59,983 bases of DNA from Tolypothrix carrinoi HA7290-LM1 (GTDB lineage Bacteria; Cyanobacteriota; Cyanobacteriia; Cyanobacteriales; Nostocaceae), in the NCBI GenBank assembly GCA_019358935.1, contig JAHHIK010000044.1, positions 1 to 59,983 of the forward strand, given 5' to 3'. Positions 1 through 59,983 of this stretch are shown piece by piece. Below the pieces are notes generated by a model, which was given only the letters and a program-made list of their open reading frames with translations, ran no database searches and was not told the origin of the DNA. Each line of letters begins with the position of its first letter. Positions within the stretch are counted from its first letter, which is position 1. The translations under genes and the position numbers were made by a program.

Positions 1-107
1 TAGCATATATGGAAATTATTTCGTTTAGCATCTAGCCCTCCTTATTTTCTCTTCTTGGAGGGCATTTTATTGCTTTACTGTCCCAAAGCGATCGCCTAAA
101 TCAATAA

Positions 108-1169
108 CTAGCAACTTAGGTTATTATCTGAATAATCAGATATAGAAACAAAATTCTCGGCTGCATCTTTAATAAAACCAGCTACAGGTACAGCAATCAG
201 CAATCCTAACAACCCACCGATATAAGTTCCTACCAGCAAAGAAACTAACACCCAGATTGGTCTAAGTCCTGTGAAACTACCTAAAAGACGGGGAGCGATC
301 GCTTGGTCAATTAACTGGTCAACTACAACAGATGCAGCTAAAACCTTCGCTGCTAACCAAAAATCATGTGACGCTATTATTAAAATTACAACCGCAAGAC
401 TTACTACATCACCAAAAGGAATTAAACTCAAAATTCCCACTCCCAAACCAAAGAGTAAAGCAAAGGGAACTTTCAGAAGCAAAAACACTATTGTCAGTGA
501 AACTCCCATCAGCAAAGCCAAAGCTACCTGACCAATCAAATAATTTTGAAAATTTTTATGAATCGACTGGCTTACCTTCTGACCAAAACTCCAAGGTAAC
601 TTTTTAAATATCCCATCCCATATTCTCTTGCCATCAGCTAAAAGATAAAAAGTTAGCACTATTGTAATTAATGCTTCAGAAATACTATCAATAGCATCTA
701 AAATAACGCTAAAAATTTTGTCTCCGATAAACTCCAACTCGTTAGGCAATCGGTGTGTTATTTGCGTAAATATTTGACTAAAATTTACTTTTAAACTGTG
801 ATTTATAGCCCAATCATTTAAAATATAAAATTTTTGCTTATTAGAATCAATCCATTGCGGAAGCTGTTTAACCATTTCATGAAACTGCTCTAATACAATC
901 GGAACCAAAATAAGACCCAAAGCAGCTAAAATTATAATAGTAGAGAAAAAAACTAATCCGATGGCATAGCTACGCTTAACTCCACGTTCCTCAAGAATTG
1001 AAACGGGGTAATTCAAAATGAATGCTAGCAAAGTTGCCAAAACAAAAGTTGTCACCAAAGGTTGAAAATATTGAAAAACTCGAAATACTAGCCAACCATT
1101 GAGAAAAATTGAAGGAAATATCAGCGTTATAACTAACCATTTAAGTAGTTGATTGAGTGAAACAGTCAT
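108..1169 (-). CDS. AI-2E (UPF0118/PerM) family transporter
   Basis: Multi-TM ORF with AI-2E-like C-terminal motif (IAPRLLG...GLRPIWVLVSLLVG...GLLIAVP); ATG at 1169 preferred over the longer ORF start. Confidence 0.85.
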   Translation of the reverse strand: MTVSLNQLLKWLVITLIFPSIFLNGWLVFRVFQYFQPLVTTFVLATLLAFILNYPVSILEERGVKRSYAIGLVFFSTIIILAALGLILVPIVLEQFHEMVKQLPQWIDSNKQKFYILNDWAINHSLKVNFSQIFTQITHRLPNELEFIGDKIFSVILDAIDSISEALITIVLTFYLLADGKRIWDGIFKKLPWSFGQKVSQSIHKNFQNYLIGQVALALLMGVSLTIVFLLLKVPFALLFGLGVGILSLIPFGDVVSLAVVILIIASHDFWLAAKVLAASVVVDQLIDQAIAPRLLGSFTGLRPIWVLVSLLVGTYIGGLLGLLIAVPVAGFIKDAAENFVSISDYSDNNLSC

Positions 1170-1364
1170 AATTAATTTCAAATTAGCAGATTTAGGGTGA
1201 GCATTGCCCATCCTACAAATTTTAGGATATAAAAGCACAGATAATTATTGAGTTTGCTCACATTTTGAAGAATGCACGTTTTCGCCGTGCGAGGAGCGCG
1301 CACGCTACAAAGAACAGGCGCTTTAGCCTGCGAGCAACGCGGGCACATAGACAAAGCTTGTTTA

Positions 1365-1457
1365 GGCGATTGAAATCGCAGCTACACAGACAAAACCCTA
1401 GATTTTTCTAGTCCGCGTAGGCGGACTTCGTTCGTTTAGCCGCGACTTCTAGTCGCC
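1365..1457. repeat. REP-like palindromic intergenic element
   Basis: GGCGATTGAAATCGCAGCTA...TAGCCGCGACTTCTAGTCGCC imperfect inverted arms with internal hairpins, directly after the pyrFE stop. Confidence 0.55.
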
Positions 1458-1463
1458 AGGGCT

Positions 1464-2897
1464 TTATGCTTCTTTCAAAGCTGAAAATTGCTCATCATTT
1501 ATCCGTCCAGCCTGATACAGCGTTTGTGTAATTTCGGAAATAGTTAAAACCGCATGACCTTGATAACCATTTTCTCGTAATCTATCTTTTACGCCATGTT
1601 CATGGTCGATAAAAACTACAATATCATTCACATTTAATCCTGCGGATTTTAACTTTTCTGCCCCTTCCATAACACTTTTACCGCTGATGAGAATATCATC
1701 AACTACCGCAACTGTTTCCCCAGGATGAAAATCACCCTCAATTACCCTGCGGGTTCCGTGTGCTTTCACTTCTTTACGAGGAAAAATCATCGGACATTGA
1801 AGACGCAAAGATAAACCAGTAGCAGTAGGCAAAGAACCGTAGGGAATACCTGCTATCCTATCAAAATTTAGCTTGACCAAAATTTCTTCATAAGCGATGA
1901 TAACTTGATTAAAAACTTGCGGATTAGAAATTATTTTGCGTAAATCGACGTAATAAGGAAATGTGGCTCCCGATGCTTGGACATAGTTGCCAAATATAAT
2001 GCAGCCGATATCATAAAGTTGCAAAATTAAATCTTGTTGCGGATGTTGATCCAAAAAACAAACATCTGGCAACCATAAAGAACAGCTAGAAACATCTTGG
2101 ATAATTTCAGTTTTTGCTTGATTAATTTGGGCATTTAAAGACTGAACTTCTTGAGATAATTCTGTTGAACTCAACATATCTTGAGGAACAGGAATCAGCA
2201 AACCTTCACCATTAGTATTCAAACCAGCCGCTAAAACTTGATTAAGATTGCCACCTTCTGCCCAAATACTACGAGCCATGATAATTCGTTCTGGCGCATC
2301 TGCTCGAATGCGGGCGAAAATATCAGGCTTTGTTGTTCCCACTTCTAAACCTAATTGTTCTGGAGTACCCCAATTTTTTGATTCTTTTACTACTTGCAAA
2401 TAAAAGGGTGTTTCCGCTGTGGGAAATTGCTGTAAAGGTTCTGCGGCTGAATTAGAAGTACAACATAAAACAAATACCGCCTTACCAGGATAAACCAAAA
2501 ACGGTGCGACATTATCTTGTCCGGCATAAGGACTGAGAGTAATTGCATCCACATTCCATTTACTAAACACAGTGCGGGCAAAAATTGTGCTGGTATTTAA
2601 ATCACTGTGTTTTGCATCTAAAATAACTGGAATGTGAGCGGGGATAGATGCTAAAGTTTTTTGCAGCAATTCTAAACCAGGAATACCCAAAGCTTGATAA
2701 AAGCCGAGTGTCGGTTTATAAACGCAAACTTGTTCGGCTGTTTCGGCAATAATGAATTGCAACCAATCCCACAAACTAGAGATGATATCATCAGAGGCGT
2801 AGCAAGCAGGCATCATCTCTGGATTGGGATCAAGCCCGACAAATAGTAAGCTTTGATTTTGGGCGATCGCCTGACTCAATTTATCAAAAAAGTTCAT
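1464..2897 (-). CDS. pyrFE: bifunctional orotidine-5'-phosphate decarboxylase / orotate phosphoribosyltransferase
   Basis: N-terminal OMPDC-like (VGLDP, LDAKHSD) fused to OPRT (SGATFPYYVDLR, RKEVKAHGT, VVDDILISG). Confidence 0.93.
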   Translation of the reverse strand: MNFFDKLSQAIAQNQSLLFVGLDPNPEMMPACYASDDIISSLWDWLQFIIAETAEQVCVYKPTLGFYQALGIPGLELLQKTLASIPAHIPVILDAKHSDLNTSTIFARTVFSKWNVDAITLSPYAGQDNVAPFLVYPGKAVFVLCCTSNSAAEPLQQFPTAETPFYLQVVKESKNWGTPEQLGLEVGTTKPDIFARIRADAPERIIMARSIWAEGGNLNQVLAAGLNTNGEGLLIPVPQDMLSSTELSQEVQSLNAQINQAKTEIIQDVSSCSLWLPDVCFLDQHPQQDLILQLYDIGCIIFGNYVQASGATFPYYVDLRKIISNPQVFNQVIIAYEEILVKLNFDRIAGIPYGSLPTATGLSLRLQCPMIFPRKEVKAHGTRRVIEGDFHPGETVAVVDDILISGKSVMEGAEKLKSAGLNVNDIVVFIDHEHGVKDRLRENGYQGHAVLTISEITQTLYQAGRINDEQFSALKEA

Positions 2898-2970
2898 ATT
2901 AAATATTTAAAACATCACAAACCAAACTAAGTTATGAGTTATAAATTCATAACTCATAACTCATAACTTT

Positions 2971-3693
2971 CTACAACCCTCCATACCATTCATAACCCTG
3001 GTCTTCCCAGTAACCCTTCATCGGCGATAAATAACTAACCAAAGTAACTTTAGTCACCCACTTACTCTGCTTATAACCAAGTTTAATTGGCGAAGCTAAA
3101 CGCAAGGGGGCACCATTTTCAACTGGCAAAGGTTCGCCATTTTTCTGATAAGCTAACAAAGTCTGGGGATGCAATACTGAAGCAATATCCCAACTTTCGT
3201 AATAACCATCAGCAGATTTAAAGTAAGCAAATTTGGCATTCGCTTTAGGTTGGGCAAGAGCGACAATTTCCCGCAGACGTATACCACCCCATTGCACAAT
3301 CGCTGCCCAACCTTCAACACAAACGTGACGAATAATCATGGAAGTTAGCGGCAAAGCCTGAATATCTGCCATACTCAAGCTAAGAGGATTGTTGACATCA
3401 CCATCAACAATTAATCGATATTTTGCTTGGTCAATAATTGGATTACCTTTGAAACTATTAACTAGCAACTCCTTAGGTTTAATATCACTCTTGGAGAATT
3501 CAGGTACAGGCTTTTGGGGATTAAATAATAATGTTTCCACCTTCTGATTCAACGGTTCAGAAACTTTGTTCACAACATCACTAAATAGCGGTGCGCCGCA
3601 ACCACTAAGAAGAAAACCCATACCAGAAATGCCGGAAAATTGTAAAAATCTCCGGCGTGTTAATTCAGAACGAGGTACGCGAATTAAATTCAT
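2971..3693 (-). CDS. Tat-exported molybdopterin-dependent oxidoreductase (MsrP/YedY-like)
   Basis: TRRRFL Tat motif, HVCVEGW, ENGAPLRL...GYKQSKWV, GYWEDQGY. Confidence 0.88.
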   Translation of the reverse strand: MNLIRVPRSELTRRRFLQFSGISGMGFLLSGCGAPLFSDVVNKVSEPLNQKVETLLFNPQKPVPEFSKSDIKPKELLVNSFKGNPIIDQAKYRLIVDGDVNNPLSLSMADIQALPLTSMIIRHVCVEGWAAIVQWGGIRLREIVALAQPKANAKFAYFKSADGYYESWDIASVLHPQTLLAYQKNGEPLPVENGAPLRLASPIKLGYKQSKWVTKVTLVSYLSPMKGYWEDQGYEWYGGL

Positions 3694-3744
3694 AAAATTA
3701 GTCCTTTGTTATTTGTCGTCAAATAGTCTATTTATCCCCTCACC

Positions 3745-4344
3745 CTACCAAAACATCGATTCAGTCAACTGTTCCCCTCCAGCTTTGCGCCCTAACTGCC
3801 AGTGAATTAATACAAACAGGATAACGCTTGGTACTGAAGAAAAGTGAACAATTCTTAATGCTGACCAACTGCCAAACATATCAACAATCCAGGAAAATTG
3901 AGCAGGTTTATACATGCCTATTCCTGTAAGTAAAGCCAGCAGCAGGATGGGAATAATAGCTGTATAAACGATGCGATGCCAAGCATAACTTAAACGCTTG
4001 GAGTTTTGAGTTTTTTGTAATGCTTTGATATCATTTATATTTACAAACCGATGTCGCCAGCGGCGGGTAATTAAAACGTAAATCCCATACCACAAAAGAT
4101 TCAGCGAAAATAACCACATTCCCGCAAAATGCCAATGTCTGCCTCCGGCAAGCCAACCTCCTAAAGTAAATAGAGGGGGAATATGTAAACCTGCACGTCC
4201 GCCAAAAACAGGGTTAGCGTTGTAAATTTGTAGCCCACTAGTGAGCATGATAAACAAACTAATGATATTACAAGAGTGGAAAATCTTCGCACCTATTGCT
4301 TGGGTTGGCAACTTGCGACTTTTAGGGGGAACTGTCGAATCCAT
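3745..4344 (-). CDS. cytochrome b/b6-domain membrane partner of the molybdoenzyme
   Basis: TM helices with heme His residues (IFH, RHWHF, RIVHF, LIH); adjacent and co-oriented with the MsrP-like gene. Confidence 0.8.
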   Translation of the reverse strand: MDSTVPPKSRKLPTQAIGAKIFHSCNIISLFIMLTSGLQIYNANPVFGGRAGLHIPPLFTLGGWLAGGRHWHFAGMWLFSLNLLWYGIYVLITRRWRHRFVNINDIKALQKTQNSKRLSYAWHRIVYTAIIPILLLALLTGIGMYKPAQFSWIVDMFGSWSALRIVHFSSVPSVILFVLIHWQLGRKAGGEQLTESMFW

Positions 4345-4558
4345 AGATATTTATTGTTAAATATTATTTTGTGTGTATTAAGCATTACTCAGCAAATTTG
4401 CGGCAGGGTAATGTTCACCCTGCTTTTTCCATCCTACCGTTGAGGGGAGTAGTGTGCGACTAATTTTTAACTATTACAATTCTTGTTGATGGGTTGTGAA
4501 AGTTCGCGCGTCAAAAATGCGTGTCTTTGAAATTGAGCGATAAATCGCTCACTACGAA

Positions 4559-4876
4559 TCAATCTTCAGGTTGCCAGAGATACTCACGCAAATTGATTTT
4601 CCCTTGAGGGTTAAATTTTATTCCTTCTTCTTCCAGAAGCGATCGCTGTTTGTAATCTGTGCCATTTCGCTGCATTGAGTGGGATATCTCGCCTTTGGCA
4701 TTAATCACTCGATGCCAAGGTATATCTGATAAACTAATATCAACTTGATAAAGAGCATATCCGACTAAACGCGCTTTTCCGTACAAGTGAGCCAAATCTG
4801 CTATTTGTCCGTAAGTTGCCACTCTACCTTTTGGTATTTGGCGGACAATTGCATATATGTTGTCATACTTGGACAT
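4559..4876 (-). CDS. alkyltransferase-like protein (MGMT/ATL family)
   Basis: IPKGRVATYGQIA and PWHRV (Trp replacing the catalytic Cys, as in ATL proteins). Confidence 0.88.
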   Translation of the reverse strand: MSKYDNIYAIVRQIPKGRVATYGQIADLAHLYGKARLVGYALYQVDISLSDIPWHRVINAKGEISHSMQRNGTDYKQRSLLEEEGIKFNPQGKINLREYLWQPED

Positions 4877-4888
4877 TTATCTTTTACT

Positions 4889-5410
4889 TTATTTTTGCAT
4901 TTCCTGCTGACGCATCGGCATTGCATCTATCTCGTTAAAAATTACCTTTGCCTCGACGGGTTTGGAGTCGCTGCGCTTTTGGGTACCATCTTTACCTACT
5001 AAGATGACTCGAAAATCTTGGGGGGATTGAAAACGTGAACGCACTTTCGTAACATCTGCTTCATCAATAACTTTACCCGTTGCACGACTTGTACCTTCTG
5101 TCAATATCTCCACCAATAGTAAATCTCGCTCAGAAAAATCAGCTTGTTGCCCTTGAAATAACTGCATTTGTTTTTGATAAGCGGGATTATTTTCGTCAGG
5201 TGCAAACACTAGCAAAAGGCGGTTTTTCCACTGGTAGGATTTTAAATCAAAAGCCATATTTTTGTTTTTTACAGTTTTTGAGTTGGAGGCGATCGGCACG
5301 AGTCTATTTGACTTATTCTGAATGTATAAACTCGATACATCGGCTCTGTACAAGCTTGAGCAGCCGACATTGGTTAGGAGTAGCAGTGCCATCAAGCAAC
5401 GAGTTAACAT
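4889..5410 (-). CDS. DUF4174-like lipoprotein
   Basis: Lipobox-like NVGC; YQWKNRLLLVFAP, LVGKDG, IDAMPMRQQEM. Confidence 0.75.
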   Translation of the reverse strand: MLTRCLMALLLLTNVGCSSLYRADVSSLYIQNKSNRLVPIASNSKTVKNKNMAFDLKSYQWKNRLLLVFAPDENNPAYQKQMQLFQGQQADFSERDLLLVEILTEGTSRATGKVIDEADVTKVRSRFQSPQDFRVILVGKDGTQKRSDSKPVEAKVIFNEIDAMPMRQQEMQK

Positions 5411-5591
5411 TTTTGATTCGTAGTGAGCGGTTTACCGCTCATATCAACCATTTTAAGGGCTGTTAGCGGAGCTTTACCGTAGGGTAGCCCTTACTACATT
5501 CACTCCGCGTTTATTTATGCTCATCTACTTAGTGCGAATAAGTAAAAATAATCAGCCTCAATTCCAGTTTACATCATCACTCAAAAAATTA

Positions 5592-5665
5592 GGCATTGCT
5601 AAACGACGATGAATTGTTCTTCGCTACGACTGCGCGAAACATTCATCCCGTCAATTAGCAACGCC
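5592..5665. repeat. palindromic miniature element (GGCATTGCTAA...TTAGCAACGCC)
   Basis: Imperfect terminal inverted repeats with inner GATGAAT/ATTCATC pairing. Confidence 0.55.
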
Positions 5666-5689
5666 AAAATTATAAATCCTTATACTCAA

Positions 5690-6358
5690 TTAATCACAAA
5701 GCAAACTTGGGGAAGTTAAAACAAAAACATCTCTTGTTCCCTGAGCGTCAGTTTGAGGTTTAATCGGAGTAGTAAAATGATAAAACTCATGGTCATTAAC
5801 CAAGAGTAATTCTCCCGAATTGAGAACTTTATTAAAAACAGGCTTTTCTTTTTTCGCAGCGTAAAGATGCGTTTCTCCACCTTGAATATTTTCTCTCTCA
5901 ACAGAAAATATCCCGATAAAATCAGTACCATCCTGATGAATACCTTCAGGTGCGGGATTTCCTAAATTATTTGGTGAACAAGTCGTTCTAATTTGATGAA
6001 CTCCTATTTCGGCTTCTGGGTGAAGTTTACAAGAATCACTAAAGGCTAAAACCATATTTTGAAAAATATCAAGTTCTATGAGTGCATCATCTAATTCTGC
6101 AAACTCTCTTTTAACATCACCCACTAATGGATTGTATTCTTTACTTTGAAAAAGGTAGCCATGAGGTAATTTGCTTAACTTATTTTCCGAAACTATAAAA
6201 CGAGATAATCTTCTAAAGCGATAGCTACCTTTAATATAAGGGTCTAGAGGCAAATCATTAAAAAACGGCTTGAAACCTGCTGTATTTATAGAATTTACCT
6301 TTCGCAATGTAAACATAAAGGCATATTCTAATTGCATCGATTTCGATACTTTTTGCAT
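5690..6358 (-). CDS. 2OG-Fe(II) dioxygenase family protein
   Basis: APEGIHQDG (HxD), distal H (FYHFTT) and RDVFV motifs. Confidence 0.8.
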   Translation of the reverse strand: MQKVSKSMQLEYAFMFTLRKVNSINTAGFKPFFNDLPLDPYIKGSYRFRRLSRFIVSENKLSKLPHGYLFQSKEYNPLVGDVKREFAELDDALIELDIFQNMVLAFSDSCKLHPEAEIGVHQIRTTCSPNNLGNPAPEGIHQDGTDFIGIFSVERENIQGGETHLYAAKKEKPVFNKVLNSGELLLVNDHEFYHFTTPIKPQTDAQGTRDVFVLTSPSLLCD

Positions 6359-6504
6359 AATACTTTCCGGGTTGCAGATTGATACTTTCCCAATTTTTTT
6401 ATTGGGATTATATATTAAGTATAAATTATTTTTTTAGGAAATGTCGTTAAATAGACTACAGAAATTTCCCTTTTATGATATAGCAGGTGATTCGATTCCC
6501 CCAC

Positions 6505-6533
6505 GTAGAGACGTTCCGCCGGAACGTCTGTAC
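6505..6533. repeat. GTAG-type REP palindrome GTAGAGACGTTCC-n3-GGAACGTCT(C/G)TAC; related copies at 10798-10826, 47441-47470, 50529-50558, 50754-50784, 51819-51847; variant at 36691-36718
   Basis: Six near-identical GTAG-initiated hairpins, mostly just downstream of genes. Confidence 0.8.
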
Positions 6534-6570
6534 AATTTCCGTCCGCAACGTCTCTACAGGGACAAGTTGA

Positions 6571-7335
6571 TTAATTCCTCCTCACGGCGTTGACTAAATT
6601 CTCACAGGCTTTTAAGAAGATGCTTACATCCACCCCCAGCCCAATGTATTGAATTCCTGCGTCAATCCACTGCTTGGCAATTTCGGGATTGTCGGCAAAA
6701 GTGCCGACTGCTTTGCCGGAGTCGCGGATAGTAGTAACGCATTGCTGCATCAACTCAATAACACGCGGATCTCTTACCTGACCGGGAATACCCAGCGACT
6801 GCGATAAGTCGTAGGGACCGAGAAAGATAACGTCAATGTGGGGTACACTAACAATCTCTGCAATGTTTTCCACACCGCGCTGACCTTCGACATGAACGAC
6901 AATCAAAGACTCTTCGTTTAACTTGTCTGTAATTTGCGTTCCCGCTGCTGTGTACATACCTGCCCGCGTGGCAAATGAAAGTCCCCGCAAACCGAGAGGA
7001 CTGTACTTGGCTCCCTTAACGCAAGCTTCAGCATCAGATTTCGTTTCAATTTGCGGCACTTGCACCCCAGCACTACCAATGTCAAGCGCTCTTTGAATTT
7101 GCGGTGCATCATTCTTTCTAACGCGGATCACTGGGGCAATTCCTACGCAATCTGCCGCACGGCAGAGGTCTTCCGCAGCCAGTGTGTGCAGCGGTCCATG
7201 CTCCATGTCAATCACCGCAAAATCAAATCCTGCGTGTCCGCAGATTTCGATAAACGCCGGATAAGCGCAGTTCATAAATGTACCGAGGACAACCTCGCCC
7301 CGCTTGAGTTTTCGTTTAAGTTGATTTTCACGCAT
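6571..7335 (-). CDS. HpcH/HpaI aldolase family protein
   Basis: IDMEHG, RALDIGSAGVQVPQI, FLGPYDLSQSLG. Confidence 0.9.
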   Translation of the reverse strand: MRENQLKRKLKRGEVVLGTFMNCAYPAFIEICGHAGFDFAVIDMEHGPLHTLAAEDLCRAADCVGIAPVIRVRKNDAPQIQRALDIGSAGVQVPQIETKSDAEACVKGAKYSPLGLRGLSFATRAGMYTAAGTQITDKLNEESLIVVHVEGQRGVENIAEIVSVPHIDVIFLGPYDLSQSLGIPGQVRDPRVIELMQQCVTTIRDSGKAVGTFADNPEIAKQWIDAGIQYIGLGVDVSIFLKACENLVNAVRRN

Positions 7336-7396
7336 GGTTATCGCCTAGTATTGATTTTTAGCTACCTTAAGCAAAATTACTGCAAAATCAATGGAT

Positions 7397-7530
7397 TTGG
7401 GTAATGGGTAATGGGTAATGGGTAATGGGTAATGGGGGAATTACCAATTACCAATTTTCAATTCCCAATTCCCAATTACCAATTCCCAATTACCAATTCC
7501 CAATTCCCAATTCCCAATTCCCAATTCCCA
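7397..7530. repeat. STRR heptamer tandem repeats in inverted arms (TGGGTAA / CCAATTC)
   Basis: Direct reading; typical of filamentous cyanobacteria. Confidence 0.85.
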
Positions 7531-7532
7531 AA

Positions 7533-8261
7533 ATGATGAATGATTGGCTTTACCGCTACCCGCTTTTATATCCTGGTATCTTGCTGAAGCGTTACAAGCG
7601 CTTTTTTGCAGATGTTCAACTTGCTTCTGGGGAAATAGTAACAGCGCACTGTCCGAATACTGGACCGATGACTGGGGTTTCCACTCCTGGGAGTGCGGTG
7701 CAGTTATCTTTAAGTGATAATCTCAAGCGTAAACTACCTTATACTTTGGAATTGATTCAGGTACATGATAATGAGCCAACTTGGGTAGGTGTTAATACTG
7801 CTTTGCCAAATCGGGTAGTGAAGCTAGCTTTGGCAACATACCTTTTTCCTGAATTGGGTGGATATAGCCAAATTCGCGGTGAGGTGGTTTATGGACAAGA
7901 TAAAAAAAGTCGAGTTGATTTTTTCTTGACAGGAAGTGATGAGGAACGCCCGATTTTTTTAGAAGTAAAAAATACAACTTTGGCGGAAGGAAGATTGGCA
8001 TTATTTCCCGATACGGAGACGACGAGAGGACAAAAGCACTTGCGGGAATTGATGGCACTGTTGCCCCAAAGTCGTGCGGTGATGCTTTACTTTATTAATC
8101 GGGGTGATTGTACGCATTTTGCTCCTGGTGATATTACTGACCCTATATATGGTCAGTTGTTGAGGGAAGCGATCGCTCTCGGTTTGGAAGTTTTACCCTG
8201 TCGTTTTCAAGTCACTCCAGAAGGCATTCAATATCTGGGTTTGGCAGAATGCAAATTTTAA
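7533..8261 (+). CDS. sfsA: sugar fermentation stimulation protein / DNA-RNA nuclease SfsA
   Basis: [45 protein letters not shown]; the upstream ORF extension is STRR-derived. Confidence 0.93.
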
Positions 8262-8534
8262 TAATCAAAAGCGGATGATATAACTCATATTTAAAAGATA
8301 TTAGTTAAGCTGGAAAAATATATTGGACATAATTAACAAGTTTTTCTATTGTGATTAAAGGAATTAAAAATAAAGGGTACTGGGGACTGGGGAAGAAAAT
8401 TATTCTTTATTCCTCACCTTTAATCCCTAATCCCTTTTATAAATATTCCTTTGCTAACGATTAGGTTCGTTGCCAAGGGTAGTTCACTTTTTTGATAACA
8501 TCATAGATCCGACAGATCCAGGGACGAATTGAGT

Positions 8535-9938
8535 ATGAGCAAGGGCACGCTGTTTGATAAAGTTTGGGATTCACACACAGTTGGGACACTGCCATCAGGA
8601 CAGACGCAACTGTTTATCGGACTGCATCTGATTCATGAAGTCACCAGTCCCCAAGCCTTTGCGATGTTACGCGAGCGCAATTTAAAGGTACTATTTCCTA
8701 TAAGGACTGTCGCCACGGTGGATCATATTGTGCCGACAGAAAATCAGGCACGTCCATTTGTGGATACCCTGGCAGAAGAAATGATGCAAGCGCTGGAGCA
8801 AAACTGTAAAGAAAATAACATTACATTTTATAACATTGGTTGCGGAAGTCAAGGAATTGTGCATGTAATTGCGCCAGAACAAGGACTGACACAGCCAGGA
8901 ATGACGATCGCTTGTGGTGATAGCCATACATCAACTCATGGTGCATTTGGTGCGATCGCTTTTGGTATCGGTACCAGTCAAGTCCGTGATGTCCTCGCTT
9001 CTCAAACCCTCGCTCTTTCCAAACTGAAAGTCCGCAAAATTGAAGTTAACGGCACACTCAAACCCGGTGTCTACGCCAAAGATGTTATTCTGCATGTCAT
9101 TCGCACCCTAGGCGTCAAAGGTGGTGTCGGATACGCTTACGAATTTGCAGGCAGCACCTTCGAGCAAATGAGCATGGAAGAACGGATGACAGTCTGCAAT
9201 ATGTCCATCGAAGGTGGTGCGCGTTGCGGCTACATCAATCCCGACCAAGTTACTTACGAATACCTCAAAGGTAGAGACTTTGCCCCTAAAGGCGCAGATT
9301 GGGATAAAGCAGTTGCTTGGTGGGAATCGATCAAAAGCGATGCTGATGCCGAATATGATGATGTAGTAACTTTCGATGCCGCCGAAATTCCGCCTACCGT
9401 TACTTGGGGCATCACCCCCGGTCAAGGTATCGGAGTTAACCAAGCCGTACCCACTCCCGACGAACTACCCGCAGACGATCGCACTCTTGCCGAAGAAGCT
9501 TACCGATACATGGATTTGGCTCCCGGTCAACCTATCCAAGGTACGAAAGTTGATGTTTGCTTCATTGGTAGCTGCACCAACGGACGAATCAGCGATTTGC
9601 GGGAAGCTGCCAAAATTGCCCAAGGGCATCACGTCGCTGAGGGAATTAAAGCTTTTGTCGTCCCAGGTTCGGAACGAGTGAAAAAGCAAGCGGAAGCAGA
9701 AGGACTGGATAAAATCTTTGTCGAAGCCGGCTTTGAGTGGCGCGAAGCAGGCTGTTCAATGTGTCTGGCGATGAATCCCGACAAACTTGAAGGACGGCAA
9801 ATCAGCGCTTCTTCTTCTAACCGCAACTTCAAAGGACGCCAAGGTTCGTCCTCCGGTCGCACTTTATTGATGAGTCCGGCGATGGTTGCGGCAGCAGCGT
9901 TGAAAGGCGAAGTATTTGACGTGCGCGAGTTGTTGTAA
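8535..9938 (+). CDS. leuC: 3-isopropylmalate dehydratase large subunit
   Basis: [48 protein letters not shown]. Confidence 0.97.
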
Positions 9939-10137
9939 ATGGGGCATTGGGCAATGGGCATTGGGCATTGGGCAATGGTAATTAAAGAAGCGACTGTAAG
10001 TGATGCGGGTTCTAATACAATTCTTTCCATGCCCCATGACGGCAGGTGCTTTATGCCGGGGAACCCGTCCACCGCACTGCCTCCCCATTGCCCCATGCCC
10101 ATTGCCCCATGCCCCATGCCCAATTCCCAATTCCCTA
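9939..10137. repeat. STRR arm - 50-bp core - STRR arm composite carrying a 45-nt hairpin insert (10039-10083)
   Basis: Core is homologous to 15735-15794 in the opposite orientation. Confidence 0.75.
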
Positions 10138-10147
10138 ATAGAATTTT

Positions 10148-10756
10148 ATGGTAAGTGAAGTTAAAGCAGTTTCCGGACGCGGTATTCCTTTGGTGGGTGA
10201 TGATATTGATACCGATCGCATTATTCCGGCTCGGTATTTGCGTTGTGTCACTTTTGATGGTTTGGGCGAACATGCGTTTGCTGATGACAGAACAGGATTG
10301 AAAGGTGAGCATCCTTTTGACCAAAAGCAATATCAAGGTGCTTCGATATTAATAGTTAACCGCAACTTTGGTTGTGGTTCTTCGCGGGAACACGCACCGC
10401 AAGCGATCGCTAAATGGGGTATTCAAGCGCTCATCGGTGAAAGCTTTGCCGAAATCTTTTTCGGTAACTGTGTCGCAATGGGAATTCCCTGCGTTACTGC
10501 CGATGCTGCCACTGTCAAGCATTTGCAAGAAATTGTTACAAACAATCCCCAAGCATCGATGACGGTGAATTTGGAAACAATGCAAGTGCAATGTGGCGAT
10601 TTTACTGGCACAGTTTCAATCAGTGAAGGTGCGAAAAACATGTTTGTTGCCGGCACTTGGGATGCTTGCGGTCAGTTAGTTGCTTCTTCTGAACAAGTTC
10701 GAGCTACTGCGGCAAAGTTACCTTATGTAAGTTGGAGTAAGATAGCTGCAAGTTAG
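10148..10756 (+). CDS. leuD: 3-isopropylmalate dehydratase small subunit
   Basis: [36 protein letters not shown]. Confidence 0.97.
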
Positions 10757-10894
10757 GTTAATACTACTAGACTTGTCTGTAGAAACCAATAACCTTTGTA
10801 GAGACGTTCCGTTGGAACGTCTCTACCATAAATTTTAGATTTTATAATAATATTCAGCAGCGCTTAAAATTCAATATCGACATAGAGGTGATGC

Positions 10895-11290
10895 ATGAAC
10901 GGAAGTTGTGCTTGCGGTGGCATTGAATACGAACTATCTGATAATTTATTTGCTGCAAATCATTGTCACTGCTCAATTTGTCGAAAACTTCATGGTTCAG
11001 CATTTGCAACATTCGCTCATGCAAAGGCAGAAAATTTTCGTTGGTTGCGGGGTGAAGATTTAATCGCAAGCTACAAATCATCAGAAAAAAACTTACGCAA
11101 TTTCTGTAGAGTTTGCGGATCGAACGTTCCATCAGTATTTCCAAAGACGAACCATGTGCGTATCCCGATGGGAACCTTAGACGATGATCCTGGTATTAAA
11201 CCCTCTGTTCATATCTTTGTTGCTGACAAAGCACCCTGGTTTGAAATTACTGATTCCTTACCTCAATATACCGAAATGCCAAAGAAATAG
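10895..11290 (+). CDS. GFA (CENP-V/glutathione-dependent formaldehyde-activating) family protein
   Basis: GSCACG, CHCSICR, FCRVCGS. Confidence 0.88.
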   Translation: MNGSCACGGIEYELSDNLFAANHCHCSICRKLHGSAFATFAHAKAENFRWLRGEDLIASYKSSEKNLRNFCRVCGSNVPSVFPKTNHVRIPMGTLDDDPGIKPSVHIFVADKAPWFEITDSLPQYTEMPKK

Positions 11291-11299
11291 GTAAAAAAT

Positions 11300-11782
11300 A
11301 TGACAAATAATAAATCTTTTATTTTGCGTGCGAAACAAATTGCGGATAATATGCAAACCTTCTCGCACCCCTGGAATCCGAAATCGGAAATATCGTGGAC
11401 ATATATGGGGCGATCGCTCGGACTCAAGCGTACCGGAGTTAATTTCGCAAAAATCCCTCCAGGGAAGGAATCCTTCGTCTATCATTCCCACTACCGCGAG
11501 GAAGAATGGATTTATATCTTATCAGGTCAGGGAATTGTAGAAATTGATGGGGACGAATTTGAAGTACATCCAGGAGACTTTATGGCATTTCCGACTCCTT
11601 CAGTAGCTCATCATCTCAGGAATGCAGGTGATGAAGACTTAGTTTACTTAATGGGAGGAGAAAACCTTGATGTGGAAATTGCCGAATTTCCGCGTCTGGA
11701 AAAATGTCTGATTCGACGTGGTGATGCTCTTGAAATCTTTGATAAAAAGGATGCTAAACCGTTTGGAGCATTGGACAGTTAA
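11300..11782 (+). CDS. cupin domain protein
   Basis: HSHYREEEWIYILSG...AHHLRN. Confidence 0.85.
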   Translation: MTNNKSFILRAKQIADNMQTFSHPWNPKSEISWTYMGRSLGLKRTGVNFAKIPPGKESFVYHSHYREEEWIYILSGQGIVEIDGDEFEVHPGDFMAFPTPSVAHHLRNAGDEDLVYLMGGENLDVEIAEFPRLEKCLIRRGDALEIFDKKDAKPFGALDS

Positions 11783-11830
11783 TTTATCCCTCAACCGGGA
11801 TATGTGCATTTTTGTTAAAACCTGTCTGAA

Positions 11831-12325
11831 ATGCCTTCTATGATAATTCTCGTGATGGGTGTCTCTGGTTCCGGTAAAACTACGATTGGGCAACTGCTCG
11901 CGGAATCTTTGCAGTGGAAATTTAGAGATGCCGATTCTTTTCACTCCCTAGAAAATGTTGAGAAAATGCGCCACGGTATCCCTCTGAACGATTTAGATAG
12001 AATGCCGTGGTTGCTAGCAATGCAACAAGCAATACAACATTGGCTACAAGAAAATAAAAATGTAGTTCTGGCGTGTTCGGCACTGAAAGCTAGCTATCGT
12101 CAGTATCTTTTAATTGGTAATGAAGGTGTTAAGTTAGTTTACCTTAAAGGGTCGTTTGAGTTGATTCAAAAACGCTTGCAAGAGCGTCACCATCATTTCA
12201 TGAGCGAAAAACTTCTTAAAAGCCAGTTTGATACCCTTGAAGAGCCATCTGACGCGATTTCGGTTGATGTTTCCCAGTCGCCAGAGGAAATTGTGCAAAA
12301 TATTATAACGGCTTTGGAGATTTAG
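11831..12325 (+). CDS. gntK: gluconokinase (GntK/IdnK type)
   Basis: MGVSGSGKTT, DADSFH, GIPLNDLDRMPWL, CSALK, SQFDTLEEP. Confidence 0.9.
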   Translation: MPSMIILVMGVSGSGKTTIGQLLAESLQWKFRDADSFHSLENVEKMRHGIPLNDLDRMPWLLAMQQAIQHWLQENKNVVLACSALKASYRQYLLIGNEGVKLVYLKGSFELIQKRLQERHHHFMSEKLLKSQFDTLEEPSDAISVDVSQSPEEIVQNIITALEI

Positions 12326-12426
12326 TCAAAATAAATCATTTTGTTAATTTTACTTATAATTATTCTTTTTGATTAGCTTGCAATTATTACGGGAGCGATC
12401 ACGCTTGTTCCCATTAAGTAGGGTTA

Positions 12427-12780
12427 CTACTGATGTACAATGATGGCATTACGACTGATTTCAATATAAGAGTATTGGTTAAACAACTCAACTAGAGATT
12501 GCAAGTTAGCTGAAAACAGAGCTTCGAGTTCTGAATTATTAATATTACCTGTTGCGATTAACAGTAGTTTATACGGTTGCCCAATTGTTAATAAAGAGTT
12601 AACAAAATCAGAATCTTTAGTGATTAAAATTCGACTTTGTTGGATTGATATAGCATTAATTTCATTATCTGAGGTAGCATTTTGCTGAGGTAAATCCCTT
12701 GTGTGAATTGTATCGTAGCCAGAAGCTTGTAGAAAACGAGCAAGGCGAACTGGTAACTGAGCATCGACCAGAAATTTCAT
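12427..12780 (-). CDS. DUF5615 PIN-like toxin (VapC45-like)
   Basis: MKFLVDAQLP, SDNEI, ILITKDSDF; ATGA overlap with the upstream DUF433 gene. Confidence 0.85.
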   Translation of the reverse strand: MKFLVDAQLPVRLARFLQASGYDTIHTRDLPQQNATSDNEINAISIQQSRILITKDSDFVNSLLTIGQPYKLLLIATGNINNSELEALFSANLQSLVELFNQYSYIEISRNAIIVHQ

Positions 12781-13013
12781 GAGGCAATTTTATGAATGCT
12801 TTTAACCTGGCTGAGTCGAGCTGCAAACAGTAAGGCTGCTAAAATATCTTCACGCTCTAAGTCATCATAATCTTTTAATATTTCCTCAGTTGTCATACCA
12901 GAACTAAGCAGTTCAAGAATAAACTCGACGGGATAACGGAGTTTTCTAATACATGGTTTGCCGTGGCAAATTTCTGGATTGTGGGTGATACGTTGTAAAA
13001 GTGTATTATCCAT
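12777..13013 (-). CDS. DUF433 antitoxin
   Basis: RITHNPEICHGKPCIR...ILELLSSGMTTEEIL..Y..L..EDILAAL. Confidence 0.88.
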   Translation of the reverse strand: MDNTLLQRITHNPEICHGKPCIRKLRYPVEFILELLSSGMTTEEILKDYDDLEREDILAALLFAARLSQVKSIHKIAS

Positions 13014-13205
13014 GCTGTTGTCTGTGTAAAAACTATATGTTAATGTATGAGGTGAAATCAGTTGCAAGGAGATGCGATCGCATTTGAATTATTTGCACAT
13101 CTTGCTAGCGATTAACTTGCAATTATTACGGGAGTGATCGCTAAATAAATTAATGATAAATGTGTGGCGAGATGCCAAGAACAAAAGCGAAGATTGAGGA
13201 AGCCT

Positions 13206-13685
13206 TCAAGTTACAGTCCTAGATGCAGGTTTCGACGCTTGTTGAGCGTATTCTTCTATCAGTCCTGGATATTCTTCGTAAGCGGGCAAAGTCTCGAAGC
13301 TATGAACCGCAGGGGTCGTCGCCCATGACAGCCTTTCTGTAGTCCAAGTTTCGATGAATGGCATGAACCATGACGCATCGTCTAGCATCGTCGCCCGAAG
13401 GTTGACAAACTCGTCTATTCCTTCCGGTCGAGTAAATATCCAACTCATGCAGTGCGGGCAGAAGTAATGGCGAGCTGCACCGTGCAAGCCACCGATAACC
13501 GGCTGACCTTTCAGTACCGAGAACCCAACGCTTGGGATCGCGACGCTTAAAGAAAAAGCGCTGGCGGTCATTCGCTGGCAACCCGTGCAGTGGCAAGCCA
13601 TCGTCAGCAGAGGCGCGGCACTCACCTGAAGCCGCACCTGTCCGCAACGGCATCCGCCTTCCCAAGGCAAATTCCAATCGTTCAT
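13206..13685 (-). CDS. GFA family protein
   Basis: GGCRCGQVR, CHCTGCQ, FCPHCMS; visibly GC-richer than its neighbours. Confidence 0.85.
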   Translation of the reverse strand: MNDWNLPWEGGCRCGQVRLQVSAAPLLTMACHCTGCQRMTASAFSLSVAIPSVGFSVLKGQPVIGGLHGAARHYFCPHCMSWIFTRPEGIDEFVNLRATMLDDASWFMPFIETWTTERLSWATTPAVHSFETLPAYEEYPGLIEEYAQQASKPASRTVT

Positions 13686-13965
13686 GATACGGCTGTCTCC
13701 ATTCTCTATTGATGATGTTGTGCGGATGGTTATTCCATCTGGTCTGATAATTCTATCATCAATCGTCCTGATACCAATTCTTTATGAAGCTGCCCTAAAT
13801 AAGGCTTCAAGGATAAAGTCGCTTATTATTATGAAATATCTGTTGTCTGTTGTTTTTTTTGGAATAATTTATTCTTTGGAAGTCCTTTAGTCTAAACTCC
13901 AGTAATATTTACTAGTTGGGAATATCAGCCGACGACGCAACTGATATCCCAATTCATGCTACCTT

Positions 13966-14943
13966 TTAAAGTTGATGCGAAGCCAGAAAAGCTTCTACTT
14001 CATCTGCCGTGGGTTGAGAAGCGATCGCACCCGGTTTCATTGTCGTTAGCGCTCCTACAGCGCTAGCATAAGTAACAATTGCGCGTGCTGTTTCCGGGTT
14101 GCTTAAGTTTTGGATACCATGAATGAGTAATTGATGAATTAACCCTGCTAAAAAGCTATCCCCCGCACCAGTTGTATCAACTACAGGAATGGAAAAAGCA
14201 GGTAATTTGCCTTCATTTTCTCCAAGACAATAAGCACTACCTTTATCTCCATCTGTTACTAATACACCTTCAATCGAATCAAGACGATGAGCGATCGCCC
14301 CCGCATCTGTGGTATCAAATAACCATTCGGCTTCTTCTAATGCTAATTTGAGAAAATCCACCCGCTTAAATAACGAGCGAATTGTCGGCGGTGCAATATC
14401 AGGATTTTTCCAAAATACCTCACGCCAATTGACATCTAGCATAATTTTCAAGTCAAATTGTTCTGCTAAATCAAGAGCGCGGTGAATTGACGAAGCACTT
14501 TCGGGATATGCTAATTCTAAAGTACCCAAAACCAGAAAATCTGCTTCTTGAAATAGCGATTGTGATAATTCTTCAGCTTTGAGGCGAGCATCAGCAAATT
14601 CAGAAGTATCATATTCACCAAAGCCGGCAAAAGTGCGATCGCCCGACAAAGAGCGTGTAACATAAACTTGCCGCGTTGGTGCTGTAGGATGTCTTTGCAC
14701 CCCCGTTGTATCTACACCTACTTCTTCTAACAACTTTACCAGAGAATTCCCAGGTTCATCTTCACCCACACAACCGATAAAGCCCGCACTCGTTCCCAGC
14801 TTCACTAAAGCACAGGCTACGTTAGCTGGTGCCCCTCCTGGATAAGGAGTCCACGATTTAACTTCTTCTAGCTTTAGCCCTAATTGATCGGCTAAAAGAT
14901 CAAACAAAACTTCACCCAAGCACAAAACACGGGGATTGCTCAT
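13966..14943 (-). CDS. PfkB-family carbohydrate kinase (fructokinase-like)
   Basis: GGAPANVA, DVNWR, DTTGAGDSF. Confidence 0.92.
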   Translation of the reverse strand: MSNPRVLCLGEVLFDLLADQLGLKLEEVKSWTPYPGGAPANVACALVKLGTSAGFIGCVGEDEPGNSLVKLLEEVGVDTTGVQRHPTAPTRQVYVTRSLSGDRTFAGFGEYDTSEFADARLKAEELSQSLFQEADFLVLGTLELAYPESASSIHRALDLAEQFDLKIMLDVNWREVFWKNPDIAPPTIRSLFKRVDFLKLALEEAEWLFDTTDAGAIAHRLDSIEGVLVTDGDKGSAYCLGENEGKLPAFSIPVVDTTGAGDSFLAGLIHQLLIHGIQNLSNPETARAIVTYASAVGALTTMKPGAIASQPTADEVEAFLASHQL

Positions 14944-15299
14944 TTCATTATAGATTTTCGATTTGTCACTAGGAATTTCCAGTATAAAATCTACAACAAT
15001 CTGCTTCTTCTGTCGCCAGTTGTTCACAGAATTAAATAGCCATTTTTGCTACTTATATAAGCTGTAGATGCTCCTATTTTGGGAAAATATCTAAGTAATA
15101 CTTCGCTAATTTATTTAATTGAATGTATAAAAACAATAGATAATTATTTGCATTTGGTTTGAGTGCCATAAATTTTAATTATAAAGAGAATATTGACAAT
15201 CGTATTACTGCTAAGACTTGAAATCCCTAGCTAGCAAAGAATCTTCTAGAATTAGAGAGAGCGATTGAGTACATATACCAAGCGAGGATTGAAAAAGTC

Positions 15300-15563
15300 A
15301 TGGCTGGTGGCGAGTCTCAGACCCCTGTTAGTCTGTCAGATAGAGAACTGCAAATTATCGATTTAGTAGCCGCTGGCTTAACTAACCAAGAAATTGCAGG
15401 GAAACTGGAAATAAGCAAACGTACAGTTGATAACCATATCAGCAACATCCTCACCAAAACGCAGACAGAAAACCGAGTAGCGCTTGTGCGCTGGGCTTTG
15501 CAGTGGGGCAAAGTCTGTTTAAATGATGTAAATTGCTGTGCTCTGCCTAATCCGAACGATTAA
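15300..15563 (+). CDS. pedR: small LuxR-type redox regulator PedR
   Basis: Stand-alone LuxR HTH with the cyanobacterial tail ALVRWALQWGKVCLNDVNCC. Confidence 0.85.
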   Translation: MAGGESQTPVSLSDRELQIIDLVAAGLTNQEIAGKLEISKRTVDNHISNILTKTQTENRVALVRWALQWGKVCLNDVNCCALPNPND

Positions 15564-15607
15564 ACGCCTAGTAGTGACGCGATTTATCGCGTCTGTCATC
15601 ATAATAA

Positions 15608-15847
15608 AGGGCATGGGGCAATGGGCAATGGGCATGGGGCATGGGGCATGGGGCATGGGGCATGGGGCATGGGGGAGGCAGTGCGGTCTTGGTGTCGGAC
15701 CTGCGTGGAGCACCTGCCGTCATGGGACAATGGGCATGGGACATGGAAAGAATTGTATTAGAACCCGCATCCGCGTAAAGCCGCTTCTTTAATTCCCAAT
15801 GCCCAATGCCCATTGCCCAATGCCCTATGCCCAATGTCCAATGCCTA
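15608..15847. repeat. STRR arm - core - STRR arm composite (homolog of 9939-10137) with a 46-nt hairpin insert (15675-15720)
   Basis: Shared core AATTAAAGAAGCG...GATGCGGGTTCTAATACAATTCTTTCCATG. Confidence 0.75.
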
Positions 15848-15899
15848 ACAAAAATTAGCAACAATCTACGGGCTGAAACGCTACATTTGAAACAAATCT

Positions 15900-16619
15900 A
15901 TGTTGCTCCATTCCTTCGTAGGGAGCAGTGTTGCTATGAATACCTCTGCTTCTGCCAAACAAACCTCATCTTTCCTTGATTTTTTTAACTTTGATTTAAC
16001 GGCACCAATGTCTGAAAAAGTTGCTAATGTCGGTTTTATTGGCTCAGACTTTGGGCAACCTACACAAGATGCCGATTTACTTAAACAGCTATCCTTTGTA
16101 CCAGGCTTAAAAGAAATTCTCATGCTGCGGCAGGTTCACGCCTTAGAACATGCTACTGTATGGGTTCTGGGTCAATCAACTTCATACTCAAGCAATTTTC
16201 AAGTTGATAACGAACTATTAAGCGGCTTATCTACCGAGCAAGGATTTTACCTTTATGGGGAAGTGAATATTAGTAACTTGCGACGTGCGGTAACATTGGC
16301 TTTACATCGTCTCACTAATGGAGAAGTTGATTTAGCCGTGCATCCGAGGTGCGGTACAAATGCATCAGTCGCTATGCTGCTGACAGCTGGGTTAGCGGTG
16401 GGGATGCATCTGCTGCTTCCATTTCGTCCAATTGAGCAATTAGTCGGTTTGGGTTTGGCAGCAACAACAGCGGCTGAAATAGCACCAGATATCGGTGCTT
16501 TAGCGCAGCGATATGTGACAACTGCGATACCTTTTAACTTGGCAATTGAAAATATTACCGTCACTCGCGATATGTGGGGACGCGAGGCGCATTTTGTCAA
16601 GGTGCGCTGGCGGGAATAA
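15900..16619 (+). CDS. conserved cyanobacterial membrane protein (DUF6391-like)
   Basis: RQVHALEHAT and LAVHPRCGTN motifs; start uncertain. Confidence 0.65.
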   Translation: MLLHSFVGSSVAMNTSASAKQTSSFLDFFNFDLTAPMSEKVANVGFIGSDFGQPTQDADLLKQLSFVPGLKEILMLRQVHALEHATVWVLGQSTSYSSNFQVDNELLSGLSTEQGFYLYGEVNISNLRRAVTLALHRLTNGEVDLAVHPRCGTNASVAMLLTAGLAVGMHLLLPFRPIEQLVGLGLAATTAAEIAPDIGALAQRYVTTAIPFNLAIENITVTRDMWGREAHFVKVRWRE

Positions 16620-16692
16620 GGCAGGGGAGGCAGGGGAGGCAGGGGAGGCAGGGGAGGCAGGGGGGGCAGGGGAGGCAGGGGAGGCAGGGGAG
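16620..16692. repeat. 9-mer tandem repeat GGCAGGGGA
   Basis: About 8 copies after the stop codon. Confidence 0.85.
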
Positions 16693-16777
16693 AATTACTT
16701 TTATTAGGCTTTTCGTAAAATCAAATAAGCTGTTATCCTAAACTTTGCGTGATTTGATTAAGTATTAAAACCAGCGT

Positions 16778-17590
16778 ATGGAAACGGAATACATTCACGG
16801 ATACAGCACCACCGAACAAAAGCGTTTATTAGGACAAAGCCGAATATTATCAGAATACATTTTCCGAAATATTGACTTGACAAATTGCCAACACCTGTTA
16901 GAAATTGGTGTGGGTGTAGGCGCACAGACTATCTTACTGTTAGAAAAATTTCCGCATCTGCATATTACTGGGGTGGAATTGTCAGAAGTACAACTTGCTC
17001 AAGCAAAGGAAAATCTGGCGATGTTTCCGCAGTTTGCCAAGCGATACGAGATAATTCAGGCTGATGCGAAAAAGCTGGATAATTTGGATACTGCGGGTAT
17101 AGATGCTGTTTTATTTATCTGGGTGTTAGAACATATACCCCAACCAAAAGAAGTATTAGCAGAAGTACGCCGCGTTATACCAACAAATTCTTTAATAAGT
17201 ATTACCGAAGTTTTTAATGATAGCTTATTTTTGTACCCGCCATGTCCAGCAGTGATGAATTATTGGCGTAACAGCATCGATTTTCAATATTCTATTCAGG
17301 GAGATCCTAACGTTGGCGCTCGTCTTGGTGTACTGTTGAGCGATACTGGCTATCGGGATATCGAAGTTACACCCTGCATCGTACATTTAGATAAGCGATC
17401 GCCTCAACAAAGATTAACTATCCTACAGTATTGGAAAGATTTGATGTACAGTCATCTCGACAGCATGATTCAAGCTGGATACACCACATTCTCTGAATGG
17501 GAAAAAGTCGCTGCTGAAATGGATATCCTGATGGAAAATCCCGAAGCTGTATTTTATTACAATCCCATGCAAGCGACAGCAAAAATATAA
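16778..17590 (+). CDS. class I SAM-dependent methyltransferase
   Basis: LEIGVGVG motif I, WVLEHI. Confidence 0.85.
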   Translation: METEYIHGYSTTEQKRLLGQSRILSEYIFRNIDLTNCQHLLEIGVGVGAQTILLLEKFPHLHITGVELSEVQLAQAKENLAMFPQFAKRYEIIQADAKKLDNLDTAGIDAVLFIWVLEHIPQPKEVLAEVRRVIPTNSLISITEVFNDSLFLYPPCPAVMNYWRNSIDFQYSIQGDPNVGARLGVLLSDTGYRDIEVTPCIVHLDKRSPQQRLTILQYWKDLMYSHLDSMIQAGYTTFSEWEKVAAEMDILMENPEAVFYYNPMQATAKI

Positions 17591-17632
17591 AATCCTTTTT
17601 CAAGGATTAATATTGTCAAGGAATTTTTTCTC

Positions 17633-18625
17633 ATGAGAAAACTTTATTTTTTACTACCTGGGACAGATGGCAAATTTGCCTGCGGTGGTCTATGGGTAGA
17701 GTTAAATACAATTAAACTCGCTCAACAATTTTGTCATGCTGATGTTGTGACTTATCGACAAAGAGAATCAGGTAAGCTTTTTTTAGATGATTTGTTGAAA
17801 GAGAAAAATTTAGATGATGTTATTTTTGTTATCAGTTGGGGATTTGATGTAGCTAAACTTGCTCGCAAATTACAGCCACATAATATAGTTTATCATGCCC
17901 ACAGTGCAGGTTATAAATTTAAGCTGCCGGCGAATATTCCCATCATCACCGTTAGCCGAAATACACTCGGATATTGGGGACAACATTCTCCGCACTCTCT
18001 TATCTATTATTTGCCCAATCAAATTGGTAATCAATTTAAAAACTTAAATATTCAGCGCGATATTGATGTTTTAATTCAAGCTCGAAAATCTTCTGAATAT
18101 TTAATTCAAGAATTAATTCCCGCTTTGCAGCAGCAATGTAAAGTATTAGTTGTTGATTCTTATGTCGAAGATTTAGCAAAGCTGTTTAATCAAGCTAAAG
18201 TATACCTCTACGACTCCGCAGAATATTGGGCGCAACAAGCTGTCAGTGAAGGCTTTGGAATGCAACCATTAGAAGCTTTAGCTTGTGGGTGTCAAGTTTT
18301 TTCTAGTATTAACGGCGGACTTTCTGATTATTTAGATCCGGGATTTAATTGCTATAAAATTGCAGGATATTCAAAAGAATATGATGTAAAACGTATTTTA
18401 AAAGCACTTGAACATCCATCATATTCAATCCCAGAACATATTTTAGCAGAATATCGATTAGAAAATATTAATCAGCGGTTGCAAGTAATTCTAGATGAAT
18501 TAAATGATTTTTTTGACCACAAAATACATCACCCTGGCAATATCGAAAGTTTAACTAAAATGCGTATCGCAAAATTACGCACAAAAAATATTTTTGATAA
18601 ATTAAGAAAGAAATATTATAGGTAG
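17633..18625 (+). CDS. glycosyltransferase (GT4-like)
   Basis: EGFGMQPLEALACG (EX7E). Confidence 0.8.
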   Translation: MRKLYFLLPGTDGKFACGGLWVELNTIKLAQQFCHADVVTYRQRESGKLFLDDLLKEKNLDDVIFVISWGFDVAKLARKLQPHNIVYHAHSAGYKFKLPANIPIITVSRNTLGYWGQHSPHSLIYYLPNQIGNQFKNLNIQRDIDVLIQARKSSEYLIQELIPALQQQCKVLVVDSYVEDLAKLFNQAKVYLYDSAEYWAQQAVSEGFGMQPLEALACGCQVFSSINGGLSDYLDPGFNCYKIAGYSKEYDVKRILKALEHPSYSIPEHILAEYRLENINQRLQVILDELNDFFDHKIHHPGNIESLTKMRIAKLRTKNIFDKLRKKYYR

Positions 18626-18685
18626 TAAGCGCTTCAGCGCTTTAATTAAATCCGTAACAAAAGAAAAACAAACACAAGAGGTGTG

Positions 18686-19759
18686 ATGAGTCGTAAGTTA
18701 TTGGTGACGGGGGGTGCTGGATTTATTGGCTCGAATTTTGTCCATCACTGGTGTAAAACTTATCCAGATGACCGAGTGATGGTGCTAGATGCTTTAACTT
18801 ACGCGGGAAATCGTGGTAATTTGGCTGCTTTGGAGGGGAAAGAGAATTTTCGCTTTGTGAGGGGGGATATATGCGATCGCACTCTCGTTGACAAATTACT
18901 CCAAACAGAAAATATCGACATAATAGCCCATTTTGCCGCCGAATCCCACGTTGACCGCTCAATTATAGAACCCGGTGCTTTTGTGCAAACCAATGTAGTA
19001 GGAACTTTCACCTTACTAGAAGCTTTTCGTCAACATTGGCAAACAAACAATCAACCTTTAAATTATCGATTTTTACACGTTTCTACAGATGAGGTTTATG
19101 GTAGTTTAGCACCAAATGACCCAGCTTTTTGCGAAACTACACCTTATGCTCCCAATAGTCCTTATTCAGCTTCTAAAGCTGGCAGCGATCACTTAGTTCG
19201 TGCATATTACCATACTTATGGACTGACAACAATTATTACGAATTGTTCCAATAATTACGGTTACTATCAGTTTCCAGAAAAGCTAATTCCTCTCATGTGC
19301 ATCAACATTTTGATGGGTAAACCTCTACCGATTTACGGTGATGGTAAAAACGTGCGAGATTGGCTTTATGTTCGCGATCATTGTAGTGCAATAGAAGTAG
19401 TGATTCAGCGCGGCACACCAGGAGAAACTTATAATATCGGTGGCAATAATGAAGTGGAAAATATCAACCTTGTGCAGATGTTGTGTCAATTAATGGATGA
19501 ATTAGCATCCGATTTGCCGGTGCGTCCTTCGCAGAAGTTGATTACTTTTGTTAAAGATAGATTGGGGCATGACCGAAGATATGCAATTAATAGTAATAAA
19601 CTGCAAACTCAGTTAGGGTGGACACCTTCAGTAACAGTAGAAGAAGGTTTACGTCTCACCGTTGAATGGTATCTCACTCACCGCGATTGGTGGGAACCAC
19701 TTTTATCTGAAGAATATCAGACTTATTATCGCAAAAATTATCTTCAATCTGCGAGTTAG
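18686..19759 (+). CDS. rfbB: dTDP-glucose 4,6-dehydratase
   Basis: GGAGFIG, AAESHVDRSI, STDEVYG, YSASK, NNYG, RDWLYV. Confidence 0.95.
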   Translation: MSRKLLVTGGAGFIGSNFVHHWCKTYPDDRVMVLDALTYAGNRGNLAALEGKENFRFVRGDICDRTLVDKLLQTENIDIIAHFAAESHVDRSIIEPGAFVQTNVVGTFTLLEAFRQHWQTNNQPLNYRFLHVSTDEVYGSLAPNDPAFCETTPYAPNSPYSASKAGSDHLVRAYYHTYGLTTIITNCSNNYGYYQFPEKLIPLMCINILMGKPLPIYGDGKNVRDWLYVRDHCSAIEVVIQRGTPGETYNIGGNNEVENINLVQMLCQLMDELASDLPVRPSQKLITFVKDRLGHDRRYAINSNKLQTQLGWTPSVTVEEGLRLTVEWYLTHRDWWEPLLSEEYQTYYRKNYLQSAS

Positions 19760-19922
19760 ATAAAACCGTAGTAAGCGCTTCAGCGCTTTCTTGAGCAGCT
19801 TTACATCACGGTTTCGTAACAATTAGTAACTGAAAGTAGCTTTCTTACTATTAAAGTTGTCAGTACTGGGTAACTTATCGCTAAATTAGAGAAACTAGGC
19901 TGGTAAGTCGCGCAGGTGTCGA

Positions 19923-21116
19923 ATGCTGCAAGCAGAACAGATATTACAAAATCGTTACCAAATTCAACGTCAACTCGGCAATAATGGAGTTCGCCAAACT
20001 TGGCTAGCAACAGATTTACAAGCTACTGATGTTGATAATTCTCTTGTTGTAGTTAAACTCCTTGCTTTTGGCGGTACTGTACAATGGGATGACCTGAAAC
20101 TTTTTGAACGAGAAGCACAAATTCTCAAACAGCTAAATCATCCCCGCATTCCCCGGTATCTCGATTATTTTTGTGTCGATGACCGAACGCTTTGGTTTGG
20201 CTTGGTGCAAGAATATATTCCTGGTGAATCGCTCAAAGAACAACTTAATGCCGGGAAAAGGTTTAGCCAAAAAGAAGTTAGAAAAATTGCTGTAGAGATT
20301 TTAAATATTCTCATACATTTGCATGAGTTAAATCCTACAGTGCTGCATCGGGATATTAAACCGAGTAATTTAATTTGGGGTGAAGATAATCATATTTATT
20401 TAGTTGATTTTGGCGCAGTTCAAGATAAAGCCGCAAAAGAAGGTGTAACTTTCACTGTAGTGGGAACTTATGGCTATGCACCGATGGAACAATTTGGAGG
20501 TAGAGCGGTTCCAGCATCGGATCTCTATGCACTGGGAGCGTCTTTGATACACTTGTTAACAGGTACTGCTCCATCTGATTTACCGGTGCAGGAATTACGG
20601 ATTCAATTCGCTGACCGAGTTAATCTGAATTCGGCTTTTGTCGGTTGGCTGCAAAAGTTGGTAGAACCCGCACCAGAACAACGATTTACAAGTGCCCGTC
20701 AAGCTTTGGAGGCACTTAAAAATGGTGTTGCTCTCAAACCGGCTAAACACAATCGAGAGTTACCGCGCAAAGAAATAATAAATAACTCTGGGTGCGGGAT
20801 AAATAATACAGCCGAAGAAGTTCCTGATGAGATTAAGGGGTGGAACTGGGGTGCATTTCTATTACCTTGGTTTTGGTTGTGGACTAATCAAGTTTGGGTA
20901 GGATTGTTATGTTTTGTACCGCAAACTGGTTTTGTCGTCACCCTCGCTCTCGGTGCAAAAGGTAATGAATGGGCTTGGAAAAGTAGAAGGTGGCGCAGTA
21001 TCGAACAATTTAAAGAACATCAAAGAGGCTGGGCGATCGCCGGACTGATGATTGGCGTACCAATTAGTTTGCTGATGTGGTGGGGTGCGATCGCTTTTGT
21101 TGCCTCGATGCTGTAA
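19923..21116 (+). CDS. Ser/Thr protein kinase with C-terminal membrane domain
   Basis: HRDIKPSN, DFG, GYAPME; C-terminal WNWGAF TM region. Confidence 0.92.
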   Translation: MLQAEQILQNRYQIQRQLGNNGVRQTWLATDLQATDVDNSLVVVKLLAFGGTVQWDDLKLFEREAQILKQLNHPRIPRYLDYFCVDDRTLWFGLVQEYIPGESLKEQLNAGKRFSQKEVRKIAVEILNILIHLHELNPTVLHRDIKPSNLIWGEDNHIYLVDFGAVQDKAAKEGVTFTVVGTYGYAPMEQFGGRAVPASDLYALGASLIHLLTGTAPSDLPVQELRIQFADRVNLNSAFVGWLQKLVEPAPEQRFTSARQALEALKNGVALKPAKHNRELPRKEIINNSGCGINNTAEEVPDEIKGWNWGAFLLPWFWLWTNQVWVGLLCFVPQTGFVVTLALGAKGNEWAWKSRRWRSIEQFKEHQRGWAIAGLMIGVPISLLMWWGAIAFVASML

Positions 21117-21285
21117 TTGGGAATTGGTAATTGGTAATAGGTAATAGGTAATTGGGCATTCATGAGGGCTTTTCCCCATTACCTATTCCCCATTCTCTAT
21201 TACCCATTACCCATTCCCCATTCCCCATTACCTATTCCCCATTCTCTATTACCCATTACCCATTCCCCATTCCCCATTACCCATT
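21114..21285. repeat. STRR heptamer tract between convergent genes
   Basis: GGTAAT(A/T) and CCCATT(A/C) units. Confidence 0.8.
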
Positions 21286-21933
21286 CACTACCCCCACAGG
21301 ACAAGCAACATTTGTTCCACCTAAGCCGCAATATCCGCCGGGATTTTTGGCAAGATACTGTTGATGGTAGTCTTCTGCGTAATAAAACTCAGGAGCATCC
21401 AAGATTTCTGTAGTAATCTTGTTATAACCTGCGGCGTTGAGGGCTTCTTGATAAGCATTTCTTGATGCTTCTGCCTCTTGCTTTTGAGTGTCAGAATACA
21501 CGTAAATTCCGGAACGATATTGAGTGCCGGTGTCATTTCCCTGACGCATTCCTTGAGTGGGGTTGTGATTTTCCCAGAAGGTTTTGAGCAAGTCTGAGTA
21601 ACTAATTACCTTGGGGTCAAACACAACCAGCACTACTTCATTGTGACCGGTCATGCCGCTGCATACTTCTTTATATGTGGGGTTGGGAGTTGAACCCGCA
21701 GCGTATCCTACAGCAGTGGTGAAAACTCCGTCAAGTTGCCAAAATTTGCGTTCTGCACCCCAAAAGCAGCCCATACCAAACACTGCCATTTCCATACCTT
21801 GGGGGAATGGTGGCTTGAGGGGATTACCGTTGACATAGTGACGGTTGGTTAGTGGCATTTCTTCTGCCCGTCCTGGCAAAGCTTCTTCAGGAGTGGGCAC
21901 GGTTAGTTTTTTACCAAATCCAAATATCGCCAT
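21277..21933 (-). CDS. msrA: peptide methionine sulfoxide reductase A
   Basis: [26 protein letters not shown]. Confidence 0.96.
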
Positions 21934-22031
21934 TGTTTTTGCTTTAATTTCTAATTAACATCTTTACCTTAGTTAACATTGTAAAGATTTTGGGTATGTG
22001 ATGGTGTTCGGCGATCGCGCTAACTTCCAGC

Positions 22032-22643
22032 TTAAAACCCGTCCAAAGCGAGATTTAACTTCAAGACGTTGACTCCAGGTTCACCAAAGATGCCGAGAAA
22101 GCGATTGTCGGTGTTTTGGGCAATTAGGGTTTCGAGTTGGTTCGGTTGGAGTTGTCGCGCTTTTGCTACTCTGGCAATTTGCGCTTTGGCTGCTTCGGGG
22201 GTGATGTGGGGGTCAAGGCTAGAACCAGAGGTGTAAACTAAATCGGCAGTTGGTTGCACGCCGGCATTTTTCAGACGATTGAAGTCACCTTCGTCGTTTT
22301 TGCCAGAGATGCGATCGCGCAATGCAGGATTACTCGGCGCCAAGTTGCTTGCACCGGATACTCCAGTTTTTAACACTCCGGCTTCATCTTTTTTCGGGTC
22401 TGCTGTACTGTAGCTGGTGGTGCTGGGACGACTGTTAAAGTAGCGCTCTGTTGTAAAAGGTTGACCAATTAAGGCAGAACCGACAACTTGATTTTGGGCA
22501 TTTTTAATTAGACTACCATTTGCTTGAAAGGGAAATACAATTTGTCCGAAGGCAATCATCAGCAAGGGATAAATAATAGCTGTAATCACCCACAGTAATA
22601 AGGTAGAACGAACGGCTCTGCCGGCATCGCGTGCAAAACTCAT
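22032..22643 (-). CDS. kdpC: K+-transporting ATPase subunit C
   Basis: FPFQANGS, GSALIGQ, SGASNLAPSN, TSGSSLDPHI, GEPGVNVLKLNLALD; ATG at 22643 overlaps the upstream TAA. Confidence 0.93.
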   Translation of the reverse strand: MSFARDAGRAVRSTLLLWVITAIIYPLLMIAFGQIVFPFQANGSLIKNAQNQVVGSALIGQPFTTERYFNSRPSTTSYSTADPKKDEAGVLKTGVSGASNLAPSNPALRDRISGKNDEGDFNRLKNAGVQPTADLVYTSGSSLDPHITPEAAKAQIARVAKARQLQPNQLETLIAQNTDNRFLGIFGEPGVNVLKLNLALDGF

Positions 22644-22912
22644 TAAAATTTCTCCGGTACAAACATCACGAAAAAGAGATATATTGAAAGACTGAGAACG
22701 ACTAATCCTAATAGTCCTAATGCCCAAGATTGAGGGCGGGAGAGTGTTTCACCAGTAGCGGCGTAGACTAGAGGCGCTACTATTAAGTTGAAACACATTG
22801 CTAAGAACAGATACAAGGGCAGCTTTTGTCTACGCCATTGTGACCAAATTTCGGTTGCTGTTTCTAATGTTTGTTCCGAGATTTGTTGTGAGGGGATAAG
22901 ATGTTTTTTCAT
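22643..22912 (-). CDS. cyanobacterial KdpG/KdpF-like small membrane subunit
   Basis: Lies between kdpB and kdpC; KdpF-like C-terminus YLFFVMFVPEKF. Confidence 0.8.
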   Translation of the reverse strand: MKKHLIPSQQISEQTLETATEIWSQWRRQKLPLYLFLAMCFNLIVAPLVYAATGETLSRPQSWALGLLGLVVLSLSIYLFFVMFVPEKF

Positions 22913-22958
22913 ATGGTGTTGTTTTGTAGTCGGCGCGAAGAGGGCTGAAGTGTTAATT

Positions 22959-23121
22959 AGGGCTTAGGCACTTATGATGGAGAAACGAACCGCGTTCGCC
23001 CTTGGCGTCTCCGAAGGAGAAGACACGAAGGACACGTTCGCGCTTCGCGTCTCGTTCGCGCAGCGTCTCCGACAGGAGAAGAGAAGGAATAAGAGTTTGA
23101 GAGAGTTTTTGCGTAAGTCCG
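22959..23121. mobile_element. MITE-like element (AGGACTTACGCA-type TIR, degenerate) with nested 23-25-nt inserts
   Basis: Inverted homolog of 29749-29887. Confidence 0.6.
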
Positions 23122-23123
23122 AA

Positions 23124-25234
23124 TCAAGACAAAGGTAGGATAATATCGATCAGTTTGATGGCGATAAAGGGTGCAATTACGCCGCCAACACCATAAAGTA
23201 GGATGTTGCGTTGTAGCAGTTGATCTGCTGTGAGGGGACGGAATTTTACTCCTTTGAGTGCTAGGGGAATGAGTGCGGGAATAATGAGGGCATTATAAAT
23301 TAGTGCTGAGACGATCGCAGATTGGGCGCTTTTGAGTCCCATAATGTTAAGTGCGCCAATTCCTGCTGCTGCGAAGATTGTGGGAATGATGGCAAAATAT
23401 TTGGCGATGTCGTTGGCAATAGAAAATGTTGTTAATGCGCCACGGGTTATTAGTAACTGTTTACCAATTGTTACTAAGTCAATTAATTTTGTGGGGTCGG
23501 AGTCTAAGTCTACCATGTTCGCAGCTTCTTTGGCAGCTTGCGTCCCTGAGTTCATTGCTACGCCGACGTTTGCTTGAGCTAGTGCGGGTGCATCGTTGGT
23601 GCCATCTCCGGTCATGGCTACGAGTTTACCTTCTGATTGTTCCAAGCGAATTACCTCTATTTTGTCTTCTGGAGTGGCTTCGGCGATGAAATCGTCAACT
23701 CCCGCTTCAGTAGCAATTACCTCAGCAGTAATACGGTTATCGCCTGTGAGCATGATGGTTTTTACACCCATGCGGCGGAGTTGGTCAAAGCGATGCCTTC
23801 TCCTGTCGGAGACGCTCCGCGAACGGCGAGCTTCGCTAACGCGCAAACCTGATTTGACTATATCTTTCAGATAAATAACGCCGTAAATATCATTCTCCTG
23901 ACACACGGCTAAGGGTGTACCTCCTAAGCGGGAAACTCGCTCATAAGCTGCGTCTAGGTCGTTGGGAATTTGACCTCCACGGGAGCGAACAAAGCCTTTA
24001 ATCGCTTCCACCGCTCCTTTACGGACTTCTTTACCATTGGGTAAATTAGTGCCACTCATTTTTGTTTTGGCGGAAAACTCGACACCCTCTGCATTCTTAG
24101 GGTTGAAGCCTGCCTCAACTTTATATTTTTCTGCGAGTGCGACGATTGACTTACCTTCTGGGGTATCGTCAAATACACTAGCAGCTAACGATATTTGAGC
24201 TACATCTTCTACTGAGTGATTGTTGACGGGAATAAACTCATCAGCCATCCGGTTACCTAGGGTGATGGTGCCGGTTTTATCTAGTACTAAGGTGTTGATG
24301 TCACCGCAAGCTTCTACTGCTCGTCCGGATGTGGCAATGACGTTGAATTGGGCAACTCTGTCCATCCCGGCAATACCGATCGCACTCAGCAATCCACCGA
24401 TAGTAGTGGGAATCAAAGCGACTAGCAATGAGATTAAAATGGCAACGCTAACACCAGCACGCAAACTGTTACCCGCTTGGGCACCATACAATGTGCTGAC
24501 AAAGTTGGCACCGAAAGCAGCACTGTCAGCGCGATTTCGTTGGGTGTCTTGCTGCGTTCGGCACCTTCTACCAGAGAAATCATGCGATCGATAAAGCCTT
24601 GACCGGGATCGGCTGTAATCCGAATGATTAATTCGTCTGACAAAAGCCGCGTACCACCAGTAACCGAACTAGAAATATCTGTGCCCGGTTGCTTCAGTAC
24701 AGGGGCAGATTCTCCAGTAATCGCCGACTCATCGACTGAGCCGATACCTTGTATAACTTCGCCATCAGCGGGCATCATATCATTAGCAATTACTTTTACT
24801 CGATCGCCCCGCCGCAATTCGGTAGAATTAACTTCTTGAATTGTACCATCGGGTAGCATTTTCCGGGCGGTAGTATGCGATCGCGTCGCTTTGAGTGCAT
24901 CTGCTTGAGCTTTCCCGCGTCCTTCGGCAACGGCTTCCGCAAAGTTGGCAAATACAACTGTAAAAAATAAAATCAAGGTAATCAAGCCATTTAACAAGCG
25001 TTGCTGGTTGATATCTGCGTTAATTGTGCCGAATAAGTTGGGGTTTAAAGTGACTAAAAAAGTAACAATTGTGCCGATCCAAACAATAAACATTACCGGA
25101 TTTCTCACAGCAGTTCGCGGATTTAGCTTGACAAATGACTCACGAATTGCTCTTTGGTAAAGTCCGCGCATATCTGCTTTGGGAGCGCGTTTGTGTGAGT
25201 CACGGGTTTGTTGCAAAGAAGTGGTGGTTTGCAT
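23124..25234 (-). pseudogene. kdpB: K+-transporting ATPase subunit B, frameshifted at ~24509/24510, with an in-frame 45-nt insert at 23795-23839
   Basis: TGES lies in the 5' ORF; DKTGT, KGA and GDGTND lie in a 3' ORF of another frame; a hydrophobic segment after TVLLSV is missing. Confidence 0.85.
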
Positions 25235-25239
25235 ACATT

Positions 25240-25460
25240 ATTGGGAATTGGGAATTGGTAATGGGTAATGGGTAATTGGGAATTGGTAATGGGTGATAGG
25301 TAATTGGCAATTGGGAATTGGGAATTGGGAATTGGGAACGTGAGAATTGGGAACGTGGGCTTTTCCCATGCACCCCTTTTCCCCTCTTCAAATTCCCATT
25401 CCCCATTCCCCATTACCCATTCCCCATTACCTATTACCTATTCCCCATTACCCATTACCT
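25240..25460. repeat. STRR inverted arms around a short core
   Basis: GGGAATT/GGGTAAT versus CCCATT(A/C) units. Confidence 0.8.
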
Positions 25461-27188
25461 AATTTGAAAGGCTTCGCCAATTGGTCCTAATGCCAAAACG
25501 GGGAAGAAGGTGAGGGCGCCGAGGATGAGAATTACACCAGCGGTGACGCCTGTAAATAGTTTGGTGTCGGTTCGCAATGTCCCAACTGTGAGGGGAACGG
25601 GTTGTTTGCGGGATATACTATCAGCAAGAAATAATAAACCGATGATGGGGATATAACGTCCAGCTAGCAAGCTGAAACAGGTACTCAGGTTCCACCATAA
25701 AGCGGTTGCGGTTGGTGCTGTACCTGTGGCGATCGCACTAGGAGATGGTTGAGAATCGCCTAAGCCTTCAAATCCAGATCCGTTATTCGCTGCGGCTGAG
25801 GCGTATTCATAAATAACTTGCGAAAAGCCGTGGAAACCAGGATTGCTAATTCCGGCTAATTGGTCGGGAAATGCTAAAGTTATCCCCGCAGGTATTAAAA
25901 TCGCAATGGGGTGGACTAACAAAATTAGGAAACTGGCAAGGACTACTTCCCGCTTTTCAATTTTGCGTCCGAGAAATTCCGGGGTGCGTCCCACCATCAA
26001 ACCAGTGACAAACACTGCCAAAATTAGATAAGCAAACAAATAAGCTGTTCCCGTACCCTGTCCCCCAAAGACAATTTGAAAGAACATATTCGATAGTGTG
26101 ACGAATCCACCATTGGGCATAAAGGAATCGTGCAAGCTATTAACGGCACCGCACATGGTTGCGGTGGTGAAAACGGCATATAATGCAGATTGCGCCCAGC
26201 CAAATCTAACTTCTTTACCTTCTAAGTTTGGCTGCTGTGAACCTAAAAGCGCGTTGATAGCAGGATTTCCGTTGTATTCTCCAATCGCTGTAATAATGAT
26301 AAACACCACAAGAATCGCAAACGGAATGCTGTAAACTAACCAAGCTTGTTTGAGGTTATTCGCAAAGACTCCATAGGTGTATATCAATGAGGTAGGCACT
26401 GAAATCAGTGCTACAACCTGAATTAAGTTAACTAAGGGATTTGGATTTTCAAATGGGTGTGCTGAGTTGATGGCAAAAAATCCGCCGCCATTTTCCCCTA
26501 GTTCTTTGATAATTTCAAAATGGGCAACTGGACCGCGAGCGATCGCCTGACTAATGCTAGGATTTTCTAAGGTGGGAACTACCACAGGACCGGCTAAAGT
26601 TTCCGGAACTCCAGCCGCTATGAGGACAATTGCCCCGACAATACTAATGGGTAGCAAAATCCGCATAATTATACGAATTAAGTCTACATAGAAGTTGCCT
26701 AAAGGTCTACCTGTCAAACCGCGAATAAAAGCGATCGCTACTGCTATTCCTGTAGCTGCTGAGGTGAACATATGATACCCTAATCCCAACATTTGGCTGG
26801 CGTAACTCATGTAAGTTTCACCAGAATAATGCTGTTGATTGGTATTGGTGATGAAAGAAATGGTAGTATGTAATGCTGTGTCCCAAGTCGGCGCACCTAC
26901 TTTGGTCGGGTTGAGAGGTAGCCATCCCTGACTCATGATGATGAAAAATATCAGCAATGCCATGACTGCATTACTGTAGAAAATTGCCCGCGCATATTGC
27001 CAGCCAGTCATGTTTTCTCTAGCTTGAACGCCGACTAAGGAATACAAAATACGCTCAACTGGGTTTAAAATTGGATCGAGAAAGGTTCGTCGTTCGAGAA
27101 AGACACGCGCCATGTATCGCCCAAATAACGGCGTAATCGCTACTACAATTAATAGCGTTAAGGCAATTTGAATCCATCCTTGTAACAT
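25455..27188 (-). CDS. kdpA: K+-transporting ATPase subunit A
   Basis: [48 protein letters not shown]. Confidence 0.96.
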
Positions 27189-27407
27189 TTTTCAACTAAT
27201 TATTACTAAGATTTTTACAAGCAGAAAAGAATTATTTGGTATTTGAATAGGTGGAATAAGTTCTATGATTTATCGTTTTTTGAATTAAAACAAGGAATAG
27301 AGGTGTATAAAATCAGTTTATTTTTATGTTTAGGGTTTATTAAACGTAAGTAAACGATGTTTATCAGCAATTCTATTTTATGAGACGAACCGCAGAGGCG
27401 CAGAGAG

Positions 27408-27555
27408 GAGGACACTTCCGTGCGGGGGTTCCCAAGCCACTGCGTTGCGGTGAGTCCACTCGGCGGTGTCGGTTTGGGTCCCGTCGAAGTGGCGAACCCG
27501 AAGGGAGGTTCCCTCCGTTGAAGCATGTGGCGTCCCCGTTGAGGAACGTGTCCGT
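27408..27555. mobile_element. three-level nested small hairpin elements
   Basis: The same outer+inner pair occurs at 43561-43653 and 43706-43798, there lacking the 55-nt third insert at 27451-27505. Confidence 0.75.
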
Positions 27556-27702
27556 CGCAGAAAAGGAGGAAAGAGAGTTTTATCAAGTTATATAATTTAT
27601 CTAAACGCTATTTTGGCTGTATGTGAGGTAAAGTTAATCAAGATTTTATCTTGATTTAAGTTAGGTTATATATTTAAGAAAATTTCCCCTAAGGATGGTT
27701 TC

Positions 27703-29044
27703 GTGAATGGTAGATTTAAAGCGAATTTACTAGCTAACAACTCGCGGTTAGGCAAATCTTTGTTGATTGCGGGTTTGTTTATCTTTGTTCTTGTTTTGGA
27801 GCTTTCTACGCCAAGTGATTATGTATTTGGGTATCTTTACACTGGACCGATTCTGCTGGCAAATTCTTGGTTGAAGGATAAAGCAACTTTGCACGCAACA
27901 TGCGTGGCAATGTTTTTAACGATGTTGAATGTGTGGGTACCTGGGGGTGAGGTGATTGTTGCTTCGACAGTAGCAAATCGAGCGATCGCAGTTATGGCTT
28001 TGATGGTAACGGGACTTTTAAGCCAACGTTTGCGACGAACGCAAGAAGCGATGCCTTCGGCGAGCTTCGCTAACGCACAAACCCAAGCGAAGTTAGAAGC
28101 ACAAGAACAATTAGTTAAACTAAGAGAAGATTTTGCTTCTACACTCACTCACGATTTAAAAACACCTCTTTTAGGAGCAATTGAAACTCTCAAAGCTTTC
28201 CAAAAAGAAAAATTTGGCATCGTTTCGTCGCAACAGCAGAAAGTCTTAGCAACGATGATTCACAGTCATGATAGTTCTCTGCAATTTGTGGAAACTTTAT
28301 TAGATGTTTATCGTAATGATACTGAAGGTTTAAAACTGCATTTAGAACCTGTGGATTTAACTGTATTAACAGAAGAAGTAGCTACTACTTTGATTGAAGT
28401 CGCTGCAACCCGACGAGTTAATTTATGCTTTCGTTATGGTGACTCGGATTTTCGCTCATCGTTGTGGGTAAAAGGTGATGCTTGGCAATTGCAAAGAGTA
28501 TTGACAAATCTGCTGATTAATGCAATTAATCATTCCAGAAGAGGCGATCGCGTGGAAGTAATATTAGAATCTCAAGCTGATTATCAAGTTGTCAAAATAT
28601 TAGATACTGGTGCAGGTATTCAGCCAGAACAGTTCCCCCACTTATTTGAACGATTTTATCAAGGAAATAGCGATCGCCAAGCCAAAGGTTCTGGATTGGG
28701 GCTTTATCCGCCTTCGGCGGAAGGCAGAAGGCAGAGGGCAGAGGGCAGAAGGTATAAATTATGTCTTTGATTCAGCCTTCTGGCTGGAGCCAACTGGGTA
28801 TAAAACCCCACCGTCTACACGGTGGATTCAATCGGTTGGGGTTTGAATCCCCATCCGATTGCTCCTTCAGCATAGCTGCCTCCTGCCCTCTGCCTTTCTT
28901 CAATTATCTCGGCAAATTATTGAAGCGCATAAGGGTATAATTTGGGCAGAGAACAGATCCGATTTTAAAGATATCTCCGCAAATGCCAAAAGTGGAGCTA
29001 TCTTTGGCTTCAAGCTCTCAGTTTACCCATATCAGCCATCTTAA
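27703..29044 (+). pseudogene. membrane sensor histidine kinase (KdpD-C/Hik20-like) interrupted in the G2 box
   Basis: THDLKTPL, NLLINAINHS, DTGAGI, GSGLGLY|196-bp insert|LSRQIIEAHKG. Confidence 0.85.
28708..28903. mobile_element. 196-bp hairpin MITE-like insertion
   Basis: Precise removal restores GLY-LSRQII; GAAGGCAG.../...CTGCCTTTC inverted arms. Confidence 0.8.
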
Positions 29045-29054
29045 GCTGTGCCAG

Positions 29055-29726
29055 ATGCCGTCCACTGAACTAAAAATTCTCTTGGTTGAGGATGATGAAC
29101 TTTTCCGCTTGGGATTGCAAGTACGATTGCAGCAAGAAGCTGGCTTAAAGATTGTAGCCGAAGCTGAAGATGGAGAAACTGCGATCGAGTTAGTAAATCA
29201 CCATGCGCTTGATATTGTTCTCTTGGATGTAGGATTACCAGGAACTGGGGGAATTGAAGCTTGTCGGCAAATAAAGCAGCGATCTCCAAATTTACCGATA
29301 TTAGTTCTTACTTCCCATTCCCAGAAATCACTGATTGCGCGTTTGATAGAAGCAGGCGCTCAAGGCTATTGTTTGAAAGGAATTGCGGCAGAAAAGTTAG
29401 TTTTAGCACTGCGTTCTGTAGCTGCTGGGGCTTCTTGGTGGGATGAAAATGCTACCAAAGAAATCCGTTCCACCTTTGCATCTCAACCGATCCAGCTAGA
29501 TTCTAAGTTATCTACAGTTGCAAATCCTCTCACCCATCGCGAACAAGAAATCTTATCATTGCTAGCAAACCGCAAAACCAATCAAGAAATAGCCTCAGCG
29601 CTTTACATAACACCGGGAACAGTCAGAGTTCACGTTCATGCTATTTTACATAAACTAGGAGTAAGCGATCGCCACGCGGCTGTTATGATGGCTATACAAA
29701 AACAGTTAATTCAAATCAAGGACTAA
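29055..29726 (+). CDS. NarL/LuxR-family response regulator
   Basis: LVEDD, LLDVGLPG, C-terminal LTHREQEIL...TVRVHV HTH. Confidence 0.92.
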   Translation: MPSTELKILLVEDDELFRLGLQVRLQQEAGLKIVAEAEDGETAIELVNHHALDIVLLDVGLPGTGGIEACRQIKQRSPNLPILVLTSHSQKSLIARLIEAGAQGYCLKGIAAEKLVLALRSVAAGASWWDENATKEIRSTFASQPIQLDSKLSTVANPLTHREQEILSLLANRKTNQEIASALYITPGTVRVHVHAILHKLGVSDRHAAVMMAIQKQLIQIKD

Positions 29727-29748
29727 AGTCCTTACTACAAACTTATTC

Positions 29749-29887
29749 AGGACTTACGCAAAAACTCTTCTTAACCTCTTTCCTTTGTGTTCTTCTCCTT
29801 CAAAGACGCTTCGCGAACGTGTCTTCTCCCAAGGGGAGACGCCAAGGGCGAATGCGGTTCGTTTTTTCATAACTTTGCGTAAGTCCT
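29749..29887. mobile_element. MITE-like element with TIR AGGACTTACGCAAA/TTTGCGTAAGTCCT and two nested small inserts
   Basis: 14-bp perfect terminal inverted repeat. Confidence 0.7.
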
Positions 29888-29921
29888 ATTATTCACCCTT
29901 CAAAATAAATTTAACAGAACA

Positions 29922-30521
29922 TTGGAAAAAACTATTACCCAAGACTTCATCACCCTATTAACACAGACCCAAGAAGCTTATCGCGGGCAAAAAATAGAAC
30001 GTCCTCCTGCCGAAGCAATTGTCAATGCGTTGTTACAAGCAGAAAAAGCAGCCAAACAACAACGACTCCTCTACCCATTTGAATCAATACTTGGTAAATG
30101 GCGTCTGTGTTTTACAACCGGAACCAAGAAAGTTAAGCATCGTAGGGGAATTAAGTTAGGCAACGGCTTTAGTGTGCCCAAGTTTGCAGCAGCGCACATT
30201 TGTTTTAGTGCCACCCCAGATGCTGAGAAAGGGGAAATTAGTAATTCCGTTCAATTTGCTTCACTTAAACTGAAACTAACTGGACCAGCTAAATACGTGG
30301 GGAAGAAGAATTTACTAGCATTTGAATTTACCCAAATGCAAATCAGTTTATTTAGTCGTACTATATATAACGGTCAGATTCGCGGGGGTAAGACGAAAGC
30401 TGAGGATTTTTACAATAGACCTGTTTCTGTTCTGCCTTTTTTCGCATTTTTTTTAGTGACACCAGACTTGATTGCAGCGCGTGGTCGTGGGGGTGGGTTA
30501 GCACTTTGGATTCGAGATTGA
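29922..30521 (+). CDS. conserved cyanobacterial protein, PAP/fibrillin-like
   Basis: LGKWRLCFTTG and AARGRGGGLALW motifs. Confidence 0.6.
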   Translation: MEKTITQDFITLLTQTQEAYRGQKIERPPAEAIVNALLQAEKAAKQQRLLYPFESILGKWRLCFTTGTKKVKHRRGIKLGNGFSVPKFAAAHICFSATPDAEKGEISNSVQFASLKLKLTGPAKYVGKKNLLAFEFTQMQISLFSRTIYNGQIRGGKTKAEDFYNRPVSVLPFFAFFLVTPDLIAARGRGGGLALWIRD

Positions 30522-30649
30522 AGATATTTTACAGAAGAAAGGCAACAAGCATATGTAACGGTTCTATTGCGGTGCGTAGGCTAGCAAATACCGCAGGCAT
30601 CGCTCCTAAATTCAAATAGCATAGAACTAGACTACTAGGAGACTGCACC

Positions 30650-30934
30650 ATGAGTCCACAACTCGAAGTAGCGATCGCTGCCATCCAATCGCTCTCACCC
30701 ACAGAGCGGCAACAACTGCTCCAAATCCTCATCCAAGGTGATTCATCCTCAAATTCCCAAACTGACCTGAAAATGCTCAGTGACCAGTTTTGCCAAGGCA
30801 TCACGCTCCAGCAATTGCTTACCACCCAAACCCCTACAACCGTTGATAATATTAAGGATCTCGCTGCTGACTTTTGGCCCCAAGAAGACTCCATTGAAGA
30901 CTTCCTCTCCTTCCTGCGGCAACAACGCGCTTGA
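30650..30934 (+). CDS. putative antitoxin
   Basis: Small acidic ORF (DFWPQEDSIEDFLSFLRQQR) directly upstream of a PIN gene. Confidence 0.6.
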   Translation: MSPQLEVAIAAIQSLSPTERQQLLQILIQGDSSSNSQTDLKMLSDQFCQGITLQQLLTTQTPTTVDNIKDLAADFWPQEDSIEDFLSFLRQQRA

Positions 30935-30955
30935 GGTAATAAGCACGAAACTTAC

Positions 30956-31359
30956 ATGAGTGTTCTTTTGATCGATACTAACATTGCCTCCTTCATCTTC
31001 ATTCGTCAGCGACTATGCCGATCCTTACATACCACTTTTGAGCGGTCATGAATTGGCACTTTCATTTATGACCGTTGCCGAACTTTTTCAGTGGGCAATC
31101 TTGCGTCAGTGGGGCGATCGCCGCCTCGCACAACTAGAGCAATACCTGTCGAATTATGTTATCATTCCAGTCGATCAACTTCTCTGTCGGGAATGGGCAC
31201 AGATTCGTGCCGATCAACAAAGTGCAGGACGGGTCATTTCTCCTCAAGATGCCACCGATTGCAGCAACAGCCATACGCTATGACTTATCGCTAGTCACTC
31301 ACAATATCAAAGATTTTCGAGAAATTCCCAATTTACGTCTCATTACCCCTTCGCTCTAA
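30956..31359 (+). pseudogene. VapC/PIN toxin with two frameshifts
   Basis: MSVLLIDTNIASF / SFMTVAEL...SPQDA / IAATA...LVTHNIKDF are split over three frames. Confidence 0.8.
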
Positions 31360-31476
31360 CACCGCATCTTTCATTTGCCGACAGGGTTCACCAGAGCGAT
31401 CGCTCCTAAGCGCTATAATTAGCACTACTTCTCAACGAGAAAATATAAAAGCTTCACAGCTTAATGGCGTTTTTGT

Positions 31477-34400
31477 TTATACGCTTTTTAACCCACTCAA
31501 GATAATTCCATCTTTAGCCCGCATATAAAGCACTGGTGTGGCAAAGTCACGTTTATCGAGTCCGATTTCCATCGAAATGGCGTTGCGGGTTGTCTGGATG
31601 GCTGCGTCTACAGGGTAGCCTACAGCGAGGGTGCGGTAAAATTTGTCAGCAAAAAGCTTGGCGGTGTCGTCAAAGATAGGATATTGCATGGCGACTACTG
31701 CGGGTATTCCCCGACGCACGAGGTTTGGTGCTATACCTGCAAATACTTGATGTGAAGACATTCCCGTACCTTCACAGGAATTTAGCACAGCTAATCCCAG
31801 GCTACGGTTGCCTAAAAAGAAGTTGGCGAAAGTCTCATCATCTAAGAGTTTGGATTTGCCATTGGTATCTACCAGGGCAATAAAACCTTTATTGTTTTCA
31901 AAGATACCATGACCGATGAAGTGAAAGACATTGTAAGGCTTTTCACACAGCTTTTGGTCGATGTTGCGGATGGTGGCTGATTGTAGCACATCTAACTCAA
32001 CTTGTCCGGCATCTATGTGTTTTCCCAGTGCTTCACGGATCAGCTTTTCTTCGGTGTCAACGTCCAAGCGACGCATGTCAGTGGGACTGGAGATGACTAC
32101 CAAGATTTTCAGCGGTAGGGTAGCGGTTTGGAGTTCGCGCTTTTGGAGGGGAACGTCAATATAACGCGAGAGCGCGGTTTGGGTGTTGTTTGCTAAAAAG
32201 GTGTTGGTTGCCTGATCGTAGAGAAATTCCCACGGTAGCGCGGCTAGTTCTGGGGAGTCAAACACCAAGCGTAAGCGTACAGCGTATCCATTTGCTTGTG
32301 CGCCTGCCATTGTAGCACGCAATTGACCGTGAATCTTTGGGGGGAAAAGTGCTTGGTAGAGTTCGTTGCCTAGTCCTTTGAGTAAATCGGCATCTTTGAC
32401 TTGATGCTCAATCAGTTTCAATGTCTGCTTAATTCTGTTCATCTCCAACCGCAATTCACCCGACTCGTCACCTTGGTCTGAGGAAACGCGAATCTTGCTG
32501 TCTTTGGTAACGAATATTTGAAAATCGTGGTAATTCATGGTAGTTTGATTTTTAAGTGAATTATCTCTCGCCTGGGACAGTTCCTCTTCTAGTGGTATTG
32601 GGGAATTAAGTTTTTGTTCTGCTTCCACGGGTTGCAAATTGACATCATCAATTAGCCTGCGAACATCGACCATTTCATAGCTGTTATCGCACTCAATCTG
32701 ATACCGACCAGCTTTCAAGCGCTTACGCAAATTATCCAGAGAGTAGGAATAAGGTGTGGGACTGCCTTCACAAACTGTGCAGTTACAGGGAACTAGAGTG
32801 TTATACTGCAAACGCTCAAAAGAGTTGTGGATTTTTTCCAGTTCGTGATTGACGACTGCGAGCAATTCTTTCTTGCGATTTCCGGCTATACGGATTTTAA
32901 TTTCTTTTTGATTGTAGTGTTCAATGACTTCGGCGCGAGTTTGGTCTTTGTTGAGAACAACACCGCTTTTCCAAACGAGGTTTTGCTGTTCAATCCAAGG
33001 ATGTGTCTCAACAATGAAGCGGGTGAGCATACCCTTGGGCATAAAGTCGTATTTGTAGCGCAAAATTAAATTATGGGATTTCTCCCAGGTGTAGTCGGGT
33101 TGGTTGATATCGAGTAGTTGCGGTGCAGTATAGTTGCCGGGACGATAAGGAATTGGGTAGCAAAGTTTAAACCGGATCATTAGTTGCAGCAGTTCATCTT
33201 GCATATCAGCATATTCGTCCTGCCAGATATCAGAAAGATTCTCTTTGGTAAAACGTCCCAGATTTTGCCTGACGCTTTTATTGTCTAATACTTTGTAGAC
33301 AGCAGTCGTTCCCCATTCCGGTTTCAGGATGATGTAATGTTTAAGTGTAGAATCGTCTTGGAAGTGAAGGCAAACACCGAGGTCGTGCAGATAGCGACTC
33401 AACCGTAGCATATCTTGACGGTCAGTTAAATTATTGACTCGGCAAAGTTGGCAGTATTCTTCTAGATTAATGTAGTTGCGGGAGTCGTTTTCTAAGGCAG
33501 AACGGACTCTGACCCAGAGTTTGGGCAAAGGTGTATTGATGTGGGGAAGGTAGCTGATGTAACGCTCAATGGCATTTTTTATCTCTGGTAAACCACGATT
33601 GGTGGCTAAGTTAGTTGCCAGAACTTCTTTTAAATTGGTAAATTCTCCTCGCAACGAGCGATCGCTTATTTGACACTGACGGTCTTGTTTTTCGTTTTTG
33701 ATGATGAGAACTGGGCTATTGTCACTCAAGAGTTCCGCAACCTTAAGCCACCAATAAAAGTTGGTGTTTTCTTGGCGATTATCTGCCACTAAAGCATAGA
33801 GGGAACGTTCTGTCAGAAAAAACTGGTGGGTTTGGTGGTAGATTTCCTGACCACCAAAATCCCAAATATTGACGCGAAAGTCTTTTCCGTTGGGGAGTGT
33901 GAAGTCCCAGCGGATGACCTCAATGCCTTCGGTTGATTTCTCATTCGACTGGAGATTGTAGCTTTCGTTTTCAATTTTCTTTGCCAAAGAAGTTTTACCG
34001 GCTCCTCCTTCACCAATAATTAAGAATTTTGCTTCGTAGATGAGTTCAGTTTCGTTGGGATCTTGCACCCGGAAATAGAAATCGAGAATTTCGCTTACAT
34101 CCCCAGGATTTTGATATAATTCCTTTGGTTCCAAAATTTCAGGTGGAATAGGGATTGGATTTCTACGCAGATCCAGCTTTTTTAGTTTTTGGAGTTGTCC
34201 AAATTCCTTTGGCAGACTGCTCAGTTGATTGCTGCTGAGGTCGAGCGTTTCTAAGTTGCTGAGTTGGACAAATTCTTGTGGCAGACTGCTCAGTTGATTG
34301 TCGCTGAGGTCTAGCGTTTGTAAGTTGGTGAGTTGTCCAAATTCCTTTGGCAGACTGCTCAGTTGATTATTGTAGAGGTCGAGCGTTTGTAAGTTGGTGA

Positions 34401-35520
34401 GTTGTCCAAATTCCTTTGACAGACTGCTCAGTTGATTGTCGCTGAGGTAGAGCGTTTGTAAGTTGGTGAGTTGGACAATTTCCCTTGGCAGACTATTCAG
34501 TTGATTTCTGCTGAGGTAGAGCGATTGTAAGTTGGTGAGTTGTCCAATTTCCTTTGGCAGACTGTTCAGTTGATTGTCGATGAGGTCGAGCAATTGTAAG
34601 TTGGTGAGTTGTCCAAATTCCTGTGGCAGACTGCTTAGTTGATTTCTGCTGAGGTCGAGCGTTTGTAAGTTGGTGAGTTGGACAAATTCTTGTGGCAGAC
34701 TGCTTAGTTGATTGTCGATGAGGGAGAGCAATTGTAAGTTGGTGAGTTGAACAAATTCTTGTGGCAGACTGCTCAGTTGATTGTCGTTGAGGTAGAGCGT
34801 TTGTAAGTTGGTGAGTTGTCCAAATTCCTGTGGCAGACTGTTTAGTTGATTGCTTCTGAGGTAGAGCGATTGTAAGTTGGTGAGTTGTCCAAATTCCTGT
34901 GGCAGACTGCTTAGTTGATTGTCACTGAGGGAGAGCGTTTGTAAGTTGGTGAGTTGGACAATTTCCTTTGGCAGACTATTCAGTTGATTTCTGCTGAGGT
35001 AGAGCGATTGTAAGTTAGCGAGTTGGACAATTTCCTTTGGCAGACTGCTCAGTTGATTGCCGCTGAGGTAGAGCGATTGTAAGTTAGCGAGTTGGACAAT
35101 TTCCTGTGGCAGACTGCTCAGTTGATTGCTGCTGAGGTCGAGCGTTTGTAAGTTGGTGAGTTGGACAATTTCCTGTGGCAAACTGCTGAGTTGATTTCTG
35201 CTGAGGTTGAGCGTTTGTAAGTTGGTGAGTTGTCCAAATTCGTTTGGCAGACTCGTTAAGTTATTAGCAACAATCTGAAGTTCTTCTAGATGATTAAGTA
35301 ATCCAATTTCCGCAGGTAAAACGCTCAGGTTGTTCCCGATAGTACCGACAATACGACCCTTTTGATCATATTGGTATTTGCCGAGAATCAGCTTTTTGAG
35401 TTGAGTCAGCTTACCAATCTCAGCCGGTAAAGCTGTCAAGTCTTTGCCAGAGAGGTCTAATTCGGTTGCCCCTTCTGTTGCAGCTTGTTCAATTAGCTGT
35501 AGCAGTTCTTTCTCGGTCAT
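31477..35520 (-). CDS. LRR - Roc GTPase - COR - CHAT (caspase-like) protein
   Basis: 15 core 23-aa LRRs; GEGGAGKTS, STEGI, DFGGQE; COR motifs (YLHDLG, FMPKGM, CNCTVC); CHAT LPWEFL, HFIGHG, LNSC, VVAMQ. Confidence 0.92.
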   Translation of the reverse strand: MTEKELLQLIEQAATEGATELDLSGKDLTALPAEIGKLTQLKKLILGKYQYDQKGRIVGTIGNNLSVLPAEIGLLNHLEELQIVANNLTSLPNEFGQLTNLQTLNLSRNQLSSLPQEIVQLTNLQTLDLSSNQLSSLPQEIVQLANLQSLYLSGNQLSSLPKEIVQLANLQSLYLSRNQLNSLPKEIVQLTNLQTLSLSDNQLSSLPQEFGQLTNLQSLYLRSNQLNSLPQEFGQLTNLQTLYLNDNQLSSLPQEFVQLTNLQLLSLIDNQLSSLPQEFVQLTNLQTLDLSRNQLSSLPQEFGQLTNLQLLDLIDNQLNSLPKEIGQLTNLQSLYLSRNQLNSLPREIVQLTNLQTLYLSDNQLSSLSKEFGQLTNLQTLDLYNNQLSSLPKEFGQLTNLQTLDLSDNQLSSLPQEFVQLSNLETLDLSSNQLSSLPKEFGQLQKLKKLDLRRNPIPIPPEILEPKELYQNPGDVSEILDFYFRVQDPNETELIYEAKFLIIGEGGAGKTSLAKKIENESYNLQSNEKSTEGIEVIRWDFTLPNGKDFRVNIWDFGGQEIYHQTHQFFLTERSLYALVADNRQENTNFYWWLKVAELLSDNSPVLIIKNEKQDRQCQISDRSLRGEFTNLKEVLATNLATNRGLPEIKNAIERYISYLPHINTPLPKLWVRVRSALENDSRNYINLEEYCQLCRVNNLTDRQDMLRLSRYLHDLGVCLHFQDDSTLKHYIILKPEWGTTAVYKVLDNKSVRQNLGRFTKENLSDIWQDEYADMQDELLQLMIRFKLCYPIPYRPGNYTAPQLLDINQPDYTWEKSHNLILRYKYDFMPKGMLTRFIVETHPWIEQQNLVWKSGVVLNKDQTRAEVIEHYNQKEIKIRIAGNRKKELLAVVNHELEKIHNSFERLQYNTLVPCNCTVCEGSPTPYSYSLDNLRKRLKAGRYQIECDNSYEMVDVRRLIDDVNLQPVEAEQKLNSPIPLEEELSQARDNSLKNQTTMNYHDFQIFVTKDSKIRVSSDQGDESGELRLEMNRIKQTLKLIEHQVKDADLLKGLGNELYQALFPPKIHGQLRATMAGAQANGYAVRLRLVFDSPELAALPWEFLYDQATNTFLANNTQTALSRYIDVPLQKRELQTATLPLKILVVISSPTDMRRLDVDTEEKLIREALGKHIDAGQVELDVLQSATIRNIDQKLCEKPYNVFHFIGHGIFENNKGFIALVDTNGKSKLLDDETFANFFLGNRSLGLAVLNSCEGTGMSSHQVFAGIAPNLVRRGIPAVVAMQYPIFDDTAKLFADKFYRTLAVGYPVDAAIQTTRNAISMEIGLDKRDFATPVLYMRAKDGIILSGLKSV

Positions 35521-35750
35521 GAGTAATTAGGGGGAGGGGAGGGGGGAGTGGGGGGACAAGGGGGAGTGGGGGGACAAGGGGGAGTGGGGGGACAAGGGGG
35601 AGATAGCTAGTGGTGGGTTATAACGAAGTTTAACGCACCATTTATGGTTTTAGGTGCTGTACTTTCTGCAATAATACACCCGACGGTGGTTTTATATTTA
35701 ATTCAACCTACCTACTTAGTACAGCGATAAGTCTGATTTTTTCGTATAAC

Positions 35751-36212
35751 GAGTGTTTGATACTGATTCGAGAGTCTTTGAACCTGATTAATCACTCTTT
35801 GAACCTGATGAATCAGTCTTTTATATAGATGAATCACTCTTTTATATGGATGAATCAGTCTTGGAACCTGATTAATCAGTCTTTGATACTGATTAATGAG
35901 TGTTGGAACCTCATTAAAGAGTCTTTTAACCTCATTAAAGAGTCTCGGAAATAGATTTGAGAGTCTCGGAAATAGATTTGAGAGTCTCGGAAATAGATTT
36001 GAGAGTCTCGGAAATAGATTTGAGAGTCTCGGAAATAGATTCGACAGTCTCGGAAATAGATTTGAGAGTCTCGGAAATAGATTCGACAGTCTCGGAAATA
36101 GATTTGACAGTCTCGGAAATAGATTCGACAGTCTCGGAAATAGATTCGACAGTCTCGGAAATAGATTCGACAGTCTCGGAAATAGATTCGACAGTCTCGG
36201 AAATAGATTCGA
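35751..36212. repeat. 22 x 21-bp tandem array (9 variable units, then 13 x (G/C)AGTCTCGGAAATAGATT(T/C)GA)
   Basis: Exact 21-bp phase from 35751, no spacers. Confidence 0.9.
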
Positions 36213-36330
36213 CAGTTAATGAGCAATTTTCGTAGGGTGCGTTATTGTTCGTAACGCACCCAGCACATAATCTTACTCGTAGTAAGCGCTGTCTTCGCTT
36301 ATTTTAAGCACTAAAGTGCTTACTACGTTG

Positions 36331-36550
36331 TCAAAACAAATCTAAGTCTGTCAAGGCACCAAGACTGCTGGAAGATATTAATTTGGCATATTTCCCTAAC
36401 ACACCCTTCGTATAACGAGGTGGACGGGGTTGCCAATTTGCACGACGATTAGCTAATTCTTCATCGGATACGTTTAATTGCAACAGTCGCGCATGAGCAT
36501 CAATTGTGATACTATCACCTTCTTCCACAAGAGCGATCGCTCCCCCAACT
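36331..36550 (-). pseudogene. ilvD: 3' fragment of ilvD (duplicate of 44429-44648)
   Basis: About 16 substitutions in 220 bp, no indels. Confidence 0.9.
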
Positions 36551-36551
36551 C

Positions 36552-36654
36552 TTTCTGTTCTGTCTTTTTTCGCATTTTTTTAGTGACACCAGACTTGATT
36601 GCAGCACCTAGTCGTGGGGGTGGGTTAGCACTTTGGATTCGAGATTGAAGATAT
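36552..36654 (+). pseudogene. 3' fragment of the 29922-30521 gene
   Basis: Near-identical to 30424-30527, with 4 substitutions and a 1-bp deletion. Confidence 0.88.
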
Positions 36655-36822
36655 AGCAATTCTCCTTTCATGGTGAATAAGAGCGTATTTGTAGGGACAA
36701 TTCATGAATTGTCCCTACATTCGCCGTGATAATATATTGTACACAAACGATATACTTAATTGCGGTTTTACTTTTCTGAAGTGGGAATACGAAAATCAGT
36801 AGTTTCTTATACTTTAGTAATC

Positions 36823-37554
36823 ATGGCTTATATTGAGAAAATTCTGGAAAAATTACAAAATCTTTCTGATACGTCACTCCAAGAAGTTCTAGATTTTATT
36901 GATAATTTGGAGTCTCGAAATCGAATTGCTAAACTATCATCACCAACAGATAATGACGAATCCCTACTAATAAACTTGAAAAAAGCAACTGCACACTATC
37001 AAAACGGGATCGCAAAGTTGCAATTAAAAGAATATCAACAAGCGATCGCAGAATTTAATTACGCATTACAAATTTATCCCAATTATTCAGAAGCTTATTA
37101 CTACCGTGGTAAAGGAAGACACAAATTAAATGATAAAGAAAGTGCAATAGCGGACTTTCAAACCGCAGCCAAACTTTTTTGTGAAAATAACCTAGCTGAC
37201 GAAATGGCTAACTGGACTGTTTTTGAATTAGGTGAGTCAAATAGAAAAGAAGCTATTGATTATCTTCTCCAATATTTTGATGCTAATAGCTCATATGATG
37301 AAAAACGACTTGCGGCTTCTGCGATAAATAAACTAGCTAAAAGCTTCAAAACAAGCTGTGAAATAGCTATACCACATTTATTAAAGAATTTATCTGAACC
37401 GGCTCCACAAGTAAGACAATATATTTTAAAAGCGCTAGATGCAATCAGTCTACCTGATGATGCAATTCTTAAAATAAAGGAAATTGCTGAAAATGATGAT
37501 AAAGACTATAACCGCAATCTAGCGCAAAGAATATTAAAAAAGTATGATGAGTAA
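36823..37554 (+). CDS. TPR + HEAT-repeat protein with a DUF2281-like N-terminus
   Basis: LQEVLDFID N-terminus; YQQAIAEFNYALQIYPNYSEAYYYRG TPR; PHLLKNL...PQVRQYILKAL HEAT. Confidence 0.7.
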   Translation: MAYIEKILEKLQNLSDTSLQEVLDFIDNLESRNRIAKLSSPTDNDESLLINLKKATAHYQNGIAKLQLKEYQQAIAEFNYALQIYPNYSEAYYYRGKGRHKLNDKESAIADFQTAAKLFCENNLADEMANWTVFELGESNRKEAIDYLLQYFDANSSYDEKRLAASAINKLAKSFKTSCEIAIPHLLKNLSEPAPQVRQYILKALDAISLPDDAILKIKEIAENDDKDYNRNLAQRILKKYDE

Positions 37555-37555
37555 G

Positions 37556-37672
37556 TAGATCGGGTATAGAGGAATTGAAACAGCTTCACGCTCAGAAGTT
37601 GTCAAAAACTTTTTCAAGCCGAGGTCAATACTTGTAATTGATTCAGGGTTTATATCTGGTTTAATATTACAA
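37556..37672 (-). pseudogene. tnpB (IS200/IS605 family) remnant
   Basis: Minus strand reads NIKPDINPESITSIDLGLKKFLTTSE, resembling RuvC-I GIDxGL..F..TS. Confidence 0.6.
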
Positions 37673-37927
37673 TCAGAAATGCCAGTGCGATCGCACTTCC
37701 ACAGGTTGAGTTGACGCTAGGAAACCCAACATCTTTTTCTCATCGGCTTCAAGCTGCCGTTCAAAGCGATCGCTCCTAAGCGCCACAATTCGCACTACTT
37801 CTTGCTCATCATTAAACACTACCTGTAACGGTTCGTCGGGATCTATACAAATATTAATGATTGGGCGTAGGCTAGCAAGCACCGCAGGCATCGCTTAATA
37901 TTTATCTAGTGAGCAGTCGTTCGTCTT

Positions 37928-38260
37928 ATGACATTAGCACCCACCACAACAAAGCAGTATGTTGAGCAGCGAGACAAAGGATATTGGATCGAAGGAACAC
38001 GCATTTCCCTAGATTCAGTTGTTTATTCCTTCTTGAACGGAGAGTCCCCTGAAAGCATTGCCCAAAACTTCCCGCTATTGTCACTAGAGCAAGTTTATGG
38101 TGCGATCGCTTTCTATCTTGCTAACCGAGAAATGATTGATGTGTACTTAGAAGAAGGTTCAGCAGAATTTCAACAGTTGCAACAATCCTTTAGAGAAAAG
38201 AATCCGCTTCTATACCAAAAATTGAAAGCATCTCTTGCCCAGAAGCAACGCTCGGTATGA
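37928..38260 (+). CDS. DUF433 antitoxin
   Basis: GTRISLDSVV...GESPESIAQNFP.LSLEQVYGAIAFY. Confidence 0.85.
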   Translation: MTLAPTTTKQYVEQRDKGYWIEGTRISLDSVVYSFLNGESPESIAQNFPLLSLEQVYGAIAFYLANREMIDVYLEEGSAEFQQLQQSFREKNPLLYQKLKASLAQKQRSV

Positions 38261-38286
38261 CAAAGGCTCGATTCCAAGCTGATGCT
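38257..38286 (+). pseudogene. truncated DUF5615-like toxin start (MTKARFQADA)
   Basis: ATGA overlap with DUF433, then an abrupt switch to STRR sequence. Confidence 0.55.
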
Positions 38287-38294
38287 CACCGATT

Positions 38295-38558
38295 AGGGGG
38301 TGTGGGGTGTAGGGTGTTGGGTGTGGAGTGTGGGGTATAGGGTGTAGGGGAAGAAAAAAGCCCCGAATACTGGATACAGAGCAAGTATTTTCAAGTATGG
38401 AAAAAGAAAAAGATGTATGTAGAGACACATGATGCCGAAGTTGAGGTGTCCTTACTTGAAACCCCTAATCTTAACTGCGGGGTCCCCACACCCTACACCC
38501 TACCCCCTACACCCTTTTCATTCTACTCCCCACACCCTACCCCCTACACCCTACACCC
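38295..38558. repeat. STRR arms (GGGTGTA/TACACCC) around a ~130-bp core
   Basis: Inverted heptamer arms. Confidence 0.75.
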
Positions 38559-38563
38559 TCTTC

Positions 38564-41500
38564 ATGACGCAGTATCAATATCAAGTTGGAGGCAGTCTCC
38601 CTGAAGATGCTTTAACTTATGTCACCCGCAAAGCTGACACAGAACTTTATGAAAGTTTGCAAGCAGGAGAATTTTGTTATGTACTAAATTCTCGGCAAAT
38701 GGGAAAATCAAGCTTGCGGGTGCATGTGATGCAGCGATTGCAATCTGAAGGAGTTGCTTGTGCGGCAATTGATATTACAGCGATCGGTACATCAGATATT
38801 ACCCCAGAACAATGGTATGCGGGGATTATTGATACTATTGTCGGCACATTTGGGCTTTACAATGATTTTGATTTAGATGATTGGTGGACAGAGAACGATT
38901 TGCTCTCACCAGTGCAGCGTTTAAGTAAGTTTATCGAAACTGTGCTGCTAAAGTCAATTAGTGAGAACATTGTTATTTTTATTGATGAAATTGATAGTAT
39001 CCTCAGCATCAATTTTAATTTAGATGATTTTTTCGCCGTTATCCGCGACTGTTACAACCGACGTGCAGACCAATTTATATATAAACGCTTGACATTTGCA
39101 CTGTTGGGTGTATCAACACCTTCCGATTTAATTGGGGATAAGCGACGCACACCATTTAATATTGGGAGAGCAATTGATTTAAGTGGATTTCAACTTGAAG
39201 AAGCGCAACCTCTCGCAACCGGATTAGCAGGAGTAGGTGACTCGCAAGTATTAATGCAAGCTGTGTTGGATTGGACTGGGGGACAACCGTTTCTCACGCA
39301 AAAGGTTTGTCAGTTGGTGGTGAAATTTGCCAATCAATCTTTAACTTTACCAGAAATAGTTGCTGATGTTATTCAAAACAAGATTATTCAGAATTGGGAA
39401 ACGCAAGACGAGCCAGAGCATTTAAGAACACTTCGGCATAGACTGTTGCGAAGTAGCGAACAGCGTACCGGACGATTATTAGCTTTGTGTCAGCAGATTT
39501 TGCGAGAGAAAGAGATAGAAGCTGATGATAGCCCAGAACAAACAGAACTGCGTTTAACCGGGTTGGTTGTGAAACGTGGTGGCAAGCTGCGAATTTATAA
39601 CCAAATTTATGAGACGATATTTAATCAGGAGTGGTGCGACAAAGAACTTGCAAAACTTCGCCCATATGCTAATACACTCAATGCCTGGGTTGCTTCCCAA
39701 TCACAAGACAATTCGCGTCTGTTGCGGGGACAAGCTTTGCAAGAAGCTTTACAATGGTCAACTGACAAGAGTTTAAGCAATCTCGATTATCAATATTTAT
39801 CTGCAAGTCAGGAGTTTGACAAACAAGCAGCTTTAGCAGTAGAAAAAGAAGCTAATCAAATTTTGGCACAAGCGCGACAACAAGCAGAAAAAGCTTTAGA
39901 GACAGAAAAGCAAGCAAATCAAGTTTTAGCAGCTGCACAAAAGAAAGCTAGGTGGATTTTGTTATTGACTGCAACTGGGGCAATTGTTTCTTTAGGATTC
40001 GCTGCATTTGGTTGGCAGCAGTTTAGAATAGCACAAATTGCCACAGGTTTGGAACAATCATCTGCACGTATCTTGCGGTTCTCTGAATTTCCTAGTGTTG
40101 ATGATTTAGTTGAAGCAACACAATCTGCAAATGATTTAAAAAAATTAGTCAAAGATTATCGCTCAGTTAGAGAATATCCGACTGTCAACCCGATGTTAGC
40201 TTTGCAAACCACTTTAGAAAATATTCACGAGAAAAATCGATTAGAGCATAAAGGTGCGCTTGAAAAGGTGGTGTTTAGTCCTGATGGCAAGACTATTGCC
40301 ACTGCATCAAGTGACGCTACAGCGAAGTTGTGGAACCCGCAAGGTATCGTACTTGCTACCCTCAACCATAACACAGAGGTTATCAACGTAGCATTTAGTC
40401 CTGATGGCAAGACGGTAGCAACTGCTTCAAAAGACAAAACAGCGAAGTTGTGGAACCTGCAAGGTAAGGGACTTGCCACCCTCAAGCATAACAAAGCGGT
40501 TTACAACGTAGCGTTTAGTCCTGACGGCAAGATGGTGGCAACAGCATCAGATGACAAGACAGCGAAGTTGTGGAACCTGCAAGGTAAGGGACTTGCCACC
40601 CTCAAGCATAACAAAGCGGTTTACAACGTAGCGTTTAGTCCTGACGGCAAGATGGTGGCAACAGCATCAGATGACAAGACAGCGAAGTTGTGGAACCTCA
40701 AAGGAGGGAAAATTGCCACTCTCAAGCATAAAGGTGTGGTTAGAAACGTGGTGTTTAGCCCAGATAGCAAGACGGTTGGGACTGCATCAGGTGACAAGAC
40801 AGCGAAGTTGTGGAACCTCAAAGGAGGGGAAATTGCTATTTTCAAGCACAACGATGTGGTCTACAAAGTGTTGTTTAGTCCTGACGGCAAGACTATTGCC
40901 ACTGCATCAGGTGACAAGACAGCGAATTTGTGGAACCTCAAAGGAGGGGAAATTGCCACCCTCCAGCATAACGATGCGGTCAACGATGTGGTGTTTAGTC
41001 CCGACGGCAAGACTGTGACGACAGCATCAACTGATAAAACAGCTAAGTTGTGGAACCTGCAAGGTCATAAAATTGCCACCCTCCAGCATAACGATGCGGT
41101 CAACGATGTGGTGTTTAGTCCTGATGGCAAGACTGTGGCAACAACTTCAGATGAAAGCACAGCTCGCTTGTGGAACCTCAAAGTAAGCGAAGTTGCCACC
41201 GTCCAGCATAAGGGTCAAGTTTACAAAGCGGTCTTCAGCAATGATGGCAAAACTATAGCGACAGCTTCAAAAGACAATACAGCAAAGTTGTGGGACTTGC
41301 AAAAAAGGGAAATTGCCACCCTCCAGCATAACGATCAAGTTTACAAAGTGGTGTTGAGTAATGATGGCAAAATAGCGACAGCTTCAAAAGACAAAACAGC
41401 GAAATTGTGGAACCTGCAAGGCAGCTTAATTGCCACTCTCCAACATCAAGAAGAAGTCTACTATGTCGTGTTCAGCAACGACAATAAGATTGTTGGGACT

Positions 41501-42229
41501 GCATCAAAAGACGGTACAGCTAAGTTATGGAATCTGCAAGGTGATGTAATTGCTACCCTCAAGCATAATGTTCCAGTCTACAAAGTGGTGTTGAGCAATG
41601 ATGGCAAAACTGTAGCGACTACATCAAAAGACAATATAGCCAAGTTGTGGAACCTGCAAGGTCATGTAATTGCCACCTTCAAACATAACAATGCGGTTAA
41701 CGATGTAGTGTTTAGCAATGATGGCAAGACTATTGCGACTGCATCAAAAGATGGCACTGCGAAGTTGTGGAACCTCAAAGGAAAGAAACTTGACACCCTC
41801 AAGCATAATGGAGAAGTTAACGGTGTGGTGTTTAGTCCTGACGGCAAGACGGTTGCGACTGCATCAAAAGATGGCACTGCGAAGTTGTGGAACCTCAAAG
41901 GAAAGGAACTTGACACCCTCAAGCATAATGGAGAAGTTAACGGTGTGATGTTTAGTAATGATGGCAAGACAGTTGCCACAGCTTCAAAAGACGGTACACT
42001 ACGCTTATGGACTCAAGTAGGCAATAGTTGGCAGCAGTTTGCTGAATATCAAGCTAGTAACGTAGCCTTCAGCCCGGATGGTAAACTAATTGCGATTGTA
42101 GTTGGTGAGAATACTGTGCAGTTGCGTCCTATTGAGGGTTTGGATGAACTGCTAGCACGAAGTTGCGGATGGCTGAGAGATTATCTTTCTACACATCCTG
42201 ATGTGGGGAAGCAGGTTTGTGGTAGTTAG
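38564..42229 (+). CDS. AAA-like (AAA_35/STAND-related) NTPase - coiled coil - TM - ~15 WD40 repeats
   Basis: [34 protein letters not shown]; 40-aa repeats [21 protein letters not shown]. Confidence 0.9.
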
Positions 42230-42344
42230 GGGACAGGGGGAGAGGGGGGACAAGGGAAGGGAGACAAGGTGTGTATGCGGTGCATAGTCGGCGCGATAAG
42301 CTGGTAGTAACAGCCTTGCACTTATACGCTTTTTAAGCCACTCA

Positions 42345-42454
42345 TATCGGGTTCGGTTAAAGACTTATTATTAAGACCGCAGTTCTTGGTAGGGAGCAGT
42401 TTTCGGATTTTTGCACAGATGCACCCAATAGTAACTAATTTGCCGAACTTGATA
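42345..42454. mobile_element. 110-bp MITE with imperfect TIRs and a 3-bp TCA target duplication
   Basis: TATCGGGTTCGG...CCGAACTTGATA, flanked by TCA at 42342-42344 and 42455-42457. Confidence 0.75.
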
Positions 42455-43441
42455 TCAAGAGGGATCTTCCACCCGGAAATACAAATCGAGAATTTCGCTT
42501 ACATCCCCAGGATTTTGACACAATTCCTTTAGTCCCCAAATCTCAGGTGGAATGGGGACTGGGTTACTACGCAGATCCAGATGTCTGAGTTTTTGGAGTT
42601 GGACAATTTCTTCTGGCAGACTGCTCAGTTGATTATTGTAGAGGTCGAGCGTTTCTAAGTTGACCAGTTGTCCAATATCATGCGGCAGACTGCTCAGTTG
42701 ATTGCTGCTAAGGTCGAGCGTTTCTAAGTTGGTGAGTTTTCCAATTTCTTCTGGCAGACTGCTGAGTCGATTGCTGCTGAGGTTGAGCGTTTCTAAGTTG
42801 GTGAGTTTTCCAAAATCATGCAGTAGACTGCTCAGTTGATTATTGTAGAGGTCGAGCGTTTGTAAGTTGACCAGTTGGACAATTTCGTTTGGCAGACTGC
42901 TCAGTTGATTATCGTAGAGGTCGAGCGTTTGTAAGTTGGTGAGTTTTCCAATTTCGTTTGGCAGACTGCTGAGTTGATTTCTGCTGAGGTCGAGCGATTG
43001 TAAGTTGGTGAGTTGGACAATTTCCTGTGGCAGACTGCTGAGTTGATTTCTGCTGAGGTCGAGCGATTGTAAGTTGGTGAGTTGGACAATTTCCTGCGGC
43101 AGACTGCTGAGTTGATTTCTGCTGAGGTAGAGCGTTTCTAAGTTGGTGAGTTGGACAATTTCCTGTGGCAGACTGGTTAAGTTATTAGCAACAACTTGAA
43201 GTTCTTGAAGATGATTAAGTAATCCAATTTCCGCAGGTAAAACGCTCAGGTTGTTCCCGATAGTACCGACGATATAACCCTTTTGATTATATTGGTATTT
43301 GCCGAGAATCAGCTTTTTGAGTTGAGTTAGCTTACCAATCTCAGCGGGTAAAGCTGTCAACTCTTTGCCAGAGAGGTCAAATTCGGTTGCCCCTTCTCTT
43401 GCAGCTTGTTCAATTTGCTGTAGCAGTTCTTTGTCGGTCAT
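42455..43441 (-). CDS. LRR-only paralog of the 31477-35520 protein (Roc-COR-CHAT deleted)
   Basis: Near-identical N-cap and C-cap, 8 core LRRs, ends FRVEDPS*; the 3' tail of the full gene survives at 42322-42344. Confidence 0.8.
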   Translation of the reverse strand: MTDKELLQQIEQAAREGATEFDLSGKELTALPAEIGKLTQLKKLILGKYQYNQKGYIVGTIGNNLSVLPAEIGLLNHLQELQVVANNLTSLPQEIVQLTNLETLYLSRNQLSSLPQEIVQLTNLQSLDLSRNQLSSLPQEIVQLTNLQSLDLSRNQLSSLPNEIGKLTNLQTLDLYDNQLSSLPNEIVQLVNLQTLDLYNNQLSSLLHDFGKLTNLETLNLSSNRLSSLPEEIGKLTNLETLDLSSNQLSSLPHDIGQLVNLETLDLYNNQLSSLPEEIVQLQKLRHLDLRSNPVPIPPEIWGLKELCQNPGDVSEILDLYFRVEDPS

Positions 43442-43560
43442 GAGTAATTAGGGGGAGGGGGGACGACAGGGGGACTTTCTTGACAGGGGGACTTTCTTGA
43501 CAAGGGGGACAAGGGGGACTTTCTTGACAAGGGGGACAAGGGGGACTTTCTTGACAAGGG

Positions 43561-43798
43561 GAGGACACTTCCGTGCGGGGGTTCCCAAGCCACTGCGTTG
43601 CGGAGGTTCCCTCCGTTGAAGCATGTGGCGTCCCCGTTAAGGAACGTGTCCGTGGACAAGGGGGACAAGGGGACAAGGGGGACAAGGGGGACAGGGGGAT
43701 AAGGGGAGGACACTTCCGTGCGGGGGTTCCCAAGCCACTGCGTTGCGGAGGTTCCCTCCGTTGAAGCATGTGGCGTCCCCGTTAAGGAACGTGTCCGT
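43561..43798. mobile_element. two identical 93-nt nested hairpin elements (43561-43653, 43706-43798) within GGGGGACAA repeats
   Basis: Direct comparison with each other and with 27408-27555. Confidence 0.8.
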
Positions 43799-43998
43799 GG
43801 ACAAGTAGGGTGCGTTATAACGTACCGAGTAGCGCGGAACCCGTTCCGGCAGCGTCTCCGACAGGAGAAGGGTAGTTTAACGCACCATTTATAGTCCCAG
43901 GTGCTGTAATGAATGGCACTAATACACCCGACGGTGGTTTTATATTTAATTCAACCTACCTACTTAGTTCTGCGATAAGTCTGATTTTTTCGTATAAC

Positions 43999-44229
43999 GA
44001 GTGTTTGATACTCATTAATGAGTCTTTGAACCTCATTAATGAGTCTTTGAACCTCATTAATGAGTCTTTGAACCTCATTAATGAGTCTTGGAACCTCATT
44101 AATGAGTCTTGGAACCTCATTAATGAGTCTTGGAACCTCATTAATGAGTCTTGGAACCTCATTAATGAGTCTTGGAACCTCATTAATGAGTCTTGGAACC
44201 TCATTAATGAGTCTTGGAACCTCATTAAA
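43999..44229. repeat. 11 x 21-bp tandem array GAGTCTT(T/G)GAACCTCATTAAT
   Basis: Exact phase; palindrome CTCATTAATGAG at the unit junctions. Confidence 0.9.
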
Positions 44230-44428
44230 GAGTATAACGATTTTCAGTTTAGTCAAATATACCAAGAAACCTAACCCCCCCAGCCCCCTTCCCTTGTAGG
44301 GAAGGGGGAGAATCAAAGCCTCTCCAGTAATAAAAGCTGCTCCTCTTCCCTCCCCTTGTAGGGGAGGGTTAGGGAGAGGTAGGAGAGAGGAATGGAAGCG
44401 AGGTCTATTAACGAACTACACCCAATTG

Positions 44429-46114
44429 TTAAAACAAATCTAAGTCTGTCAATGCACCGAGACAGCTGGAAGATACTAATTTAGCATATTTCCCTAACAC
44501 ACCTTTGGTATAACGAGGTGGACGAGGTTGCCAATTTGCACGACGAGCTGCTAATTCTTCATCGGATACGTTTAATTGCAACAGTCGAGCATGAGCATCA
44601 ATTGTGATGGTATCACCTTCTTCCACAAGGGCGATCGCTCCCCCAACTGCTGCTTCTGGTGCCACATGTCCAACTACCATCCCATATGTACCACCAGAAA
44701 ATCGTCCGTCTGTAATTAACCCGACCGAATCAGCTAAACCTGCACCGATAATTGCTGAGGTGGGTGCTAGCATCTCCCGCATCCCCGGACCTCCTTTTGG
44801 TCCTTCGTAGCGAATGACGAGAACATCACCTGCATTTATCTTCTTTGCCAAAATCGCATGTAAACAAGATTCTTCCGATTCAAATACTCGTGCAGTTCCC
44901 GTAATCTTCGGCAATTTTACGCCTGTAATTTTCGCTACCGCTCCTTCTGTCGCCAGATTTCCTCTGAGGATAGCCAAGTGTCCTTGGCGATACATCGGGT
45001 TATCCCAAGGACGAATTACATCTTGGTTAGGGGATGGTTCATCTGGTATATCTGCCAAGACTTCCGCAATTGTTTGCCCGGTGATGGTGAGAGCATCTGC
45101 GTGAAGTAAATCATGCACAAGTAGCATTTTCATCACTTGGGGAATACCACCAGCTTTGTGTAAGTCGGTAGCTACATAACGTCCGCTGGGTTTTAAATCG
45201 CACAAAACTGGAACGCGAGCGCGGATGATTTCAAAGTCATCTAAATTAAGTTCAACACCAGCAGTGTGAGCGATCGCCAAAAAATGCAATACTGCATTTG
45301 TGGAACCACCGACTGCCATAACCACCGAAATGGCATTCTCGATAGATTTGCGAGTGATAATTTGCCTGGGTAAGATTTGCTTGCGAATTGCCTCAACTAA
45401 GTAAAACGCGGATTTTTCTGTACTATCTGCCTTTTCCGCATCTTCTGCCGCCATCGTCGAGGAATATGGTAAACTCATACCCAGCGCCTCAAAAGCGGAA
45501 GACATCGTATTCGCTGTGTACATTCCTCCACAGGAACCAGCACCAGGACAAGCTTTGCCCTCAACTTCTAAAAGTTCCTTCTCGTCAATTTTCCCAGCAC
45601 TGTATTGTCCGACAGCTTCAAAAGAACTGATAACAGTTAAATCGCGTCCATCGTGGTGTCCGGGTTTGATTGTACCACCATAAACAAAGATAGCCGGGAT
45701 ATTCATGCGAGCGATCGCAATCATCGCTCCAGGCATATTTTTATCACAACCCCCAATGGCAAGTACACCATCCATACTTTGCCCATTGCAAGCAGTTTCA
45801 ATCGAATCAGCAATTACTTCTCGTGACACCAGGGAATATTTCATTCCCTCAGTTCCCATCGAAATACCATCACTAATAGTAATAGTACCGAACAATTGCG
45901 GCATTCCTCCAGCATCTTTAATACTAGCTTCTGCCCTTAGTGCCAGTTTATTTATGCCCATATTGCAGGGAGTAATGGTGCTGTAACCATTAGCTACACC
46001 GACAATTGGCTTGATAAAATCTTCATCTTGAAAACCAACAGCACGTAGCATCGCTCGATTAGGCGATCGCTGTACCCCTTGAGTGACAACTTGGCTTCTC
46101 AAATTTTCTGACAT
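44429..46114 (-). CDS. ilvD: dihydroxy-acid dehydratase
   Basis: [47 protein letters not shown]. Confidence 0.97.
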
Positions 46115-46322
46115 TTTTTTCCCTTCCGCACCATCATCTTTGTTTTAGTGCTTCTTTTGTGCGATTATTTCAAAATATCACAAACTGTAACACAAGATTT
46201 GCGTCGCAACGTGTAGAAAGTACTGCACCTTTCCCTTATCCCCTTTCGGAATTATATATTTTTAAACGCAGAGTATCGCAGAGGTTTTCGCAAAGGTTCG
46301 CAGAGTTTTTGGTTTGAGTATT

Positions 46323-47444
46323 ATGGCTGAATTGAATTGGAAAATTGGCTTTGAGATTGAGTTAATGGCACCGAGGGGACTTAGCAGACGTGACTTAGCA
46401 GAAGCGATCGCGCAGCAACATGATGGGTGGATACGTCCTATTTTCCACCTTCAGTGTGAACCAAGCAAGGTTCCGGGAACTCCGTTATTTCACAATCTTA
46501 CATTGGGGTTTGAGGCGAAAGCGAGACAAGGACAATTGATTGCTCGATGTGTTGACGATCTTACCCTTCAAGACGACTTAGATAAAAGTGAAAAACCGAA
46601 GCCAGGATGGTATCGAATTGTTAGCGATGATAGTAGACTATTAGAATTGGTGAGTTGCCAAACCGATGCTGGTGATTCTCTGAGCGAAGTCCTCAAACCG
46701 ATCGCTAATTTATTCGCTACCAATCCCGAAGAAGGAACTGGGGGGATGGTGCGTGTTGCCGATAGTACAGGAAATCCGATTGCGATCGCAGCACCCCTAC
46801 CGGGAGAACGAGAACGTCCTTGTGAGTTAATTACCCCACCTATCGAAGTTAATCATCAAGAACGCTTAGAAAGTCTTTTAGCAAAAGCACGCTTTCTTAA
46901 CTTTACCATTCCGGCTGAGAGTGCAACTCATCTGCACTTTGATGCTACACCTTTATGTTCTGCCAGAGTTATTGCTAACCTAGTTAATATTTTATGGATA
47001 CATGGGGAAAATCTCAAACGATTGGTAGGAACAAATACAAGATGCACCCGCTTGGGAACGTGGAATGAGGAGTTGTTAGCATTAGTTAATGAACCTGATT
47101 TTTCCGAGTTACCTTGGTCTGATGCTAAAGCACATCTTGCCAAACTTCAGTTGACAAAATACTGCGACTTTAACCTGAAAAATCTGATTCACGAAATCAA
47201 GAGCAAACATACCTTTGAAGCTCGTATTTTTCCATCTTCGATGCACCCACAACCGATTATTGAAGCAGCAGCGTTGATGGAAGCAATTCTACGTTATGCA
47301 ATAACAGCACCCAAAATATCATTCTCTGCACCCCTAGAATGGAAATTACAATTGGTGCAGGAGTTTCTCAAAGAACTACCACTATCTGAAGATTTTCGCT
47401 TTGTTTGGTTGTCTCGCGCCAAAAGGATATCACATATATTGTAG
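46323..47444 (+). CDS. putative amidoligase (COOH-NH2 ligase fold)
   Basis: IGFEIE, ELITPP, HLHF, KY..FNL, FEAR motif series. Confidence 0.7.
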   Translation: MAELNWKIGFEIELMAPRGLSRRDLAEAIAQQHDGWIRPIFHLQCEPSKVPGTPLFHNLTLGFEAKARQGQLIARCVDDLTLQDDLDKSEKPKPGWYRIVSDDSRLLELVSCQTDAGDSLSEVLKPIANLFATNPEEGTGGMVRVADSTGNPIAIAAPLPGERERPCELITPPIEVNHQERLESLLAKARFLNFTIPAESATHLHFDATPLCSARVIANLVNILWIHGENLKRLVGTNTRCTRLGTWNEELLALVNEPDFSELPWSDAKAHLAKLQLTKYCDFNLKNLIHEIKSKHTFEARIFPSSMHPQPIIEAAALMEAILRYAITAPKISFSAPLEWKLQLVQEFLKELPLSEDFRFVWLSRAKRISHIL

Positions 47445-47513
47445 AGACGTTCGGTGTGGAACGTCTCTACGACGTAAAATTAATTCAACGGATATATATC
47501 AAATCGCATTGCT

Positions 47514-48137
47514 CTAATTCTCCTTCCAAGCTGCTTGAAAAAAGTCTCGCTCGCACAACATCGCATAGCGATAAGTTGAATGTACTAAGGTAGTACCAGT
47601 AGCATAACTTTCTACTAAGCTTTCTAATTGTGCTGCGAGTGGCTGAAAATCTGCGCTGCTATAAGTGCGAATCCAGTCTGCATACTGATGATTGGGAATA
47701 CCATTACGCGCTAACTCTTCTCCCAAAAACGCATACAAACGCATACAGGGAGACATCGCAGCAGCAGTTAAACCCACATCTCCACCCCAAGCGGTTGCTA
47801 ATAAAAAATCAGTATAGCGCCTAGTAGCTGCTTGTGGTTCAACAGATTGCAAATTGACTTTCCACGCTTTAGCATAGCTTTGATGTAGCTGTAATTCTTG
47901 CAAAACTCCAGCCGCTAAATTGTGAAATACGATAAATCCTGCCCAATCTGGTGCTTTCGCAGCTGCGATACTGTAAGCACGAGCAAAAGCTTCTAAGAAA
48001 AAAGCATCTTGTCCTACATAGTAAGCGAACTTCTGCGAATCTAGCGTACCATCAGCAATGCCTTGAACAAAAGGATGCTCTAAACAAGCTTGCGCTAAAT
48101 CTTGATTTGCTTTCCACAATTGGGCAGATATGGTCAT
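47514..48137 (-). CDS. tenA: TenA/thiaminase II family protein
   Basis: HPFVQGIADGTL, YYVGQDAFFL, PCMRLY, YADWIRTYSS. Confidence 0.88.
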   Translation of the reverse strand: MTISAQLWKANQDLAQACLEHPFVQGIADGTLDSQKFAYYVGQDAFFLEAFARAYSIAAAKAPDWAGFIVFHNLAAGVLQELQLHQSYAKAWKVNLQSVEPQAATRRYTDFLLATAWGGDVGLTAAAMSPCMRLYAFLGEELARNGIPNHQYADWIRTYSSADFQPLAAQLESLVESYATGTTLVHSTYRYAMLCERDFFQAAWKEN

Positions 48138-48147
48138 TTGTTAAGTG

Positions 48148-48270
48148 TTGGGAATAGGTAATAGGTAATAGGTAATGGGTAATAGGTAATGGGTAATAGA
48201 AAGAAATTGTCCCCCTTGTCTCCTTGTCTCCTTGTCTCCTTGTCTCCCCACTCCCCACTCCCCATTCCCC
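48148..48270. repeat. STRR and 8-mer (TTGTCTCC) tandem repeats
   Basis: Direct reading. Confidence 0.75.
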
Positions 48271-49040
48271 TAAAAGGGAAAGAACTGAAGCAATACTGAC
48301 GCAACTCCGCCTAAAAAGTCAACTAAACTAGGTTTGCCGGCAGTTACTTTACTACCTTGAGGTGTTTTCAGTTCGAGAAGAAAAGCTTGTGCTGTTTGCA
48401 TTCCGGGATTGTCGTTTTTGGTTTTAAACAAATTTTCAGCTATTTGAGCATCTTGAAATGCACCTTGTCTATCTAAAATTTGATAACGAGCGACACCACG
48501 AGCGAGATAAGCGCCGGCAAAGTCTGGTTTAATAGCGATCGCTTGATTAAAATAATCTATTGCTTGTTGTTGGTTGCCTTTTTGCGCTTCTGCTACACCC
48601 CAAGCATAAAATTCTTCTGGCTTGGCTGCTTGCAATGGTATACCAACTGCTCCTTGCAAGTTAGCATTGTTAAGGCTAACATTATTTAATTCCGCGTTGG
48701 CAAGATAGGTATTTCTCAAGTCAGTACCCAGCAAATTTGCGTTATTAAGTTTCGCACCGCTGAGGTTAACTCCAAATAAACTCGCACCGCTCAAGTTTGC
48801 ACCTGTTAAATCAGCACCGCTCAAGTTTGCACGGCTGAGGTTTGCACCACTCAAATTTGCCCCGCTCAAATTGGCTCCAGATAAGTCTGCTAGCACCAAA
48901 CCAGCACCGCTTAAATCGCAGCTTTGACATTGTTTGGTTGCTAGCAACTGTCTAATGTGTTCAGAATTTGCAGCTTGAGCGACGGTTGTCAAGCTAATTG
49001 TGCTTAAAAATACGACTGTGGATAGAGCTGGCTTTTTCAT
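48270..49040 (-). CDS. secreted pentapeptide-repeat + TPR protein
   Basis: Signal peptide, [18 protein letters not shown] repeats, TPR. Confidence 0.88.
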
Positions 49041-49634
49041 AATCTGTGTCAAAATCTTTCTTAACTTACAAACTTCGCCTGAGAAGGTTGACACAGTTAT
49101 AACTCAGCTGAAAGTATCAAGCATAACTAGATCCTTGATATGAGTCTATCGCCGACTGTAGTGCTATATATATTCAGTTATTCCGCTCGGTTAAAGTGAA
49201 AACTGCATGATTGTGCAAGTTCACCTGCCTAGTTGTCTGAGGTGAAGACCAACTCATCTTGGCAGATAAGCTAAGTGCAAAAGTTAGGAAAACCGCCAAT
49301 AAGAATTTTTCCAGCATAGTCGTGCCTCACAATCATTAAGTAATCACTCAACCACTATTTCCGTTTTAGCGTATGATTTATGTTTCTCCCAAGCTAAGTG
49401 ATAACCGAATGTGGTAAACGTGATTTGTATCTGTTTTCGGGGTGATGTTAGTCACGTAAATTCTGGTTATAGGGCGATCGCCGATTACTGACAAGGAACT
49501 ACAAGCAATATAAATAAATTCTGTATTTTTTACTGACAAGCGGGGATCAACTACATAGACTTGCCATCACAAGAAAATCGCGCCAAGCTACAAGAATGCG
49601 CGACATGCGATTGTTATGGTTTGATCCAAAAAGA

Positions 49635-49747
49635 GCGATCGTCCGTATGTTGCCGAGGCATTTTTTTCAAAAATGCCTCCCCCGTTGCTTTGCAACGGGG
49701 CAACCGCACTTCGTGCGGTTGGGCAACAGGACGCGCTTCGCGATCGC
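49635..49747. mobile_element. 105-bp perfect four-way-junction element between duplicated GCGATCG
   Basis: Three perfect hairpins plus a closing stem; HIP1-derived direct repeat at 49635-49641 and 49740-49746. Confidence 0.65.
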
Positions 49748-49796
49748 ACAAAAACAGCATTGTAAAATAAAAGCCAAGGCATGACTCATTGGTCTT

Positions 49797-50513
49797 ATGG
49801 TACAATTTGAACCTGGTTTAACTCTCCCAACCACCGCTGAATTACCCTGTTCAGACGATACCCCTGTGGATAACGAAGACCAGAATTTTCTCCCCAACCT
49901 GTTGCTATTTATCCTCGAATCGATTTGGGCAAACCGAAATGACTGGTTTTTCGGTATCGACATGGGTGTTTACCACACGACTGGAGTAAGCCATTTAGTA
50001 CCAGTAATACCCGACGGTTTTTTGAGCTTGGGAGTGGAACGACGCAAAGCAGGTAAATCACGCTTAAGTTATGCGGTATGGGAAGAAAAGGAAATAGTAC
50101 CGAAGTTTGTTTTGGAAGTGGTTTCCAAGACTCCGGGTGATGAATATGACAGCAAGCTGAAAATCTATGCAAAATTAGGTGTGCTGTACTATGTTATCTA
50201 CAATCCGCAATATTGGCGACGCGACCAACAGCAACCGTTTGAAGTATATAAGTTAGTTGACTGTGAGTACCAACTGCAAATTGGGGAACCGTTTTGGATG
50301 CCAGAAGTGCAATTAGGGATTGGGCGAGGGCAATACACATCTGGTACGATTCAACGAGAGGTGTTGTATTGGTATGACGAAACTGGTACACGCTATTTAA
50401 CTGCCCAAGAAGTTGCTCAAAGCGAACGACAACAACGCCAATTAGCCGAAGAAAAGCAAGAACGGTTAGCAGCCAAGCTTAGAGAGTTGGGAGTCGATCC
50501 AGATAATATTTGA
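49797..50513 (+). CDS. Uma2 (DUF820) family endonuclease
   Basis: LPCSDDTPVDNEDQN, IPDGFLS, LEVVS, YAKLGVLYY, LRELGVDP. Confidence 0.9.
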   Translation: MVQFEPGLTLPTTAELPCSDDTPVDNEDQNFLPNLLLFILESIWANRNDWFFGIDMGVYHTTGVSHLVPVIPDGFLSLGVERRKAGKSRLSYAVWEEKEIVPKFVLEVVSKTPGDEYDSKLKIYAKLGVLYYVIYNPQYWRRDQQQPFEVYKLVDCEYQLQIGEPFWMPEVQLGIGRGQYTSGTIQREVLYWYDETGTRYLTAQEVAQSERQQRQLAEEKQERLAAKLRELGVDPDNI

Positions 50514-50639
50514 TATATATAAACCACAGTAGAGACGTTCCGGACCGAACGTCTCTACAATGTGTAAAATTTATCAACATGTATTGTCAAATCATCCCGC
50601 CAATATACAACGCCTTAAATCAACACCACTCAAATTAAC

Positions 50640-50674
50640 GTAACGCAGATTTGCACCGCCTAAATCTGCGTTAC
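50640..50674. terminator. hairpin between convergent Uma2 and aqpZ genes
   Basis: GTAACGCAGATTT...AAATCTGCGTTAC 13-bp stem. Confidence 0.45.
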
Positions 50675-50870
50675 TTAAGTTTGTTCTTCGCAAGTTTTTT
50701 GCTTGCAAATCTGCACGATCGCTTTATTTGGGCACTCTTCGTGTCCACTACGAGTAGAGACGTTCCCCCTCTGAAAGTCTCTACTAAATAATAGACCTCT
50801 TACAAAAGTCTATAAATGCATGTTTTTTCATACCCTTTCCCCTTTCCCCTTTCCCCTTTCCCCCTCTTTT

Positions 50871-51623
50871 TCATCTTTGTGGTTTCGATGCTGACAAAAG
50901 CTGATAATAGAATGTTCCTGCTAAAAAGGCTCCGAGAATTGGTGCTGTCCAAAATAGCCACAACTGATCGATCGCCCAACCACCCACGAAAACCGCAGGA
51001 CCCAAACTCCGAGCGGGATTCACCGATGTATTAGTAACGGGGATGCTAATCAAGTGAATCAGTGTTAATACTAAACCAATGGCAATGGGAGCAAAACCAC
51101 CAGACGCACGAGAGTCAGTAGCACCCAAGATAATTATCAAAAAGATGAAACTGAGAACTAACTCGGTAATAAAACAAGCAAACAACGAATAGCCACCAGG
51201 AGAATGATCGGGTCCAAAACCGTTAGTTGCCAGGGGATTTGAACCGCTAAGTATAAATCCTGGTTTACCAGAAGCAATTAAATAGAGAATGCCGGCAGCA
51301 GCGATCGCTCCAAATACCTGAGAGCCAATATACAACAAAAGCTCTGATGCGGGAAAGCGCTTTGCTGCCCAAAGTCCAATAGAAACCGCTGGATTAAAGT
51401 GACCCCCAGAAATAGGACCCATCGCATAAGCCATTGTCAATACACACAGACCAAACGCTAAAGAAACTCCAACTAATCCGATGCCTAAAGGGTATCTTAT
51501 ATTCTCAGCAATGTTTGCATTTTCTGCTGTAAACGCTGCTGCTAATACTGCACTACCACAACCACCAAATACTAGCCAGAATGTTCCTATAAACTCTGCT
51601 AGACAACGCTTAAACTGTGACAT
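50871..51623 (-). CDS. aqpZ: aquaporin Z
   Basis: [17 protein letters not shown], two NPA motifs, NTSVNPARS. Confidence 0.93.
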
Positions 51624-51862
51624 GTTATTAGTAACAGCATGAAAGTAGTAATAAGTCAATCTTATCTAATAGTTTTATTTTTCATTAGTTTATTCGGTTT
51701 ATTTTAATTTATATTGGTTTATTTAGTAATTAATAAAAACTGTTCAAAATCATCTTGACAGGTTATATTTTTCAGCAAGATGATGATTTCATAACTATAA
51801 TAATATATGGCATCCGTCGTAGAGACGTTCCGGCGGAACGTCTCTACCAAAAATCGGGGTAT

Positions 51863-54800
51863 TTAACCGATAAAGGGTATACCTGATACAGCGATCGCAC
51901 CCGCAATTGCACTAGCTGCGAGGGATGTTAAAGCTGTACCAAATAACCACCAAGCTGCACTGGCAACGGTTTTCTTAGTTTCTTCGGCTTGCTTTTTCGC
52001 TTGCTCTTTGATAGCCTTTAAACGTCTTTGTGTTTCTTTTTGGATGCGTTCGGCTTGATACAAAACGTTATCGCGTGAGGCTTCGATTTGGTCGATAATC
52101 TTATTAGCTTGCGCTTCGGAAATATCTTGACGCGAACTAATAAGTGCAACTAAAGTACCACGGTCGAATTGACTCAAGCGATCGCGCAAAGCTTCAAATC
52201 CAGCTTGGGGATCGTCAAACACTTTCGTAACGTCTTGCTTAATTCCTTCGTAGTTGAGTTCCGGACGATCCAGCGCGTTGAGATAGTCGCGAATTTTCCC
52301 GAAAGTTCCCTCAACTATTGATTGTACTTGTTGCTGAATCTGTTGGTACTGTTCTACAAGTGAGTTGCGAACCGATTCGATTTGGTCTACAATCCGGTTT
52401 GCTTCTTCTTCGGAAATATCCTCACGTTGAGATAGCAATGCAACTATTGATGAACGGTCGATTTTAGAAACGCGATCGCTTAAACTTCCAATTCCCGCAC
52501 GGGGAGAAGACAACAACAATTGTAAATCGCGCTTGATCGCATCTGGGTTAAGTTCTTCTTTGTTAGTGTTCCGCAAATAGTTTTCCAGATTCGCTTCAAA
52601 ATCTAAAGCTTGTTTGGTAGCACGATTTGCAAAACGACGCGGTGCTTTTACAATGCTGTCAATCGCTGATTGTACTTCATCGATTATCTGATTAACTTGT
52701 TCTTCGCTCAAGTTTCCGCTGGAGGTGACAAGTTTAGTCAAGGTTTCTCGATCAACTTGCGATAAGCGATCGCGTAATGCAGATGCACCTTCTTTCGGAT
52801 CGTCGAGTAACTTTTCTAAATCTGCTTTGATACCTTCTGGATTCAGTTCTTCTAGATTGGTGTTGCGAAGATATTCACCGATTGCTGTTGTCGTTTGTTC
52901 GTATTGTTGTTTGGCTTGATCCGCGACTTTTTGCGGTGCTTGCAAAATGTTATCGCGTACCGATTCCAAATTATCGAGAATTTGGTTAAGCTGTTCTTCG
53001 CTTAAATCTTGACGCTGACTCAACAGTTGAACTAATGTATCGCGGTCAAATTGCGATAAGCGATCGCGCAGTAAGCTAATTCCGGCTTGCGGGTCATCCA
53101 GCAATACTTTAAACTCGCGTTTAATCGCTTCCGGATTGAGTTCCTCTTTGTTAGTATTGCGGAGATATTCTTCTACTCTTTGACGCAGTTCATCAGCTTT
53201 GCCTTTTGCTTGTTCTTGCAATTCTTGAGCGCGATTTAAGACGTTATCGCGAGTGCTTTCGATTTGACTAACAATATTGTTAGCTTCTTCATCGCTGATA
53301 TCTTCACGTTGCTTGAGCAATTGTACCAAAGTATCGCGGTCAACTTCTTTGAAGCGATCGCTTAAATCTTCAAAACCCGCTTCTGGATCTTCAACTAACT
53401 TAGAAAAATCGCGTTGAATACCTTCTGGGTTGAGTTCTTCTTTTCCTGTCGAACGCAGATATTCTTCGATGCGGGTGCCGAAGTTTTGATTTGTTTGCTG
53501 CGATTCTGCTTGCCGAACAATTTCTAAAACTTCGTTGCGATCGCTTTCCATTTGTTCGGAAATTTCTTTGATCCGCGCTTCGCTGATATCACCCCGCTGC
53601 TTCAGCAAATTGGTAAAATACTCTAAGTTGAGTTCTTCTAATTGCCGTCTTACTTTTCCTGGATCTGCATTTTGGTCATAAATCACATCTTTGAATTCAT
53701 CTTTCAGCGTGATTCGATTGAAATGCCAAGGAAACGAATTCAAAATGTAATCTTCTACATCTGCCTTAATCGTGTTGCTAGCTGCTGGCAATTTTGCCGT
53801 TGCTTGCTGGCTCAATTTTTGTAATTGTTCTCTAATTTTATCGACATCTACATCTTGAACTTTTTCTTTCAGCTTTTGCAACTGGGGTGTGATTTTTTCT
53901 AAATCGATATTCGAGATATTTACATTTTTTAACACTGCGGGAACAGCAGCACCCAAGCCATATTGAATAGCTTGTTTCATCACCCCATTGCTTTGCTTGC
54001 CATTACCGACACCAGATGTAACTAATTCTTGAAGACGTTCGCCTAATTTATCAGAATTTAATTCTTCCGTAGTCGCAGAATTGAGCAAATTCAATACTTG
54101 CTCTGTGGGATTTTTTTGCCGATTTAAAACTTGTTGCCAAGCACCTTCTAATTGGTCAGCAATGTTATTTATCTCTTCTTGAGAAAAGTCTGTGCGACTG
54201 CTAACTAAATCAACAAAACTCTGGCGATTAATATTTTTCAATACATCGCTATTGCCGAGAGATTGTAAATCAGTATCTTTCAGCAACTGGTCAAATTGAT
54301 TGCGAATATCTTTGGTATCCAGCTTTGGTAATTGCAGAGAACTTAAAGAACTTTGCAGCGTATTTTTGATACTGTCAGAATCAAAACCAGAAGTTAATTC
54401 GCGACGAACTGCGGCTGTAATATCTTCCGCTGTCGAAACCATTTGATTTTTAGCAGCATTAGCACCTAAAGCTGCGGTTGCTGTTCCCATCATTCCTTGA
54501 AAGCCAGCACTTGCAGTCTTTACAAGAGAACCAATTAATGAACCTACGGCTGAAGAACCTAACCAAACTATTAATGAAAAGTAAGCAGACCAGATAACTA
54601 CACCGATAATTGCTCCTAAAACTGCGCTACCAATTAAGCTGAGTTTTACTGCTAGAAAACAAGCAGCGAATAAGGCAATACTCGCGGTTATCAGTGCCCA
54701 AATTCCTACTTTTGCTTCAACATTGCGAATTGTACTACCTAAACTTTGGGAATCATCATCAGATGAGTCACCACCTAAAGCAGCGATTCCCACAGCTAGA

Positions 54801-54982
54801 GAGAAGTTTGTTAATAAAAATTGAAAGGCAAATGCCATCAATACACCAGATAGCATTGCTACCAAAAACTTCGGTCCAGAAAAGGCAAGCGAAACTTCCG
54901 GAATTACAACTGCCTGAGCAACTGGCATTGATTGTAATCCGTGTTCGTATAACTTTAAAGCTGTTTGGAAACTGGAAAACAT
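51863..54982 (-). CDS. large membrane-anchored helical repeat protein (stress-associated)
   Basis: N- and C-terminal TM segments; ~100-aa repeats EELNPEGI..D....DDP..G...L.DRLSQ.DR.TL. Confidence 0.75.
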   Translation of the reverse strand: MFSSFQTALKLYEHGLQSMPVAQAVVIPEVSLAFSGPKFLVAMLSGVLMAFAFQFLLTNFSLAVGIAALGGDSSDDDSQSLGSTIRNVEAKVGIWALITASIALFAACFLAVKLSLIGSAVLGAIIGVVIWSAYFSLIVWLGSSAVGSLIGSLVKTASAGFQGMMGTATAALGANAAKNQMVSTAEDITAAVRRELTSGFDSDSIKNTLQSSLSSLQLPKLDTKDIRNQFDQLLKDTDLQSLGNSDVLKNINRQSFVDLVSSRTDFSQEEINNIADQLEGAWQQVLNRQKNPTEQVLNLLNSATTEELNSDKLGERLQELVTSGVGNGKQSNGVMKQAIQYGLGAAVPAVLKNVNISNIDLEKITPQLQKLKEKVQDVDVDKIREQLQKLSQQATAKLPAASNTIKADVEDYILNSFPWHFNRITLKDEFKDVIYDQNADPGKVRRQLEELNLEYFTNLLKQRGDISEARIKEISEQMESDRNEVLEIVRQAESQQTNQNFGTRIEEYLRSTGKEELNPEGIQRDFSKLVEDPEAGFEDLSDRFKEVDRDTLVQLLKQREDISDEEANNIVSQIESTRDNVLNRAQELQEQAKGKADELRQRVEEYLRNTNKEELNPEAIKREFKVLLDDPQAGISLLRDRLSQFDRDTLVQLLSQRQDLSEEQLNQILDNLESVRDNILQAPQKVADQAKQQYEQTTTAIGEYLRNTNLEELNPEGIKADLEKLLDDPKEGASALRDRLSQVDRETLTKLVTSSGNLSEEQVNQIIDEVQSAIDSIVKAPRRFANRATKQALDFEANLENYLRNTNKEELNPDAIKRDLQLLLSSPRAGIGSLSDRVSKIDRSSIVALLSQREDISEEEANRIVDQIESVRNSLVEQYQQIQQQVQSIVEGTFGKIRDYLNALDRPELNYEGIKQDVTKVFDDPQAGFEALRDRLSQFDRGTLVALISSRQDISEAQANKIIDQIEASRDNVLYQAERIQKETQRRLKAIKEQAKKQAEETKKTVASAAWWLFGTALTSLAASAIAGAIAVSGIPFIG

Positions 54983-55345
54983 ATTATTTTCTCACTTTCG
55001 CACTTACTACTATTTTAGGCTAACGACCAGTTATCTTGATCTACACTGACTTCGGTCATAAATATTTTTATCAAAAGTAGTAGTTTTGCAGGCAGTTATC
55101 AAATTAATTTTTGATACATTTCTTCAAATAAACTCATAAACATAAATTATATTTTTATATATAGATTAAACAAGCAAGTTTTTGCTTTGTTGTTATTAAC
55201 ATGTAGGTACAAGAACTTATATCATACTCGCGATAGAGGTAAAAGTTCTTCCAAGGGATTGATGACGAGTTTACTAAGAAAATGTAGAAATAGAATTATT
55301 CAAGCCAATAAAGAAAGAAAAATATTAGTATTGGAGAATTACAAA

Positions 55346-57283
55346 ATGGTTGTGGGAGTACATAGACGCGCTGTAGGCGTATTTGCTCGTCGTCGGGATG
55401 CAGAAGAGGCGCTGCATGAACTGAAAAAATCCGGCTTTGATATGAATAGAGTGTCTGTGGTAGTGCAAGATGCAGACGGCGATAAAGATATAGCAGGTGC
55501 GGAAGTTAGAGAACGTGTTGGCGATAAATCTGATGAAGGTGCGACAGTTGGTGCTGTGACTGGCGGTACTTTAGGCGGATTGACAGGTTTGTTAGTTGGT
55601 TTGGGGACTTTAGCAATTCCGGGAATCGGACCAATTATGCTGGCTGGGGCAACAGCGACCGCCTTAGCAACAACTTTAGCAGGTGCCGGTATTGGTGCGG
55701 TAGCTGGTAGTTTGTTGGGTGGATTAATTGGTTTGGGAATTCCCGAAGAACGAGCCAGAGTTTACAACGATCGCGTACAACGAGGACAATATTTAGTTAT
55801 CCTTGATGGTACAGATGCGGAAATTGCCGAAGCCGAAAAAATTCTGCATACCGGCGGTATAGAAGAGTTTGGCATTTATAACCATCCAAATAGCCCCCCA
55901 GTAACTTCAGGTGTGGTTAGTAGAGATGTTGGTGTTACTGGTGTTGGTACTCCTGTAAGCACCACCGCACCTCTGCACAGAAAAAGAGCGATCGGTGTAT
56001 TTTCTCATCGTCGCGATGCAGAAGCTGCAATTGGCGATTTGCGCGATGGTGGAATATCGATGGATCATGTTTCGATCATCGGTAAAAATGCAGATGGCGA
56101 TCGCATCGGTGGTGTGGGTGTTAATGACCGTGTAGACAATACCAAAGCCGATGATGGCGCAAAAGCTGGTGCAGTTACAGGTACTGCATTAGGCGGTTTA
56201 GGCGGCTTATTAGTTGGTCTTGGAACCTTAGCGATTCCCGGAGTCGGTCCAGTACTAGTAGGTGGTGCGGCTGCAACTGCTTTGGCTACAGCTTTGACAG
56301 GTGCTGGTATTGGTGCAGCAGCAGGCAGTATAGCTGGGGCATTAGTCGGCTTGGGAATTCCGGAAAAAAATGCTAAGGTTTATAACGATCGCATTAACAG
56401 AGGCGATTATTTGGTAATCGTTGATGGTACAGATGCAGAAGTTCGCCGCGCTGAAGAAATCCTCAGACGACGACATGTTGAAGATTTTGGCATTTATGAT
56501 GCTACCGATTTAGACCGTCCAGGCGATCGTTCAGTTGTTGGTGCAGCACCATTAAATCGGGGATTTGTTGAACCAACACCTGTTGTTAACACTAACGCAC
56601 CTCTGCATAGAAAAAGAGCGATCGGTGTATTTTCTCATCGTCGTGATGCAGAAGCTGCAATTGGCGATTTGCGCGATGGTGGAATATCGCTGGATCATGT
56701 TTCGATTATCGGTAAAAATGCAGACCACAACGTTGGTGGTGTAAGTGTAAATGACCGTCTAGACGATAACAAAGCCGACGATGGTGCAAAAGCAGGTGCA
56801 GTTACAGGTGGTGCGTTAGGCGGATTAGGCGGCTTATTAGTTGGTCTTGGCACGTTGGCGATTCCGGGAGTCGGTCCAGTACTATTAGGTGGTGCGGCTG
56901 CAACTGCTTTGGCTACAGCATTGACAGGTGGTGCGATTGGTGCAGCAGCTGGGGGTATAGCTGGGGCATTAGTCGGTTTAGGAATACCGGAAAAAAATGC
57001 TAAGGTTTATAACGATCGCATTAACAGAGGCGATTATTTGGTAATCGTCGATGGTACAGACGCAGAAGTTCACCGTGCGGAAGAAATCCTCAGACGGAGA
57101 CATGTTGAAGATTTTGGCATCTATGATGCTACCGACTTAGATCGTCCAGGCGATCGTGGTGTTGTGACTCAACCAACATCAGTAGTTAACACCACTCAAA
57201 CCAATTACGTACCGCCGACGACAGTTAATAATGATGAACCCTCAGTCATCATTATTGACCGTCGCGATGAAACTGTCTTATAA
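55346..57283 (+). CDS. general stress protein with three YflT/17M-like + glycine-zipper modules
   Basis: Three RA(V/I)GVF..RRDAE.A...GLGTLAIPG.GP...GLGIPE..A.VY modules. Confidence 0.8.
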   Translation: MVVGVHRRAVGVFARRRDAEEALHELKKSGFDMNRVSVVVQDADGDKDIAGAEVRERVGDKSDEGATVGAVTGGTLGGLTGLLVGLGTLAIPGIGPIMLAGATATALATTLAGAGIGAVAGSLLGGLIGLGIPEERARVYNDRVQRGQYLVILDGTDAEIAEAEKILHTGGIEEFGIYNHPNSPPVTSGVVSRDVGVTGVGTPVSTTAPLHRKRAIGVFSHRRDAEAAIGDLRDGGISMDHVSIIGKNADGDRIGGVGVNDRVDNTKADDGAKAGAVTGTALGGLGGLLVGLGTLAIPGVGPVLVGGAAATALATALTGAGIGAAAGSIAGALVGLGIPEKNAKVYNDRINRGDYLVIVDGTDAEVRRAEEILRRRHVEDFGIYDATDLDRPGDRSVVGAAPLNRGFVEPTPVVNTNAPLHRKRAIGVFSHRRDAEAAIGDLRDGGISLDHVSIIGKNADHNVGGVSVNDRLDDNKADDGAKAGAVTGGALGGLGGLLVGLGTLAIPGVGPVLLGGAAATALATALTGGAIGAAAGGIAGALVGLGIPEKNAKVYNDRINRGDYLVIVDGTDAEVHRAEEILRRRHVEDFGIYDATDLDRPGDRGVVTQPTSVVNTTQTNYVPPTTVNNDEPSVIIIDRRDETVL

Positions 57284-57418
57284 CTTATTACCTCTCGTTT
57301 TTGAGCATAACCTGTTACCGATTTTAAAGCATTGCCAGGTATAACTTAGAAACGAGAGAATGAAAAACTTCCTCCTCACCACTTCACAATTTACCCGTTT
57401 CTATAAAGAATTAAACAA

Positions 57419-57883
57419 ATGAAAAAGCTAACTCCCTTCTTAATTAGTTGCGTATTAGTTTTTGGTGCAGCTGCTTGTCAAAATCCCGCTAAAACCAGCG
57501 CGGATGCACCAAATGATACTAATAAACCTGTATCTCAAACCGAAGCCCCAAGCGCACAAGCAACTGAAGCTGCCAAAGAAGACGCTCAAAGTGAAGTCCG
57601 TAGAAGACAACTAAATGCCGACATTCAAGCACGCGAACAGCGGAATAATATCACTGGTGGCGATACCGACAGAGCCGTAGGCGACCTGAAAAGTCAAGTT
57701 CGCTCTAAGTTGGAGGCTAACACCCCCGGTAGTAATTTAGCAGTTGAAGCTACAGAAGATGGCACAGTAACTGTTACTGGAACTGTGACAAATGAAGCCC
57801 AATTAGCTAAGATTGAACCTTTATCTAAAGAAATTAAAGGTGTCACAAAGGTGGAAAATAAAGCAACCGTTGTTAAGAAATAA
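57419..57883 (+). CDS. BON-domain lipoprotein
   Basis: Lipobox AAAC; GTVTVTGTV...IKGVTKVEN. Confidence 0.85.
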   Translation: MKKLTPFLISCVLVFGAAACQNPAKTSADAPNDTNKPVSQTEAPSAQATEAAKEDAQSEVRRRQLNADIQAREQRNNITGGDTDRAVGDLKSQVRSKLEANTPGSNLAVEATEDGTVTVTGTVTNEAQLAKIEPLSKEIKGVTKVENKATVVKK

Positions 57884-57927
57884 GCAAAACTCAAACATTG
57901 TTTTCCATTCCCAAATACAGGAGAAAC

Positions 57928-58380
57928 ATGGACGCAAACTTACAACAATCGGAATACGCTACTCCCACTTCGCCACAAGGTATGGTAGCAATTGAAGGTT
58001 CAAACCCGCAAAATCTACCAATGCTACCACCTGCGAGTGAACCAGAAAATCAATTGCAGGAATTTGGACAACAAGTTTCGGACTTTTTGGCGAAATTGCC
58101 GGAAAACATAGGTAGATTCTTTAGCGAATACAAGAAACCAATTATCAACATTGGTTTATTTATAGCAGCAATTCTCGCAGTCAAAATAGTTCTGGCAATA
58201 TTGGATGCACTCAATGATATTCCGCTGCTATCTCCAACTTTTGAGTTAGTAGGAATTAGTTACTCTACTTGGTTTACTTTCCGCTATTTACTCAAAGATT
58301 CGACTCGGCAAGAATTATCTGCTAACATTGAATCGTTCAAAAAACAGACTTTTGGCGGCAGCAATGTTGACCAAATGTAA
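57928..58380 (+). CDS. CAAD/CurT-like membrane protein
   Basis: LDALNDIPLLSPTFELVGISYSTWF..RYLL...RQEL. Confidence 0.82.
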   Translation: MDANLQQSEYATPTSPQGMVAIEGSNPQNLPMLPPASEPENQLQEFGQQVSDFLAKLPENIGRFFSEYKKPIINIGLFIAAILAVKIVLAILDALNDIPLLSPTFELVGISYSTWFTFRYLLKDSTRQELSANIESFKKQTFGGSNVDQM

Positions 58381-58567
58381 ATTAACCCTTGCCGATTAGC
58401 TTTCTTTAAAATTTGTCTGGAGAATAAAGGCGCTGAGACTAGAAACTAGAAATTTATTTTTCTTCTACGTCTTGTGTAATTAAATATCTCTTTCGCCTTT
58501 ATTTTCTTTTCCAGACAAATTTCCTAAAATTAAATGTTGTGTCCTCAATCCTTTTTTGCTTGTTTGT

Positions 58568-58600
58568 GGTCAAGTCGAAATCAACTTTCTGACTTGACCA
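58568..58600. terminator. intergenic hairpin
   Basis: TGGTCAAGTC...GACTTGACCA. Confidence 0.4.
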
Positions 58601-58846
58601 TATTCTTATACGTTATAAGTAGCGCCATCCAGAATTACATACACCAAAACGCATAAAAATCTATCTTCCTTAGTAAAGATTTTTTGGCGAAAAATCTTTG
58701 TATCTCTTGAAAAAATCTACCTAATGATAGAGAAACAAACTGAGTTGATTGAGTTAATTCCTTTCTAAAGATAGTGTAATTTTCATAACAAAAACCCTTA
58801 ATCTAGTTTATAAAGTTATTCAATCAGTTGAAAAAGGATTTGATTT

Positions 58847-59257
58847 ATGGCTGAGGAAAAGTTTAATAAAGCAGTAGATTCATCCGATCGCGCCAAAGAA
58901 GATAATTACGATAGAGGTATTGTGCCTGCGGAAACTGCCGCTCGTAAAAAAAGAGAAGGAGATCAATTTAAAACAATCCCTACTGAAGAAAGAGAAGCAA
59001 GCGCGATCACCGACGACCAAACCCACCTTGGTGACAGCATCCGCACCACAGACGGCTACACAGTCGATAAAGAAGGTCTGTTGAACAACCACGCAATCGA
59101 ACCGGAAATGTATTACGATACACCCGGAGATGCACGCCAAACAGCAGCCCAAGACGAAGCAGCACGTGTCGAAGAACTCGAAGAAATCAACGAAGACAAG
59201 CAAGGAGAATTGAGCGAAACAGGTGACAAACGCGGTAGAGGTCCGGGCGGCGTTTAG
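58847..59257 (+). CDS. acidic hydrophilic hypothetical (stress-type) protein
   Basis: AAGGA RBS; GYTVDKEGLLNN.AIEPEMY motif. Confidence 0.7.
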   Translation: MAEEKFNKAVDSSDRAKEDNYDRGIVPAETAARKKREGDQFKTIPTEEREASAITDDQTHLGDSIRTTDGYTVDKEGLLNNHAIEPEMYYDTPGDARQTAAQDEAARVEELEEINEDKQGELSETGDKRGRGPGGV

Positions 59258-59382
59258 TTTTGCAGCATCCAAGTTTCTCTGATGGTTATACGGCATTCTC
59301 TGTGCGACGGTCGGGAAGAAAGTCCCGGTCGTCGCTTATTTAATAGCTGAGGTCGGCTGTAAGTGTAAAAATCTCTCTTTTG

Positions 59383-59541
59383 AATTGGGCAATGGGCAAT
59401 GGGCAATGGGCAATGGGAATAAAGCCAAATTTCTTTGTATGCCCGATGCCCCATGCCCGATGCCCGATGCCCCATTACCAATTCCCCATTACCAATTCCC
59501 CATTACCAATTCCCCATTACCAATTTCCCATTACCAATTCC
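59383..59541. repeat. STRR tract
   Basis: TGGGCAA and CCCCATT/ACCAATT units. Confidence 0.8.
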
Positions 59542-59641
59542 CTGCTCTCACAAATATATTTATATAACTTATAGATAGATGACTTTTCGCAGTTGACCAT
59601 AGAAAATTCTTATAATACAACCATCAAAAATCTCAATAAAA

Positions 59642-59869
59642 ATGAATTTACAGCTTGACCTTTTCCTCACCGCTGGTGCAGCAACCGAAAAAGGTTTGAT
59701 CAAGCCCCTCGGTCATCACGAGTTGCTTCTGATATTACTGGAGTTAGCTTTGCTGCTTTTTGTCGCCAGAGGCTTAGGCGAGTTTATGCGGCGAATCCAA
59801 CTACCGCCGGTAATCGGTGAACTGCTGGCAGGGGTGATCCTCGGTCCATCGATATTCGGGTTAGTTGCT
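59642..59869 (+). pseudogene. 5' part of a cation:proton antiporter (CPA2/KefB-like), interrupted
   Basis: PPVIGELLAGVILGPS motif, then loss of homology and a stop codon. Confidence 0.75.
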
Positions 59870-59983
59870 GTTCGCTAATATCTGGACAAGCCTACCCATC
59901 ATTTCCCGTTTGTCCAGCTATCAACCGTTCAACGTATTCTCTAAGCCGTTTTTGCCAGTTAGGAACGGCTTTCAATTTGTCTT
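59868..59983 (-). mobile_element. probable left end of an insertion element, carrying the 3' end of a small ORF (59892-59981)
   Basis: Subterminal hairpin CTGGACAA...TTGTCCAG; minus strand reads DKLKAVPNWQKRLREYVERLI. Confidence 0.45.

Follow-up and report, generated by a model that had tools for sequence, protein, structure and literature searches.

A diversifying LRR-Roc-COR-CHAT receptor gene in a tandemly doubled fibrillin-ilvD interval of Tolypothrix carrinoi

Results

Gene content of the interval

The window analysed here is a stretch of 59,983 nucleotides from Tolypothrix carrinoi HA7290-LM1 (contig JAHHIK010000044.1). The interval between a fibrillin-like core gene and ilvD is present in it twice in tandem, as slot A and slot B (Table 1). 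A preliminary description had grouped four genes of this region into one immune locus, and HMM and structure searches recovered all the domains that it named, including a TPR/HEAT protein (DUF2281-TPR-HEAT in Pfam) and an AAA-WD40 protein (AAA_35-WD40).

Table 1. Features of the doubled fibrillin-ilvD interval (positions in the window).
Feature	Position	Strand	Remarks
Fibrillin-like core gene, left anchor	29922..30521	+	PF04755; match in 137/151 family genomes
Fibrillin 3' end	30421..30527	+	Repeated at 36549-36654 (94.4%)
Antitoxin-like small ORF, slot A	30650..30934	+	No Pfam match; precedes intact PIN gene in G025
PIN/VapC toxin pseudogene, slot A	30956..31359	+	Two frameshifts; VapC matches both pieces; aligned to intact G025 copy
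Intact LRR-Roc-COR-CHAT receptor-protease	31477..35520	-	1347 aa; Pfam
21-bp tandem arrays upstream of receptor	35747..36216		First part repeated at 43995-44233
ilvD 3' fragment (last 72 codons), slot A right anchor	36328..36550	-	92.8% identical to intact ilvD
Fibrillin 3' fragment, slot B left anchor	36549..36654	+	Head-to-head join to ilvD fragment at about 36550
DUF2281 (VapB-like)-TPR-HEAT protein, slot B cargo	36823..37554	+	Pfam
Probable tnpB scar	37564..37674	-	IDLGL motif; weak, E 0.11-0.77
DUF433 antitoxin and DUF5615 partner stub	37928..38290	+	Pfam; alignment
AAA_35 (STAND-like)-TM-WD40 protein	38567..42229	+	1220 aa; hydrophobic segment aa 464-482; 40-aa repeats
Final receptor codons left by deletion	42321..42345	-	Sequence alignment
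MITE-like insert, 110 bp	42345..42454		Imperfect 12-bp terminal inverted repeats; TGA both sides
LRR-only allele	42455..43441	-	328 aa; 8 LRRs and both caps; 2,554-bp deletion of Roc-COR-CHAT
Intact ilvD, slot B right anchor	44429..46114	-	Pfam

The receptor gene

The receptor was confirmed by Pfam and by its motifs as an LRR-Roc-COR protein ending in a CHAT domain with an intact His/Cys dyad. An array of 15 canonical 23-aa LRRs (aa 101-445) is followed by Roc (aa 498-610), COR-A, COR-B and CHAT (aa 1050-1316); the models matched include PF08477, PF16095 and PF25497, indicating a Roc (AP-GTPase) domain and then COR. A Cys cluster follows COR-B, and no membrane or signal domain was found by Pfam. 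The protein matches bacterial Roc-COR structures (CtRoco, 4WNR) with E values of 1e-42 to 1e-53, and its predicted structure model (pLDDT 81.9) matches SAVED-CHAT and Csx29, indicating a caspase-like CHAT fold. The catalytic dyad, His1204/Cys1249, lies in the motifs HFIGHG (aa 1200-1205) and LNSC (aa 1246-1249), aligns with that of SAVED-CHAT 8TL0 and is invariant in 22 of 22 aligned CHAT domains. The GTPase motifs are conserved as well: the P-loop is at aa 503-510, and G1 (GEGGAGKT), G2 (STEGI) and G3 (WDFGGQ) are intact here and conserved in 59/59, 58/59 and 58/59 sequences, respectively. G4 reads NEKQD throughout the clade, one residue longer than the canonical NKxD, so that the GTP specificity of the predicted Roc domain is not assured. 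Compared with two orthologues, Roc and CHAT have dN/dS values of 0.15-0.34. COR-A has a single match in the whole genome, and the only LRR ORFs among its 6,371 ORFs are the two LRR genes of the interval, which are alleles of one gene.

Two alleles end to end

The head-to-head junction of ilvD and fibrillin fragments is found in three of 11 genus genomes, including G025 and G152, and since it recurs in two genomes other than this one, an assembly artefact is unlikely. The ilvD fragment differs from intact ilvD at 15 of 216 bases (10 synonymous, 5 non-synonymous changes); as these differences are mostly synonymous, duplication of the resident copy in place is disfavoured. The fragment of G152 is another allele, and a tree of the fragments had support on only one of its 11 branches. 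Site-specific integration was rejected, no integrase being present among the ORFs of the interval. In four genomes of other genera, neither ilvD nor the receptor was found beside fibrillin 3' fragments in the stretches compared.

Slot A has lost the AAA-WD40 gene, and slot B has lost Roc-COR-CHAT through the deletion listed in Table 1. As had been predicted, the cargo between the fibrillin-like gene and ilvD is variable and not invariant across strains: genus genomes carry differing gene sets, with AAA-WD40 kept without the receptor in G025 and G152, the receptor kept without AAA-WD40 in G150 and G124, and the two genes side by side in convergent orientation in G151, whose allele has a single slot. 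The apparent cluster is two partly decayed alleles of one variable site, placed end to end.

The second LRR gene had been described as an LRR-only paralogue. It does encode LRRs only, but it is a deletion allele of the receptor and not a separate paralogue. The same allele occurs in G152 (291 of 328 aa identical), and a homologue search with its protein returned generic LRRs, the best at 63%.

Diversification of the receptor

LRR number ranges from 5 to 19 among alleles, the three full-length alleles having 15, 19 and 5 repeats. For the concave LRR face, pN relative to the repeat-wide pS was 2.45 (bootstrap 2.0-3.0), while the core gave 0.20, gene-converted repeats being counted as independent in this calculation. 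The expected variation in the number of repeats was observed, together with an excess of non-synonymous changes on the LRR face. Two earlier runs were dropped: one with residues fixed by a regular expression (face 2.1-2.3), in which the core was biased low, and one that gave 2.09 for the face and 0.92 for the core but included two arrays whose phase had slipped. Beneath LRR arrays with differing faces, Roc-COR-CHAT is 91-93% identical across the genus alleles.

The C-terminus is also exchanged. Besides 12 CHAT-bearing loci, we compared 59 relatives, whose tails are TIR (39), EAD1 (4), EAD11 (1) or without a match (15), and the same CHAT clade is found on NACHT-HEAT, AAA_35 and Roc-WD40 proteins. 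The gene is patchy within the genus and disrupted by a stop or an insert in two of the 12 CHAT loci; one plasmid carries a full-length copy, flanked by PIN genes and an integrase. Diversification of the receptor is real.

Other cargo and searches for known systems

The toxin-antitoxin modules noted previously are both visible, but their toxins are broken, the PIN gene by two frameshifts and DUF5615 by truncation after about 11 codons. The reported tnpB scar was matched by three of five TnpB-like queries from the genome, albeit weakly. The AAA_35-WD40 gene likely starts at 38567, judging from its relatives. In two-gene AAA_35 systems an effector-AAA_35 gene adjoins the AAA_35-WD40 gene, whereas no such partner lies beside the one in the window, where the contig has a single AAA_35 match; AAA_35 pairs are present on contigs C81, C89, C91, C101, C102, C103 and C111. 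The 21-bp array is one of 152 such arrays genome-wide and was rejected as Roco-specific (two of 23 starts had one by a filter that missed some arrays recognisable as ORFs). Promoters and terminators showed no excess over shuffled sequence.

No gasdermin gene was found beside the receptor, all of whose neighbours are assigned otherwise, with none common among the 12 CHAT loci. PF04598, a model of animal gasdermins that is insensitive to bacterial ones, had no match in the genome, and PADLOC detected no catalogued system at the locus, giving only domain-level matches, including CHAT, among 12 proteins. A search of largely open-access literature returned no experimental phage-defence study of LRR-Roc-COR-CHAT proteins and no report of the fibrillin-ilvD locus or of bacterial LRR-only decoys. 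Neither a ligand nor a phage phenotype was found in that literature for bacterial LRRK2-like receptors, and a 2026 receptor survey mentions neither LRR nor Roc.

Discussion

We consider it probable that a single gene, coding for a Roco (AP-GTPase) counter-invader receptor, works on its own, and that the surrounding cluster reflects history and is not an operon. The LRR face would bind a foreign protein, and binding would free the Roc domain to take up GTP and to open about the LRR-Roc hinge. It had been proposed that Roc-COR dimerisation activates CHAT; this is at odds with the homologue CtRoco, which is dimeric in the nucleotide-free state and becomes monomeric with GTP (6HLU, 8R4B). The GTP step of the receptor may likewise convert a dimer to a monomer, the activation step being drawn by analogy since CtRoco has no CHAT domain. 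The C-terminal protease, then released, would cut a host protein whose gene lies outside the locus and so arrest or kill the infected cell; cell death within the filament and phage defence may be the outcome. As to origin, the fibrillin-ilvD hotspot probably acquired another allele from a relative, which was attached in tandem by a homologous anchor on one side and a near-blunt junction on the other; the slots would then have lost different genes in different lineages while still being exchanged by recombination.

The four genes had been read as one locus-level system, and what we find are leftovers of two alleles. That they cooperate, with paired sensors and a shared protease, strikes us as very improbable. 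The convergent receptor and AAA-WD40 genes of G151 and the AAA_35 genes that come after the receptor at locus L136 would fit, but the two genes are each kept without the other, they lie on opposite strands and no neighbour family is common to three or more of the 12 CHAT loci; moreover, with 49 CHAT and 25 AAA_35 matches in the genome, about 1.5 stretches of 12 kb containing both are expected per genome by chance. The simplest account of the LRR-only gene is that it is what a deletion left behind. It is unlikely, though worth weighing, that this allele is kept by selection as a free sensor, either competing for ligand or damping the full-length receptors, the double slot giving two specificities per genome. 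Two species have its ORF and both caps intact despite 66 differences between them (dN/dS 0.54, P 0.02 against neutrality; chance of no stop 0.055), L136 has an independent LRR-only gene of 326 aa with the same hinge end adjoining a full receptor, and an LRR-only gene is adjacent in five of 27 rows among those listed in the supplement of Kaur et al. 2021, several of which are possibly split genes. Yet the presumably non-functional ilvD fragment has an equally low dN/dS (0.08-0.26), and for this reason the LRR-only value may stem from recombination with intact alleles; the caps by themselves do not reach significance (P 0.095), and G152 keeps the allele in a genome without a COR-A match. A bolder proposal, which we regard as doubtful, is that the doubled slot is a heritable two-allele immune locus with both slots refreshed by recombination on short anchors, and that selection maintains in it an LRR-only allele that ends precisely at the LRR-Roc hinge and has originated two or more times. 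This allele would serve in trans as decoy or regulator for Roco-CHAT receptors, the protease of which would cleave a conserved host protein, no gasdermin being involved.

For the stand-alone receptor, the trigger could also be other than phage, with the same receptor-protease mechanics recognising other filaments, predators, parasites or mobile elements as non-self, in a manner akin to allorecognition. The turnover of repeats and the variation of the face would be consistent with an arms race of any kind, 12 related gasdermin-protease systems gave no phage restriction in E. coli (bioRxiv 10.1101/2021.06.07.447441) and the WD40 protein encoded nearby contains a membrane segment; against this, Pfam places no membrane or signal domain in the receptor itself, and the TIR and EAD1 tails of its relatives are typical of counter-invader systems, so we hold such a trigger to be rather unlikely. 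Far less credible still is a developmental or cell-division signalling protease resembling HetF. The CHAT part does match the HetF model, and the genome has 49 CHAT matches, but the 113.7 bits of the HetF match fall far below the 1200-bit equivalog cut-off, and the gene is patchy, broken in some loci and plasmid-borne, with swapped tails and a diversifying LRR face.

Immune sensing is the predicted role of bacterial LRRK2-like receptors, and the genus offers a natural allele series in which nearly constant Roc-COR-CHAT modules carry LRR arrays of differing length, plus a sensor-only allele. Swaps within this series allow direct tests of ligand specificity, of the GTP step and of a CHAT substrate independent of gasdermin. 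The locus also calls for caution in island-based discovery, as the capture of another allele, followed by reciprocal decay, mimics a multi-gene system. The LRR-Roc-COR-CHAT architecture is already published, and the locus is not a new multi-part system; what the present analysis adds is pN/pS resolved for the LRR face, repeat counts for the alleles, and the description of the two slots in tandem and of the deletion allele.

Fungal NLRs with internally conserved WD repeats change repeat number and have hypervariable repeat columns, and core defence hotspots hold variable cargo between two conserved genes; in comparison, the present site is bacterial, restricted to a genus and itself doubled. 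The receptor shares its LRR-Roc-COR core with CtRoco (6HLU, 8R4B), the 4WNR Roc-COR protein and LRRK2, but CtRoco lacks the CHAT effector, and the receptor has the NEKQD G4 motif and the Cys cluster. With SAVED-CHAT (8TL0) and Csx29/TPR-CHAT (Craspase) it shares the CHAT fold and His/Cys dyad, although the switch in those proteins is cyclic oligoadenylate or CRISPR RNA, and the receptor locus is without such parts. A Runella Roc-COR-CHAT protease, alike in architecture, cleaves gasdermin and kills in a dyad-dependent manner (Johnson et al., bioRxiv 10.1101/2021.06.07.447441); its substrate is the adjacent gasdermin, whereas the receptor has no gasdermin-like neighbour. The immune-type assignment agrees best with the prokaryotic AP-GTPase (Roc)-COR counter-invader systems of Kaur et al. 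2021 (eLife, PMC8195603, section 15, Fig. 6D), where anti-invader activity is likewise a prediction. These combine fast-evolving N-terminal LRRs, AP-GTPase and COR with a variable C-terminal effector, including caspase, and in architecture the receptor does not differ from them. In their supplement, LRR+AP-GTPase+COR+CASPASE occurs in at least 27 rows, 18 of these cyanobacterial, and one record of 1441 aa carries the organism name of L091; the L091 orthologue is 91% identical to the receptor in both Roc-COR and CHAT.

The interval is a doubled, decaying hotspot

The preliminary description had presented these 12 kb as one locus, a cluster of sensor, NTPase and caspase-like proteins. Comparison of the window with itself reveals two tandem units, since the 3' ends of ilvD (92.8% identity between copies) and of the fibrillin gene (94.4%) occur twice, as do the LRR gene's N-cap, its upstream region and its 21-bp array. 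The ilvD and fibrillin fragments meet head to head at 36550, the junction of two versions of the fibrillin-ilvD interval; slot A measures 6.1 kb and slot B 8.1 kb. What looked like a cluster is a doubled hotspot in decay. The 21-bp arrays, which fall into several families and have long open frames in either orientation, occur at 152 places in the genome (7.96 Mb; the window is its contig C44), which excludes specificity for this locus. Upstream of the LRR-only gene a 145-bp dispersed element stands twice in tandem; it has more than 1,200 BLAST matches in the genome.

Features of the window
Feature	Position	Strand	Basis
LRR-Roc-COR-A-COR-B-CHAT receptor	31477-35520	minus	Pfam
LRR-only ORF	42455-43441	minus	Pfam
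DUF2281-TPR-HEAT protein	slot B interval		Pfam
AAA_35-WD40 protein, hydrophobic segment aa 464-482			Pfam (domains)
Fibrillin 3' end, two copies	30421-30527; 36549-36654		self-comparison
ilvD 3' end, two copies	36328-36550; 44426-44648		self-comparison
21-bp tandem arrays	35747-36216; 43995-44233
145-bp dispersed element, two copies	43526-43805		BLAST
P-type ATPase after kdpA, apparently split into overlapping ORFs of 455 and 266 aa	23124-25234
Amidoligase_2 gene between ilvD and tenA, missing or a stub in fetched relatives	46314-47444

Pfam confirmed all four proteins named in the preliminary description, and the intact His/Cys dyad proposed for CHAT held up: all 22 CHAT domains aligned have His1204 and Cys1249, the motifs align with those of SAVED-CHAT 8TL0 (E 0.012), and the modelled domain (pLDDT 81.9) has structural matches in SAVED-CHAT, Csx29 and separase. 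Among named records, a homologue search placed those of filamentous cyanobacteria closest to the receptor (91-92% identity). Among related Roc-COR cores G1 is present in 59/59 and G2 and G3 each in 58/59, and G4 reads NEKQD, not NKxD, throughout the receptor clade. Traces of the toxin-antitoxin modules and the tnpB scar are present, but both toxins are broken and the scar is a weak match. Profile searches of the genome gave 49 CHAT, 25 AAA_35 and 1 COR-A matches; with 48 CHAT and 22 AAA_35 genes as input, about 1.5 stretches holding both within 12 kb are expected by chance per genome.

Slot content varies among relatives

We compared 11 genomes of the genus (G numbers; G000 is that of the window). 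The head-to-head junction also occurs in G025 and G152, and among the matches listed from 201 genomes of the family (169 weaker ones lie outside the list) only these three span it. The swapped cargo anticipated for this interval was observed. Slot A of G025 and G152 kept AAA-WD40, and the receptor has disappeared from between two GGGGACAAG-type tracts; slot A of G000 shows the opposite loss, AAA-WD40 being gone, and a genome-wide profile search found no COR-A match in G152. G151 has a single slot (fibrillin, DUF433/DUF5615, AAA-WD40, receptor) whose receptor carries an in-frame stop; on a second contig ilvD is followed by the receptor's 5' end. The receptor adjoins fbaB, without AAA-WD40, in G150 and G124, and unrelated genes lie 3' of fibrillin in G085, G124, G155 and G156; the G153 locus runs into a contig edge, and the completeness of G154 is 54%. 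No ilvD turned up after fibrillin in 25 loci from other genera, of which 22 cover 19.9 kb and three are shorter. Among further contigs, fibrillin is joined directly to slot B in X4 (depth 3.9, weak) and PIN directly to AAA-WD40 in X3; X1, possibly the source, shows even depth over both slots, and none of the contigs compared covers the whole stretch in one piece.

In G150 (loci L033, L072) about 96 kb separate fibrillin from ilvD; their neighbours (spp-ruvA-bioF, fbaB) are exchanged and each of them has a different Roco nearby, which suggests that two Roco-bearing sites have rearranged with each other. A second ilvD of G152 (L089), 89% identical, adjoins mobile-element-like genes at a contig end.

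Origin of the second slot and of the LRR-only allele

The ilvD fragment of G000 differs from the intact gene by 10 synonymous and 5 non-synonymous changes (P 0.0008 against neutral), so that the two would have diverged as working genes and the second slot would be a captured foreign allele; presumably the capture was a homology-anchored illegitimate recombination. In the ilvD-fragment tree, with 1 of 11 branches supported, the G000 and G025 fragments group (95/97). The G152 fragment lies 12-13 bases from these and 7 from an intact G155 allele, pointing to a later replacement.

The LRR-only gene, previously called a paralog, has N-cap, C-cap and final codons in common with the receptor. It arose when a deletion of 2,554 bp fused the LRR C-cap to the receptor gene's end and so created a stop; a MITE-like element of 110 bp, flanked by TGA on either side, was inserted afterwards. 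Over the first 300 bases it differs from the receptor at 21 sites, much as orthologues do (13 and 20), and by this measure the two are alleles, not old paralogues. G152 carries the same allele (291/328 residues identical). We consider it unlikely that the allele is functional: its ORF is uninterrupted across 66 differences with a dN/dS of 0.54 (P 0.02), and L136 has an independent twin of 326 aa that ends at the same hinge, but the ilvD fragment has an equally low ratio, the caps by themselves fall short of significance (P 0.095), and G152 has the allele without a full receptor to regulate. The L136 twin (3814-4791) directly follows a full LRR-Roc-COR-CHAT gene and is followed by AAA_35 genes.

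Diversification of sensors and tails

Repeat number is variable, as had been expected, with 15, 19 and 5 LRRs in exact phase in the full alleles of the window, L091 and L094. At the four concave-face positions, which we take from the LRR consensus, pN is 0.40 versus a repeat-wide pS of 0.165, a ratio of 2.45 (bootstrap 2.0-3.0; core 0.20, other positions 0.82), from 52 unique repeats of five genes after leaving out two partial out-of-phase arrays. Because the repeats are not independent this is a strong hint of a diversifying face rather than a formal test. Across the receptor dN/dS is 0.15-0.34 in Roc and CHAT, 0.44-0.55 in COR and 0.46-0.80 in the N-cap. In three genomes the WD40 gene encodes 1220, 1220 and 942 aa, with 14, 15 and 8 repeats detected; columns 5, 6, 8, 24 and 26 are the most variable, and a pre-chosen surface set gave only 1.28 versus 0.38. 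In one named genome, two almost identical contigs (L107:6579-10592; L108:7062-10592) encode receptors of 1338 and 1177 aa, 7 LRRs apart, possibly a repeat-number polymorphism within the culture or an assembly split.

Roc-COR is joined to CHAT at 12 of 78 loci; the other tails, in 59 relatives, are TIR (39), EAD1 (4), EAD11 (1) or without match (15). In a FastTree phylogeny of 59 cores, which leaves out L108, split genes and rows below 50% identity, CHAT, TIR and EAD1 tails are mixed within a single 24-row clade; the four CHAT changes counted on it are probably an overestimate, owing to rows that were cut by contig ends and labelled 'other'. A Nostoc plasmid carries a full-length receptor copy, 79% identical. 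COR accompanies 45 of the best 120 matches to the CHAT region (self included, counted by eye), others lying on NACHT-HEAT, AAA_35 or Roc-WD40 proteins. Stacked tails on a Roc-COR core were seen in L096 (8028-11283; TIR then CHAT, split) and L099 (3478-7548; EAD1 then CHAT), and loci of non-cyanobacterial MAGs (L153:1-9947, L154, L155) hold between two and four LRR-Roc-COR-TIR genes in tandem.

Proposed mechanism and known systems

We lean towards a mechanism in which a ligand on the LRR face would free Roc, GTP loading would open the receptor, and CHAT would then cut a host protein, stopping the infected cell. Activation of CHAT by Roc-COR dimerisation, as proposed earlier, appears doubtful by analogy, since nucleotide-free CtRoco is dimeric and its GTP state is an open monomer, with the hinge at the LRR-Roc linker (accessible text of PMC11052575). 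In Runella, a Roc-COR-CHAT protease cleaves its own gasdermin and kills, and the accessible text reports no phage restriction observed for 12 gasdermin systems (bioRxiv 10.1101/2021.06.07.447441). For the window's receptor, a genome search with an insensitive profile model gave no gasdermin match, and no neighbour family is common to at least 3 of 12 CHAT loci, which together suggest a CHAT substrate encoded elsewhere.

PADLOC matched no system to the interval's proteins. Seven other contigs of G000 (C81, C89, C91, C101, C102, C103, C111) carry paired AAA_35 loci, in which the high-scoring gene in several cases has CHAT and the second AAA_35 gene is mostly long; unlike these, the window's AAA-WD40 has no AAA_35 partner gene. 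The receptor is real and probably immune, and the value of the locus is as an allele series for experiments. A term search of the accessible text of a 2026 receptor survey gave no mention of LRR or Roc (PMC13581612). AP-GTPases in related systems are noted in the accessible part of Kaur 2020 (PMC7159879), and the LRR-Roc-COR-CHAT class is already described in Kaur 2021 (PMC8195603, section 15 and supplement file 6). The accessible part of that supplement holds at least 27 COR+CASPASE rows, at least 18 of them cyanobacterial (54 of 58 mentions), and at least 5 of these at least 27 rows have an adjacent LRR-only gene, some of these probably being split genes.
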